A stretch of DNA of 48,506 nucleotides from assembly GCA_019429125.1 (NCBI GenBank), contig JAHYJO010000012.1, positions 1 through 48,506 of the forward strand, given 5' to 3'. The notes beneath the pieces were generated by a model, which was not told the origin of the DNA, did not search any database, and saw only the letters and a program-made list of their open reading frames with translations. How positions within the stretch are numbered: position 1 is the stretch's first letter; each line of letters starts with the position of its first letter. Below, piece after piece: positions 1-48,506 of the stretch. Made by a program: the position numbers and the translations under genes. Source of the DNA: Nanobdellati archaeon. Lineage in GTDB: Archaea > EX4484-52 > GLR71.

Positions 1-117
1 TCAGGAAAAGAAAATTATGAGATAATGGCATCATTGATGGCAACATGGCAACTAAATGATTTGGATTTAAAAGCAGAACTTAAACAGATGCTGATAAAGA
101 ATCTATGTTTTTGCTAA

Positions 118-2433
118 ACAAATACAAAAATTGTAATTGATGGAAAACCTATCCAAATACGAGAAGTGAATAATTTTGATTCTTCAAATAAGGATGAAAT
201 TAATATCTGTTTTACAACAATACAAAAACTTCATTCAGATATGCACAATGAAAAAGAAAACGCAGTTACCTTTGATAGCTTTAAAGATAAGAGAATTATT
301 TTGATAGCTGATGAAACCCATCATGGACAAGTTCAAACTAAACAAAAAACACATACATATAAGCCAAATTGGGAAAATACAATTGAAGAAATTCTGAAAA
401 AAGATAAACTAAGTTTACTTTTAGAATTTACAGCAACAATGGGTTTTGAAACTTATCCGGGTATTAAAGAAAAATACCTAAAAAGATTATTATACAAATA
501 TGATTTACCGAGTTTTCATCAAGCAGGATATTCTAAAGATATTGAATTATTCAGGGTGGATGGAGATAAAAAATATAGGATGCTTACAGCAGTTTTAGTA
601 AATCAATACAGGCAAGATGTTGCATCAAAATATGCAAAAGAGTTTCCAGATTCTCAAGGGTTGAAGAATTTTAAGCCAGTAATCATGTTTAAAGCACAAA
701 GGGAGATTGAAGAATCTAAACAAAATGAATTAGATTTTAGAAAAATTATAGATAATCTTTCAAATAAAGATATTGAAGAAATTAAAAGAAAAAGCAACGA
801 AAAAATTATGAAAAATATTTTTGAATTTTATGATAAAGAAAAAATATCAATATCGGACTTAATTAAAAAGATACAAAGAGGATTTTCTGAAAAAAATTGT
901 TTAAATGTAAATGAAGAAAGTTTAGATAAACAATCAATTTCTCAAAGAAACAAAGAAGAAGTAATCTCTCAAGAAAAGATCCTAAATTCTTTAGAATCGT
1001 CAAATAATAACATAAGGGCGATTTTTGCAGTTCAAAAATTAAATGAGGGCTGGGATGTGTTAAACCTGTTTGATATAGTTAGAGTTTCAGATAAACAGGC
1101 AACAGGTGGAAGCACAAAAGGAAAAATTGCACAATCAACAATCTCAGAAGCTCAATTAATCGGCAGAGGGGCAAGATATTATCCATTTGTTTTAGATGAA
1201 ACCCAAGATAAACACAAAAGAAAGTTTGATGAAGATACCCAAAAGGAATTAAGAATTTTAGAAGAATTATATTTCCATAGCTGGAATGAATCAAGATATG
1301 TCGCAGACTTAAAGAATGCGATAAGAGAAGAATTAGGTATTGATTTAGATGATGTAGAAGAAAAGGAATTAAATCTAAAGGAAGAATTTAAGCAAACTTC
1401 TTTTTACAAAACAGGAATAATTCATCTGAATAAGAAAGTAAAAAAAGACTATTCTAAAATAAAATCTTTTGCAGATATGGATTTCACACAAAAAAATGAA
1501 GTTTATGAGATTTTTTCGGGGAAAGGTAAAGTTTCAGATGCTTTAGAGTTTAAAGATGAAAAGTATGACAACATAAACATCATAAAAACAACAAAAACAA
1601 TTTCATTAAAAGATATTGATAAACACATAATTAAAAATGCTTTATCGAAAATTGACTTTTTTAATTTTGATAATTTAAAGCAAATATTTCCTAATGCTAT
1701 TAATTCTATGAATGACTTAATAGACAAAGAAGAATTTTTATCAGGCATTACTATAGATTTCAAAGGAACAAAAGAAGATTTAGAGAATATTTCAAACCTG
1801 CAAAAATTAGAAGCGGTTTTGAAGTTATTGAACAAAATCAAAGAAAGTTTAGAGAAAACAAGAGTTAATTATGTTGGTTCAGAATTTATAATGCGGGAGA
1901 AAATATCTAAGATATTTAATCCAGATGGAAAGCCTAAAATCTTGAAATTAAATAAGACTGATCCAAGATGTGATGGTATGGAAGATTTTGTTAAAGATAA
2001 GAAGTGGTATGTTTTTAACGCAAATTATGGAACTGATCAGGAAAAGTATTTAGTAAAATATATTGACAAATTCATAAGTTCAAATAATGCTAATGATTTT
2101 GAAGAAATTTACCTAATAAGAAATGAATTGCACTTCAAAATTTATGATTTTGATGACGGACAGGCTTTTGCTCCAGATTTTGTTTTATTTATGAAAACAA
2201 AGAAAGGCAAAAACTTAACTTACCAAATATTTATTGAGCCAAAAGGCGAACATATTGAAGCCGGAGATAAATGGAAACAAGAGTTCTTAGCAAAAATTAA
2301 AGCAAAATATGAAAAACAAGGATTAAATAAATTTGTCGAAACAAAAAATTATAGGATTATTGGATTGCCATTTTATAATCAAAATAGACAGAATGATTTT
2401 GAGCGAGAATTGGTAAATTCAATAGATGATTAG
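118..2433 (+). pseudogene. Type III restriction enzyme Res subunit (SF2 helicase + C-terminal PD-(D/E)xK nuclease), N-terminally truncated
   Basis: Motif II LIADETHH, motif III LEFTAT, motif V KLNEGWDVLNLFDIVR, motif VI EAQLIGRGARY, nuclease FAPDF...IFIEPKG. No Walker A (GxGKT) in the ORF. Res-like sequence (KIVIDGKPIQIREV) continues upstream of the GTG at 166 to an in-frame TAA at 115-117. Confidence 0.75.
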
Positions 2434-2542
2434 ATTTAATTTAAGTTTTCTCGTTCCATTTATAACTACATCTGCCTTATAGTGTGAAATGGTTTACATG
2501 ATTAAGGAACTCTCCTTTAATAAATTAGAAAAATTTGGGAGA

Positions 2543-2659
2543 GCGAAGCGAACCTCTTAACCTTTGTTAGACGAAATTTTTAATTTCGTTGTGGTTTTCG
2601 TTGGTCGGTTAAGAGAAGTTTTTCTGCGAGGCGAAGCCGAGACTATCTGTCCGTAGGAC
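2543..2659. repeat. Cluster of nested inverted repeats and GNA-triloop mini-hairpins (attC-like tract)
   Basis: CTCTTAACC (2554-2562) / GGTTAAGAG (2607-2615) enclose ACGAAATT/AATTTCGT; GTTAGAC (GTTRRRY) at 2566; GCGAAGC at 2543; GGCGAAGCC at 2630; GTCC-GTA-GGAC at 2649. The repeats are certain, the function is not. Confidence 0.6.
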
Positions 2660-2715
2660 TGGGGGGCTTCCGTTTTTTTAACAATCAGCGAGGGACAAAT
2701 TGAATATAACAAGTT

Positions 2716-2741
2716 ATTATACGGAGTTTATTCCGTATAAT
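2716..2741. other. Palindromic candidate tyrosine-recombinase binding/recombination site
   Basis: ATTATACGGA-GTTTAT-TCCGTATAAT: perfect 10-bp arms, 6-bp spacer, 10 bp from the integrase stop codon. Confidence 0.55.
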
Positions 2742-2751
2742 TCTGCTATAG

Positions 2752-3588
2752 TCATACTTTTTTATTGGTTCTATTTGTCTTTAGTTCTAAAAAATCAAGC
2801 GGACTGTTTACGGTTTTTATGAATGCATTTGATATATGTGTGTATATTTCAGTTGTCCTAATGTCATTGTGACCTAAAAGTCTTTGTATAATACGGATAT
2901 CTGTTCCGTTTTCAAGTAAGTGTGTTGCATAGCTGTGGCGTAATGTATGGGGGTGGACTTTCTTTTTTATATTTGTTTTTATTATGGTATTTTTCATAAT
3001 TTTTTGAATTGTGCTTGTTGTTAAATGTCCGCCTCTTGCAGAGTCAAAAACATAAGGGTTTTCGTCTGCGCGAGAGTTTATGTAGGATTTTAAACGAGAT
3101 GAAATGGATTTGGGTATCATAACAACCCTGTCTTTTTTTCCTTTTGCTTGTCGTATCATAAGGATATTTTCATCGAATCTTAAATCTTGCTTTTTAAGCT
3201 TTGTCACTTCAGATACTCTTAATCCGCACCCGTATATTGTTTCAATCAAAAGACGGTGTTTTGTGTTATTAATGTTGTTTAAAATCGTAATTGTCTCTTC
3301 TTTTGTTAAGACTTCAGGTAATCTCTTCGGTCTTTTCATGAAATTGAGATGCAATTGGTGTTTAAGGACATTCAGATAGAAAAACTTGACTGCACTTATC
3401 CTAAGATTTACAGTCAGATGATCCTTCGTGTCTGATAATTTAACAAAATACTTTTGAATATCTTCAGTTGATGACTCGATATTGTTGTGTCTTAAAAATG
3501 TGGATACATGAAACAGATACGCTTTTATGGTCTTTTGGCTCATGCCTTTTGATTTGAGTTCAAGCTTAAGCTTTGATATATTATCCAT
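2752..3588 (-). CDS. Tyrosine recombinase/integrase (XerD/IntI-like, lacking the IntI-specific insertion)
   Basis: YGCGLRVSE (Arg), KGKKDR (Lys), HTLRHSYATH, LLGH, TTEIYTH (Tyr); N-terminal SAM-like domain; only ~20 aa between KDRVVMIP and YVF. Confidence 0.93.
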   Translation of the reverse strand: MDNISKLKLELKSKGMSQKTIKAYLFHVSTFLRHNNIESSTEDIQKYFVKLSDTKDHLTVNLRISAVKFFYLNVLKHQLHLNFMKRPKRLPEVLTKEETITILNNINNTKHRLLIETIYGCGLRVSEVTKLKKQDLRFDENILMIRQAKGKKDRVVMIPKSISSRLKSYINSRADENPYVFDSARGGHLTTSTIQKIMKNTIIKTNIKKKVHPHTLRHSYATHLLENGTDIRIIQRLLGHNDIRTTEIYTHISNAFIKTVNSPLDFLELKTNRTNKKV

Positions 3589-3736
3589 ATTGATAATTTT
3601 ATTTTTCGCATTTATATGAGCTTTGCCAGTACCATGCCGGTAGATTTTTTTATTTTGAACAATTTATCCACACAATAACTTTTATAAATCCTCATATAAC
3701 ATAATTGGTATGCGCAAATAATCTCAAGGTGTTCTT

Positions 3737-6409
3737 ATGATTGAATTCAATCTTACTCAAATTGAAAAGAAATGGCAGAAAGCCTGGAAAGATAATAATC
3801 TGTTCAAAGCAAAGAAAGATACAAATATGAAAAAGTTTTATGCGCTTGAGATGTTCCCATACCCCTCTGGCAAACTACATATGGGTCACGTACGCAATTT
3901 CTCAATTACTGACGCTGTCGCAAGATACAAGAGGATGACAGGATACAATGTCTTGTACCCTATAGGATACGATGCGCTAGGACTCCCTGCTGAAAATGCA
4001 GCAATTAAAAATGATTCAGACCCTAAGAGCTGGACTTTAAAATGCATAGAAATGATGAAAGCGCAACAAGAATCGATGGGGTTCAGCTATGACATGTCAA
4101 CCCTAACACCTACGTGTATGCCTGAGTATTATAGATGGAATCAATGGATATTCCTTAAACTTTTTGAGAAAGGGATAGCTTACAAGAAGGTTGCGCCTAT
4201 TAACTGGTGCCCGGACTGCAAGACGGTACTTGCTAATGAACAGGTTGAAGACGGGAAATGCTGGAGATGCAAGTCAGAGGTCATAAAAAAAGATCTGTCG
4301 CAATGGTTCTTTAAGATTACTGAATATGCAGATGAACTATTAAAGGATTTATCTAAATTAGAAGACTGGCCGGAAAAGGTCAAGACTATGCAAAAAAACT
4401 GGATAGGCAAAAGCGAGGGTACAGAGATTTACTTTAAAGTAAAAGATATGGATCTTGAAATTTCAACTTTTACAACTCGACCTGATACTATTTTTGGAAT
4501 TACTTATCTTGTGTTTGCGCCTGAACACCAAATAGTAAAACAGTTAATAAAGGGTACAAAGGATGAAAAGGAGATAAATAAGTTCATAAAAGAAGTTGCA
4601 AAAAAATCTACAATTGAAAGGACGGCTGAAGGGAAAGAAAAGAATGGAATTTTCACGGGTCAATATTTTATTAATCCAGTAAACGGTGACGAGTGTCCTA
4701 TATACATTGCGGATTACGCTATTATGGATTATGGTACTGGCGCTGTTATGGCTGTGCCTGCACATGATAAACGAGATTTTGCTTTTGCAAAGAAATACAA
4801 GTTGCCAGTTAAAGTTGTGATACAACCAAAAGACAATAAACTTGATGTTAAAACTCTAAAAGATGCATACACTGACTCGGGGGTATTAGTTAATTCTGCA
4901 GAATTTGACGGAACCAACAACGAAGTAGCAAAAGATAAAATTACAAAATGGCTTGAAAAAAATAAATTAGGTAAAAGTACTGTCAATTATAAACTTAGAG
5001 ACTGGTTAATCTCTAGACAGAGATATTGGGGTACACCGATACCTATCATATACTGTGATGACTGTGGTATTGTTCCTGCTGATGAAAATGATTTGCCTAT
5101 AGTTTTGCCAGATGGCGCCAAGTTTGACGGTAAAGGCAATCCACTCGAAAAAATAGAATCATTTATCAACTGCAAATGTCCAATCTGCGGAAAACCTGCA
5201 AAACGAGAGACCGACACTATGGACACGTTTGTTGATTCGTCATGGTATTTCTTAAGGTACACAGATAATAAAAATGATAAGTTGCCGTTTGGAGACAATC
5301 ATAAATATTGGATGCAGGTGGACCAGTATATAGGTGGTGTTGAACATGCTATCCTTCATCTTTTGTATGCAAGATTCTTCACTAAGGCATTAAGAGATAT
5401 TGGTCTTACTGACATTGATGAACCATTCAAGAGGTTGTTTACTCAAGGTATGGTCTTAAAGGATGGGGTTAAGATGTCAAAGTCAATAGGCAATGTGGTT
5501 GATCCGGGTATCATTATTAACAAGTATGGGGCTGATACTGCAAGATTATTCATACTGTTTGCTGCACTTCCTGAAAAAGAGTTGGAATGGAGTGATAAAG
5601 GTGTTGAAGCATCTTACAGATTCCTGAAGAAAGTCTACAAGTTAGTTGATGATAACAAAATAAAAGCTACAAAGATTGATGTTGATACTTTAGATGCTAA
5701 ATCTAAGTATGTATTGAGTCTTATACATAGTACTATCAATTCTGTGACTGAAAATATTGATAATTTTAGGTTTAGTTTTGCAATTGCTGATATTATGGCA
5801 TTGACTGTTGAAGTTCAGAAATTGGCGCTTAAGGCTGATAAGAATTATAAAATAGTTGTTGCGGAAGGTATTGATACTATCATAAAGCTTCTTGCACCGT
5901 TTACACCACATATTGCTGAAGAGATGTGGAGTATGGTTGGTGGTAAAGGATTTGTGTCTGAGTGGCCGGTAGGTAATGAGGATTATATTGACAAGAAAGC
6001 TATTCTTATGGAAACGTTTGTCAAAGATACGGCATCTGACGTTAGGCAGATTGTGCAGTTGATAGGTAAAACACCTGAGTCAATTAACATTTATGTTGCG
6101 CCTGAATGGAAACATAAGATTTATGAACTTGCTAAAGGGAAGCCTAAAAGCCTTATTGCAGAGGTTATGAAGGATACAGAGATGAAAGAGATTGGCGCTG
6201 AAGCTTCTAAGTATGCGCAAAGTCTGATGAAAAGACCTGTATTTTTGGATGTATTGTCTTCTGATGATGAATATCTGGCCCTGGCTTCAGGTCTTGACGT
6301 GTTTATTGATGAGTTTGACTGTGAGATAAATGTTATTAGGGCGGATGAATCTGAGTCTGATAAGTCTAAACGGGCGGAACCTGGTAAACCTGGGATTGAG
6401 GTTTTGTAG
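3737..6409 (+). CDS. leuS: Leucine--tRNA ligase (bacterial-type core, archaeal-type C-terminal domain)
   Basis: [20 protein letters not shown] editing domain, [21 protein letters not shown]; ends in [11 protein letters not shown]. Confidence 0.97.
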
Positions 6410-6445
6410 AAATATTTATATAGTTATTGTTATGAATATAACAAT

Positions 6446-7021
6446 ATGGTTATAAAAATAACGACTACTGTTGTATTAGAACCTTTCCTTAATGAACCTT
6501 TTGATAAGTTGCATCTGGCTGATATTTCAAGACAGATTAACCAGCCTCATCCGACTGTTAGGCAACATTTGAATTATCTTGAGCAACAGGGAATATTGAT
6601 TAAGGAAATAAAAGGACGGAATACTCTTTATTGTCTTAATATTATTAATCCTCTTATTTTTCATTATCTTTCTATGTCAGAATGCAATAGGTTGATAACT
6701 TTTTCTGAAAATAATCTGGTCTTTAAAGAAATAGTTTTATTTTTTAATGAGTATACAAATGAAAGTGATTCTGTAATTGTATTTGGTTCTGAGGTTATTG
6801 ATTTTAAAAGGGCTAATGATGTTGATATTCTTATAATAGGTGATATTTCTTATCAAGAGGATATTGATAAACTGGCAGACAGATTAAATAAAAAATTGCA
6901 TGTAGTAAATGTCAAGTCTTTTGATGATGTAAGTTATGCGCTAAAAAAAGAGATATTGGCAAAACATTTGATTATACAGGGTATGGATGGTGTATTGAGA
7001 TGGTTGTTGAAGAAAAGATAA
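6446..7021 (+). CDS. wHTH + minimal nucleotidyltransferase (MNT antitoxin-like)
   Basis: N-terminal HTH (LHLADISRQINQPHPTVRQHLNYLEQQGIL) and VFGS...NDVDILIIG pol-beta NTase motif. Confidence 0.85.
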   Translation: MVIKITTTVVLEPFLNEPFDKLHLADISRQINQPHPTVRQHLNYLEQQGILIKEIKGRNTLYCLNIINPLIFHYLSMSECNRLITFSENNLVFKEIVLFFNEYTNESDSVIVFGSEVIDFKRANDVDILIIGDISYQEDIDKLADRLNKKLHVVNVKSFDDVSYALKKEILAKHLIIQGMDGVLRWLLKKR

Positions 7022-7209
7022 AGTGGTGTGGTGACCAAAAAAGAGGTATTCGTTTTGTTGAACCTAATCGTAATCTTTCAGATGAATATATGGATTATCC
7101 TGATGATACACTTCTTAATTTTATGCTTGAGATAAAATAAGTGCTTATGAAGATGACATATGATGATATTAATGGTATAAGAACAAAGATTAGGGTACTT
7201 ATTGATTGA
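7000..7209 (+). pseudogene. HEPN toxin remnant (internal deletion plus in-frame stop)
   Basis: Overlaps the MNT stop. Reads MVVEEKIKWCGDQKRGIRFVEPNRNLSDEY...FMLEIK*VLMKMTYDDINGIRTKIRVLID*. Both ends resemble archaeal MNT-linked HEPN proteins as I recall them; the middle is absent; TAA at 7138-7140. Confidence 0.6.
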
Positions 7210-7317
7210 TTTTACTATTTTAGTGAAATCTATGTTGTTGAATTATTGAGGTTTTGTGATTGGTTTGTATCAGTGAGTAATAAACACATTTAAATTATTT
7301 GTTATTTTATTTTTATC

Positions 7318-7770
7318 ATGTCTGATATATTAGTGGAACAGTTATCGGTACAATATCAGCCTGTAGGTCTTCATAAGAACGAACAAATATCTATATATCC
7401 TTTTGATGGTGGGCGATATGTTGAAAGAATATATGTTGATATTATTGATAAAATATTTTTTGGTGTCGATAAACCGTTAGTTACTTTTGAGGAGATTACT
7501 GGTATTGCTGAAGCAGTTTTTGATGATGTTCATTTTGCAATGAGGGATCATTCAACGGAAGGTTATCTTGTTTTATTTAAACCTCAAGGTATTGATAAGT
7601 ATTCGTTAAATTATGATGGACATGATATCGTTATTAGAAAACCTTTTGATACTTTAAAAATAACAATCTCTACAGGTAATCGTGGTGCGATTGGTTTAAA
7701 TTATAGGCAAAGAGAAAAATATTTTGATTTTGTAAATAAAGTTTATGATCTTTTTATTGAAAAGGTGTAA
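7318..7770 (+). CDS. Hypothetical protein
   Basis: 150-aa ORF, host-like codon usage, no recognised motif. Confidence 0.65.
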   Translation: MSDILVEQLSVQYQPVGLHKNEQISIYPFDGGRYVERIYVDIIDKIFFGVDKPLVTFEEITGIAEAVFDDVHFAMRDHSTEGYLVLFKPQGIDKYSLNYDGHDIVIRKPFDTLKITISTGNRGAIGLNYRQREKYFDFVNKVYDLFIEKV

Positions 7771-7783
7771 AAACCTTAATACT

Positions 7784-8035
7784 TTACCATTTTTCTAAAT
7801 CTTTTATGATGTCACCCTTTTTCTTTTTCTCAAAATGGAGGTCTTCTAAGGTCTTTAATCTTTTGTCTATGTTTGATATTGTGCGCGATATCTCAACTAG
7901 AGCTATCCAGATTTGGGATATTGCCGGGTTTTCTGAAGCTTTATATGCCTGTTTGTAGGTGACTGTGTCTTTGGTCAGATTCTCTAGGTCATGGCGTGTC
8001 TGCGCATCCAGTTTGTCTCTCCAATCTTTTGGCAT
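7784..8035 (-). CDS. Small helical/coiled-coil hypothetical protein
   Basis: 83-aa ORF with ATG start, fills the gap, amphipathic helices. Confidence 0.7.
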   Translation of the reverse strand: MPKDWRDKLDAQTRHDLENLTKDTVTYKQAYKASENPAISQIWIALVEISRTISNIDKRLKTLEDLHFEKKKKGDIIKDLEKW

Positions 8036-8079
8036 GGATATATCTAGTTGTTTGAACTTTTATTAACTTTTGGTACAAT

Positions 8080-8205
8080 CTATTTAGTCAGAAGTTCCAT
8101 TTCCTCGTCGCAACATATTAAAGTGCCACCACCAACTTGTGTCAGTGTCACTTCATTTCCGCATATGTTGCATCTGTAATTTTCACCAATTTCTTTTGTG
8201 GCCAT
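8080..8205 (-). CDS. Desulforedoxin-like Fe(Cys)4 protein, 41 aa (not in ORF track)
   Basis: MATKEIGENYRCNICGNEVTLTQVGGGTLICCDEEMELLTK: CxxCGN...GGG.L.CC..M signature; AGGTGA RBS just upstream. Confidence 0.9.
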   Translation of the reverse strand: MATKEIGENYRCNICGNEVTLTQVGGGTLICCDEEMELLTK

Positions 8206-8318
8206 AATATCACCTATATTTTATAGTATCTGAAATTATAAAAATCTTATAGATGGACATAACTTTTATAAATGTATTTGAAACAATCATTTGTAACATA
8301 ATAATTTTTGTGATTGCT

Positions 8319-8966
8319 ATGAAAGATGGGGATTTTGTAAATATTGGTTTTGTGGGTAGGATAAAGGAAAGTGGTGAGATATTTGACCTTACTGATGAAG
8401 AACTTGCAAAAAAAAGTAATATATATAATCCTCAGGTAAAGTATGGTCCTGTCACTGTTGTTTTAGGTGCTGGTCAGATTCTTCCTGGACTTGAGGCTGG
8501 CATAAAAAAATTGAGTGTCAAAGATAATTCAGATGTTGAGCTTGAGCCGTCAGTTGCATTCGGTGATCGTGATGCTCGCCTTATTAAGGTTTTTAATCAC
8601 AATCAATTCAAGTCACAGAACATTATTCCTATTCCTGGACATTATATTGATTTTGCAGGAACTAAAGGTCGTGTGGTCAGTGTCGCTAGCGGTCGGGTGC
8701 GTATGGATTTCAATCATCCGCTTGCAGGTAAGACTTTAGTATATACTGTTGGTGTCAATAAGATTGTTGAAGATGCAAGCGAACAGATTGGTGCTATAGT
8801 GTCATATTATACTGCAATTTATGATAATATCAAAATTGATATAAGTGGTAAGTCTGTAAAGATTAGTTTGCCTGCGGGGTCAGATGTTCAGGCAGGAGCT
8901 AAAAGAAAAATAACAGAGGCTATAATTAAATATGTTACATCAATTGAAAATGTTGAATTTGCATAA
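8319..8966 (+). CDS. FKBP-type peptidyl-prolyl isomerase (long archaeal SlyD-like)
   Basis: MKDGDFVNIGFVGRIKESGEIFD, ILPGLE, DFNHPLAGKTL; start moved to the ATG at 8319. Confidence 0.93.
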   Translation: MKDGDFVNIGFVGRIKESGEIFDLTDEELAKKSNIYNPQVKYGPVTVVLGAGQILPGLEAGIKKLSVKDNSDVELEPSVAFGDRDARLIKVFNHNQFKSQNIIPIPGHYIDFAGTKGRVVSVASGRVRMDFNHPLAGKTLVYTVGVNKIVEDASEQIGAIVSYYTAIYDNIKIDISGKSVKISLPAGSDVQAGAKRKITEAIIKYVTSIENVEFA

Positions 8967-9092
8967 GTATTTGCAATGAAATCAGGTGTGGTAAATTTAT
9001 CTATGAAGAGTAGCATAAAAAGATATATTTAAATATTTTATCATATCATTAAAAATTAAGTTTTGATATTTATACGGGGAGTTGTTTGATAT

Positions 9093-10196
9093 ATGGAAGA
9101 TATTATAAAAAATGCGGCTGTTAATCGGTCGAGTCCAAAAAATAAAAAAGCTCATTTGATTGATGACGAATTAAAAAAGATGCTTGATAAACGTCTTGCT
9201 GAGATTAAAGTTGTCGGTGCAGGTGGCGCAGGTAACAATACTCTTTCACGGCTTGCTGAGATTGGTATTGAAGGTGCAGATTTAATTGCAATAAATACTG
9301 ATGCTCAAGATTTACTTTATACGGATGCTGATGAAAAGATTCTGTTAGGTAAGGAATTAACAGAAGGTCTTGGTGCTGGTGCTGATCCATCAAAAGGTGA
9401 AGCTGCAGCTAAAGAGAACCGAGATGAAATAAAAGAGCATCTTGAAAATGCAGACATGATTTTTATAACTTGCGGTCTTGGTGGTGGCACTGGTACTGGT
9501 TCAGCACCTATTGTTGCTGAAATCTCAAAGAAGATTGGCGCATTGACTATTGCTATTGTCACTTTGCCTTTTGCTATGGAAGGTCAGCAGAGACAGGAAA
9601 ATGCAAAGCAGGGTCTTAAGAAACTTGAAGCTGCAGTTGATACTTTGATTGTTATACCTAATGATAAATTATTAGACATTGTTCCTGATGTATCTATTGA
9701 TATAGCTTTTAAAGTTGCTGACGAGATATTAGTAAATGCTGTAAAAGGCATAACTGAGCTTGTCACTAAACCGGGTCTTATAAATCTTGATTTCGCTGAT
9801 ATTAAAGCAGTCATGGGTGAAGGTGGTCTTGCTATGATTGGTATGGGTCAGAGCGATACTGAAAACCGAGCTGAAGAAGCTGCTATGAAAGCATTGTCTA
9901 ACCCTCTGTTAGATGTTGATATAGATGGCGCTGATGGTGCTTTGATTAATGTTGTCGGAGGAAGTGACCTTACGCTTAAGGAGAGTCAGGAAGTTGTAAA
10001 CTCTGTAACTTCAAGGCTGTCACCTGATGCGAAAATCATATGGGGTGCTCAATTGGACAAAGATCTTGGTGATTCTTTAAGAGTCATGCTTATTGTGACT
10101 GGTGTTAAGAGCCCACAAATTTTTGGTACTGAAATGGGTTTCCATAAAGAAGGCAAAAAACAGATTGAAAAAGATTTAGGTATTGAATTTATCTAA
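9093..10196 (+). CDS. ftsZ: Cell division protein FtsZ (FtsZ1-like)
   Basis: VVGAGGAGNN, GLGGGTGTG tubulin signature, INLDFAD T7 loop. Confidence 0.97.
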   Translation: MEDIIKNAAVNRSSPKNKKAHLIDDELKKMLDKRLAEIKVVGAGGAGNNTLSRLAEIGIEGADLIAINTDAQDLLYTDADEKILLGKELTEGLGAGADPSKGEAAAKENRDEIKEHLENADMIFITCGLGGGTGTGSAPIVAEISKKIGALTIAIVTLPFAMEGQQRQENAKQGLKKLEAAVDTLIVIPNDKLLDIVPDVSIDIAFKVADEILVNAVKGITELVTKPGLINLDFADIKAVMGEGGLAMIGMGQSDTENRAEEAAMKALSNPLLDVDIDGADGALINVVGGSDLTLKESQEVVNSVTSRLSPDAKIIWGAQLDKDLGDSLRVMLIVTGVKSPQIFGTEMGFHKEGKKQIEKDLGIEFI

Positions 10197-10365
10197 ACAT
10201 CTCTTTTTTTATTTTTTCCTTTAATCTCTTATTTCTCGCTCAAAACATTGAATTTTATTTTGTATGTTTTATACAGTATTCTTATAATATTTTATATATA
10301 ATTTGTGTTACATTAAAGTACATTAAAGTATTGTTTTTTAAACTTTAGGGAGTATTGAATAACTT

Positions 10366-10920
10366 ATGGTTTATGGTGATGTTTATCCAGATATGTCTTT
10401 GTCTGGATATTGTAATATTTTACTTGAGAATGGTTTTTTGAAGGTGTGTGATAATTATGTTCCTGTTGATTTAAATGATATTTCAGGTCCAAAAGTATCT
10501 ATATGGGTTGATGTTGATAAAGGGTATTTTATAGAACTTGTCGGTAATTTGCAAGATGATTGTGTGGCTTTTGCAAATATGTACTATGAGCTTGAGACAC
10601 AAAGAGATTTTGAGTGTGATGAATATGTGCGTAAATGGATGAAGTCTTATTTTGATTGTGTTGAGTCTCGTTTATTGCTTGGTTCTGAAAATACTACGCT
10701 TATTAGGCATGTAAGGAAAGATGTCACATCGGGTTTATCTGAATATTTGTTAGTTTTAGATGAGATTTATGTAGCACTTAAAGGGATTGATTCGTTTGGA
10801 GTGTATGGGGGTTGTGCTTCAATGATTCAAATAAATAGGGATTGGGTACATTTAGATAAACATCCAATATATCCTATGGTTCGGGAAACAATCTTAGATT
10901 ATGATGTAAAAAAGATGTAG
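10366..10920 (+). CDS. Hypothetical protein
   Basis: 184-aa ORF with GGGAG upstream; no recognised motif. Confidence 0.6.
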   Translation: MVYGDVYPDMSLSGYCNILLENGFLKVCDNYVPVDLNDISGPKVSIWVDVDKGYFIELVGNLQDDCVAFANMYYELETQRDFECDEYVRKWMKSYFDCVESRLLLGSENTTLIRHVRKDVTSGLSEYLLVLDEIYVALKGIDSFGVYGGCASMIQINRDWVHLDKHPIYPMVRETILDYDVKKM

Positions 10921-11004
10921 GTCGTTTTTAGATTAAGTGTATTTTGTTTTTCAGATAAATTTATATAACTTATTTATTCATTAATTTTCAGTAGGGTAAT
11001 AATT

Positions 11005-13398
11005 ATGGTGGATGCTAAGATTTCTGAGACAAAATGGGACAAGGCTTTTGAGTCTGAGATTTATGCGAAATGGAAGAAGGATAAGACTTATAAGTTTGAT
11101 AAGGATTCTAAGAAAAAAGTATATTCTATTGATACACCACCACCTTATGTAAACAGTCCTATTCATTTAGGTCATGCGACGACGTATGCGCTCATGGACA
11201 TGTTCGCACGGTACAAACGGATGAAAGGGTTTAATGTGCTTTTTCCGTTGGGTCTTGACAGGAACGGGTTGCCTATTGAGATGGCTGCTGAAAAAAAGTT
11301 CGGTGTAAAGCTTACTGAGACTAAACGCGAGGAATTTTTAGGTTTATGTGAAAAGATTTTAGGTGAGTCATCTGAGATTTCTACGGAATCATTTTTAAGG
11401 TTGGGTATCAGTTTTAATTCTTGGGAAGTTGGCAAAAAAATAGGTGATATGTACCATACTGACTCTGATGATTATAGGACCCTTACTCAGTCTACTTTTA
11501 TTGATCTTTGGAAGAAAGGTATGATACATGAGGATAAAAGGATTAACAATTGGTGTCCTGGATGCCAGACAACTCTTGCTGATTGCGAGATTGAGTATCA
11601 TGAACTGTCTACATTTTTTAATGATATCACGTTTAAGGTAAAAGAAACTGGCGAGGATATAATTATAGGTACCACGCGGCCTGAGCTTGTGTGCAGTTGC
11701 GGTATGGTCATATTTAATCCTGAAGATAAAAGGTATAAACATCTTGAGGGCAAGACTGCTATCACTCCGGTGTTCAATAAGGAGGTCCCCATTCGTGCGC
11801 ATCCGTTTGCAGATATGGGTAAGGGTACAGGTCTTGTTATGATGTGTTCGGCTGGGGACACTACTGATATCAGATTTTTTCGTGAGATGGGGCTCAATCC
11901 AGTTATATCAATTAATAAGGATGGGACTATGAATGGAAATGCTGGGTTCCTTGAAGGTATGAAAGTGCGCGATGCAAGGCTTGCTATGGTTGAGACTCTG
12001 AAAGAAAAAGGACTTCATGCTGGCTCTAAAAGGACTACGCATAGGACTCCTGTCTGTGAAAGGTCAAAAGACGAGGTTGAGTTCATTGAGATGAGTGAGC
12101 TGTACATGAAACAAGTTGACTTTAAAGATGACATGGTCAAGATTGCAAAGAGCGTTAATTTTTATTCTGAGAATTCACGGAAGATACTTCTTGACTGGAT
12201 TGATGGGGTGTCTATTGACTGGCCGATTTCACGGAGACGGTATTATGCAACACCTATACCTCTTTGGTATTGTGCTGATTGCGGGGAAGTTATAGTTCCT
12301 GAAAAATCGGGTGAACTATATAACCCATGGAAAGATAAGTGTCCAATAGATAAGTGTCCTGAGTGTGGCAGTTCTAAATTTAAAGGTGACGAGCGTGTGT
12401 TTGATACATGGTTTGACTCTTCAAATTCACCGCTTTATATATTGAAGTATATGCGTGATGATAAATTTTTCAATAAATCTATGCCTTGTTCGCTTAGGCC
12501 TCAAGGTAAGGAAATTGTAAGGACTTGGCTTTATTATACACTTCTTAAAGGGTATCATCTTGTAGATAAACCTATATTTGATGATGTGTTTGTGCATTTC
12601 CATATATTGGATGAAACTGGTATTAAGATGTCAAAGTCTCTCGGTAATGTGATTGATCCACGTGAGATACTTGAAAAGTTCGGTGCTGAACCTTTCAGGT
12701 TATGGGCTACTGTTGAAGGTAATCTTGACAAGACTGATTTTAGGTGTTCGTATGACAGGATTGAGGGGGCGGGCAAGACTCTTGCTAAATTCTGGAATGT
12801 GTCACGGTTCATTTCTATGTTTGAGGCAAGCGATGCCAAGGCTGAATTCAATGACATTGATTTTTGGATAAGGGGTGAGATGTCGAGACTTGTAAAGCTT
12901 GCTGATACGGGATATACTAAATATGATTTCCATAAGCCTATGATTGAGATTAAACATTTTATCTGGGAAACGTTCTCATCACATTATCTTGAGCTTGTGA
13001 AGAATAGGGCTTATAATTCTGAAGGTAAGTTTACGGCTGGTGAACAGAAGGGTGCGGTCGATACACTCAATTATTGCCTTCGCATGATGTTGAAGATTAC
13101 TGCGCCTGTGTTGCCATTTTTGACTTATAAAATCTATATGGAACTTGATGGTCATGATATACATTTTGAGGATTTTCCTGCTACTGAAAAATGTGTGAAA
13201 TCTAAGTTTGGGACTGACGATATTGTTGCATTAAATGGGATTATATGGAAAGCTAAACAGGGCGCAGGACTATCGCTTAAGAGTGAGATAATTGAAGTTA
13301 TTATGCCTCGCAAGTTTAAGTCTGTTGAGAAAGAGATTATGCTGACACATAATGTTAAAAAGATTGGTTATGGTGATGATGTTAAGGTTACTGTGTAA
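11005..13398 (+). CDS. valS: Valine--tRNA ligase (archaeal type)
   Basis: YSIDTPPPY, HLGH, TTRPEL, GTGLVMMC, DTWFDSS, LRPQGKEIVRTW, KMSKS. Confidence 0.95.
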   Translation: MVDAKISETKWDKAFESEIYAKWKKDKTYKFDKDSKKKVYSIDTPPPYVNSPIHLGHATTYALMDMFARYKRMKGFNVLFPLGLDRNGLPIEMAAEKKFGVKLTETKREEFLGLCEKILGESSEISTESFLRLGISFNSWEVGKKIGDMYHTDSDDYRTLTQSTFIDLWKKGMIHEDKRINNWCPGCQTTLADCEIEYHELSTFFNDITFKVKETGEDIIIGTTRPELVCSCGMVIFNPEDKRYKHLEGKTAITPVFNKEVPIRAHPFADMGKGTGLVMMCSAGDTTDIRFFREMGLNPVISINKDGTMNGNAGFLEGMKVRDARLAMVETLKEKGLHAGSKRTTHRTPVCERSKDEVEFIEMSELYMKQVDFKDDMVKIAKSVNFYSENSRKILLDWIDGVSIDWPISRRRYYATPIPLWYCADCGEVIVPEKSGELYNPWKDKCPIDKCPECGSSKFKGDERVFDTWFDSSNSPLYILKYMRDDKFFNKSMPCSLRPQGKEIVRTWLYYTLLKGYHLVDKPIFDDVFVHFHILDETGIKMSKSLGNVIDPREILEKFGAEPFRLWATVEGNLDKTDFRCSYDRIEGAGKTLAKFWNVSRFISMFEASDAKAEFNDIDFWIRGEMSRLVKLADTGYTKYDFHKPMIEIKHFIWETFSSHYLELVKNRAYNSEGKFTAGEQKGAVDTLNYCLRMMLKITAPVLPFLTYKIYMELDGHDIHFEDFPATEKCVKSKFGTDDIVALNGIIWKAKQGAGLSLKSEIIEVIMPRKFKSVEKEIMLTHNVKKIGYGDDVKVTV

Positions 13399-13503
13399 TT
13401 TTTGAGTGCCATAAACATTTATAAAGATTTATTGTTAAGTTTAGTTACAATTGTCTGCTCGTAATACTACTTAGGTAGGAGAGGGCTAGTTCTTGTGATT
13501 TAT

Positions 13504-13680
13504 ATGAAGTTTGATTTTAAGAAGAAAATAACTGAATGGAAGCGGGTCTTAAGCATAACTAAAAAACCGTCCAAGCAAGAGTTTTCAGCATCTGCAAAAA
13601 TTACAGGAATAGGTATGCTTATGATTGGATTTGTCGGATTTTTGATATATGTATTCGGCAAGGTTACAAATATATTTTAA
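13504..13680 (+). CDS. secE: Protein translocase subunit SecE/Sss1
   Basis: EWKRVLSITKKPSKQEF followed by one TM helix; directly upstream of spt5. Confidence 0.93.
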   Translation: MKFDFKKKITEWKRVLSITKKPSKQEFSASAKITGIGMLMIGFVGFLIYVFGKVTNIF

Positions 13681-13693
13681 GAGGTTATCGATT

Positions 13694-14128
13694 ATGATAT
13701 TTACTGTACGTACAACTGTTGGGCGAGAAAAGACGGCTATTGATTCAATCAATGTAAAAATTCAGGGTTCATTAGGACCTATCAAGGCTGTTATAAGTCC
13801 TGCAGAGCTTAAAGGATATATTTTTGTTGAAGGTGATGATGCCGATTCAGTCACTGAAGCCTTGAGAGCAGTGCCTCATGTTAAAGGTCTTATTAAAAAA
13901 CAGGTTGAGATTGAACAGATTGAAAGTTTCTTTGAAAATAAGGTTGAAATAATACAGTTCAAAGAAGGGGACCTTGTTGAAGTCATAGGGGGACCATTCA
14001 AGAAAGAAAAAGCTAGAGTTACGAGAATTAATGATACGAAGAGAGACGCAAAGGTTGAGCTTGTTGATGCTACGGTTCCAATACCTATCACAATCAAGTT
14101 GGATCTTCTTAAAAAAATAAATAATTGA
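13694..14128 (+). CDS. spt5: Transcription elongation factor Spt5/NusG
   Basis: MIFTVRTTVGRE, LKGYIFVE, KOW motif GDLVEVIGGPFK; GAGGT RBS. Confidence 0.95.
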   Translation: MIFTVRTTVGREKTAIDSINVKIQGSLGPIKAVISPAELKGYIFVEGDDADSVTEALRAVPHVKGLIKKQVEIEQIESFFENKVEIIQFKEGDLVEVIGGPFKKEKARVTRINDTKRDAKVELVDATVPIPITIKLDLLKKINN

Positions 14129-14142
14129 AATGTTGATTGATT

Positions 14143-14889
14143 ATGGGAACAAAAGTAATTGAAACACTTGTTGATGCTGGAAAAGCTTCTGCTGGACCAC
14201 CATTAGGACCAGCTTTAGGACCTATGGGTGTTAATATTGGTAATGTCATTGCTGCTATAAATGAAAAGACCAAAGATTTTTCAGGCATGAAAGTTCCTGT
14301 AAAAGTTATAATTGATGAAGAGACAAAAGAGTTTAAAATTACTATAGGTACTCCTCCTACATCACAGCTAATAAAGAAAGAACTTAATATTTTAAAAGGT
14401 GCACAAAAAACTGGTGAAGAGTTTGTAGCTGATATGAAAATTGAGCAAGCAATAAAGGTTGCAAAGATGAAAATGGATTCTATGGGTGCTAAAGATATTA
14501 AGGCTGCTGTAAAGACTGTCTGTGGTACTTGCCTTTCTATGGGTGTCATGATGGAGGGTAAGTCTGTGAAAGAGGCTCTTGTTGATATTGATAATGGTAT
14601 TTATGATGGTAAGATAATATCTGGAAAGACTGAGCTTACTGCTGAGGAACTTAAAGTGCAGGAAGATGAGAAAAAACAGTTGATTGAAAGCACTAAACTG
14701 ATGCATGCTAAAGAAGAAGAGGTTGCAAAGCAGTTAATATCTCAGATGAAAGGTAAGAGTCCTGAGGAAGTACGACATCGTCTTACTGAGCAGAACATTC
14801 ACAAAGACGTGATTGAAAAATTGCTTCCTAAGACTTCGTCAAAGGATGGCAAGGATGCAGGTAAAGATGCTGCTCCTAAGAAAAAATAA
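14143..14889 (+). CDS. rpl11: 50S ribosomal protein uL11 with long charged C-terminal extension
   Basis: GKASAGPPLGPALGP, GMKVPVKV, GTCLSMGV. Confidence 0.95.
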   Translation: MGTKVIETLVDAGKASAGPPLGPALGPMGVNIGNVIAAINEKTKDFSGMKVPVKVIIDEETKEFKITIGTPPTSQLIKKELNILKGAQKTGEEFVADMKIEQAIKVAKMKMDSMGAKDIKAAVKTVCGTCLSMGVMMEGKSVKEALVDIDNGIYDGKIISGKTELTAEELKVQEDEKKQLIESTKLMHAKEEEVAKQLISQMKGKSPEEVRHRLTEQNIHKDVIEKLLPKTSSKDGKDAGKDAAPKKK

Positions 14890-14914
14890 TATATTGATGG
14901 TTGCGTGATATAAT

Positions 14915-15544
14915 ATGAGTGATATACTAAATGCAATAAAGACTGTAAGGAAAGACACAAAAGAACGAAAATTTACACAGTCTTTTGAAGTTGCTTTAAA
15001 CCTTAAGGGTATTGATTTTAAAAAGCCGGAAAGTAAGTTTAAGGAAGATATAATGTTACCTAATGGTCGTGGTAATCCCTCTATTGTTGGTGTTATTGGT
15101 GACGAATTAGTCTCAAAATCTAAAGGTATCTGTGATGTATTTGTTACGGGTGATGATCTTTCTCGTTTAGAAAAAGATAAAAAACAAGCAAAAACACTTG
15201 TTAACAGTGCTGATTTTTTTATAGCTGAACCTGCGTTCATGGGAAAAGTCGGTAAAGGTCTTGGTAGAATTATGGGTCCTAAAAATAAGATGCCTCAACC
15301 ATTTCCGCCAACTGGTGATCCTAAAGGGCTTGTTGAAAGATTAAAAAAGACTACACGGATTGTATTGAAGGATGCTCCTGTAATACATTGTCTTGTAGGG
15401 AACGAGAAGATGAGTGATGAAGAGCTTGAAGCAAATATTAAACATGTTATCTCTTCAATAACTTCAAAGCTTCCAAATAATCAGCACAATATTAAGTCAT
15501 TATATCTTAAGATGACTATGGGTCCTGCTGTGAAGATTAGGTAA
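14915..15544 (+). CDS. rpl1: 50S ribosomal protein uL1
   Basis: RKFTQSFEVALNLK, LGRIMGPKNKMP, KMTMGPAVKI. Confidence 0.96.
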   Translation: MSDILNAIKTVRKDTKERKFTQSFEVALNLKGIDFKKPESKFKEDIMLPNGRGNPSIVGVIGDELVSKSKGICDVFVTGDDLSRLEKDKKQAKTLVNSADFFIAEPAFMGKVGKGLGRIMGPKNKMPQPFPPTGDPKGLVERLKKTTRIVLKDAPVIHCLVGNEKMSDEELEANIKHVISSITSKLPNNQHNIKSLYLKMTMGPAVKIR

Positions 15545-15555
15545 GGTGTGATATT

Positions 15556-16533
15556 ATGGTTCAACAAGACAAAAAAGATAAGGTAAAGGAACTTACAGAA
15601 CTCATGAATAAATATTCTGTTATTAATTTTTTAGAATTGAGTAAGCTTCCAGCATCACAGATTCATAGCATAAAGAAAGATATCCGAGGTATCTCAAAGG
15701 TTGTTGTTGCAAAAAAAAGAATTATTAAGCTTGCGTTTGAACAATCTGATAAGAAAGATATAGAAAAACTTTTTGATATACCTGTTGCTATTCCTGGTCT
15801 GATATTTTCAAATGAGAATCCATTTAAGTTATTTGGTATCCTTAAGAGAAATAAGGCTGAAGCTTTTGCAAAAGTTGGTGATAAAGCACCACATGATATA
15901 GTGATTCCTGCAGGAGATACTAATCTTGCTCCAGGTCCCATGATAGGCACTTTGCAGAAAGCTAAGGTGGCAGCAAGAATACAAGGGGATAAGATAGTTA
16001 TTGCTTCAGATTCTAAAGTGGCTTCTGAAGGTGATATTATTGATGCTAATCTTTCATCTATTCTTATGCAGCTTGGAATTAAACCTATGGAAATAGGACT
16101 TAATGTGGTTGCAGCATATGAGAATGGTGTCATATTTGATAAGAATACTTTAGATATTGATTTAGGTGCTTACAAGTCAAATTTCATGTTAGCATATATT
16201 AGTTCGTTAAATCTTGCAGTCAGTGCGGTTATAATGAATGGTAGGAGTGTACCTATCTTAGTTGGTAAGGCTCATACGAATGCTTTAAATCTTGCTGTTT
16301 ATGCAAATGTTGCAAATAGTGAAACAATCTCAATGTTTATCTCAAAAGCACAGGCTCAAATGAATTCTGTTGCATCCAGATTACCTGAAAATGCAAGAGG
16401 TAGTGTTGTTGTAACTGCACAGGCTGAACCTGATACAACAGGAGATAAAAAAGAAGAACCTGAATCAAAATCTGTTTCGGAAGAAAAGAAACCTGACGAG
16501 ATGGCTATGGGTCTTGGGTCTCTTTTTGGTTGA
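15556..16533 (+). CDS. rpl10: 50S ribosomal protein uL10 (P0)
   Basis: APHDIVIPAGDTNLAPGP, LGIKPMEIGL, C-terminal GLGSLFG. Confidence 0.96.
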   Translation: MVQQDKKDKVKELTELMNKYSVINFLELSKLPASQIHSIKKDIRGISKVVVAKKRIIKLAFEQSDKKDIEKLFDIPVAIPGLIFSNENPFKLFGILKRNKAEAFAKVGDKAPHDIVIPAGDTNLAPGPMIGTLQKAKVAARIQGDKIVIASDSKVASEGDIIDANLSSILMQLGIKPMEIGLNVVAAYENGVIFDKNTLDIDLGAYKSNFMLAYISSLNLAVSAVIMNGRSVPILVGKAHTNALNLAVYANVANSETISMFISKAQAQMNSVASRLPENARGSVVVTAQAEPDTTGDKKEEPESKSVSEEKKPDEMAMGLGSLFG

Positions 16534-16562
16534 GATAATGACATAATATTGGAGGAATTGAT

Positions 16563-16853
16563 ATGGAATATATATACGCGGCAATGTTACTACATGCTTT
16601 AGGAAATAAGGTTGATGAACCAAGTGTTAAGAAAGTTCTTGATGCAGCGGGTGCTAAAACTGATGATTCAAGAGTTAAGGCTCTAATTGCAGCTCTTGAT
16701 GGTGTTGATATGGAAGAAGCAATAAATACAGCAGCATTAGCACCACAGGTAGCAGTAGCTCCTGTAGCTGCTCCTGTAGCAGCTAAAGAAGAGAAGAAAG
16801 AAGAACCTAAACCTGAAGCAGCAGCGGCAGGTCTTGGTGCTCTATTCGGTTAG
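16563..16853 (+). CDS. rpl12: 50S ribosomal stalk protein P1 (aL12)
   Basis: [11 protein letters not shown], Ala-rich hinge, GLGALFG. Confidence 0.96.
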
Positions 16854-16855
16854 AT

Positions 16856-16925
16856 TTTTTGATTTTTGATTTTTCTTTTTTCTTTTTTTTGAAAAGAAGA
16901 TCTTTCTCTTTTTTTTATTTTTTTA
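16856..16925 (+). terminator. Oligo(dT) archaeal terminator region of the ribosomal protein operon
   Basis: Several T6-T8 runs immediately after the rpl12 stop. Confidence 0.5.
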
Positions 16926-16965
16926 TTTTGTTTTCAGTTTTTAATTATATATTTTAGGGGTTATC

Positions 16966-17217
16966 ATGTCTAGGGCTGATAATAAACGTTGCACTAATTG
17001 TAAATTTTTTTTTCTGGCACATAGATGTGATGGTGTTTGTGAATTCTGTACATATCCTGGTTTAATGTGGCAGTATAAGGTAATTAATGGTCGCGTGCCT
17101 ATCTATATGGATTTGGATCAAATAGATGTATTGTCTTGTGAAAATTATGTTTTTAATCCATTTACATATTATATTAATATTTTTTTGTTGCGTTTCTTGA
17201 GAAAAGAGATTGTTTAG
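16966..17217 (+). CDS. Small Cys-rich hypothetical protein
   Basis: RCTNC...CDGVCEFC...SCENY; GGGGT RBS; stop overlaps the rnhB stop. Confidence 0.55.
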   Translation: MSRADNKRCTNCKFFFLAHRCDGVCEFCTYPGLMWQYKVINGRVPIYMDLDQIDVLSCENYVFNPFTYYINIFLLRFLRKEIV

Positions 17218-17861
17218 AAATGGAATAGTTTTGATTGTTTTTTTTCATATATTATATTTTGTGCGGTCTTCCATGAATGCCGGACATATTCTGGAAAGGT
17301 TTTATTCTTTTTAAAATATGATCTTAGGAATTCTTTTGTCTTTGGATCTGCTGGGTAACCTGAGCCTATTGGTTCATTTAGCTCTTTTTCAATCAGTTTT
17401 ATGTTTTTGTCTCTTGTCACTTTGGCTATTATTGATGCTGCTGATACGACTGGGTATCTTTCATCCGCTTTGTGTTCTGCAATCAGGTTTATTTTTCTGT
17501 TGACTTTTGCTTTTAGGCGTTCGGGAAAGTCTGAGTTTCTTTCGGGGAGGTCAAGGTATACTGTATCTGCATCAAGGCTGTTTATTATTTCCGCAAAGGC
17601 GTTCAATTCTATTTCGTTTAGTGATATATTTTTTCTTAAGTTGTCTATATCTTTTGCAGTTATTGTGATTGTTTTTATCTTTGTCGCAATCTTTTTTATT
17701 TCGGTTTGCAGTTCTTCCCGTCTTTTAGGAGATAAGAGCTTTGAATCTTTGATATCAAGCTCTTTTAAGATAATTTCATCCTTTGTCCTTATCTGTATGC
17801 CTGAGAGTGTCATTGGACCAATTACTGGACCTCTGCCTGCTTCATCTAGTCCTATTATCAT
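17214..17861 (-). CDS. rnhB: Ribonuclease HII
   Basis: GLDEAGRGPVIGP, KDSKLL, VSAASIIAKVTRD, GSGYPAD, C-terminal PIP box QSKLFHF. Confidence 0.97.
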   Translation of the reverse strand: MIIGLDEAGRGPVIGPMTLSGIQIRTKDEIILKELDIKDSKLLSPKRREELQTEIKKIATKIKTITITAKDIDNLRKNISLNEIELNAFAEIINSLDADTVYLDLPERNSDFPERLKAKVNRKINLIAEHKADERYPVVSAASIIAKVTRDKNIKLIEKELNEPIGSGYPADPKTKEFLRSYFKKNKTFPEYVRHSWKTAQNIIYEKKQSKLFHF

Positions 17862-17945
17862 ATATATCCTCGGGGTATGCGTTAAGCTTATAAAAATAAG
17901 TATTATATTGTATATATTCTTATTGTATTATATTATTTTTTTAGT

Positions 17946-18020
17946 AGCGGGATGGAATAGCTTGGAGTGTTCGTCGGGCTCATAACCCGAAGGTCAGAGG
18001 TTCAAATCCTCTTCCCGCTA
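17946..18020 (+). tRNA. tRNA-Met(CAT), initiator
   Basis: AGCGGGA/TCCCGCT acceptor stem with A1-U72, anticodon arm TCGGG-CTCATAA-CCCGA with three G-C pairs, T-arm AGAGG-TTCAAAT-CCTCT; no intron, CCA not encoded. Confidence 0.96.
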
Positions 18021-18031
18021 TATTTTTTAAT

Positions 18032-18535
18032 CTAGGGTATTATCCATTGGATAAAAGTTACTACTTTGAGTATACCTTTTGAAAGGAAAATGAGTATTTT
18101 TGTCTTTAAGCTTGCTTTTTTTGTTGTGCTGTATTCTATCTTGTCACTATTTATTGCATCAAGTATTACTTGTGCTGGGTCATTTGAAGATTCAATTGTA
18201 GTCAGGTCTTCAAGTACTGTTTCGTTCAGTTTTAGTGTTATTGTGGCATTTGGGTCTGAACCTTTTTTTATGTATTCAAGGCTTCCGTTATTGGTCGTGA
18301 TTGTGAATACTTGATTTGTTTCAGTAAGTGTTATTTCTAAAATTTCGTTACCTAAGGTGTTTTTTAAGGTTTCCATTGCGTTGTTATCTGGATTTTCTGT
18401 GTTTATATAATCTTTTATTTGATCTACTGTTTCATTGCTTATTTCGATATTTTCAAACTGGTTATAATCAATAGCGGAGACTATTGTAGAACTAAATATT
18501 AACCAAAATACCATTGCTGTTAGCGTTTTTCTCAT
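18032..18535 (-). CDS. Secreted/membrane-anchored hypothetical protein
   Basis: Signal peptide MRKTLTAMVFWLIFSSTIVSA, hydrophobic/basic C-terminal helix. Confidence 0.75.
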   Translation of the reverse strand: MRKTLTAMVFWLIFSSTIVSAIDYNQFENIEISNETVDQIKDYINTENPDNNAMETLKNTLGNEILEITLTETNQVFTITTNNGSLEYIKKGSDPNATITLKLNETVLEDLTTIESSNDPAQVILDAINSDKIEYSTTKKASLKTKILIFLSKGILKVVTFIQWIIP

Positions 18536-18577
18536 ATGTGTATATGTGGTTTGGTTGTTTATATATCTTTGGGGTTT

Positions 18578-18806
18578 ATGGTGCCTAATTGGTGATTTTT
18601 GGTCATTATTGTTGGGATGGTGCCTAATTGTGTCCTTTTTGTAGATTTGTGTTGATTTTAAGATGAATGGGTTTGTCTCTTTTTGGTTTTTTGGTTTTTT
18701 GGTTATGTGTAAGTATATAGTGCCTAACTGCTTGGTTTATTGTTAAATTAAAGTATGGTGACTAACTGTATTTTTTTGTATGTGTTATATGAATAGTGCC
18801 TAATTG
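18578..18806 (+). repeat. Array of five 14-bp boxes ATRGTGMCTAAYTG
   Basis: Copies start at 18578, 18617, 18717, 18755, 18793 (spacing 39, 100, 38, 38). Confidence 0.9.
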
Positions 18807-18865
18807 ATGTTTTTTTCATGTTTTTTTCCGTTAGCTTTATTATCAACCTTTGACCTATTAGTAGT

Positions 18866-19798
18866 ATGGTCTTTGTTTGGCTTGTGAATAAGATTGCAGG
18901 TATATTTAAAAAATATGGGTCTGATATCTCAAAATCTGATGTTGATGAAGATTTCGATATGGTTCTTCAGGTAATTCAGGAAGGTTTCGGAAAGATTAGA
19001 AGTAGGTTTGAAACTGTTGATAATGAAATTAATAATATTCGTGCGGCCGTTCTTTTAAAAGATGTTCATTCTTCAGAGCATGAATCTTTAAGGCAAGATA
19101 TATTATCAAATACTTCTCAATATAATTATATATTAAATAATGTTCATAATTTATATAATCGGATTGATGCTGTTGAACAGAGTGTCGGGGCAGTTAATAA
19201 GTCTAGTGATTCTGAGGAACTTCATCAGATGTATAATAATCTTGATTCTCGTATTCAGTCATCTAATTTAAAAATACAAGAAGAAGTTATGGCTAAAATA
19301 ATTCCACATATTAATGCGATTGAAACTAAGATATCTGATGTTAATTCCAAAAATTATCAGCTTGTTGATGAAATTCGGGTTTTGAAAGAACAGATTAAGA
19401 TGTCTGTAAGATCTTCTGATAACAATGTTATCACAAAGGATAACAATATTGTCTCACCGATTAACAATGTTACCACAACAAATGAGTCATTGGATGTTGT
19501 ATCCCACAGTGTTACAACAGCATTTAAGCCAAGTCGTACGATTATAACATCACGTAATCTTAACAAAGTTTTACCTTCAGCACTTATTCCTACTTTCAAT
19601 GAGTTATTGAATGCTGATAAATTTTTATCTTATTTTGAGCTTGCTAAATTATTGGATAAACGTGAGGCAACTGCTAGAGCTTATGTGAATGATCTTCGTA
19701 ATCGTGGTGTTGCGGTTGAGGAGGAGACACGTGAAAATGGACGAAAACTTGTTAGGCTTGCAAAAGATATACGTCAGCAATATATTATTCCTGAATGA
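18866..19798 (+). CDS. Coiled-coil protein with C-terminal winged helix-turn-helix domain
   Basis: Heptad-rich N-terminal ~180 aa, N/T/V-rich linker, then LLNADKFLSYFELAKLLDKREATARAYVNDLRNRGVAVEEETRENGRKLVRL (HTH plus wing). Confidence 0.85.
   Translation: MVFVWLVNKIAGIFKKYGSDISKSDVDEDFDMVLQVIQEGFGKIRSRFETVDNEINNIRAAVLLKDVHSSEHESLRQDILSNTSQYNYILNNVHNLYNRIDAVEQSVGAVNKSSDSEELHQMYNNLDSRIQSSNLKIQEEVMAKIIPHINAIETKISDVNSKNYQLVDEIRVLKEQIKMSVRSSDNNVITKDNNIVSPINNVTTTNESLDVVSHSVTTAFKPSRTIITSRNLNKVLPSALIPTFNELLNADKFLSYFELAKLLDKREATARAYVNDLRNRGVAVEEETRENGRKLVRLAKDIRQQYIIPE
19421..19519 (+). repeat. Iteron-like 15-bp boxes at 21-bp period inside the wHTH gene
   Basis: AACAATGTTATCACA (19421), AACAATATTGTCTCA (19442), AACAATGTTACCACA (19463), CACAGTGTTACAACA (19505). 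Confidence 0.75.
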
Positions 19799-19870
19799 TT
19801 TATTGGATTCTTTTTTGAGTGTTATAATTTTGTTGTAACAGAGTCATAACCGTGTTCCCACAAGTGTTTG

Positions 19871-20270
19871 GTATAACAGAACAGCAACATAACAATGTTG
19901 TAACAGTGTTATGCGTCAAATGCGTCATTTGTTGTTATCTTGTCTTGGATGTTGTCATATTTAGGGATGTTATTCTTTCTATTTTAATGATACTTTTAGG
20001 TTCTTAAAAAAATTTCCTTTGAAATTCTAATCTTTCTGTTATAATTTATTTTAATATAAACTATTTCTATTTTTAGGTCGATTTGTATCTGTTTGTTGTT
20101 GTAGTATAACAACATAACAATGTTGTAACAGAATTATGTGTCATTCGTTGTTATTTAGTTAGATGTTGTCCTTCTAAGAGTGGTATGATCTTTCTATTTT
20201 TATAATATTTTTTGGTTCCTAAAATTTTTTTCTTTGAAATTTTAATGATCCTGTTATAACTATTTTTATT
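19871..20270 (+). repeat. Diverged direct duplication of ~170-190 bp carrying TGTTRTAACA boxes
   Basis: Copy 1 ~19871-20056, copy 2 ~20104-20270; shared blocks CAACATAACAATGTTGTAACAG, GATGTTGTC, TCTTTCTATTTT, CTTTGAAATT, CTGTTATAA. Confidence 0.85.
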
Positions 20271-20687
20271 ATGGTGTATTTAATCTTTTTTTTTGTTTTT
20301 GTTTTTTTGACTATTATGTGTCTTGCGTTATTGTAGTATTTTTATATTTGATCTATTTTTGTGTTGTAACTATGTTATTTTTGTTATTATCTTTGATATT
20401 GTTATTTATCTGTTATTTTGTTATAACAGCTGTTTTTGGCGTATTTTTTTGGTTTTTCTTCCTTTGGTATATTGTTTGGTTTTTTCTTCTTAACACTTAA
20501 ATTTTATGTATTTTATGTATTTTTTGTGTCTTTGTATTGTGAATACCAAAAGGGTATTTTGTCTAAATATGTTGTTTTTTGTGTATTTTTATCTGATGTT
20601 ATCGTTTTATATATCTCGCTATATTGGTATGTCTTTATATTCTTCTGATTTTTTTATTTTAACTCTCACATTTTTTGTGAGTTTTTT

Positions 20688-20883
20688 TAGTAATGTAGCT
20701 TTATAGTAATGTAGCTTTATAGTATTATTTTATTATAATTTTATATTTTTATATTTGTATCGTTTTATAGTTGTGTGTCTTTATTTATGTATATTATCAG
20801 GGTTTTATTGTATTATATTTTTATAGTAGTCTATTATCATAGTAGTCTATTATCATAATAGTCTATTATTATAATATCCTATT
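20688..20883 (+). repeat. Two sets of 16-bp tandem repeats in an AT-rich tract
   Basis: TAGTAATGTAGCTTTA x2 (20688-20719); TAGTAGTCTATTATCA x2 plus two degenerate copies (20824-20883). Confidence 0.85.
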
Positions 20884-21094
20884 TGTATATTTTCATTTTA
20901 TTATATTTTCATCTCTATATCACACTATATAATTATAGTTTTATTTTTTTTCATTTTGTGTATGATTGTGCTCAAGAACCCTTACTTAATTGCTATCAAT
21001 TATATGTTTTTTGTCAAAACAGAATAAATTACGTTTGATTTTTTTTATTTTTTTGCAGAAATATTTTTTGTGAATTTTTTTTAACTCTCACATT

Positions 21095-21949
21095 TTAGTT
21101 GATTTTTTTTGTTGAAAGTGGATGTGCTTTGGTGTATATATTTTCTTTTCTTTTGTTTGTTACATGCATATAAATCTGCGTGGTTGCCAGGTTTGAGTGG
21201 CCTAAAAGCTCTTTTATTATCATTATATCTGCATCGTTTTGCAGAAGATGAGTAGCAAAAGAATGTCTTAATGTATGGGGTGTTACTGTTTTTGTTATTC
21301 CACATTGTTCTGAATAATATTTTACTATTCTTTGTATCGATCTTTGAGTCAATCTTTCTTTTTTTAGGTTGATAAAAATAGCTGGGTTGTTATCGTTTCT
21401 AGTTCTTAGATAATTTTTTATTTTTTTTAATGTGCCCTCATCAGCATAGACTATTCTGTCTTTTGAGCCTTTTCCGTCTATTATCTTTATGTTATTTCCT
21501 TCAATATTTTCTCTGTTCATGTCTACAAGTTCTGAAACCCGCATCCCGCAGGCGTAAAGTAGTTGTATGATTGCTCTGTCTCGGAGGTTTTCAATTGATG
21601 TCAGGAGCTTTTGTGTCTCTTCAATTGTCAGAAATCCTGGTAGTTTTTGTGATACTTTTGGTAATTTTATGTTGTCTGCTACTATATTTTTGGTAATCCT
21701 GAAGAAGCTTTTTATTGCGTTGAGGTGTCTGTGTATGGTTGTGTTGGTTGCGTTTTTACCCTGCTGTAAGTAGACTAAATAGTTTTTTATGTCTGTTTCT
21801 GTTATGTCTTGCGGTGATTTTTTTGTGAATTTTAGGAAGTTATCTATTGTGTATACATAGCTTTCTAGGGTGTTGTGTGAATAACCTCTTAGTTTTATTT
21901 CTGTTTTGAAATTTTCAAAATAATTAGGTTTTTGTGTGTCTTCTACCAT
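21095..21949 (-). CDS. xerA: Tyrosine recombinase XerA
   Basis: EIKLRGYSHNTLESY, YACGMRVSEL, GKGSKDR, VTPHTLRHSFATHLL, LLGHSNLATTQIY; adjacent dif-type site. Confidence 0.88.
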   Translation of the reverse strand: MVEDTQKPNYFENFKTEIKLRGYSHNTLESYVYTIDNFLKFTKKSPQDITETDIKNYLVYLQQGKNATNTTIHRHLNAIKSFFRITKNIVADNIKLPKVSQKLPGFLTIEETQKLLTSIENLRDRAIIQLLYACGMRVSELVDMNRENIEGNNIKIIDGKGSKDRIVYADEGTLKKIKNYLRTRNDNNPAIFINLKKERLTQRSIQRIVKYYSEQCGITKTVTPHTLRHSFATHLLQNDADIMIIKELLGHSNLATTQIYMHVTNKRKENIYTKAHPLSTKKIN

Positions 21950-22017
21950 AGTTTATCCGCCTAGATTTTATTATTTTTTCACGTTTGGTCGCTTGTTACT
22001 GTTTTTATCAGAGTGTC

Positions 22018-22045
22018 ATGTCGCATAATATACATTATGCGACAC
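22018..22045. other. dif-type Xer recombination site
   Basis: ATGTCGCATAA-TATACA-TTATGCGACAC: 11-6-11 layout, perfect 10-bp inverted arms, inner ATAA/TTAT; minus-strand spacer TGTATA equals the E. coli dif spacer. Confidence 0.88.
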
Positions 22046-22222
22046 AGAATATATTATAGTTTTTATTCCTTATATGCTTTTTGGTGCTACAGTTGCTGTT
22101 TTTTATGTTGTAACATTGTTTTTATAGGGTTTATTTCTGTTTTTTATAGTTTTTGTGGCTTTTTGAGGGGGGGGTAAGATATGTTTTTTTTGTCTTGATT
22201 TATATCTTGTGGTTTTTATTAA

Positions 22223-22429
22223 TATTTGGGCACCATGTTCTATTTTTTCGGATTTATTTAGAAATAGGCACTAGTTTATTTTTGGATGTTTTGTAATGTC
22301 TCTTGTTTAAGATTTAGGCACCAATATTTATTTGTCATATTTTTATTCATGTGGTCTGGTTAATGTTAAGTATTTTTATCTTATTTTATATTTTTTGAAA
22401 TGTTGGTATTTTTTGTAGTTAGGCACCAG
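22223..22429 (-). repeat. Four inverted copies of the 14-bp box seen at 18578-18806
   Basis: TATTTGGGCACCAT (22223), GAAATAGGCACTAG (22261), GATTTAGGCACCAA (22311), TAGTTAGGCACCAG (22416) versus reverse-complement consensus CARTTAGGCACYAT. Confidence 0.8.
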
Positions 22430-22479
22430 TAAACTTCGGTGTATTTTTAAGATTTAATAATTATCAATTTTTTGATATT

Positions 22480-22866
22480 TTAAAAGTTAAGCTGGTCTCC
22501 GATATCGAATTTTTCATTTTTGGCTAGCTCGTTTTCGATTTCTAGAACGTATTTACATCGTTTTTTTGGTATGTATAATTTCCATGTCTTGGGCTTTAGA
22601 ATTTTTAAGGGTACTGCATTTTTTTTTATGTCGACAATAGTTTTTTTGTTGTCTATAAATATGATATCTAGATTAAATCTCATAAATGGCATCCATATTG
22701 AGGATTTTCCCTCTTTTATGAATTCCATCAGCATTCTCCCTGATTTTTTGAACATCAGACCGCGTGTGTTTCTCGCTATTGATATCGAAAACTCTATATT
22801 GTCTATTTCTGTCTTTTTTGTCTCGTTTCTTATTGTGATTTTTTTATTTTTTATGATTTTTATCAC
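22480..22866 (-). CDS. DUF192 family protein
   Basis: RGLMF...MLMEF...IWMPFMRFNLDIIFID...YVLEI pattern. Confidence 0.88.
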   Translation of the reverse strand: MIKIIKNKKITIRNETKKTEIDNIEFSISIARNTRGLMFKKSGRMLMEFIKEGKSSIWMPFMRFNLDIIFIDNKKTIVDIKKNAVPLKILKPKTWKLYIPKKRCKYVLEIENELAKNEKFDIGDQLNF

Positions 22867-23636
22867 TCTATATCCTTTTTATTTTCTTTTTTTATATATC
22901 TTGCAAATACTAAGAAACCAGTATGACCGAGCATTGCTGTTTTTGGTCTTATACATTTTTCATTTTCCCAATCTCGTATAAGACATTCTCTGAAAACTAT
23001 GTTTATGAAACCTTTTGAGTCTAACATATTTATGGCTGCTGTGCTTTGTTCTATGCAGGGTGAATATACGGCAATCCTGCCTCCTACTTTTAGATTTTTA
23101 GTTATTTTTTTTATTGTATCTTGTGGTAGTGGCATGTCAAGTATTATAACATCAAAATCTGTACCTTGTTCCTCTTTTATGTCTCCTGCTTTAACTTCTA
23201 CATTATTCAATCCCATGCGTCTTATGTTTTCTGTGCCTATTTTATAGTGTTTTTCGTTTTTTTCCCAGCTTACAACTGATTTTGCAATGTTTCCAAGATG
23301 TGATGTAAGGAATGCTGAACCACATCCTGCCTCAAGTACTTTTGTTGTTTTTCCTATTCCGCAAAAAGTAGTTATCATGCCTACATCTTTAGGATGTATT
23401 ATTTGTGGTCCTCTTTTCAGGCTTTTGGATAAAAGATCCCTAAAATCGGGTACAAGAACTAAAAATTCATTTCCTGTTGTAGTTTTGTATCTTTTTCCGT
23501 ATGATTTTCCGATTATGTCTTTTAGTTGGAATGCACCGTATTGTGAGTGGAATGTGCGTAACTCTATATCTATGAGATATGAGTTACCTGAATCATGCAT
23601 TATTATGGCCTTGTCGCCTTCTTTTATATTTGTCAT
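22863..23636 (-). CDS. trmI: tRNA (adenine57/58-N1)-methyltransferase
   Basis: KRGPQIIHPKD, VLEAGCGSA, LDMPLP, YSPCIEQ, RPKTAMLGHTGFLVFAR. Confidence 0.94.
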   Translation of the reverse strand: MTNIKEGDKAIIMHDSGNSYLIDIELRTFHSQYGAFQLKDIIGKSYGKRYKTTTGNEFLVLVPDFRDLLSKSLKRGPQIIHPKDVGMITTFCGIGKTTKVLEAGCGSAFLTSHLGNIAKSVVSWEKNEKHYKIGTENIRRMGLNNVEVKAGDIKEEQGTDFDVIILDMPLPQDTIKKITKNLKVGGRIAVYSPCIEQSTAAINMLDSKGFINIVFRECLIRDWENEKCIRPKTAMLGHTGFLVFARYIKKENKKDIE

Positions 23637-23652
23637 ATATATTCGTTCCTAT

Positions 23653-24354
23653 CTATCTTCCGAATCGTCTTTTTCTTTTTGCGAATTCATTTATACAATT
23701 ATTGAATTCATCTTCTGTAAATTCTGGCCAGAGTGTGTCTATAAAGAAAAGTTCACTGTACGCTGATTGCCATGTAAGGAAATCTGACATCCTTTTTTCT
23801 CCACCTGTGCGTATTATCATGTCTGGTGCACTTTTAAGGGACAGTTGCTCATTTAATGTCTCTGGATTTATGTCTTTAATTGTCATTTTTTTGTCAATTG
23901 CCAATTCTGCAATATTTTTTACAGCATCTGCAATCTCTTGCCGTCCGCTGTATGCTATTGCTAGGTTCAGAGTAATTATTTTGTTATCTTTTGTGGTATT
24001 TATTGTATCTTTTAATAATTCCTGTATATCTTCGGGTAATAATTCAATTTTACCAATTACTTTTATTTTTACATTAGTTTCTTGTATATCTTTTTTGAAT
24101 TCTTCATCGTTTAGTTCTTTTTTGAATATATTCATAATCATATCAAATTCTTTTTTTGGGCGGTTAAAATTATCAAGGGAAAGTGCATATAATGTTATTT
24201 CTTTAATATTACTGTCTATTATCCATCCTATTAAAGATCTTACTTTTTTAGCACCCCATTTATGACCCATACATGGCTGTTTCATAAGTTTTTTTGCAAA
24301 CCTACGGTTACCATCCATTATTATGCCTATATGGTTGGGGGTAGTTTTATCCAT
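23653..24354 (-). CDS. uppS: cis-prenyltransferase (undecaprenyl diphosphate synthase family)
   Basis: PNHIGIIMDGNRRFA, YSGRQEI, PDMIIRTGGEKRMSDFLTWQSAYSE, RRFGR. Confidence 0.96.
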   Translation of the reverse strand: MDKTTPNHIGIIMDGNRRFAKKLMKQPCMGHKWGAKKVRSLIGWIIDSNIKEITLYALSLDNFNRPKKEFDMIMNIFKKELNDEEFKKDIQETNVKIKVIGKIELLPEDIQELLKDTINTTKDNKIITLNLAIAYSGRQEIADAVKNIAELAIDKKMTIKDINPETLNEQLSLKSAPDMIIRTGGEKRMSDFLTWQSAYSELFFIDTLWPEFTEDEFNNCINEFAKRKRRFGR

Positions 24355-24490
24355 GGGAATGACCAGAATTGTGTAGGTGTAATATATTATTTTTGTTTAT
24401 TTGATTAATATTAGTTATTTAATAGTTTTATATATATTTGTCTATGTTTTTTGGAAATCATTATTTAAATGTTTGAACTAAATAATTCGT

Positions 24491-25381
24491 ATGTTTGAGT
24501 ATATTATTCTTTTAATTGCACTTGTAGGTACAGGTCTTGCGGGGTGGCAGGATTTCAAAACAACGGGTGTTGAAGATAAATATGCAGTGTTTATGGGTCT
24601 TGGCGGTATCTTTATCCATCTTATTAATTCATATATTACTGGTGTATGGTCTGGTTTTTATTACAGTTTGATTGTCGGTTTTACATTTTTAGTATTTGGG
24701 TATATTATGTATTATTCTCATCAGTGGGGTGAGGCTGATGTGCTCATATTGGGTGCTCTTGGGTTTCTTATACCTACATCTCTCTCAATATTTGCTAAAA
24801 GTCTTGCATTTCCTTATTATCCTGCATTATTTCTTGCAACAGTTTTTATAATTGGGGGAGTATATTCAATATTTTATAGTGTGGGTGTGGCTTTTAGGAC
24901 AAAAGATTTTTTCAAAAAGTTAACAGAGTGTCTGGTGTCTCATTCCTGGATTTTTTTGAATGTATCAGTCTTAATATTTATAATTTCTATTTTTTCATTA
25001 AGTTATGTAATAAATAATCTTAATGTCTATGTTGATTTGATTGCTAGGCAATTTCTGATTATATATATGTTTTTTGTAGCTGGGTTCGTACTTATTGCTT
25101 TTTCAAAAACTATAGATCAATTTGCATTCCGTAAACAAGTCAATACCTCTGATCTTATTGAGGGGGATGTGTTGGCAGAAAATATCATTTTTACTGATGA
25201 TAAATATTCAAAGAAGTTTAAGGGTAAGTTGTTTATTGGTCTTGAAGCGGAGGATATAAAATCAATAAGGCAAATAAAAGATAAAGTATGGGTTAAGCAA
25301 GGAATTCCTTTTGTTCCTGCATTTTTCTTTTCAGTAATATTTATGTGGCTTTTTGGGAATGTATTTACTTTTATGTTTTAA
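24491..25381 (+). CDS. A24-family prepilin peptidase
   Basis: Multi-TM; catalytic Asp motifs WQDFKT and WGEADV; C-terminal VWVKQGIPFVPAF. Confidence 0.88.
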   Translation: MFEYIILLIALVGTGLAGWQDFKTTGVEDKYAVFMGLGGIFIHLINSYITGVWSGFYYSLIVGFTFLVFGYIMYYSHQWGEADVLILGALGFLIPTSLSIFAKSLAFPYYPALFLATVFIIGGVYSIFYSVGVAFRTKDFFKKLTECLVSHSWIFLNVSVLIFIISIFSLSYVINNLNVYVDLIARQFLIIYMFFVAGFVLIAFSKTIDQFAFRKQVNTSDLIEGDVLAENIIFTDDKYSKKFKGKLFIGLEAEDIKSIRQIKDKVWVKQGIPFVPAFFFSVIFMWLFGNVFTFMF

Positions 25382-25430
25382 AAATATATTACTTTTTTTA
25401 TATGTTGTTGTCATTATTGTTGTAGGTGTT

Positions 25431-27413
25431 TTATTCAAGGATTAGTGGTGTGCAACTTTCTGTCTGTCCTGAGTGTTCTATCCTGTTAAGACGTTCATTA
25501 AGCATCTGTATTTCATTAGACAGTATTTTATTTTCATTTTTCAATAATGTGATTATGTTTAGTATTTCTTTTGTGGTTTCATTTGAGACTTGTTCTGTTT
25601 TTGTTTTGAAAATTGTATTGTCCAAGTTATCAATTTTTGCTTTTATTACTTTGTTGATTTTTGTCTGAATTTCGTTAAGTGTTTTTGTTTCATTTTTTAT
25701 TTTTTCAAAACTGGAATTGTTTATTTCAGATATTTCATCTTTTAGGTGAACCATGCTCATTTTTATTTTATTATCGGTCTTTATTTGCCATTGGTTTATT
25801 TCTGCCGTCATTGTATCTCTTGTTTTTTGTATGTCTTGGTTATATTCTATTGTTTTGTTTTTATCTAGTTTATCTATGGTATTGACATATTCTTCAAATT
25901 TCTTGATATTATTTAGGCCTTTTATTATATTTTCACTTAATATGATGTTCTTTTTTTCTGTTTGGTCTTGCCATTCTTTTATTTCTGTTTTTAATATTTC
26001 TTGTGTATTCAAAAGGTTTTCGTAATTTTTTGTTTCTTTTTTGCCTAATCCGTTTAGTCTATTTTCAATTTTTAGTTCATAATTTTTTATGTTTGTTTCA
26101 ATATTGTTTATATTATCAGTATTTTCTTTTTTAATTAATTTTATTTCTTCTTCAATTTTTGTTTTAAGTTTATCGATGTCTTTTATTTTTTCAATATCAT
26201 CTATTTTTGCTTTGAATATATTATTTATTTTTGTCTGTAAGTTTTCACGCTCTTCTATTTTTTTAATCGTTTTTAATTGTTCTATCAATTCTGAATTTAT
26301 CTTTTGGATTTCAACATCTATGTTTTCATTTGGATGTATCTTGTTTGTTTTTGTGTTTTCAAGCAGTAGCTTTACTGCATCCATTGCATCTGATATCTTT
26401 TGGTTGGTATTTGTTTTTTCAGTTTCTATATCATTTAATAATTTTGTTATTGTGGTGTTTAATTCTGTTATTTTTGTGTTAATATTGTTTATTGTATTAT
26501 TGTGCAGATCTTGTATGTCTGTATTTATAGGATCTTTTTGCTGTGATTGTCCATTTTGTTTAATGGTCATTATTTTTGTTTCTAGTTGTTCAGAAAGTTT
26601 GTCTATTTGAGATTCTATTTTTATATTCATATTTTTTTTAAGTTCTTCAATACAAATTTCATTTGTTCTGGTTTTTAGTTCAAGTTGTTTTGAAAGTTCT
26701 TGCATATTTTTGATTATGTTTAATATGCCCAAATATTTGTTTTCGTTCTTTCCGATTTCGTGGTCTATATTTTTTATGTATTTAATCTCATCTATCAATG
26801 TTTCTATTTTTTTGTCATATATGTCTATTTCTTCACGTACACCACTTATTAGTTCTGCAAAGTCACTATTTACTTTTTCAAATTCTGCATGGATAATCTT
26901 AAACTCTTTTTCACCAATAGGGTTTGTTTTTTCGATATCATTAATCTTTTCTTTTATTTTTGAAAGTTCATCTAGGACTATTACAAGATCTGAATTGTTT
27001 TGTGTGTTTGTGTCATTTTGTTTTGTGTTTTTTATTTTTTCATCAAATATTTTTAAAGCATTTGACATGAGGTCTATCTTGTGATTGAATACTTCAAGTT
27101 TATCAGAAATATCTTTTGTGCATTCTTTGTTTTCTATTAGTTCTAATCGGTCTGCAAGCGTTAAGTCCTCAAGAGTTCGTAATGTCTCTTTTGCATTCTT
27201 TATGTCTTTTAGTGCATCTATATCTTTTATATTTTGTATGATGTCTATGTTTTTTTCAATCTTGTTGAATACATCTTCAAGAGTCAATATTTTTTTTTCA
27301 AGATCTAATTCTACTATTTTTCGTCTGTTCTTGAACTCTTTAAATTCTAATATCAGATTATCTATCTTTTTATCTTCTGAAGAATCCGTTTTTTGAAACA
27401 TATATTTTACCAC
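25431..27413 (-). CDS. Long coiled-coil protein
   Basis: 660 aa of K/E/N/I heptads, no ATPase motif or TM segment. Confidence 0.8.
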   Translation of the reverse strand: MVKYMFQKTDSSEDKKIDNLILEFKEFKNRRKIVELDLEKKILTLEDVFNKIEKNIDIIQNIKDIDALKDIKNAKETLRTLEDLTLADRLELIENKECTKDISDKLEVFNHKIDLMSNALKIFDEKIKNTKQNDTNTQNNSDLVIVLDELSKIKEKINDIEKTNPIGEKEFKIIHAEFEKVNSDFAELISGVREEIDIYDKKIETLIDEIKYIKNIDHEIGKNENKYLGILNIIKNMQELSKQLELKTRTNEICIEELKKNMNIKIESQIDKLSEQLETKIMTIKQNGQSQQKDPINTDIQDLHNNTINNINTKITELNTTITKLLNDIETEKTNTNQKISDAMDAVKLLLENTKTNKIHPNENIDVEIQKINSELIEQLKTIKKIEERENLQTKINNIFKAKIDDIEKIKDIDKLKTKIEEEIKLIKKENTDNINNIETNIKNYELKIENRLNGLGKKETKNYENLLNTQEILKTEIKEWQDQTEKKNIILSENIIKGLNNIKKFEEYVNTIDKLDKNKTIEYNQDIQKTRDTMTAEINQWQIKTDNKIKMSMVHLKDEISEINNSSFEKIKNETKTLNEIQTKINKVIKAKIDNLDNTIFKTKTEQVSNETTKEILNIITLLKNENKILSNEIQMLNERLNRIEHSGQTESCTPLILE

Positions 27414-27468
27414 CAGATTTATAAAAGTGATGTAATCGATTGTATCTGTATTTAATTGTTCTTTTCTG

Positions 27469-28083
27469 TTATATATATCTTTTGTTGAATGCTATGTTTT
27501 CAAGCCAAAAAAGCCAGATTGCAAGTACTAAAATTATGAGTCCTCCTTGCCATAATATGTTGTGTGTGATGTCAAATATCTCAAGTCCTTTAAGGTATGT
27601 CAAGTGAAAAGTTGTTGCAAGGCGAAAAATATTTCCAATAAATATTGCAAATATTCCAATAATGATACCTAATGCTCGTGCTTTTATTGTTGAGTGTCTT
27701 GTTGCTAGAATTAGTGAGAATAATGTAAGGAATGATTTCCAGCCACTGCAATCTTTTATTATGTCTGCTATAAGTGTTCCTGTTGCAGTTGTTATTATAA
27801 ATGTGTTATCTATCTGGAAAAAATCAGTGCCTAATGTTGAAAGAAGTTTTGATGTAAAATAACTTGTGATTGTAATTATATGATGAAAATCATATCCAGT
27901 CCATATGATTAGATGTAAGGGAATTGCGAGGACGCAGAACCTGATAAGGAATATAAGGGTGTCCCACATCTTAAATTGAGAATGGGTGAATTTTTTTGTC
28001 GTCTTTTTTTCAAATTTATTCCATTTAGAGATAAGGATGTTCTTATTTTTATTTACTTTTATATTTTGTAATCTGTGTGTCAC
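27469..28083 (-). CDS. Archaeosortase/exosortase family protein
   Basis: Multi-TM with IIKDCSGW (Cys), GNIFRL (Arg), THNILW (His); AAGGTG RBS before the GTG. Confidence 0.88.
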   Translation of the reverse strand: MTHRLQNIKVNKNKNILISKWNKFEKKTTKKFTHSQFKMWDTLIFLIRFCVLAIPLHLIIWTGYDFHHIITITSYFTSKLLSTLGTDFFQIDNTFIITTATGTLIADIIKDCSGWKSFLTLFSLILATRHSTIKARALGIIIGIFAIFIGNIFRLATTFHLTYLKGLEIFDITHNILWQGGLIILVLAIWLFWLENIAFNKRYI

Positions 28084-28107
28084 TTTAACACCTTGATTTT
28101 TTGGTCT

Positions 28108-28266
28108 TTAAGATGCAACATACATAGGTTCGTCATGGCACATAGGTGGATTGAATAATGTATCACAGGTGCCGCATTTTACTCCTTTTTCGTGTTTTTC
28201 AATCTTGTGGCTTTTATCATGATCAATATCAATCTCATTTTCACATTTTTTGCATTTCCATTTCAT
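28108..28266 (-). CDS. Small metal-binding protein, 52 aa (not in ORF track)
   Basis: MKWKCKKCENEIDIDHDKSHKIEKHEKGVKCGTCDTLFNPPMCHDEPMYVAS: two CxxC plus PMCHDEPM; fills the gap between co-oriented genes. Confidence 0.75.
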   Translation of the reverse strand: MKWKCKKCENEIDIDHDKSHKIEKHEKGVKCGTCDTLFNPPMCHDEPMYVAS

Positions 28267-28317
28267 GGTATCACAATAATATTTTTGGATGTATTTTTAT
28301 TTAAAGTTTTCGGTTTT

Positions 28318-30573
28318 TTAAATGTATCTGTCGTTATAATCCATATCAATAATTTCTTTTATTTTTTTTGCTTTTTCTTTCCCTAGACCTTCAATTTCCT
28401 CTAATGTCTTCTCTTTGCAGTTTACGAATTTTTTTATTGTCCCGAATCGTTCAAGGATGCGTTGGCTTAGTTTTATGTTGATGTCTGGGAATCCTGAAAT
28501 TATGTATTCTTGTTTCTCTTTTGTTGTTTTTGTGCGCTTTGTGCCTCTCAATGATATGTCTCTTTTTTCTCCCTGTTCGCGTCTTGCAAGAGCTATTATC
28601 ATATCTTTTGTGTCGTCAAGGTCTCGTGTTGATACGATTGGGATACCGAAGTCACAGGCAATGGATGCGAGTGCACCCCTTATTGCATTGGGGTGTATGT
28701 TTCTTATACCATACAGGTTTTTTCCTTCAAGGATGAGTATCGGGCGTTCAAAGGTGTCTTTTAGTTCTGTCATCTGCTTAAAAAGGCGCTGATCAATTAT
28801 TGATTGCAAGAAATCACCAACTTCCTTTCTTTCTATGCCTACTCTATCAGAAATGATTATGTCTCCTACTGCTAGTTGTTTAGATATGGTTTCAATGTCA
28901 TTTGTTTCGGTCAGTTTCTTTATCAATTTGGGTTCGCGGTGGTCAACATATATCTTTATATTATTGTTTTTTTCTTTTTTAAAGTTTTTAAGTGATTTTT
29001 GTTCTTGTGAAGTCTGTTCATTAGGGTTTTTGTGTCTCTTTAGTTCAACGCCTGTGTTGTTGAAGCTTTTTTTAAGGCTATCAATGACTATTTTCATCTT
29101 TTTTTCTTTGTGGCGCGTACTCCAGTAGTAAGATTCATCAATTGTTCCTTTAGTCATAAGTATATGCACTATACCTTCTTTTTCTCTTCCTGTCCGCCCA
29201 CGTCTCTGTATGGTTCTTATTTCTGATGGTATTGGCTCATAAAAAATCACGGTGTCAACTTTTGGTATGTCAAGACCTTCTTCTGCTACTGATGTAGCTA
29301 CAAGGACGTTGTATGTGCCATTCCTGAACTTGTCAAGTGTCTCTTTTTGTTTTTTTTGGGTGTTGCCTTTTCGTTGCCCTATGAATTTTACTGCTTTTAA
29401 TGTCTTTTCATCTGCGAGTTCTTTGATTATCAAGTCGACTGTGCTTATATAATGAGCAAATAGTATGGTTTTCTTTCCATTTCTTACACTCTCTTTTGCA
29501 AGTTCTTTTGCTTTTATGAGCTTTGGATGTTTCGTGTCTTTTGAGGCTAGATATGTGGTAAGGATTGATGCCTGTTTGACATCGTTATCTGAGAGAAGTG
29601 TCATTGATGCTTTTGTATTGTCTTTTTTAAGTTTTTCAATATATGTTTCAAGTTGGGGGATGCCTTGTGTTTGGATAAGCTCTATTGCATGATTAAGCTT
29701 TATGCAGGCGGCAACGTCTGAGATTGCTTTGAAGAATATAGGGTCTTGTTTTTGTATGGCTAAATCTCTCATTTTTCCCGACAGTTCAAGAAGTTCTCTT
29801 TTTGATGGCTGTGTATCTTTTAAGATGTTCATTGATATGAGAAATTTTATCTTTTTGGTCTTTGCTGTCTCAAGGAGTGTGCTTATCTTTTTTAATTCCT
29901 CTGGAAAAGGTATTTGTACCCAATTTATTTTTGTTTCTTTGATATAGGGTTTTACGTCCCAGTCGTTCTCGTCTCGTATCTCTACATTTTCACAGTATAA
30001 GTTGCCACAGATGGCGCCTATCTTTTCTTTTGTCCCGCCAGGGCTTGCTGTTAGGCCTAAGATTAATTGTTCTTTTTGAGGGGTGTCGATGTATCTTTTT
30101 GCAATAAATGTGTATGCGTAGTCGCCGGAGGTCCTGTGTGCCTCATCAAAGACTATTATTGAATATTGAGAGAGGTCTATCCTATTATTTATTATGTCAT
30201 TTTCAATCACTTGAGGTGTTGCAAAAATGATTCTTGAATCCTTGTAGATGTCTTCTCTTTTTTTTGGCGAGACTTTGCCCGTCAGTATCTCAAATGCACC
30301 GATGGCATCTGTCTTGGTATCCATGACATCTGTAAAACTTTTCAGGTGCTGTTCAACAAGAGGTTTTGTGGGAGCCATTATGAGGGCTTTTTTTTCTTTG
30401 TATTTTCCCAGTCTGTGCGCTACAATACCTATTGCTATTATTGTCTTTCCAATTCCTGTCGGCAATATGACAAGTGAGTTCTTTTTTGAGCAGCTGGCTA
30501 TTATGTTCTCTTGATATTTACGTCTCTGTATGGTATCTTTTTTTAGGAGTGGGTGATTGAGGTATTCGGTCAT
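28318..30573 (-). CDS. hef: Hef helicase-nuclease (FANCM-type DEAH helicase + ERCC4 nuclease + HhH)
   Basis: LPTGIGKT, FDEAHR, GLTASPG, IQRRGRTGR, VDHRE, GDIIIS...IERK, HhH IEGLGKEKA. Confidence 0.95.
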   Translation of the reverse strand: MTEYLNHPLLKKDTIQRRKYQENIIASCSKKNSLVILPTGIGKTIIAIGIVAHRLGKYKEKKALIMAPTKPLVEQHLKSFTDVMDTKTDAIGAFEILTGKVSPKKREDIYKDSRIIFATPQVIENDIINNRIDLSQYSIIVFDEAHRTSGDYAYTFIAKRYIDTPQKEQLILGLTASPGGTKEKIGAICGNLYCENVEIRDENDWDVKPYIKETKINWVQIPFPEELKKISTLLETAKTKKIKFLISMNILKDTQPSKRELLELSGKMRDLAIQKQDPIFFKAISDVAACIKLNHAIELIQTQGIPQLETYIEKLKKDNTKASMTLLSDNDVKQASILTTYLASKDTKHPKLIKAKELAKESVRNGKKTILFAHYISTVDLIIKELADEKTLKAVKFIGQRKGNTQKKQKETLDKFRNGTYNVLVATSVAEEGLDIPKVDTVIFYEPIPSEIRTIQRRGRTGREKEGIVHILMTKGTIDESYYWSTRHKEKKMKIVIDSLKKSFNNTGVELKRHKNPNEQTSQEQKSLKNFKKEKNNNIKIYVDHREPKLIKKLTETNDIETISKQLAVGDIIISDRVGIERKEVGDFLQSIIDQRLFKQMTELKDTFERPILILEGKNLYGIRNIHPNAIRGALASIACDFGIPIVSTRDLDDTKDMIIALARREQGEKRDISLRGTKRTKTTKEKQEYIISGFPDINIKLSQRILERFGTIKKFVNCKEKTLEEIEGLGKEKAKKIKEIIDMDYNDRYI

Positions 30574-30722
30574 GTTGTATCTTTGGTCGAAAAGGAATAA
30601 AAGAATGTGTATAATATGAATATTTAAGCTAGCAATTAAGTTCTGAAAAGTAGAGTATCTGTTCTATATATTGCATGTTCAAAAAGCTATTAAATATAGG
30701 TGTACAATTAATCTTTGATAAT

Positions 30723-31328
30723 ATGGTTGAAAATGGTATGTTTGTTGTTTTTGAAGGGCTTGATGGGAGTGGGTCATCTACACAGGTTGCGCTTTTAAAG
30801 AAAGCTTTGGGTGATTTAGGGCATAAGGTGCACATCACAAAAGAGCCGACAAATAATATAATTGGAGGTCTTATTCGCGGTCAGTTGACTAAGGATTGGA
30901 AGACGGGACCTGAATGTCTTCAGCTTCTTTTTGCGGCGGATCGTGCGCATCATCTTGAAAGGGAAATTATGCCTGCAATAAATCAAGGGAATATTGTGGT
31001 TTCGGATAGGTATTTTTTCTCAACTATGGCTTTTGGTGGTATTGATATTGATATAGACTGGCTCAAGAAAATAAATGAGCGGTTTTTAGTTCCAGATTTA
31101 ACATTTTTTATTAAGGTGCCAGCAAGTGAGTGTGTGAGGAGAATATCTGCGTCACGGTTTGAGCTTGAATTGTTTGAAGAAGAGAAGAAACTTGAACAGG
31201 TTTGGGTAAATTATGAGACGCTTGCAGGTGAATTTGATAATGTGTATGTGGTTGATGGCACTCAATCTGTTGAGGGTGTGCATGAAGATATAATGGCGAT
31301 TGTTATTAGTAATCTGAAAAGGGATTGA
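30723..31328 (+). CDS. tmk: Thymidylate kinase
   Basis: FEGLDGSGSSTQ, TKEP, LLFAADR, VSDRY, PDLTF. Confidence 0.94.
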   Translation: MVENGMFVVFEGLDGSGSSTQVALLKKALGDLGHKVHITKEPTNNIIGGLIRGQLTKDWKTGPECLQLLFAADRAHHLEREIMPAINQGNIVVSDRYFFSTMAFGGIDIDIDWLKKINERFLVPDLTFFIKVPASECVRRISASRFELELFEEEKKLEQVWVNYETLAGEFDNVYVVDGTQSVEGVHEDIMAIVISNLKRD

Positions 31329-31396
31329 TTTTTTTATTTTTTTAAGAATTTTTGGATAAGGTTTATATTCAGGAGAAATTGTTTATAGTTCGGCAT

Positions 31397-31525
31397 TTAT
31401 TTTTTAACTTCTGTTTCAAGTTCTTCTATATCTTTTTTAGTTATTTTATTCAATATCCCTATACTTAACAGAATCAGTATTAAGGGGCTTATAGTGATTA
31501 GTAATAGATATATTGAGTCTTGCAT
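31397..31525 (-). CDS. Small single-pass membrane protein, 42 aa (not in ORF track)
   Basis: MQDSIYLLLITISPLILILLSIGILNKITKKDIEELETEVKK, 29 bp downstream of the HerA-like gene. Confidence 0.5.
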   Translation of the reverse strand: MQDSIYLLLITISPLILILLSIGILNKITKKDIEELETEVKK

Positions 31526-31554
31526 AAAGTCTCATCTTTCAATGTTTAATTGTC

Positions 31555-32823
31555 TCAATCTTTTATTGCAATCGGGCTTCCACCTGCATGCCAACTCATA
31601 CGGGGGCGCATCCGTATAGGATATAACCTTTCGGAGTTGTCATCAAGAATTATGGCTGCACCTTTGATTCGTGGTAGGTTGTCGAAATAGTCTGAGATGC
31701 CATATTTCAAATAGGATTGCATGATCTGGCTTAAGGAATCTATATCTTTTGAACTTGTCAGTCTGTGCGATATCACAAGGTCACACTGGCTTATTGCTTC
31801 CTGATGCAATTTGTTTGGCATCTGTGTGGCAAGAAGAAGTGAGACACCTGGTTCTCTTCCAATTTTTACCCATTGCAAAAGAGGTAGTGATGCTGCAGTC
31901 ATGCCTTCTCGGGGCAGGAACTGATGTGCCTCGTCAATCATCATCCATGTAATCGGCATGTGTCCACCTTTGCTTGTTCCTTCCATATCTTCGGATTCTT
32001 CCATACGTCTTGCTTTTATCCTTGCATCAAGGATGTGTCTTCCAATAAGTCCCACAACAAGACTTTTGACGCTCCATCCGCCTGATGCCTGGCTGAAATG
32101 GCTTACGTCAAGTATGGTTGTCTCTCCTGCTTTTATTATGTCATGTATTGATGACCCTTCCTTATCAAATATTCCCCATTCCTCAGCCACTTTATATCTG
32201 TTTATCAGGCCTTCTTTTGCGTTAGGGCTAGCGTCATCATTTTTTATCTCTTTTATTATGTCTTCAATTGAATAGTCGGTCTTGTCTTTCATCTGTCTCA
32301 TGGTCTTTTGGAGGAGTATTCCTATTTCGCTGTCAAGTTCAAGGTTGAAACTCAACGCCCAATCATCAGTGTTTAAGCTTGAGGGTTTCATTGAGAATGT
32401 GGAATCAAAAGGTATAGAATCATCATTGTATATTTTTGTGAGACCTTTAGGCACCATCACGTTGACATCAAAACCTTTTGGTTTCAGGTTCCATTCCGCG
32501 AGGAGCTCTGTATCTTTTTCGTTAGGCATCTTCATACTCCAATAGATACCCATTGTGTCTATTACAATTACTCCTATGTTTTTTTTGATGTCTTGTGGCA
32601 AAAGCATCATCTCTTCTACAATGCTACCCATTGAATATGATTTTCCTTGGCCTCTTTTACCGAAAAGTCCAATTATGTGCGGTCGGGCGAGGTCTATATT
32701 GACTGGTGTTGTGACGTGTGCTTCATTTTTTAAGCCTACAATGTGTTTGGCTATATAGCCTGTGCCGCGCATGCCATATTTTTTTTCATCTGAAAGGTCA
32801 CGCCCTATAAGTATCTCATGCAT
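31555..32823 (-). CDS. HerA/FtsK-superfamily (DUF87) ATPase
   Basis: Walker A GKRGQGKS, IDTMGIY, Walker B MIDEAHQF, GREPGVSLLLATQMP. Confidence 0.9.
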   Translation of the reverse strand: MHEILIGRDLSDEKKYGMRGTGYIAKHIVGLKNEAHVTTPVNIDLARPHIIGLFGKRGQGKSYSMGSIVEEMMLLPQDIKKNIGVIVIDTMGIYWSMKMPNEKDTELLAEWNLKPKGFDVNVMVPKGLTKIYNDDSIPFDSTFSMKPSSLNTDDWALSFNLELDSEIGILLQKTMRQMKDKTDYSIEDIIKEIKNDDASPNAKEGLINRYKVAEEWGIFDKEGSSIHDIIKAGETTILDVSHFSQASGGWSVKSLVVGLIGRHILDARIKARRMEESEDMEGTSKGGHMPITWMMIDEAHQFLPREGMTAASLPLLQWVKIGREPGVSLLLATQMPNKLHQEAISQCDLVISHRLTSSKDIDSLSQIMQSYLKYGISDYFDNLPRIKGAAIILDDNSERLYPIRMRPRMSWHAGGSPIAIKD

Positions 32824-32952
32824 ATAGATTATTTGGTCTTATTTAATATATATGTTTGATTTAGTCATGTTTTATTTTTTTTGTTGTTATGTCAATTATT
32901 ATAAAGTTTAGATTAGTTATATTATAGAAATGTTTTTGAGGTGTTGTAGTAA

Positions 32953-33123
32953 ATGTGTTTAGATGTGGTCTATAATCCTGCCGTATTGATAGAAACGTAT
33001 AGGTCTTGTTATAATTTAAAAGTTAATGTTGATAAAATTTATAGACCTGTTTCAGATTTGTTGAATTGTTGTGATAAAGGGTTTTGTGGAACTGATAAAT
33101 GTGGTGGTACCTGTAAGGATTGA
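32953..33123 (+). CDS. Small protein with Cys-rich C-terminus, 56 aa (not in ORF track)
   Basis: GAGGTG RBS at 32938; ends NCCDKGFCGTDKCGGTCKD. Confidence 0.5.
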   Translation: MCLDVVYNPAVLIETYRSCYNLKVNVDKIYRPVSDLLNCCDKGFCGTDKCGGTCKD

Positions 33124-33165
33124 GTATTGATAAATATTTTAAAGTTATTTAGTTATATTAATTGT

Positions 33166-33351
33166 ATGATCTCAAAGATTCAGAAGCTTATTGAAAATGA
33201 AGAGGCTATGGGAAATATTATAAAATTGTTAGGTACTCATGACCTTGAATCAGATATTGAATTTGATAATCATGAGATTGTGATTGAAGGCGTTTCTTTG
33301 ACTTTAAATGGTAAGATAAATGTCAAGATACGGCATAACAAGGGTGATTGA
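33166..33351 (+). CDS. Small hypothetical protein
   Basis: 61-aa ORF from ATG 33166, coupled to the next gene (GGTGA RBS overlaps its stop). Confidence 0.6.
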   Translation: MISKIQKLIENEEAMGNIIKLLGTHDLESDIEFDNHEIVIEGVSLTLNGKINVKIRHNKGD

Positions 33352-33353
33352 AG

Positions 33354-33569
33354 ATGATAAGGGCGCTATTAAAGGTTGATGGCACGGACGTCGCTGAAAT
33401 TATCAAGGATGGTTCTGAGACAAAAGTTAAAGTTAAGAGTATTTCAAAGATTTTAGCAACACCAATACTTACTAAAGTTGCTTTGGACTTGAAGCCTATA
33501 TTTGATTCAGAAGGAAATAAAATTAGCTTAGGAAAGACATTTTTCGCTGGGATTTTTGGGAAGAAATAA
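33354..33569 (+). CDS. Small hypothetical protein
   Basis: 71-aa ORF with GGGTGA RBS. Confidence 0.6.
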   Translation: MIRALLKVDGTDVAEIIKDGSETKVKVKSISKILATPILTKVALDLKPIFDSEGNKISLGKTFFAGIFGKK

Positions 33570-33630
33570 GTTTTTGTGTTCCAATTATGTCAATAATCAA
33601 ATGGTATTTTTTATCTGTTTAAAGTGTTGT

Positions 33631-34269
33631 CTAAAACATTCCCATCATAACATAACTTATTACTATAAGTCCCAACCATACACCTTTGTTCCAAGTGATT
33701 ATCTTTGAACCGTCAAGAGGTGGTATAGGTATCATATTAAACATTGCAAGGAAACAGCTGACATAGCCTATGCTTGATGCAAGGTCAAAACCGCTGACAG
33801 TCAATATTCCTGATAGAAATAACATGATTGTTGCAATTATAAGGTTTGCGACAGGACCTGCCATTGAGATGTATGCGTTTTCTTTTGGCGTGATTGTTGA
33901 GTGCACTTGTCCGAACATGTCTTTTCGCATGCTGTATATCATGACTGCTCCAGGGGCTGCTATAACAAAGTTACCATTTGTGACTATGGCAAGAATAAGT
34001 GCAAATTTAAGGCCGTTCCACCAAATCTGGTATCGTGCCTGGCATCCGTATTTGATTGCTGTGAATTTGTGGGCAAGTTCATGAGGTATGAATGCAAAGA
34101 ATATTATTGCAAGGTAAAATAAGTATATATTTAATGCGTCCGTGTTTAGATTAGAAACAAGATGATATCCGTATTGCCCATAGAAGAAGATGAATGCTAA
34201 GGCTAAAGTTGAGATGATTATATCTTTTATCTCTTTTGTATTAAAGCCTAATTGTTCGATTTTTATCAT
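33631..34269 (-). CDS. Site-2 protease (M50 membrane metalloprotease)
   Basis: HELAH, AGPVAN, FNMIPIPPLDGSK. Confidence 0.94.
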   Translation of the reverse strand: MIKIEQLGFNTKEIKDIIISTLALAFIFFYGQYGYHLVSNLNTDALNIYLFYLAIIFFAFIPHELAHKFTAIKYGCQARYQIWWNGLKFALILAIVTNGNFVIAAPGAVMIYSMRKDMFGQVHSTITPKENAYISMAGPVANLIIATIMLFLSGILTVSGFDLASSIGYVSCFLAMFNMIPIPPLDGSKIITWNKGVWLGLIVISYVMMGMF

Positions 34270-34383
34270 TATATTAACCTGTATTATTCTATTAATAATT
34301 ATTATTTGTTATGTTATAAATTATATTAATGTTTTTATATAGAAATAAGAAAAAAAGAAAGAAAAAAGAATAGATGTTATAAT

Positions 34384-34836
34384 CTATTCGTATGCACCGT
34401 TTATCTTACCACGAGCTGTGTGAGGCACACCATCTTTAGTAGTATAAGCAATTCCAAGATCATATGAATAACATGCACCTGGTGTTCCAGTAGGACCTGC
34501 TGTTCCACTTATGACTACACCTGCAGTACTTAAGTTCCAATCATTTGTACCTTGATTAATTGCTCCCGCATCTACACTAACACTTGTCAATTCTATGTTT
34601 TCACCAGCAGCATTTCGCAAGTTAAGTGTCAAAACACCAGTATCAGTTAATGCCCAATCTTTTACACTAACTTGTGTTCCTGCAAAACCCGTTACTGAGT
34701 TACCACAGCTACCGCCTCCGAAAAGACCCATATTCCAAAGAACTCCTGCAACAACAACTATTGCTAAAATAGCCCAACCATATGTCATTAGGTATTCTGT
34801 AGCGGATTGTCCCATTCTTTTTTTAAATATTTTCAT
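34384..34836 (-). CDS. Archaeal type IV pilin with class III signal peptide
   Basis: KKRMG|QSATEYLMTYGWAILAIVVVAGVLW; GGAGGT RBS before the ATG at 34836; Cys pair in the head domain. Confidence 0.9.
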   Translation of the reverse strand: MKIFKKRMGQSATEYLMTYGWAILAIVVVAGVLWNMGLFGGGSCGNSVTGFAGTQVSVKDWALTDTGVLTLNLRNAAGENIELTSVSVDAGAINQGTNDWNLSTAGVVISGTAGPTGTPGACYSYDLGIAYTTKDGVPHTARGKINGAYE

Positions 34837-34936
34837 TTGTACAACCTCCATAAATTTAATGGTAATATGAATTGATTTAATTAGTTTATATAACTTTCGG
34901 TTTTGGAATTGAGGTGTCCATAGTCTGAATTTTTGT

Positions 34937-35656
34937 CTATAATAGTATGTATATTATGAAAATCAATATTGGTTGGTGTATAATGTATATAATGAGTGAT
35001 TTTTGCCCTAGTGTAGTCAGAGGTTTTACATATTTTTGTATTTTTGGAATTTTTATCTTTCTTTTTCCGTCTGGATAAAATGTGTGTCCAAAATAGATTC
35101 CTATAAGGATTATACCGAACCAGGGTAACAGTGGAAAGTAGTCAAGTGTATAAAATGATTCTGGTCTCAGTCCTAAAAATAGGAAGTATGGTATGTTTAT
35201 TGTAAATGTCTTTAAATATAATCCCGTGGCGATTATTGCTGAACCAAGTATGAGGTTCGCATTTTTTAGCTTTAAGAATGGGTATATAATAATTATTGAG
35301 AGTCCTATGAAATGAAGTATACCGAAATAAATAGTGCCTTTGTCTAGAAAAAGATATGTCATTGCTGTAATCATGAGACCTAATGAAAATATTTTTGCGC
35401 CTCTTAGTATGTATTTTTGTAGAATTTTGGTCTTATTGTATTTATTTCGTATCTTTGAAAAGCTTATCGTCAATGAAATGCCTACAAGCAATATAAATAT
35501 TGTGGCTGATGTTCGTCCTATGAACCAGAATGGTCCGGACCATAGATTAAAATTTATATATGTAAAATAGTTGAGGTCATATAGTGTGTGATAAAATATC
35601 ATAAAGATTATAGCTATGCCTCTTAGTGCGTCAATCTCATAGAAACGTTCTTGCAT
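34937..35656 (-). CDS. DUF1624/HGSNAT-like membrane acyltransferase
   Basis: RFYEIDALRGIAIIFMIFYH, FGILHFIG, DYFPLLPW, LGQKSLIIYIIHQP. Confidence 0.9.
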   Translation of the reverse strand: MQERFYEIDALRGIAIIFMIFYHTLYDLNYFTYINFNLWSGPFWFIGRTSATIFILLVGISLTISFSKIRNKYNKTKILQKYILRGAKIFSLGLMITAMTYLFLDKGTIYFGILHFIGLSIIIIYPFLKLKNANLILGSAIIATGLYLKTFTINIPYFLFLGLRPESFYTLDYFPLLPWFGIILIGIYFGHTFYPDGKRKIKIPKIQKYVKPLTTLGQKSLIIYIIHQPILIFIIYILL

Positions 35657-35682
35657 ATCTAATAAGTAGTTGTTCTTGTTTA

Positions 35683-36180
35683 TTAATTGTTTTTATATGT
35701 ATTGTCTGTATCGAGACTTGAGATTAAATGTGATATGACTTGATTGAGTGTTGGTTTTTTGTTGGGTTGTATGTAATCATAGTTTTTAGGTTTTTGTGGA
35801 TTATAATTTGGAGTAAAGTTGTTTGAAATATATGTTTTGAAATCTTCGATTCTTTCATATAATGCTTTTGTATTTATTTTTAATATCGTTATAGTTTCAT
35901 CTATTTCAGGGTTCATGTGTATTAAACTAAATAGTTTTTTAGTGTTTAAGTTTGAAGGAATATAACCTTGATTGTTATCTATAATTTGTACTTGATTAAA
36001 GAAGTATTCTTTTTTGTTTTTTGTAATCTCATTTAAATATTCTGAGCACAATTCTAACCAATATAATCTATCTATTATCATTTTATACTGTTCGTATGTG
36101 TCAGTGAGATCTTTCACGTAATTGAATGATGCTTGAAGATAAGGTGTTAATGGTAAGTTTTTATTTATTTTAGATGCCAT
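35683..36180 (-). CDS. Hypothetical protein
   Basis: 165-aa ORF, no recognised motif. Confidence 0.55.
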   Translation of the reverse strand: MASKINKNLPLTPYLQASFNYVKDLTDTYEQYKMIIDRLYWLELCSEYLNEITKNKKEYFFNQVQIIDNNQGYIPSNLNTKKLFSLIHMNPEIDETITILKINTKALYERIEDFKTYISNNFTPNYNPQKPKNYDYIQPNKKPTLNQVISHLISSLDTDNTYKNN

Positions 36181-36226
36181 ATTAGTTACTGAGTAATTAT
36201 ATCGTTATATAATGTTGTTCACTTTT

Positions 36227-37288
36227 TTAAGCAAGTCCACCCATTGCAGCAGCTACAAGTGCTCTTGAAATGAAGAACAAGCTTAAGGCTACCACGGTGA
36301 AACCTGGGCTATATTTTACTGAGTGTTTTATGTTGCCGAATTTTATCAGTGATATCAGCATGCCACCGAATATTGTCGTTATTGCAAGGGCTGCTGCTGC
36401 AAAGAATGTAAAAAATACTGAGTCCACCTCTGAACTGCTAGGTGTGATTTTCAGGATTCCTGCACCTATGTCTGCATCGCTATTGGTATCAACATCACCC
36501 CACATATTTGATGTGCTTTCAATAAGATAATTTGATATTGCAAACATGACGGGCGCTGCGATGACTCCTGCCAATATTATGAAAATTATGTACATCTGTA
36601 CACTTGTGTTTATCTCTTTCTGGAGAGTCTTGCTTGTCTCTATGTCTTTTGCGCTTTCTTCAAGAAGTGTTGCAGTATTTCCACCAGACCTTATGCCTTC
36701 CATAAGTAAAGTAACGGTTCGTTTAAGGTGACCTGAATTTATTCTTTCAGTCATACTATTGAATGCTTCGGTTATTTCTATACCTCCATATATCTTGAAT
36801 GCGGTCTTTTTGATTTCATTTGATAATGTACCAAATTCATCTCTTGCTGCAAATAGGAGTGCCTTGTCTATAGTAAGTCCTGATTTTATGTTTGATGCTG
36901 CAAGGATTAAAAGGTCTGGCAATACTTTTTCTATATTTTTTGTTCTTTTTTCTGCTGTAACTGTGAATATTATATATGGCATGATTATTCCTGCTATAAG
37001 AATTATACCAATAATGATTGAGGCAACAATTATGTTCATGTTTATTGATAGATATGCAATTGCAAATATTGTGAATAAAATTATGTATGTTGTCTTGATG
37101 GTGCTTGTGATATATCTATAAATAGGCAGTTCGATTCCTGCATATATGGCTTCCATTTCAAGTTTTTGCCTATATTTGTTGGGTAAGTTGCCGTATATTA
37201 TTTTTGCATAATCTTTTTTTGGTCTGGCTATCGCTTTATTTTTATCTTGTGTCTTTTTTTTGTTTTCTTTTAGTCTTTCTTTTTTCAT
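36227..37288 (-). CDS. Type II secretion F family (TadC-like) pilus membrane platform
   Basis: IEKVLPDLLILAASNIKSG...EFGTLSNEI; multiple TM; in operon with the ATPase. Confidence 0.9.
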   Translation of the reverse strand: MKKERLKENKKKTQDKNKAIARPKKDYAKIIYGNLPNKYRQKLEMEAIYAGIELPIYRYITSTIKTTYIILFTIFAIAYLSINMNIIVASIIIGIILIAGIIMPYIIFTVTAEKRTKNIEKVLPDLLILAASNIKSGLTIDKALLFAARDEFGTLSNEIKKTAFKIYGGIEITEAFNSMTERINSGHLKRTVTLLMEGIRSGGNTATLLEESAKDIETSKTLQKEINTSVQMYIIFIILAGVIAAPVMFAISNYLIESTSNMWGDVDTNSDADIGAGILKITPSSSEVDSVFFTFFAAAALAITTIFGGMLISLIKFGNIKHSVKYSPGFTVVALSLFFISRALVAAAMGGLA

Positions 37289-38163
37289 CAAAGTTTCACC
37301 AAGGGTCTTTTGGTCTTTACGATATTTAAAAATAATAATTGAAATAATAATAAACCTACCAGTATTCCATAAAATAGTGTTTTTCCTATAATCATGCCTG
37401 TGAAACTTGAAAGTAACATCAAGAATGTGATTCCTAAAGATGGTACGATGACACCTATCATCATGTACATAAGTGTGTACGGATTTAATTCCTGGCCGTA
37501 TCTTTTGATTGAGAGTATCTGATCTTTGATTATGTTGTCTACTGTTGATTGAAGTGTTTTTTCAAGTGCTGTTCCGGTCTTTAGTGAGTTGAGTATCTGC
37601 CAGAATGATTTTCGGTATGTGAATGATGGGTTCTGTATTATGTTTTCTTCAAGCGCTTCAATTTCGGATTTACCACCGTTAATCTGTTGAAGCATTTTTT
37701 TTATATTTTCTGAGACTTTTCCGTAGCCGTCTGATATTGTAACAAGTGATTGGTAAATGGGTATACCGGATTTGACTTCTATGAGTAGGTGTCTTAGTGC
37801 GTATGGTAGTTCAGCATCAATCATTCTTGCATCTTTTAGTGCTTTTGTTTTTGGGGCGTAAAGTCCTGAATAAAAGCTAAATATGAACATAATAGGTATT
37901 ATTATTGCACCTAGTGCTAAAAGACTAATGTTTTTTGTGAATATTGAAAGTATTACAAACATTGCACCCATCATGGCTGATGTGTTTGCTGATTTGTAGA
38001 GGCATATTGCAATGTGTGTTTTTGGGTCTATTTTATTTCCTGATTGAGCAAGATCTGTATTTATGTCTGGAAAAAGGGTTGATAGATGTTCTGCAAAACT
38101 TAGGAATTTTTTTGGCGGTTCTATTTTGATTTTTTTATTTTTCATAAGAGATATCGCCTTCAT
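37288..38163 (-). CDS. Type II secretion F family (TadB/C-like) pilus membrane platform
   Basis: IDAELPYALRHLLIEVKSG, YGQELNPYTLMYM...VIVPSLG. Confidence 0.9.
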   Translation of the reverse strand: MKAISLMKNKKIKIEPPKKFLSFAEHLSTLFPDINTDLAQSGNKIDPKTHIAICLYKSANTSAMMGAMFVILSIFTKNISLLALGAIIIPIMFIFSFYSGLYAPKTKALKDARMIDAELPYALRHLLIEVKSGIPIYQSLVTISDGYGKVSENIKKMLQQINGGKSEIEALEENIIQNPSFTYRKSFWQILNSLKTGTALEKTLQSTVDNIIKDQILSIKRYGQELNPYTLMYMMIGVIVPSLGITFLMLLSSFTGMIIGKTLFYGILVGLLLFQLLFLNIVKTKRPLVKL

Positions 38164-38166
38164 ATT

Positions 38167-40266
38167 TTAGTCTATTATTTTTGTTTCTGCCATTAGTTCT
38201 GGTCCTAACAGTTCGGATGGGTCTGCATTTTGTTTTGCTAGATCTACAATCTTTGTTTCATTTCTATAATATTCTGCAAAGACTTTTCCTACTGCATTTA
38301 CACTTTTTATGTTATAATCTAACATCCATTGCAGTATTGTCTGTTTATTTTTTAGATCTTCTTCAACTTCAATTTCGTTCATTCCAGTTAATAGATGAAT
38401 TTCGTTCAAGAGTCGTATAAATCGTCCAACTTTTTCAAAAGTATCATCTCTTGCATTCCATTTGTATATGACATTAACCTTATTTGATAAATCTTCAAGA
38501 GGTATTATTTCTGCAAGTTCAAGATTTCGCCTTATGCCTTTTCTTCTGTGTCTGTATTGGATAAGCATCAAATGAAGTGCACTGATTAGTGGTTCTGGTA
38601 AGTCTATTGGGGGGTTGGTAAGTCTTTTGTATGCTTGATCTGCTGTGTCTGAGTGGAATGTTGCATATGCTGAGTGTCCTGTTCTGATTGCTTCAAACAT
38701 TACTTCTGCTTCTTTTGCTCGTCGTATTTCTCCTACAATGATTCTGTCTGGACGCATACGGAGTGCATTTGCAAGAAGGTCAAGCATACTTACGCCACCT
38801 TGTCCTTCTGGATTTGGTTCTCTTGATGAGAATGGTATCCAGTGCAGGTATTTAGGTAATTGTATTTCTCGGGTATCCTCAATTGACAATATTCTTTGGT
38901 TGGGGGGTATGAATGGGATTAGTGCATTTAGTAGCGATGTCTTTCCTGAGGCAGTACCTCCAACGACAAGTATATTTAGTTCGAATTGCATTGAAAGCCA
39001 TATGATTGCTGCAACTTCAATAGATAAAGTTTTTATTTTTGGGTCAATCATGTTTATTATTGTCCATGGAGATCTTGAGAACCGTCTAATCGTTATTGTG
39101 TTACCTTTAGTTGATATTGGGAACAGTGTCGCATTGACTCTGTCTCCAGTTGATAAGTGCGCATCCATCAGTGGGTGGACATTTGTTATCTGTCGTCCGA
39201 CTTTTCTACCTATGGCTGCCATGTAATTGTATATAGTCTCTTCATTTTTGAAAGTGATTGTGGTCTTTACCCAACCGAATTTTTTGTGATAGACCCATAC
39301 AGGTTCTTCACAGTTATTTATGACAATCTCTTCAAGATAGTTATCATTTAAAAGAATTTCTATATCTCCAAGACCGAGCATTTCATGGATAAGTATACCA
39401 ACAAGTATCTTTTTTTCATTTTCACTCGATTCTGGTAGGAGTTGTCCTAATATATCCATAGCTTTAACCATGAATTTTTCTTTAACTTCTGTATATGTTT
39501 TAGGATCTATGAATTCTGAAGTTGTCAGTTGTACCATCGATATGACTTCTTCCCTTACATGATTTAATATTGCATGTGTGGCTTCGTGAAGTTTTGGTTG
39601 TTCAACAGAATAAATGGGTATGTATTCGTCTTCATTCTCTAAGATTGTAATTTGTGCAGTAAGGTTATCGGAAGTTATTTCATATTCTAAGAGTATTTTA
39701 TCATTTGTATTTGATGTTTTGTTTATATTTGTTTTTGGTTCTTTGTTTTTGATTTCTGTATGTTTTTTGTTATTTTCTTTATGTTCTGTTTTTATTTGCT
39801 CTTTAGGTTTATTTTCAATAGGTTTTTCTTTCATTTCATTTTTTTGTTTGTTTTCTGTTTGCCCTTCGTTATCTTTTTGTTCTTTGTCTGGTTGTTCAAT
39901 ATTATCTTTATTATCATCATCTGTTTTAGTTTTAAATGATAGTATTTTGTCTATTGGGTTCTTTTTGTCTTGTTTATTATTATTATTATTATTATTATTC
40001 GTTCTATTTTTTTGGGAAGTATCAATTATATCTTTTGAATGTTTAAATGAGTCAGTAATCTTATTTTTTATTTCTTGATGTTCTTTGTTCGTTTTTGTAT
40101 GTTTATCTGTATCTTTTTTCTGTGCGTTTGTTTTAATTTTATTTAGTTTGTCTTTGATGTCGTTTTTATTTATTTTTTTTGTTTTTTTGATAGGTTTGTT
40201 TTTACTATTTTTTTTGCTGAAGAATTCTGAGAATATATCTGAATAATTATTGCTATTAGATTTCAT
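38167..40266 (-). CDS. Type II/IV secretion (CpaF/TadA/FlaI-like) pilus ATPase with long low-complexity N-terminus
   Basis: GGTASGKT, IEDTRE, ALRMRPDRIIVGEIR, TGHSAYATFH. Confidence 0.94.
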   Translation of the reverse strand: MKSNSNNYSDIFSEFFSKKNSKNKPIKKTKKINKNDIKDKLNKIKTNAQKKDTDKHTKTNKEHQEIKNKITDSFKHSKDIIDTSQKNRTNNNNNNNNKQDKKNPIDKILSFKTKTDDDNKDNIEQPDKEQKDNEGQTENKQKNEMKEKPIENKPKEQIKTEHKENNKKHTEIKNKEPKTNINKTSNTNDKILLEYEITSDNLTAQITILENEDEYIPIYSVEQPKLHEATHAILNHVREEVISMVQLTTSEFIDPKTYTEVKEKFMVKAMDILGQLLPESSENEKKILVGILIHEMLGLGDIEILLNDNYLEEIVINNCEEPVWVYHKKFGWVKTTITFKNEETIYNYMAAIGRKVGRQITNVHPLMDAHLSTGDRVNATLFPISTKGNTITIRRFSRSPWTIINMIDPKIKTLSIEVAAIIWLSMQFELNILVVGGTASGKTSLLNALIPFIPPNQRILSIEDTREIQLPKYLHWIPFSSREPNPEGQGGVSMLDLLANALRMRPDRIIVGEIRRAKEAEVMFEAIRTGHSAYATFHSDTADQAYKRLTNPPIDLPEPLISALHLMLIQYRHRRKGIRRNLELAEIIPLEDLSNKVNVIYKWNARDDTFEKVGRFIRLLNEIHLLTGMNEIEVEEDLKNKQTILQWMLDYNIKSVNAVGKVFAEYYRNETKIVDLAKQNADPSELLGPELMAETKIID

Positions 40267-40327
40267 ATTAACTCAAGAATAATTGTGTGTCTACAGTATA
40301 TATTGTTATACTGTTTATGTCTGGACT

Positions 40328-41737
40328 TTATAGTCTCTCAAATGCATCTGCAATCTGGATAATTTTTCCTTCTTCTTTGTGATTGCCTAAAAGATGAAGT
40401 CCTACTGGCATTTCTTTTGAAGTCCCGCAAGGTACAGAAATCATGGGTATCCCTGCAAGATTGGGTCCGACTGTCAAAATATCCATTGCATATGTCTCAA
40501 CAGGTGTGAGTTTTTCTATTTCTGAAAATTTTGGTGCAATCATGGGCATTGTTGGTGTTGCAAGAACGTCTACCTTATTGAATGCTTTCTTGAAGTCTTC
40601 AATAATCTTTGTCCTCACTTTAAGCGCTTTAAGATAATATTGGTCTCGGTATCCTGCCATTCTTGCATAAGTGCCCAAGATAACTCGTCTTTTTGCTTCA
40701 TCACCTAAATATTTACCTCTGGTCGTTGAGAAATATTCAGTGAAATGTCCTTTTATTTCGTCTTGTGCACCGTAGCGCATACCGCAGTATTTTGCGAGAT
40801 TTGTTGATGCTTCGACAGTTGCGATTATGTAATATGCAGGTATTGCATATTCTGTTGTGGGAAGTGTTATGTCCAATGTTTTTGCGCCTAATTCTTCAAG
40901 CTGTGATATTGCATTTCTTACTTTTTTTTCTACATCTTTGTCTATATTATTAAAATATTCGTTTGGTATACCTATCTTCATGCCTTTTATGTCTTTTCCT
41001 GTATACTTTGTGAAATCATAGGTATCTTCTTGTATGCTTGTCTGGTCAAGTGGATCTTTTCCTGCAATGAGGGATAACATAAGTGCTGAGTCTTTGACAG
41101 TCTTTGATATGGGACCTATCTTATCAAGGGAATTTGCATAGTCTATAAGGCCGTATCTTGAGACTCTTCCGTATGTGGGAGTGAGGCCTACAACTCCACA
41201 GAATGCTGCTGGGCAGGAAATAGAGCCTCCTGTTGATTCTCCAATTGCTATGTGTGGCATATTTATTGTTTTTGTAAACCCTCCGGCACCACCTGACGAA
41301 CCGCCACAGCTCCTTGTTGTGTCAATTGGATTTTTTGGGATACCATATGCTGAATATGTTGAGAATGTTCCAAAACCGAATTCGTCTTGTACCGTTTTTC
41401 CAATTATTATGCTACCGTTTTGTTTTCCACGCGAAATGGCGGTTGCATCAAAAGGAGGTATATAATTTTTGAGTATTTTTGATCCTGCAGTTGACTTGAT
41501 TCCTTTGGTGCATATGTTATCTTTTACTGATACTGGTAAACCTGACAACCTTGTTTTCCTGTCGAGTTTGTCTATTTCTTTTTCAGCGTCTTTTTTTGAT
41601 ATGGTAACGAAGTAGTTATATTTTTTTTGGATGTTTTCAGTCTCTTCAAAGAATTTAGAGTAAAAATCTTTTGTGTCTATGTTTCCGTCTTTTGATTCTT
41701 TTATGAAATCCGATACTGACATCTTTGAGTATTGCAT
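40328..41737 (-). CDS. gatA: Asp/Glu-tRNA amidotransferase subunit A
   Basis: VKDNI, GGSSGG, GESTGGSISCPAAFCG, SRYGLI, EAKRRVILG. Confidence 0.95.
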   Translation of the reverse strand: MQYSKMSVSDFIKESKDGNIDTKDFYSKFFEETENIQKKYNYFVTISKKDAEKEIDKLDRKTRLSGLPVSVKDNICTKGIKSTAGSKILKNYIPPFDATAISRGKQNGSIIIGKTVQDEFGFGTFSTYSAYGIPKNPIDTTRSCGGSSGGAGGFTKTINMPHIAIGESTGGSISCPAAFCGVVGLTPTYGRVSRYGLIDYANSLDKIGPISKTVKDSALMLSLIAGKDPLDQTSIQEDTYDFTKYTGKDIKGMKIGIPNEYFNNIDKDVEKKVRNAISQLEELGAKTLDITLPTTEYAIPAYYIIATVEASTNLAKYCGMRYGAQDEIKGHFTEYFSTTRGKYLGDEAKRRVILGTYARMAGYRDQYYLKALKVRTKIIEDFKKAFNKVDVLATPTMPMIAPKFSEIEKLTPVETYAMDILTVGPNLAGIPMISVPCGTSKEMPVGLHLLGNHKEEGKIIQIADAFERL

Positions 41738-41796
41738 AATTATTACCTATTAATATCTTATTTATTATATTATTTTATTTATCTATAGTTTTTTTC

Positions 41797-42081
41797 CTAA
41801 ATTGCTTTTGGTCCTTTGAAATATCCCTCTTCTATATCTTTTGCGTTTTTAAGTGCGTCTTTCTGTTTTAGGCTTGTTTCTATCTTATCTTTGCGCATGA
41901 TGTTTTTGACTTCTACAGGCTGGAAAGTGGGTTCTGTATTGGTTGTGTCTATTTTTTCAAGCTTTTTGAAACTATCAAGGATGTTATCAAGATCTTTTTC
42001 AAAATTCTTTTTTTCTTCAGCAGTCAGTTCAAGCCGTGCAATGTTAGCGACTTTTTCAATTCGTTCTGTCATCTTGTTCAC
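41797..42081 (-). CDS. gatC: Asp/Glu-tRNA amidotransferase subunit C
   Basis: IEKVANIARLELT...IDTTNTEPT...MRKD...GYFKGPK; upstream of gatA. Confidence 0.93.
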   Translation of the reverse strand: MNKMTERIEKVANIARLELTAEEKKNFEKDLDNILDSFKKLEKIDTTNTEPTFQPVEVKNIMRKDKIETSLKQKDALKNAKDIEEGYFKGPKAI

Positions 42082-42387
42082 TTCTGATTAATATTTTTTA
42101 CTTTAACTTTTATATTTTTGGTGTTTTTAGTCTTTGGGTTCCACAAGAAATGAAGGTTGTGTGGGTATTTTGTGGTTTTGTATTGTTATAGCACTATATT
42201 ATCAGTTTTGATTTTTTGTTTTTAATGTTTCAAAAAACGGCATCAATAGCTCTGTTATTTTTTGTATGTAGTATATGTGATGTTTAATATATATTCTATA
42301 GAATAGTAAACTATATATACTATTAATGTAAAATAAAAGTTAGTATGGTCGACAAATTTGGGCGTTTGTGACCGATTAAAAATGATT

Positions 42388-42411
42388 TATTTGAATTTGG
42401 GCATTCAAATA
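42388..42411. promoter_or_regulatory. Palindromic operator-like site upstream of the second ftsZ
   Basis: TATTTGAAT-TTGGGC-ATTCAAATA, perfect 9-bp arms. Confidence 0.45.
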
Positions 42412-42583
42412 TGTTGGGCAAAAATCTTCTTTGGGTTACTGTTAGTTTTATTTGTGTCAGAGACAATTAGGCAAAATCTCTACAAGTAAAGTGTATTTCA
42501 GAATAAATATATATTATGGTGGTTGAATATATAGTTCGTAATATATGTATTTGAATATATATTTTTTATTTGGGGGAATTAAT

Positions 42584-43699
42584 ATGAGACAAATAATAGA
42601 TAATGTAAATCTGGGCGCCAGCATGACTGGTATTTCGCAGGAAACTCCTGTAACACAGCAAGATGATTTTGATTTTGTAGATGTAAAAGATGCAAAAATC
42701 ACTGTAATCGGTGCTGGTGGTATGGGCAATAATGCTATAAGCAGACTGCATACATTAGGTATTTCTGGTGCGGATACTGTTTCAATAAATACTGATAAAC
42801 AACATCTTCTGTCGATCAAAGCTGATAAAAAAATACTTATAGGTCGTGATGTTACTCGTGGTCTTGGTGCTGGTGGTTATCCTACAGTGGGTAGGCAGGC
42901 AGCTGAAGAATCAGTCAATGATATTAAAGATGCTGTAGCTTCAAGTGATCTTGTTTTTCTTATAGCTGGGATGGGTGGAGGTACAGGTACTGGATGCGCA
43001 CCGGTTGTTGCAAAGATTGCAAAGAAACAGGGTGCTATAGTAATAGGTGTGGTCACAATGCCTTTTAGGATTGAAGGTGGACGAATACCTAAAGCTCAAG
43101 AAGGACTTATGGAACTTAGGAAAACTTGCGATACTGTCATTGTGATTGAGAATGATAAACTTTTGGAGGTTGCAGGAGAAATGCCATTACAGCAGGCATT
43201 TGCAGTGGCTGACGAAATAATTGTTACTATGATTAAAGGTATAACTGAGACAATATCAACACCATCTATTGTAAACCTTGATTATGCGGATGTAAAATCT
43301 GTCATGAACAATGGTGGTGTGGCAGTGATTGGTGTGGGTGAAAGCAGTTCTGCAGCAAGAGCTAGAGAAGCAGTTGAAGAAGCAATGTCTAATCCTCTTT
43401 TAGATGTTGATTACCAAGGTGCAGCAGGTGCTCTTATACATATCTGCGGTGGTCCTGACATGAAGTTGAGCGAGATTGGTGAAATTGGTGAATTTGTCTC
43501 AAAACATCTCGATTCAGATGCATCAACTATATGGGGTGCAAGAGTGGATGAGAATATGCATGGCAAGATTCGCGTGATAACAATAATTACAGGTGTTCAG
43601 TCTGAATATGTCTTGGGTCCTAAACATTTACGTCAAGAACCTAGTACTCAGCCTGTTAAGCAAATGCAACATGAACTTGGTATAAAGTGTATATACTAG
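42584..43699 (+). CDS. ftsZ: Cell division protein FtsZ (FtsZ2-like)
   Basis: [26 protein letters not shown]; GGGGGA RBS before ATG 42584. Confidence 0.96.
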
Positions 43700-43747
43700 T
43701 GATTTTTACTAGTTTTTTTATTTTTTATATATATAACTCCCTCCCAT

Positions 43748-43788
43748 AGGTGTGCCTTGTGTTTTTTCAGGGTGCACCTTCTTTTTTT
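43748..43788 (+). terminator. Hairpin plus T-tract after ftsZ2
   Basis: AGGTGTGCCTTG / CAGGGTGCACCT 12-bp stem (three G-U pairs) followed by TCTTTTTTT. Confidence 0.55.
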
Positions 43789-43990
43789 AAATTCCTTAAC
43801 CGAAAGCATTAATAAGGTCCTAATTTGAAGGTATATATATCTTTCGTAATAAATTATCTTTTGGAATTAGATATAGTTGTCTTTTCCGGGGTGGAGTTAA
43901 TAGGGGCTTATTGAATCTCAGTGATTCAAAGCTATCTACTTTTTTTCGGGAGACATAATTGTTTATATCTTAATCCAGGGGTGGATATAT

Positions 43991-44143
43991 ATGTATGGGA
44001 ATATAGGGCTTGATGCGTGCGCAGTCATAAAGATTCGGAATCAGAATCCTTTGAATCTTGTGGGCAATGATGCATATTCATATGCGTTGGTCAAAGCAAA
44101 AGATGTGCAGGTTGTGCCAAAGTTGTTTGAAGTAGGGATGTGA
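43991..44143 (+). CDS. Possible 50-aa protein behind a structured leader (not in ORF track)
   Basis: GGGGTGGA RBS at 43978; MYGNIGLDACAVIKIRNQNPLNLVGNDAYSYALVKAKDVQVVPKLFEVGM. Confidence 0.4.
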   Translation: MYGNIGLDACAVIKIRNQNPLNLVGNDAYSYALVKAKDVQVVPKLFEVGM

Positions 44144-44312
44144 TTGTGGATATTATGCAATTATGATTTATCCTTTAATTTTTTATTTTATTTTTTAATA
44201 TTTTTAATATTTTTAATATTTTTAATATAATATCTTCATTTTTTATTAATCTTGATAATTTTTTGTTATTTTTGATATTAACTTTTTTATTATTGTGATG
44301 TTAATTTAGAAC

Positions 44313-46289
44313 ATGGAGTATAAACTGTTGGCTGAAGTCTACAATAAACTTGAATCTACAACACTCAAGCTTGAGAAGGCTGAGATAATATCTGAGTTTC
44401 TTTCTGATCTTAAAAAAGAAGAGTTATCTATGGTCATTTATCTTCTAAATGGTAGGGTTTATCCTGGCTGGTCATCGTCGGAATTGGGACTTTCTTCAAA
44501 CCTTATGATAAAAGCAATATCAAGAGGTTATGGTGTCACTGTGGAAGATATTGAAGATGGATGGAAGATACTTGGCGATCTTGGGCTGGTGGCTGAAAAA
44601 TATTCTGTACAGAAAAAACAGTCTACACTGTTTTCAAGGACTCTTACTTTAAGTAAAGTGTTTAATAACCTCAGAAAGATTGGTGACTTGGGCGGGATGC
44701 GGTCACAAGATAAAAAGTTAGCGCTTGTCTCTGAACTTTTAGGTTCTGTGTCTAATCCTTTTGAGGCACGATATCTTGTGCGCACAGTCATAGGTGACCT
44801 TCGTATCGGTGTTGCAGAAGGGATATTGCGTGATGCTATTGTAGGTGCATTTTTCTCAAATATATATTCTAAAGAGACTCTTGACCAGAAAGTCAATAGT
44901 ATGACTAAGTTTGAGTTGGTAGCAAAATATGCTATTGGTAAAAAGATTGTTGTGGACATTAAGCTTGATGTGTATCTTCTGAAAAAATATGAAGAAGTTT
45001 ATACTGAACTTAACTCTTTAAATGAGGTTATTGTGCGTGATGTTGGTGTGATTGGCGATGATTATTTATCGAAGAAGAAATCAGGTGTTGACTATGTATT
45101 TTTTGATGACTGTTTTATAGGAAATGAAACTAAATCAAAGATAATATCATCTGTCGAGCATGCTTATAATATGACTAATGATTTTTCAGTTGTGGCTCAA
45201 GCTGCGCGTGATGAGGGGATTTCAGGTCTCCATAAACTTCATCTGACTGCAAACCATCCGATAAAAGTCATGCTGTACCAGAAAGCATTGACGATTGAAG
45301 ATGCATTTAATATTGTGGGTGAACCGGCTGCAATTGAATATAAATATGATGGATTCAGGCTTCAGATACATAAGACTCAAGAGGGGATACATCTATTTAC
45401 AAGACGGCTTGAAGAAGTGACTAATCAGTTTCCAGATGTTGTGTCGGCGGTCTCTAAAAATGTAGGTAGCTGGTCATTTATACTTGATTGTGAAGTTGTT
45501 GGCATTGATAAAAATACTGGCAAATGTCTTCCTTTCCAGAAGATATCGCGCAGGATAAAACGAAAATATGATATTGATGATATTGTCAAAGAGATACCTG
45601 TTACTGTACATTTCTTTGATGCGATGATGGTTGATGGAAAAAATCTTATTGATACACCTTATTCTGAGCGTAGGAAACTTCTGGAATCAATAGTTTCTTG
45701 TGATGAGACGGTCATGGTGGCAAAACATATAGTGACTTCTGATGTGTATGTTGTTAAGAATTTTTATGATGAATCGCTTTTCAGAGGAAATGAAGGCATA
45801 ATGATGAAAAATATGTCAGCACCTTACAAGCCAGGGAGTAGGGTGGGTTACGGGATAAAGATAAAACCTACAATGGATTCACTTGATCTTGTGATTGTGG
45901 GTGCAGAATATGGTGAAGGTAAACGGGCAGGATGGTTCAGCAGTTTTAATCTTGCATGTTATGATTCTGATTCTGGTGAATATCTTACGATTGGAAAACT
46001 TGGGACTGGGATAAAAGAAAAATCTGATGAAGGTGGTACCTCATTTCTGGAACTTACGGATCTTTTAAAACCTCATATACTTGAGGATAAAGGAAAAATT
46101 GTAACTCTTAAACCTACAGTTGTTATTGAGGTACATTTTGAAGAGATACAGAAGTCATTGACGTACAGTTCTGGGTTTGCATTGAGGTTTCCTAGATTTG
46201 TGCGTATAAGAGATGATAGGAGTCCTGAGGATGCATCAAGTATTGATGAGATCTCTTTAGTCTATGGTGGGCAGAGGGGAAGGGGTTAA
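44313..46289 (+). CDS. lig: ATP-dependent DNA ligase
   Basis: EYKYDGFRLQIH (adenylated Lys), ILDCE, FDAM, EGIMMK, KIKP, DLVIVGAEYGEGKR, FALRFPRFVRIRDD. Confidence 0.96.
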   Translation: MEYKLLAEVYNKLESTTLKLEKAEIISEFLSDLKKEELSMVIYLLNGRVYPGWSSSELGLSSNLMIKAISRGYGVTVEDIEDGWKILGDLGLVAEKYSVQKKQSTLFSRTLTLSKVFNNLRKIGDLGGMRSQDKKLALVSELLGSVSNPFEARYLVRTVIGDLRIGVAEGILRDAIVGAFFSNIYSKETLDQKVNSMTKFELVAKYAIGKKIVVDIKLDVYLLKKYEEVYTELNSLNEVIVRDVGVIGDDYLSKKKSGVDYVFFDDCFIGNETKSKIISSVEHAYNMTNDFSVVAQAARDEGISGLHKLHLTANHPIKVMLYQKALTIEDAFNIVGEPAAIEYKYDGFRLQIHKTQEGIHLFTRRLEEVTNQFPDVVSAVSKNVGSWSFILDCEVVGIDKNTGKCLPFQKISRRIKRKYDIDDIVKEIPVTVHFFDAMMVDGKNLIDTPYSERRKLLESIVSCDETVMVAKHIVTSDVYVVKNFYDESLFRGNEGIMMKNMSAPYKPGSRVGYGIKIKPTMDSLDLVIVGAEYGEGKRAGWFSSFNLACYDSDSGEYLTIGKLGTGIKEKSDEGGTSFLELTDLLKPHILEDKGKIVTLKPTVVIEVHFEEIQKSLTYSSGFALRFPRFVRIRDDRSPEDASSIDEISLVYGGQRGRG

Positions 46290-46790
46290 GATTATGGTAG
46301 TTGTACCAGATAAAAAATTAATAAAACTATTGGATTTTTGATATAGTCTAAATGATGGTGCTAATAGGGATTAAATAAGATGTTAAATCGTTTCAGTAAT
46401 TATGTTAATAGTTACAGCAATTACTGTTTTTGTGTAAACAGATATTTCAAGTGACCTGCTTAATGTTTCTTAAACTCAAACAGAGATTTTACAAATTCAA
46501 CTTGTTTTATTAGGAGATTCAACATCTCCAATTTTTTCAAAATTGAATGTTTTAATTATAGGTGATAATCCTTTGAGTCTGAGTAGTCAAAATCTGTTGA
46601 ATGAACGGAATCAAATAGAATTAATTAGGGTTTGTGTTATAAATGAATATTAAACTGATTTTTGACGGGGTTTATAAATAAAAAATATTTAAAAAATATT
46701 CAAAATCACTCGATTTTTGGACAGTGCCCCGTAAATGATATATATATATATATAGTGTGCCCAATATTATTAATGATTTGTATGATTTGT

Positions 46791-48506
46791 ATGAGTTTTA
46801 GAAGACATGTATTTGTATTTTTTACTTTGATTAGTATGTTATGCTTTTTTGGGGTTGCGAATGCGAGTGACCTAACTGTAACTACATTTCAGAATATTAC
46901 TGATAATTGTAATTATGTTTCTGGTACGCGCACATATAATTGTTCTGTTGATGCAAGTGGTAATGTTTGGGATAATATTAATATTGCAAATTCTATCAGT
47001 CTGCCTACATCGGGGGTATATTCTACAAATATAATTTTTACTACTAAAAATAATTTTGTATCTAAAAGTATTTTTGCTCTTGGTGGTGGTGCGGATAAAG
47101 ATCCAGGGCATGATGGCGGGTCAATAAAGATAGATGCTGGAAATATTACGATTGATGGTTCTTTGCATAATTATGGTACTTACTGTTATTCTTATAGTTG
47201 TTATAGTGGTTCTCGAGATACATATTGTCGTGATGGTGGTTATGGTGGCAATGTTGAACTTATATCTGAAAAGGATGTTGTGTTAACGGGGGTTATAAAT
47301 AGTTATGGTGGCCCTACTTCAAGTTGTGTTGGTGGTGGTCGTGGTGGGAATGGGGGTAGTGTGTATATTGTTGCAAATAATACAATAAATATGACAGATA
47401 TTAATATTTATGGTTCTTATGGGTCTGGTGGTGGCGCGGGTGGATTAATAACTGCGGTTTCTGATACTATAAAAATTAATAATATTGATGCTCAAGGTAA
47501 GGATGGTCGTACTAAATATCGTTCTGGTGGTGCTGGTGGGCAGATAGATATACTAAGTACTTATGTTGAATTGGGAAATATCAATCTTAATGGTGGTACT
47601 GGACAAAATTATGGTGGTGTTGGAGGGAATCTGATTTTAAAGGCTGATTATATTGATGGTATTGGTACAATTTCAGCAAGTACTTCACGGGGTAGGGATC
47701 AGTATGGTTTGATTGGTGGTACTGTTGAAATTTATTCTAAAGGCGACCTTGTCTTGAGTTCTATATCTGCTAATGGTGGTGCTGGTGGATCTGATGATTG
47801 GAGATATGGTGTTTATACTGGTGGTCCTGGGGGCACAGTTGTTGTAGAAACTAAAGGTATATTGACTGTAAATTCAACAATAGATACTTATGGTGGTTCT
47901 GGAGGGTATAAAGATGATAGTGATGGACAACCTGGTGGTCCTGGCGGGAAGATATATCTTACTGCTGAAGAGATAAGAGTCAATGGTTTGGTACGCGCTA
48001 ATGGTGGTGTTGGTGGGAGTGCAGATGACTGGACAGATAGGGGAGCAACTGGTGGCGTAGGTGGGTACATAAGGATTGTATCTGATATCCTTACAACTAC
48101 ACAAGAAATTCAAGCTATCGGAGGTAATGGTGGTAATGGTGGTGCATGTTCATCTGGTGGTTCAGGTGGTGCTGGGGGCAATATTGATATTTATAATTCT
48201 GATTCGTTGCTTGTATCACGGATTGATTCAGTTGTGCGTGTAAATGGTGGTGTTGGTGATGCTAGTTCTAGATGTAATAAAGGTCCATCTTGTGTTTGTG
48301 GTAACGGTGGTGCTGGTGGCGCTATAGATTTATTTAATGATGATTCAATAGCTATAAGTTCTGAGAAATTTAATGTATTAGGTGGTTTACCTCCTGCAGT
48401 TTCAGCTTCATATTGTACTGGTACTTGTGGTTATAGTGGTGCTTTAGGTAGGAAAGATTTAAGTTCTCGTACAGTACCTACTGGTTTTCGTTTGACTTCT
48501 AATATA
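46791..48506 (+). CDS. Large secreted Gly-rich repeat (beta-helix-like) surface protein, partial (not in ORF track)
   Basis: Signal peptide MSFRRHVFVFFTLISMLCFFGVANA; recurring GGxGGxVxI...IxAxGG units with Cys-containing loops; the frame appears open to the window edge. Alternative in-frame ATGs at 46773 and 46782. Confidence 0.85.
   Translation, partial: MSFRRHVFVFFTLISMLCFFGVANASDLTVTTFQNITDNCNYVSGTRTYNCSVDASGNVWDNINIANSISLPTSGVYSTNIIFTTKNNFVSKSIFALGGGADKDPGHDGGSIKIDAGNITIDGSLHNYGTYCYSYSCYSGSRDTYCRDGGYGGNVELISEKDVVLTGVINSYGGPTSSCVGGGRGGNGGSVYIVANNTINMTDINIYGSYGSGGGAGGLITAVSDTIKINNIDAQGKDGRTKYRSGGAGGQIDILSTYVELGNINLNGGTGQNYGGVGGNLILKADYIDGIGTISASTSRGRDQYGLIGGTVEIYSKGDLVLSSISANGGAGGSDDWRYGVYTGGPGGTVVVETKGILTVNSTIDTYGGSGGYKDDSDGQPGGPGGKIYLTAEEIRVNGLVRANGGVGGSADDWTDRGATGGVGGYIRIVSDILTTTQEIQAIGGNGGNGGACSSGGSGGAGGNIDIYNSDSLLVSRIDSVVRVNGGVGDASSRCNKGPSCVCGNGGAGGAIDLFNDDSIAISSEKFNVLGGLPPAVSASYCTGTCGYSGALGRKDLSSRTVPTGFRLTSNI

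Follow-up and report, generated by a model that had tools for sequence, protein, structure and literature searches.

XerA and a dif-type site in a conserved, box-bracketed locus of one DPANN family that looks like a chromosome landmark rather than a replication origin

In the bacterial chromosome-landmark systems MatP/matS, RacA/ram and Noc/NBS, the protein joins its DNA-binding domain to a coiled coil and carries a short anchoring element at one terminus, and the MatP region contains dif. At the plasmid Xer sites cer and psi, the accessory proteins PepA and ArgR/ArcA are unrelated housekeeping proteins. RTP/Ter in Bacillus and Tus/Ter in E. coli are replication fork traps. Among archaea, the dif site of Thermococcales is flanked by inverted repeats and not adjacent to xerA (Cortez et al. 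2010, PMC2958812). According to Yamaura et al. (2025, PMC11840125), T. kodakarensis has its dif within an intergenic region of 1.9 kb, where sequence and TrmBL2 stall SMC and form a domain boundary; the surrounding sequence, not dif or XerA, has the architectural function. The same paper places haloarchaeal dif upstream of a xerA operon.

The window analysed here is a 48.5-kb contig (48,506 nucleotides) of a Nanobdellati archaeon. Its segment 18578-22429 (~4 kb, below called the module) holds a gene for a 310-aa protein (P310), an AT-rich tract, a convergent xerA and a dif-type palindrome, all lying between mirrored arrays of a short box, Box A (Table 1). The segment is best read as a chromosomal locus kept vertically in one DPANN family.

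Table 1. Features of the module, in window coordinates
Feature	Position	Strand	Description
Left Box A array	18580..18803	+	5 co-oriented copies, starting at 18580, 18619, 18719, 18757, 18795
Candidate P310 promoter	18822..18844	+	conserved block, invariant in alignment, ending in TATA-like CTTTATTATC
P310 gene	18866..19798	+	ORF for 310-aa coiled-coil and winged-helix protein
Box B-like DNA within P310 coding sequence	19418..19518	+	21-bp repeat in three copies, coding for NNV(I/T)T; GTTACAAC at 19511
AT-rich, ORF-poor tract	19799..21094		1,296 bp, GC 0.227
Box C, copy 1	20657..20688	+	TTAACTCTCACATTT, then partial complement and T run, a predicted hairpin
Box C, copy 2	21079..21093	+	abuts xerA stop codon; invariant in 5/5 aligned species, including another genus
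xerA	21095..21949	-	tyrosine recombinase, convergent with P310
dif-type core	22019..22044		TGTCGCATAA-TATACA-TTATGCGACA; 10-bp perfect inverted arms, 6-bp spacer
Candidate xerA promoter	22070..22104	-	35-nt perfectly conserved block with TATA-like element
Box B, inverted copy	22105..22122	-	beside dif
G8 run	22167..22174	+	inside 23-nt insertion; G005, G001, G002 without insertion
Right Box A array	22226..22427	-	4 copies, starting at 22226, 22264, 22314, 22419

The product of xerA matches PF00589 (Phage_integrase, the catalytic domain, 8.8e-41) and PF13495 (N-terminal SAM-like domain, 2.7e-18), scores 277.5 bits against the NCBIfam XerA equivalog NF040815 (cut-off 220) and aligns with the structure of P. 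abyssi XerA (4a8e_A) at 1.9e-55. Residues R137, K160, H225, R228, H251 and Y260, which we take to be the catalytic ones, are invariant in all five sequences. The palindrome upstream of the gene is unique in the genome even when up to 6 substitutions are tolerated; across five species its arms are conserved and its spacer varies (TATACA, TATAGA, TGGGGC). The best reading is that the module's recombinase is a genuine XerA with its own single-copy dif-type site, and the convergent xerA and dif of the original prediction both hold. The conserved block beyond the palindrome is a probable xerA promoter, which would place dif just downstream of the transcription start, and such a placement may allow xerA to regulate itself.

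Like archaeal Xer/dif systems, the module has a single XerA-type recombinase and one inverted repeat, unique in the genome, with a 6-bp spacer; its 10-bp arms compare with about 11 bp at archaeal dif sites. Inverted repeats flank dif as they do in Thermococcales (PMC2958812). Unlike the Thermococcales site, dif here lies 70-95 bp upstream of the ATG of xerA itself. It further differs from known archaeal sites in being embedded in a module with a dedicated DNA-binding protein, in not lying at a GC-skew switch, and in the presence of a second XerA-like gene (2716-3588) with its own unique palindrome 19 kb away. Either pair may be the one that resolves chromosome dimers.

From N- to C-terminus, P310 consists of a conserved amphipathic stretch (MVFxxxxxIAGIF), a coiled coil of ~150 aa, an Asn-rich linker of NNVTT repeats and a winged helix. 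No Pfam family matches it at E<=0.01, nor does any PHROGs family; four of its relatives (P0017, P0021, P0077, P0104) score above the HTH_24 cut-off. Both P310 and xerA are under purifying selection (dN/dS 0.16-0.22 and 0.10, respectively). The AlphaFold2 model has helices at 26-183, disorder at 183-222 and a winged helix at 241-307 (pLDDT 81-90), built of H241-249, H256-263, H267-279, E284-288 and E294-298; the C-terminal domain is accordingly modelled with the three-helix bundle and beta-hairpin wing of a winged helix-turn-helix fold. Its top Foldseek matches are MarR-type winged-helix regulators (best E 2.5e-3), and MarR, MepR and SlyA reach TM 0.41-0.45 when normalised by target length. Structure prediction and Foldseek, the check suggested with the original prediction, agree with the coiled-coil/wHTH gene assigned there. 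The conserved block in front of the gene is a probable promoter, its TATA-like CTTTATTATC lying 22-31 bp upstream of the ATG.

In architecture P310 is similar to MatP, RacA and Noc, and it shares with them tens of specific sites, most densely clustered in one part of the chromosome. Its domain order differs, however, the sites are concentrated at its own gene, and no kinship in sequence or fold was seen beyond a generic winged helix. Membership of the TrmB family (TrmBL2-like) was rejected, as P310 has no TrmB match and one distant relative reaches 17.6 bits against a cut-off of 25.6; three true TrmB genes sit elsewhere in the genome.

A search of the whole genome (1,158,795 bases) with the degenerate Box A core [AG]GTG[CA]C[TC]A[AT] gave 128 matches, and the module was the sole place with at least 3 of them in 500 bp. 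For at least 5 copies in 225 bp the Poisson chance, corrected for all windows, is ~4e-7. Five forward and four inverted boxes had been predicted, each of 14 bp; number and orientation stand, but the conserved unit is shorter, 11-12 bp (ATRGTGCCTAA, core RGTGCCTAA). The left spacings are 39, 100, 38 and 38, the inner 38/38 being kept in six of six species, and the copies form invariant islands in a six-species alignment with a mean column identity of 72%. The right spacings are 38, 50 and 105 here and 38/50/104-105 in all four species of the genus with an assembled right side; two right copies are degenerate here (GGTGCCCAA, AGTGCCTAT) and exact in relatives. RGTGCCTAA occurs 38-47 times in three congeners (control word, 8-13) and 2-11 times in five genomes of other families (control word, 1-23). 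Among the genomes counted, its over-representation is limited to the family that carries P310.

The AT-rich non-coding tract of ~1.3 kb is confirmed; it ranks fifth-longest among 86 gaps of at least 500 bp free of ORFs of at least 80 aa. It contains a ~215-225 bp unit twice (19865-20066, 20090-20281), 16-bp tandem repeats (20684-20724 and 20805-20889) and six GTTRYAAC sites (19832, 19897, 20122, 20253, 20363, 20420). The second box family that had been noticed in the tract is best defined by this motif (Box B), which has 76 copies in the genome, the eight at 19511-22107 being the sole cluster. Among the fetched loci of relatives, the copies fall inside the module in 8 of 8 cases in G005, 11 of 11 in G001, 13 of 13 in G008 and 6 of 7 in G009, the last two representing further genera. 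The Box B-like codons AAC AAY GTT ACN ACA are found again in G005, G001 and G008. All three copies at a metagenome locus with a distant P310 homologue (L109) lie 76-141 bp past its stop codon, and in remote homologues of another family, too, a repeat-rich non-coding tract follows the gene. In three genera GTTRYAAC is concentrated within the P310 gene and downstream of it, and a distant homologue likewise has a cluster behind its gene, so the motif is probably the cognate site of P310; the pairing is suggested by co-occurrence among related, non-independent genomes. For Box C, two of the three genome occurrences of TAACTCTCACATT are in the module. The predicted G8 run is present but unconserved, its insertion being missing from three other aligned species, and probably lies outside the system.

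One reading of these boxes makes P310 an autoregulated winged-helix transcription factor, with the arrays as operators of P310 and xerA and the dispersed boxes as further targets. Each array does precede its gene, and both have one and the same orientation with respect to the gene they precede; the left array ends 71 bp from the P310 start codon, and the distance of its innermost box from the ATG is kept at 69-71 bp in six of six species. The fold is of MarR type, and the ~41 Box A copies dispersed elsewhere in the genome have a common 5' AT flank. The right array, however, is 277-480 bp from the xerA ATG, past dif and the conserved TATA block, and archaeal regulators usually act much nearer to the promoter. 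Just 12 of the 41 dispersed boxes are intergenic, the 150-aa coiled coil, the amphipathic N-terminus and the kilobase repeat tract would be superfluous for a simple regulator, and the right array is kept in G008 although xerA is absent there. We consider this account rather unlikely.

Single contigs of two relatives (G005, G001) carry, in this order, an SCP2-like gene, five boxes, P310, the tract, XerA, dif, four inverted boxes, DUF192, GCD14 and UPPS. G002 has the same module order spread over two contigs, and in G003 and G007 the left half is present before the contig ends; assemblies are frequently broken within the module. P310 has the SCP2-like gene as its left and xerA as its right neighbour. 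Box number, order and spacing, genes and dif are kept in congeneric species, where housekeeping synteny is unchanged, and boxes, dif, both promoter blocks and Box C stand out as invariant islands in alignments of 68-80% mean column identity. These comparisons show the anatomy of the module, its uniqueness in the genome and its conservation.

Of nine other family genomes, seven were found to have P310; the remaining two, 68% and 87% complete, lack the flanking genes as well. As the original prediction had anticipated, its homologues occur together with xerA, dif, boxes and a long non-coding stretch wherever that side is assembled, with the exception of G008. This genome (93% complete) retains P310, a 1.9-kb tract and five inverted boxes but has no PF00589 match, that is, no tyrosine recombinase, and no dif, which implies that the role of P310 is not strictly Xer-dependent. 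The module was seen in one family only and its chromosomal site differs between genera, the RNase HII ... GCD14-DUF192 neighbourhood of G008 lying on another contig without it.

Such restriction to one family and variable position would suit a domesticated plasmid or virus remnant, with P310 as partition or replication protein, the tract as origin or centromere, XerA as integrase and the palindrome as attachment site. Recombinase, DNA-binding protein, iteron-like repeats and AT-rich tract do resemble a minimal replicon, the module has a tRNA-Met gene 560 bp to its left, and the breaks of assemblies in the module fit as well. Against it stand genus-wide synteny, divergence like that of neighbouring housekeeping genes (identity across the genus is 74% for XerA and 58-80% for flanking genes), purifying selection on both genes, and a recombinase that scores above the cut-off of the curated XerA model. 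The palindrome, present once, is intact and lies inside the module, whose borders show no half-sites; P310 has no PHROGs family, and relatives in IMG/VR were confirmed in 0 of 134 candidate stretches. The original prediction had named loss of the segment in close relatives as the mark of a decayed element, and within the genus no relative has the flanking genes joined without it. We therefore regard this origin as quite improbable. An iteron plasmid replicon was rejected: no Rep family was found in Pfam, PHROGs or NCBIfam, and the model has a single winged helix after the coiled coil.

The genome encodes one Orc1/Cdc6, on contig C23 (sole Cdc6_C match at C23:31672-31938). Upstream of it, inverted dyad elements with G-strings surround AT-rich DNA; they are conserved in five of five aligned species and present in two further genera (G008, G009). 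A canonical-looking, conserved Orc1-linked origin is thus located off the module's contig. Among the 30 window ORFs scanned (up to 38.2 kb), neither an Orc1/Cdc6 family nor a ParA/SegA-type ATPase family was detected, in line with the predicted absence of orc1/cdc6 and parA; a ParABS or SegAB segregation system was rejected, as there is no ParA/SegA-type ATPase gene beside P310 among these ORFs. An Orc1/Cdc6-type origin was rejected as well, since the module has no adjacent orc1/cdc6, its boxes are unlike the orc1-linked dyads, its only G run is species-specific and there is no skew switch; no canonical ORB is present, as had been stated. Gene-strand-corrected GC skew is 0.15-0.23 to the left and 0.08-0.29 to the right of the locus, with no sign change and no terminus-type switch at dif within the 48.5-kb contig of this fragmented assembly. 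In G008 the sign changes near orc1 (108 kb), not at P310 (201 kb).

Opposed arrays around dif and repeated directional boxes beside an AT-rich tract and a winged-helix protein recall RTP/Ter and Tus/Ter on the one hand and the iteron replicons of RepA, RepE and pi on the other. P310, however, lacks the double winged helix of Rep proteins and matches neither Rep nor Tus nor RTP (for Foldseek, among the matches listed), and both roles are disfavoured by the skew and by the Orc1-linked origin. In a fork trap the two opposed groups of boxes would serve as polar terminators, with P310 as the terminator protein: five boxes do oppose four inverted ones with dif between them, the spacings are mirrored from inside out (38-38-100-39 vs 38-50-105), the gene for a DNA-binding protein lies inside, and the flanking genes converge on the locus. 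Corrected skew nevertheless has the same sign on both sides, 93 kb separate the locus from orc1 in the ~1.1-Mb genome of G008, no likeness to Tus or RTP appears among the Foldseek matches listed, and the ~41 dispersed boxes show no polarity relative to skew (13 vs 11), which makes a trap very improbable. Archaea can have several replication origins, and an AT-rich tract with direct and inverted repeats beside a winged-helix protein might suggest a second one, but the non-Orc1 initiator originally proposed is hardly credible given the conserved origin with G-string dyads on C23, the absence of a skew switch at the locus, genes that converge on it instead of diverging, the G008 skew change at orc1, no match of P310 to Rep or Orc families (Pfam, PHROGs, NCBIfam) and a G8 'G-string' that is not conserved. 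As the other proposal has it, P310 may be a centromere- or terminus-binding protein acting with Xer-dif: its linkage to xerA and dif stands, no terminus-type skew switch is seen here, and the Xer-less G008 speaks against a strict dependence on Xer.

The explanation we prefer, tentatively and with slightly less than even confidence, is that the P310 module serves as an architectural DNA-binding system, acting at specific sites to assemble a nucleoprotein landmark around dif. On the assignment of boxes to proteins and on the function of the complex, we infer the following. XerA would act on the single-copy dif between the probable xerA promoter and start codon. P310 would be a lineage-specific DNA-binding protein whose amphipathic N-terminus leads into a long, dimerising coiled coil, followed by a flexible Asn-rich linker and the winged helix; it most likely reads the GTTRYAAC palindromes after its gene, within it and beside dif. 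The mirrored ATRGTGCCTAA arrays at the edges would be bound by P310 or by another factor restricted to the same family, and the complex of P310, boxes and dif may form a boundary, an anchor or a synapsis scaffold, not a replication origin. G008, without Xer and dif, counts against any Xer-specific role. GC skew without a terminus sign at the module, in contrast to Thermococcales dif, the shift of site between genera and a P310 below every Pfam cut-off all count against the landmark reading.

As in T. kodakarensis (PMC11840125), dif is located in an intergenic region of kilobase scale with convergent genes on its two sides; the trans factor there, TrmBL2, is likewise a winged-helix protein, and an SMC hinge protein is encoded in the genome studied here. 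P310 differs from TrmBL2 in being outside the TrmB family, encoded at the locus and lineage-specific, and discrete box arrays would take the place of a general nucleoid protein that responds to the shape of DNA. With cer and psi the module shares a core Xer site with some hundreds of bp of putative accessory sites; unlike there, the core site is flanked by arrays left and right, at distances of up to 3.2 kb, and P310 persists without Xer in G008. Accessory sites around dif could give selectivity of resolution without FtsK. In this family, XerA and its target site are held within a conserved 4-kb stretch that looks like a chromosome landmark rather than a replication origin.

The elements of the replication and segregation module described in the original prediction were found where it had placed them, on contig C25 of a genome of 1.16 Mb (32 contigs, 93% complete). 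The gene for P310, a protein with a coiled coil and a winged helix, is followed by an AT-rich tract of 1,296 bp (GC 0.227), which takes rank five among the longest ORF-free stretches of the genome. A degenerate pattern of Box A (ATRGTGCCTAA) has 128 matches genome-wide, and nowhere but in the module do at least three fall within 500 bp; chance would produce the left array with a probability of about 4e-7 after correction. The predicted G8 run is also present but is not conserved, being part of a 23-nt insertion that three sister species do not have, and was therefore rejected as the G-string of an ORB. With an RNAalifold covariation term of -0.62 kcal/mol on the tract alignment, there is no case for structured RNA in the tract, and an Rfam search at E<=1 over 17800-22900 gave nothing above family threshold except a tRNA. 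Genes for FtsZ, a Hef-like nuclease and a HerA-like ATPase lie near the module, so that several chromosome-maintenance genes share its contig.

Features of the module, its surroundings and related loci (positions on C25 unless another contig or locus is named)
Feature	Position	Strand	Remarks
Second XerA-like recombinase gene	2752-3588 (unit 2716-3588)	-	226.8 bits on XerA model, just above cut-off
Palindrome of second Xer, ATTATACGGA-GTTTAT-TCCGTATAAT	directly past the gene's stop		10-6-10, genome-unique
FtsZ	9093-10196		9 kb left of module
tRNA-Met (CAT)	17945-18021		560 bp left of first box, SCP2-like gene in between
Box A 9-bp core, left array	18580, 18619, 18719, 18757, 18795	+	five copies
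P310 ORF	18866-19798	+	310 aa, between the two Box A arrays
Tyrosine recombinase gene (xerA)	21095-21949	-	convergent with P310
dif-type palindrome	22019-22044		perfect 10-6-10, single occurrence in genome
Box A 9-bp core, right array	22226, 22264, 22314, 22419	-	four copies
Hef-like helicase-ERCC4 nuclease; HerA-like ATPase	28318-30573; 31555-32823		6-10 kb right of module
Gap upstream of orc1	C23:32815-33139 (L089:2692-3016)		325 bp
Sharp shift of gene-strand-corrected GC skew	C13:~42000-45000		about -0.10 to +0.20, between housekeeping genes
ATAACA-S-TGTTAT promoters	C2:20424, C10:8746, C22:29382, C24:22503		at or just after TATA-like elements
Repeated element ending in CACTCACTTTTTGAAC-AGTGCCTAAAA	C13:54533, C13:23800, C15:29202 (also C18:1932)		intergenic, ~40-50 nt
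Box A-like copies in a genome of another family	L082 (G014:C33) 4830-4960		three copies, two forming a palindrome

P310 is present in seven of the nine other genomes of the family, and source records give its relatives as a DPANN archaeon. The two negative members (68% and 87% complete) are uninformative, because the flanking genes are absent from them as well. Elsewhere in the phylum, where the class-level and phylum-level searches covered the same 42 genomes, only weak and remote matches were obtained, all in one genus of another family. A profile search of genome contigs gave no loci beyond the three already known. None of 98 candidate stretches on metagenome contigs was confirmed with the profile of the close P310 family, nor was any of 134 on viral contigs confirmed as a P310 relative; a narrower P310 alignment yielded one metagenomic locus, L109.

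The entire arrangement is found on a single contig in two congeners and over two contigs in a third, in the order ribosomal genes, RNase HII, SCP2-like gene, five boxes, P310, tract, XerA, dif, four inverted boxes, DUF192, GCD14 and UPPS; its left half, up to the contig end, is seen in two closer relatives. Homologues of P310 in the congeners thus stay linked to xerA, dif, the tract and the boxes, and the segment is not missing from close relatives, as the original prediction had envisaged for a decayed integrated element; on both counts the proposal of a module stands. A search of the module borders for a copy of the 3' end of tRNA-Met found none. The inner left Box A spacings (37-39 bp) are kept in 6/6 species and the right array spacing (38/50/104-105) in 4/4, and P310 starts 69-71 bp downstream of the last left Box A. 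Islands of invariant sequence in alignments of the intergenic regions correspond to the boxes, dif, two blocks that resemble promoters and a third motif, Box C (TTAACTCTCACATTT), which abuts the xerA stop. The arms of dif are conserved and its 6-bp spacer varies (TATACA, TATAGA, TGGGGC), as would be expected for the core site of a recombinase. An invertible segment is unsupported: the orientation of the module is identical in all six species of the genus, and nothing speaks in favour of switching.

Which parts of the module belong together is indicated by G008, the genome of a relative (93% complete, 20 contigs). It retains P310, five Box A copies in inverted orientation and an ORF-free tract of 1.9 kb in which the same motifs occur; neither a dif nor any match to the integrase family was found in it. 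The neighbourhood from RNase HII to GCD14-DUF192 lies on a different G008 contig, from which the module is absent. Since the unit is kept there without Xer and dif and away from this neighbourhood, the core consists of P310, tract and boxes, its position varies between genera, and Xer/dif is an associate.

The recombinase of the module has P. abyssi XerA as its best match (1.9e-55), scores 277.5 bits on the curated XerA equivalog of NCBIfam, above its cut-off of 220, and keeps the signature residues in 5/5 aligned orthologues. P310 has no family in Pfam or PHROGs and none that is meaningful in NCBIfam. An AlphaFold2 model built from 13 sequences is helical over residues 26-183, has a disordered linker at 183-222 and ends in a confidently modelled winged helix (pLDDT 81-90); Foldseek returned only generic MarR-type winged helices (best E 2.5e-3), and both results bear out the predicted wHTH domain. 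In the family alignment the N-terminus is amphipathic and conserved, the coiled coil variable and the winged helix almost invariant, and each member carries one to six NNVTT-like repeats. Among 1.84 billion representatives, a profile search retrieved 13 proteins at E up to 1e-26, matching over the C-terminal winged helix, and, at the fringe, proteins some 200-250 aa long that share the P310 architecture; many long proteins matched through the coiled coil alone and were discarded as spurious. Both genes are under purifying selection, with dN/dS of 0.16-0.22 for P310 and 0.10 for XerA.

The consensus that best describes the second box family is GTTRYAAC (Box B). This word has 76 copies in the genome, and the eight within 19511-22107 form its sole cluster. 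In the fetched loci of relatives the copies inside the module amount to 13/13, 8/8, 11/11 and 6/7, and in three species three copies spaced by 27 bp stand immediately 3' of the stop codon. The same pairing of gene and word recurs at L109, an unrelated metagenome contig encoding a distant family member, where 3/3 copies lie 76-141 bp past the stop; in the other family, a 600-bp tract of related palindromes follows the genes of the remote homologues. The same DNA word also encodes the NNVTT repeats of P310 itself, and its synonymous positions are conserved. The winged helix of the P310 family is predicted to read GTTRYAAC, the pairing across lineages being the best, if indirect, evidence.

Besides its nine clustered copies, Box A (RGTGCCTAA) has about 41 dispersed ones, 12 of them intergenic, against 3-10 for permuted control words. 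The dispersed copies have a common 5' AT flank, and the excess is restricted to genomes of the P310 family. The idea that Box A is a polar word like KOPS was rejected, its orientation showing no skew bias (13 vs 11). One Box A copy is carried by a small dispersed repeat family, the intergenic element ending in CACTCACTTTTTGAAC-AGTGCCTAAAA. The Box A-like copies in another family's genome lie between the end of a gene that, by eye, resembles the small subunit of DNA polymerase D and an ORF at the contig end that, likewise by eye, resembles a transposase.

With recombinases from other families of the phylum, the second XerA-like recombinase of the window shares 62-71% identity. Among 15 Xer loci of other families, ten are nearer to it (42-71% identity) and five nearer to the module Xer (39-43%); the dif of the module was found within 1.5 kb of none of them. 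The window offers two candidate Xer-palindrome pairs for dimer resolution. In G040, arms ATTATACGGA/TCCGTATAAT flank the orthologue of the second Xer (L042). Contigs of several relatives stop just beyond this gene. Between it and a helicase-like gene, the intergenic sequence at 2434-2715 is GC-richer, contains long complementary segments and may be a structured RNA.

The single Orc1/Cdc6 gene of the genome is on another contig, C23. In the 325-bp gap upstream of it, inverted dyads with G-rich tails, which we take to be ORB elements, surround AT-rich DNA, with a central invariant palindrome TATATAACA-N-TGTTATAT. The dyads are conserved across five species of the genus and can still be recognised in two further genera (G008 and G009); this gap is the probable replication origin. 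The component of strand composition that is independent of gene strand is strong, up to +/-0.19 per contig, and on C25 it is positive on either side of the module (0.15-0.23 left, 0.08-0.29 right). In G008, orc1 and P310 are 93 kb apart on one 287-kb contig, and the sign change of the corrected skew lies around orc1 rather than P310. Genes converge on the module locus, as at the dif of T. kodakarensis, and on the window contig skew places no terminus mark there. The skew shift on C13 may reflect a switch of the origin type, a rearrangement or a join made in assembly.

The 13-mer ATAACAWTGTTAT is confined to the orc1-linked origin and the coding sequence of P310; if the central base is left free, the word also appears at four promoters, apparently those of a cysteine/Fe-S regulon. 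The totals for the 13-mer ATAACA-S-TGTTAT are 39 against 2 for a control word in the ten family genomes and 21 against 12 in the other 32. A link between Box B and the origin through this word was set aside, because the promoters carry it too and because, in the other family, where P310 has remote homologues, the origins lack the palindromes of the homologues' tracts. Judging from translations, the genes downstream of the ATAACA-S-TGTTAT promoters encode cysteine desulfurase-like and cysteine synthase-like proteins and a small HTH protein whose tail is rich in Cys, which suggests a small sulfur/Fe-S regulon.

Among the papers listed, judged by title or abstract, our literature search found no description of such a module or of the P310 family. 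Cortez et al. (PMC2958812) give archaeal dif sites 11-bp arms and a 6-bp spacer, and place the Thermococcales site apart from xerA, between inverted repeats to which a partner might bind. Haloarchaeal dif is located upstream of a xerA operon by Yamaura et al. (PMC11840125), and that of T. kodakarensis inside a 1.9-kb intergenic region with convergent genes on either side; the boundary formed there depends on SMC and is directed, by way of the winged-helix protein TrmBL2, by the intergenic region rather than by dif or XerA. The present locus agrees with these findings, and SMC is encoded in its genome too; what sets it apart is that its protein is dedicated, encoded at the locus and from an unannotated family, and that its arrays are discrete and mirrored.

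With slightly less than even confidence, we regard the module as a conserved nucleoprotein landmark that is centred on dif and built by a new family of DNA-binding proteins. The chief competing explanations are a simple regulator, a mobile element that has been domesticated, a trap for replication forks and a second origin. The last, which corresponds to the initiator role of the original prediction, is unsupported, given the Orc1-linked candidate origin on C23 and the unchanged sign of the skew at the locus. Beyond the landmark reading, a bolder and rather unlikely proposal is that P310 founds a new class of DPANN chromosome-landmark proteins, with anchoring helix, coiled coil and winged helix, which would mark one locus through GTTRYAAC-type palindromes at their own gene. 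In this family such a landmark would have taken over XerA-dif and acquired directional arrays that mirror each other, giving an insulated or anchored recombination domain that would direct dimer resolution in place of the missing FtsK and may also be a barrier to forks or SMC.

How archaeal XerA is restricted to the resolution of chromosome dimers without an FtsK-like motor, and why archaeal dif sites occupy long, conserved, chromosome-organising non-coding regions, are unsolved problems. For both, the locus offers a compact candidate defined by its sequence, with a single recombinase, a single core site, a small protein family and two or three short motifs. These parts are amenable to work in vitro or in another host, although the organism itself has not been cultured. 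P310 would add an unannotated family to the short list of archaeal chromosome-organising factors.

Follow-up and report, generated by a model that had tools for sequence, protein, structure and literature searches.

In Bacillus subtilis, a parS site lies inside spo0J, and in F the sopC centromere-type array of 12 × 43-bp repeats follows sopB. The bacterial chromosome anchors MatP/matS, RacA/ram and Noc/NBS each pair a coiled-coil DNA-binding protein with short palindromes by which one region of the chromosome is marked, in the case of MatP the region around dif. The RepA_N origin reportedly lies inside the rep gene. Sulfolobus oriC3 with its WhiP protein has been proposed to be an extrachromosomal replicon that was captured by the chromosome. 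In bacteriophage lambda, the repeats that O binds are located mid-gene, in a part of the protein that is not needed for DNA contact, and the copy number of these boxes varies among relatives, altering protein length, with an AT-rich tract following (PMC7466680).

We regard the locus described here as a variant of this lambda O and parS-in-parB theme. It lies in a 48,506-nucleotide stretch of archaeal DNA that was analyzed as a whole (the window) and includes a gene for a 310-aa protein. As in lambda O/ori, site repeats are found inside the gene of a DNA-binding protein and are followed by an AT-rich tract, and the variation from 3 to 7 in-gene boxes among orthologs of the 310-aa protein parallels the lambda-type variation in box number. 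However, the 310-aa protein is related to O neither in sequence nor in any specific fold, the majority of the sites are located outside the gene, the AT-rich DNA is non-coding and extends over 1.3-1.9 kb, the locus is chromosomal and archaeal, and strand skew shows no sign of origin activity there. The locus shares with iteron-type replicators phased direct box repeats in coding sequence, the boxes being candidate binding sites. Compared with RepA_N proteins, the 310-aa protein contains no RepA_N domain, and no plasmid or virus relatives were found. ParB/parS and SopB/sopC resemble the locus in their palindromic sites within or directly after the binder's own gene and in their tandem arrays, which there nucleate a large complex, but the archaeal protein gave no match to a ParB or CTPase domain, and no ATPase of the ParA/SopA type was found near its gene. 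The sites of MatP, RacA and Noc are dispersed over large regions, whereas those described here are packed into 3 kb and the gene itself, and the proteins are not homologous. Archaeal oriC and WhiP-oriC3 likewise combine an AT-rich, repeat-bearing non-coding region with a winged-helix gene, and the box core is shared with a conserved orc1-adjacent palindrome. Unlike an archaeal oriC, however, the locus does not adjoin orc1, is not enriched in ORB elements and shows no switch in skew, and its winged helix is of the generic MarR/ArsR type.

The 310-aa protein and the distribution of the boxes

The 310-aa protein is predicted to combine long helices, a disordered linker and a C-terminal winged helix. 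Its N-terminus is conserved and hydrophobic (MVFVWLVNKIAGIF), and this segment, amphipathic as read by eye, could anchor the protein to a membrane or a partner. In the AF2 model, long helices span aa 26-183, the linker at aa 183-222 is predicted to be disordered (pLDDT <50), and a winged helix is confidently placed at aa 241-298 (pLDDT 81-94). The C-terminal domain model as a whole (pLDDT 83) has the H-H-H-strand-strand topology of a basic winged helix, and its third helix (EATARAYVNDLR) is nearly invariant among homologs. The best matches of this domain give a VIA Z of 9.3-8.0 to ST1889, MarR, SmtB and TFE-alpha over 78-83 residues, and the best Foldseek E value for the winged helix is 2.5e-3. 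Among the matches listed, only generic MarR/ArsR-type wHTH proteins were seen and no Orc1 winged-helix, Rep, RTP or ParB fold. As modeled, the C-terminal domain is a winged helix-turn-helix with a MarR/ArsR-like fold.

Homologs of the 310-aa protein were found only in one family of DPANN archaea. A Pfam and NCBIfam scan, Rep families included, assigned no family above the cut-off. JGI metagenome and viral contigs yielded pattern matches but no confirmed relative, tblastn against PLSDB plasmids yielded no relative, and a genome contig search returned only three loci, all of which were already in the comparison set. A full-text literature search gave no description of the family or the locus, and the passages of a Nanobdellota preprint (10.64898/2026.05.13.725050) that were retrieved by search terms hold nothing on dif or XerA. 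The 310-aa protein represents a DPANN protein family that has not been described. Neither a partner ATPase nor any other conserved neighbor was seen beside the gene, and ParB, ParA and CbiA had no match among 39 ORFs of the window and 24 scanned ORFs of the G008 and G009 loci (G000 denotes the source genome, a 1,158,795-base assembly, and the other G numbers denote genomes of the same order).

Four 15-bp boxes are arranged in 21-bp phase within the codons for linker aa 185-218 (Table 1). In the frame of the gene they encode DNNVITK-DNNIVSP-INNVTTT ... HSVTT, and Tandem Repeats Finder reports a 21-bp array of 2.9 copies at 19418-19478. An earlier note on this DNA had described these four boxes and their 21-bp period, together with copies outside genes, one of them weaker and one inverted beside dif; sequence, frame and Tandem Repeats Finder confirm the former, and the outside copies lie where they had been placed. 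The sites form a family of alternating AACA and TGTT half-sites, AACA-W-TGTT-NN-AACA, that is, overlapping 9-10-bp palindromes.

Table 1. Positions of the gene, its boxes and the adjoining elements in the window
Feature	Position	Strand	Description
Five (A/G)GTGCCTAAYTG repeats	18578..18810	+	Mostly 38-39 bp apart; upstream of the gene
310-aa protein gene	18866..19798	+	ORF; AF2 models; homolog search
Box 1	19421..19435	+	Linker; AACAATGTTATCACA, encodes NNVIT; with flanks a 13-bp palindrome, ATAACAATGTTAT
Box 2	19442..19456	+	Linker; AACAATATTGTCTCA, encodes NNIVS; degenerate, 2 mismatches
Box 3	19463..19477	+	Linker; AACAATGTTACCACA, encodes NNVTT
Box 4	19505..19519	+	Linker; CACAGTGTTACAACA, encodes HSVTT; includes TGTTACAACA
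Long non-coding region	19799..21094		Proximal boxes, several tandem arrays, TAACTCTCACATTT twice (20660, 21082)
Weak or partial boxes just past the stop codon	19826..19862		TGTTGTAACA at 19831; AACCGTGTTCCCACA at 19848, 2 mismatches
Composite near-palindromic intergenic site	19888..19912		CATAACAATGTTGTAACAGTGTTAT; boxes at 19891 (+) and 19896 (-)
Second intergenic box	20113..20133	+	CATAACAATGTTGTAACAGAA; match at 20116; within the second copy of the ~225-bp tandem duplication
Further weak sites	20362..20428		AACATAGTTACAACA at 20362 (-); TGTTATAACA at 20419
XerA-like tyrosine recombinase	21095..21949	-	Pfam Phage_integrase, E 8.8e-41
dif-like palindrome	22018..22045		ATGTCGCATAA-TATACA-TTATGCGACAC, 11-6-11
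Box beyond dif	22106..22120	-	AACAATGTTACAACA; identical to the NNVTT DNA; inverted, 61 bp from the dif-like palindrome
Inverted array of the (A/G)GTGCCTAAYTG-type repeat	22226..22430	-	TTAGGCAC at 22314 and 22419; weaker near 22230 and 22268

The non-coding region behind the gene has 21% GC and 55% T on the gene's strand, and a non-coding region of 0.9-1.9 kb lies downstream of the gene in all related genomes examined. In the source genome it includes a tandem duplication of ~225 bp (copies 19865-20066 and 20090-20281). A small ORF at 19852-20007 that reads the 19891 box as NNVVT was rejected, as an in-frame stop precedes the 20116 copy by three codons, and the intergenic boxes were therefore treated as non-coding.

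The boxes are concentrated at the locus. The consensus of the earlier note, AACARTGTTRYMACA, has 15 matches in the window at up to 2 mismatches versus 2.46 expected, a count reached by 0 of 100 shuffles, and 12 of the 15 lie within 19415-22120. With at most one mismatch, this 2.7-kb locus holds 7 of the 9 matches in the whole assembly, and all five exact matches of the assembly are located there (19421, 19463, 19891, 20116 and, on the minus strand, 22106). The short cores TGTTNNAACA or AACANTGTT have 88 matches genome-wide, 12 of them in the three 1-kb bins at 19, 20 and 22 kb of the contig, and no bin of the genome has a higher density than the 19-kb bin. When 42 genomes of the order were searched for exact matches to AACAWTGTTNNAACA, the five genomes with an assembled locus had 31 of 31 in the gene's locus (3 in G000, 6 in G001, 11 in G002, 5 in G005 and 6 in G008), and the 32 genomes of other families, in which the gene was not found, had 0-1 each and 8 in all. 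Equal frequency of the motif elsewhere in the genome, which the earlier note had named as an argument against its own reading, is not the case.

The linker-box arrangement is common to 7 of the 7 related genomes with linker DNA, which are few and related lineages, namely three genera of one family. Besides the source genome, G001, G002, G005, G007, G008 and G009 have boxes at a 21-bp period within the gene, and more distant protein homologs (P0011-P0018 and P0020) keep [ND]xV[TA]T repeats although the rest of their linker is not conserved. Further copies occur downstream in every homologous locus whose downstream DNA is assembled, including five at a 127-bp period in G002, four at 76-126 bp in G001 and a cluster of TGTTATAACA palindromes in G008. 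At the place that matches 22106-22120, G001, G002 and G005 have two boxes.

Constraint on the linker DNA

Codon choice within the boxes deviates strongly from the genomic background. The first Asn of the box is encoded by AAC in 25 of 25 cases (background AAC, 32% in G000 and 21% in G008) and the Val by GTT in 29 of 29 (34.5% and 50%, respectively). In six genomes, codon 4 of boxes 1 and 3 retains the rare ACC, GCC or ATC, which make up 8-15% of their codon families. In contrast, an NVT-sequon repeat that contig C14 encodes in a surface protein has AAT as 13 of its 14 Asn codons, and its Val codons are mixed. At identical residues, codons are also identical more often in the linker than in the rest of the gene, with 14/16 versus 67/145 between G000 and G001, 13/17 versus 56/106 between G000 and G008, and 16/21 versus 38/93 between G001 and G008.

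Synonymous recodings of the linker were furthermore scored against the intergenic consensus. The observed number of boxes exceeds the recoded mean in G000 (4 versus 1.0; reached by 4 of 3000 recodings), G001 (5 versus 1.43; 1 of 3000), G002 (5 versus 1.28; 1 of 3000), G005 (4 versus 0.41; 0 of 3000), G007 (3 versus 0.38; 5 of 3000) and G008 (6 versus 1.52; 1 of 2000). The result is weak for G009 (1 versus 0.03; 89 of 3000, and 599 of 3000 with 2 mismatches allowed) and only marginal at the 1-mismatch level for G000 (55 of 3000) and G002 (132 of 3000). Repeat homogenization within the gene could explain part of the codon uniformity. In G008, five of the seven in-gene boxes have AAC at the second Asn, by which TGTT becomes CGTT. 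In the genus of the source genome, the in-gene boxes use ACC (TGTTACCACA) where the preferred codon ACA would yield the intergenic consensus, and they are thus a distinct, possibly weaker, box variant.

Codon choice, synonymous-site conservation between genera, the recoding test and exclusivity to the locus, observed over three genera, support the earlier proposal that the linker is constrained as DNA. The repeats are conserved at synonymous sites and not as protein only. The accompanying prediction that the peptide would vary while its DNA matches holds only in the G009-type lineage (DSVAT/DNVAT/NTVVT), whereas elsewhere the NNVTT peptide and its DNA are both conserved. Judged by their sequence, the in-gene boxes are real sites selected at the DNA level, and the comparison supports a single site family that comprises the linker boxes and the adjacent non-coding copies.

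Reader of the boxes and role of the locus

Which protein reads the boxes? We infer from co-occurrence, proximity, palindromy and the winged-helix fold that the gene's own product is the most likely reader. Overall, we lean, with little more than even confidence, toward selected sites that are read by their own winged-helix protein in one nucleoprotein complex at a single chromosomal address. In every genome with the gene, the sites are found in up to three places, namely the linker codons, the DNA after the stop codon and, in this genus, the DNA beyond xerA-dif; those in the linker are set at 21 bp, a two-turn spacing, and those directly after the stop codon form palindromic clusters or tandem arrays. 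Dimers of the protein would contact the palindromes through the C-terminal winged helix, and bound dimers would be linked by the long coiled coil into a large nucleoprotein complex at this one address. Such a module may act as a centromere or anchor whose sites overlap or abut the binder's gene, or like the lambda O-some, and the linker would tolerate any peptide dictated by the DNA (NNVTT and variants).

Self-reading by the gene's product is weakened by a second occurrence of the box core ATAACAWTGTTAT, as a palindrome that is conserved next to orc1, also in families in which no copy of the gene was found. At the origin-like region that adjoins orc1, the palindrome TATAACAnTGTTATA is present at 7 of 7 loci of the gene's family and, among families for which the search found no such gene, at 9 of 24 loci, those of G016 and G021 having the full 15-bp box form; another factor, order-wide, may therefore read the box sequence. 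Every genome examined has two Orc1/Cdc6 genes, and the second paralog, for example, might read both the boxes and the oriC palindrome, with the gene merely hosting or neighboring a titration sink or regulatory array. We consider such a factor quite unlikely, because box clusters are confined to genomes with the gene and, in all three genera, lie within it, genomes in which it was not found contain no more than one exact copy, and an order-wide reader offers no reason for sites in one gene's linker over such evolutionary distances. Alternatively, the 310-aa protein itself might read one palindrome at two addresses, the center of the orc1-adjacent origin and the cluster in its own gene by dif, and the cluster might serve, in the manner of datA or of a centromere, as a sink or anchor that the gene itself encodes and that links replication initiation to chromosome resolution or segregation in these very small cells. 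This coupling is a very doubtful proposition; if it were true, the disordered linker would be mainly a carrier of DNA sites, and a chromosomal archaeal coding segment would be selected primarily as protein-binding DNA. The shared core would also suit a replicator, secondary or dormant, that has an initiator of its own in the style of lambda O/ori or RepA_N, maybe a captured extrachromosomal replicon, in which iterons inside the initiator gene precede an AT-rich unwinding region. We regard a replicator as conceivable but unlikely. It would account for the in-phase repeats in the gene and the 1.3 kb of DNA with 21% GC behind it, the variable copy number of the downstream arrays, the identity of the box core with the central palindrome of the orc1-adjacent origin, and the tyrosine recombinase that adjoins the locus in two of the three genera. 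However, the origin implied by the term 'iteron', under which the boxes were initially described, finds no support in strand skew. The GC3 skew of G008 flips sharply at orc1 and not at the locus, its sole further change point being at ~179 kb, 23 kb away, and the residual GC3 skew of G000 is equal on both sides of the locus (-0.005 versus -0.003). A rarely used origin would leave no signal of this type, and, to judge by strand skew, neither the main replication origin nor the terminus is at the locus; given the unchanged skew, the convergent gene orientation at the locus was not taken as a terminus signal. Moreover, no orc1/cdc6 gene adjoins the locus, both TIGR02928 genes being on other contigs and the nearer one in G008 being 93 kb away. 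The ORB-like consensus TTCTANNGGAAAT (with a G-string), derived by eye from orc1-adjacent DNA, is not enriched, with 26 matches in the window versus 34 expected and only one weak match in the locus. The protein shows no similarity to Rep families and has no relatives among the viral contigs or plasmids searched, and its gene is single-copy with chromosomal neighbors that are conserved within the genus.

The neighboring system is, by sequence, an archaeal XerA/dif system. The best solved relative of the recombinase is P. abyssi XerA (4a8e; E 1.9e-55), and the dif-like paired arms occur once in the G000 genome; in G001, G002, G005 and G009 the arms are conserved around a variable center, always just upstream of xerA. 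We give only a slender chance to the 310-aa protein being an accessory factor or regulator of XerA/dif, with clusters that bracket xerA-dif to control dimer resolution or xerA expression. Boxes do flank xerA-dif in this genus (19421-20428 and 22106, with two beyond dif in G001, G002 and G005), and xerA-dif again follows the gene in G009, but G009 has no boxes beyond dif. Furthermore, the gene, its boxes and the long non-coding region are all retained in G008 (93% complete, 20 contigs), in whose assembly no PF00589 or dif match was found; the boxes thus travel with the gene rather than with xerA. Barely credible, finally, is a purely peptide-level function in which NNVTT acts as a sequon for N-glycosylation or as a Thr-rich spacer, the DNA likeness being a by-product. 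NVT is a sequon, the genome has NVT-repeat surface proteins, the N-terminus is hydrophobic and the NNVTT peptide is conserved in most homologs. Nevertheless, codon choice is far from free, non-coding copies have identical DNA, the sequon is missing in the NNVIT, NNIVS, NNVVA, NIVAT, DSVAT and DNVAT boxes although the DNA core is retained, and the C-terminal domain is a basic winged helix. The peptide-level reading of the NNVTT repeats is thus largely refuted.

Under the favored reading, in which the winged-helix protein binds sites in and around its own gene, a family of DNA-binding proteins not described before shares one address with a cluster of what look like its cognate sites, by dif in most members. 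The locus is also a clear natural case of dual coding, in which a disordered peptide is apparently dictated by selection on DNA, measurable as rare-codon retention across genera. For the organization, segregation and resolution of chromosomes in DPANN archaea, the locus is a testable candidate for an anchor, a centromere or a replication-control element.

Other repeats around the locus

Additional sequence elements were considered at the locus. Phased T-tracts, a feature of curved DNA, gave no 10-11.5-bp peak above the shuffle 95th percentile in the non-coding region of 6 of 6 genomes. The motif GTGCCTAA was rejected as a KOPS-like polar motif, as only 30 of its 62 copies beyond the locus are oriented in line with local GC skew. 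Genome-wide, its 68 copies form a heterogeneous set with many members in coding sequence, and only the long form RGTGCCTAAYTG is enriched at the locus. The (A/G)GTGCCTAAYTG repeat array upstream of the gene is probably a separate system.

Boxes in and around the wHTH gene

The boxes were sought in an assembly of 1.16 Mb (34% GC, 32 contigs), of which the window is the entire 48.5-kb contig C25. The four boxes that the earlier note placed in the linker, starting at 19421, 19442, 19463 and 19505, are confirmed and are all in frame, and Tandem Repeats Finder reports the 21-bp array. They encode aa 185-205 and 214-218 of the wHTH protein and are thus located inside its disordered segment. An AlphaFold2 model built on a 13-sequence alignment places long helices at aa 26-183 and a winged helix at aa 241-298 (pLDDT 81-90), with pLDDT below 50 for the stretch aa 183-222 between them; the C-terminal 90 residues modelled on their own give a pLDDT of 83. 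In structure comparison, the fold matches winged helices of the generic MarR/ArsR type; its third helix hardly varies among homologs. The boxes consist of alternating AACA and TGTT half-sites, AACA-W-TGTT being a 9-bp palindrome and TGTT-NN-AACA a 10-bp palindrome. Box 1 and its flanks form the 13-bp palindrome ATAACAATGTTAT, and G008, a genome from another genus of the family, contains perfect palindromes, such as CTGCTGTTATAACAGCAG, directly 3' of the stop codon.

The clustering of the boxes exceeds chance. The consensus of the earlier note, with at most two mismatches, gives 15 matches in the window where 2.46 would be expected, with 12 of them in 19415-22120. In the whole assembly, seven of nine matches with at most one mismatch and all five exact matches belong to the locus, and the short cores TGTTNNAACA and AACANTGTT reach their highest genome-wide density per 1-kb bin in the 19-kb bin of contig C25. 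The clearest result is the search of all 42 genomes for exact AACAWTGTTNNAACA: every match (31/31) falls inside the locus in the five genomes where it is assembled, and 32 genomes of other families give eight single matches. The motif is therefore not equally frequent elsewhere. Five family genomes lack exact AACAWTGTTNNAACA, namely G003 and G007 with a truncated locus, G004 and G006 with no gene detected, and G009 with variant boxes. Because the genomes are kin, the effective sample is approximately three to four lineages.

All seven genomes with linker DNA, which come from three genera, carry in-linker boxes at the 21-bp period (3+1 in the query's genus, seven in G008 and 2+1 in G009). Downstream boxes are present in every genome whose downstream DNA is assembled, as five copies at a 127-bp period in G002, four at 76-126 bp in G001 and a palindrome cluster in G008. 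Beyond xerA-dif, the query's genus has two more boxes, and the query itself has one, at 22106.

The wHTH protein family is small, with 13 members in a 5.8-billion-protein collection. In a 1.84-billion representative library, roughly 13 clusters look like genuine members, and the other matches mostly cover the coiled-coil part alone. Where public records name a relative, it is a DPANN archaeon. Among GTDB species genomes, the gene is restricted to one family within the 42-genome order/phylum, where it occurs in 7 of 9 family genomes besides the query, with at most one copy per genome. Assembly breaks fall inside the gene in three of eight gene-bearing assemblies (G002 contigs C125/C1, G003 C104 and G007 C137), and the locus is thus frequently missing or divided in draft genomes. 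Full-text literature searching found no description of the family or the locus. Binding sites within the binder's own gene are a known phenomenon; the novelty lies in the protein family and its place on an archaeal chromosome, in the neighboring dif (two of three genera), in a footprint that can be measured at the level of codons, and in the palindrome common to the boxes and the origin.

Coordinates of features in the window and related loci (G000, query genome; C, contig; L, locus)
Feature	Position	Strand	Remark
Second XerA-like tyrosine recombinase	window 2752-3588	-	E 1e-48 to P. abyssi XerA
(A/G)GTGCCTAAYTG arrays	window 18578-18810; 22226-22430	+; -	mostly 38-39 bp apart
wHTH-protein ORF	window 18866-19798	+	310 residues
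Intergenic box copy CATAACAATGTTGTAACAGTGTTAT	window 19888-19912		25-bp near-palindrome, four half-sites
TATATCTC(A/G)CTATAT-like elements	window 20612; 20918		conserved within genus
TAACTCTCACATTT	window 20660-20673, 21082-21095; L015 8686, 10645, 11177; L018 2284, 2788, 3121; L019 1184, 1513		
Tandem arrays of 16-bp units	window 20684-20724; 20805-20889		TTTATAGTAATGTAGC x2.6; TTATAGTAGTCTATTA x4.3
TATAACAnTGTTATA palindrome	G000 C23 near 33043 (L022 2860); L021 2817; L023 2793; L024 1776; further orc1 loci L059-L085		
N-glycosylation sequon run (INVTNVTIITNVTNVINVTNVTTIMNITNVTT...)	G000 C14 63686-63850		large, probably surface, protein
Dispersed element ATCACTCA(C)TTTTTGAACAGTGCCTAAAA	G000 C13:54533, C13:23800, C15:29202, C14:10749, C18:1932		

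Codon choice in the linker

The simple pattern predicted for a linker constrained as DNA, in which the peptide differs between species and the DNA matches, is not applicable, since the peptide NNVTT is conserved too, even in distant homologs available as protein only. Codon-level tests are therefore needed. AAC encodes the box's first Asn in every case (25/25; genome-wide 32% in G000 and 21% in G008), GTT encodes the box Val in 29 of 29 (34.5% and 50%), and in six genomes the fourth codon of boxes 1 and 3 is C-ending (ACC, GCC or ATC, of 8-15% usage). In contrast, the NVT run of a surface protein (contig C14) encodes 13 of 14 Asn residues as AAT and mixes its Val codons. Between genera, identical residues share codons far more often in the linker than in the rest of the gene (14/16 vs 67/145, 13/17 vs 56/106 and 16/21 vs 38/93 in three genome pairs). 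The DNA core is also retained despite amino-acid replacement (NNIVS, NNVVA, NIVAT, DSVAT and NTVVT).

In a recoding simulation, synonymous codons were drawn according to their usage in the genome, and each version was compared with the consensus derived from the intergenic copies. At whichever mismatch threshold was better for the genome, recodings equalled or beat the real linker in 0-5 of 3000 trials for G000, G001, G002, G005 and G007; for G008, 1 of 2000 did so. Several results point the other way. One-mismatch tests are marginal for G000 (55/3000) and G002 (132/3000), and the G009 test is weak (89/3000, or 599/3000 with two mismatches allowed). In G008, the second Asn is AAC in five of seven boxes, spoiling the TGTT half-site, and the in-gene boxes of the query's genus use ACC where the preferred ACA would yield the intergenic consensus. 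Concerted evolution of in-gene repeats can explain codon uniformity within one genome but not between genera. On balance, codon choice, synonymous conservation, recoding and replacements bear out the proposed constraint, and the linker is under selection as DNA.

Candidate reader of the boxes

We somewhat favor the view that the boxes are selected sites and that their reader, as we infer, is the protein which the gene encodes. Box clusters exist solely where the wHTH gene exists, and in each of the three genera the boxes occupy the gene itself and the DNA immediately downstream. This co-occurrence, as well as the combination of palindromic sites with a winged-helix C-terminus whose third helix is near-invariant, argues for the gene's own product. 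G008 adds to this case: it keeps the wHTH gene together with the boxes and the long non-coding stretch, and its 93% complete assembly gives no match to Phage_integrase (PF00589) or dif, for which the control genomes all give matches; XerA is either in the unassembled part or absent from this lineage. The boxes therefore accompany the wHTH gene, not xerA.

The orc1-adjacent intergenic region, which contains ORB-like TTCTATAGGAAAT elements, G-strings and an AT-rich center, bears on whether this reader is exclusive. A single conserved palindrome, TATAACAnTGTTATA, is found beside orc1 in 7/7 loci of the query's family, centrally placed between the ORB-like elements and inverted CCCTCACCCC / GGTGTGAGTG strings. 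Its core is common to the boxes and recurs next to orc1 in 9 of the 24 loci from families without a detected gene, with the full 15-bp box form in G016 and G021 from other families. This retention counts against the wHTH protein as the exclusive reader; either the protein came to recognize a pre-existing origin element, or the boxes and the origin palindrome have a different, common reader.

In the most probable mechanism, winged-helix dimers of the wHTH protein would bind the box palindromes; the 21-bp phase sets the in-gene sites on one helix face. The coiled coil would join bound dimers within and between the clusters in the gene and the proximal array, extending in the query's genus to sites beyond dif, to yield one large complex at a single address. 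In parS/ParB, sopC/SopB and the lambda O-some, protein dimers assemble into a large complex at clustered sites, and the proposed box complex would work likewise. The complex may serve as an anchor or centromere, in replication control or as a Xer accessory.

Skew, ORB, family, relative and fold results indicate that the locus is not the main origin or terminus, a canonical Orc1 origin or a recognizable mobile replicon. Strand-corrected skew on the query contig is the same on both sides of the locus (-0.005 vs -0.003). In G008, the wHTH gene and one orc1 lie 93 kb apart on the same 287-kb contig (C11), and GC3 skew flips abruptly at orc1, going from about -0.44 to about +0.05, with no flip at the wHTH gene. 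The flip, seen in both GC3 and AT3 skew at about 105-115 kb, marks orc1 as the active origin; the only other significant change point, near 179 kb, is smaller, 23 kb from the locus and without an obvious feature. Genes converge on the locus in both genera (window 166-17217 (+) vs 21095-42081 (-); around 200 kb in G008), and strand skew is unchanged at either convergence. ORB-like sites are not enriched in the window. Family profile searches found no Rep, ParB or ParA family at the locus, and the viral and plasmid collections searched gave no confirmed relative.

Neighboring repeats and other elements

The whole module lies between the two (A/G)GTGCCTAAYTG arrays, which are inverted relative to each other and each directed toward dif. 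Four or five repeats per side are present in G001, G005 and G002, two in G009 on the dif side only, and none in G008, where xerA and dif were not found; the arrays therefore track xerA-dif, not the wHTH gene. Elsewhere in the genome, their exact 12-mer is found just twice. The second recombinase is 37% identical to that at 21095-21949, and no dif-like palindrome was found beside it.

The long non-coding region (window 19930-21090 and equivalents) is 51-55% T on the gene's strand, a strong strand asymmetry, and 21-29% GC in six genomes (G000, G001, G002, G005, G008 and G009), whose opposite strand has no ORF of at least 40 aa except one of 42 aa. TAACTCTCACATTT is kept in this region in all three genera; G000 has it exactly three times, twice in the window locus. 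In the query's genus, the first copy makes a CTCACA/TGTGAG hairpin with a T-run after it. The dispersed element ATCACTCA(C)TTTTTGAACAGTGCCTAAAA may be a common promoter or regulatory element, and in three of its five copies the start of an ORF of 80 aa or more lies 49-51 nt downstream.
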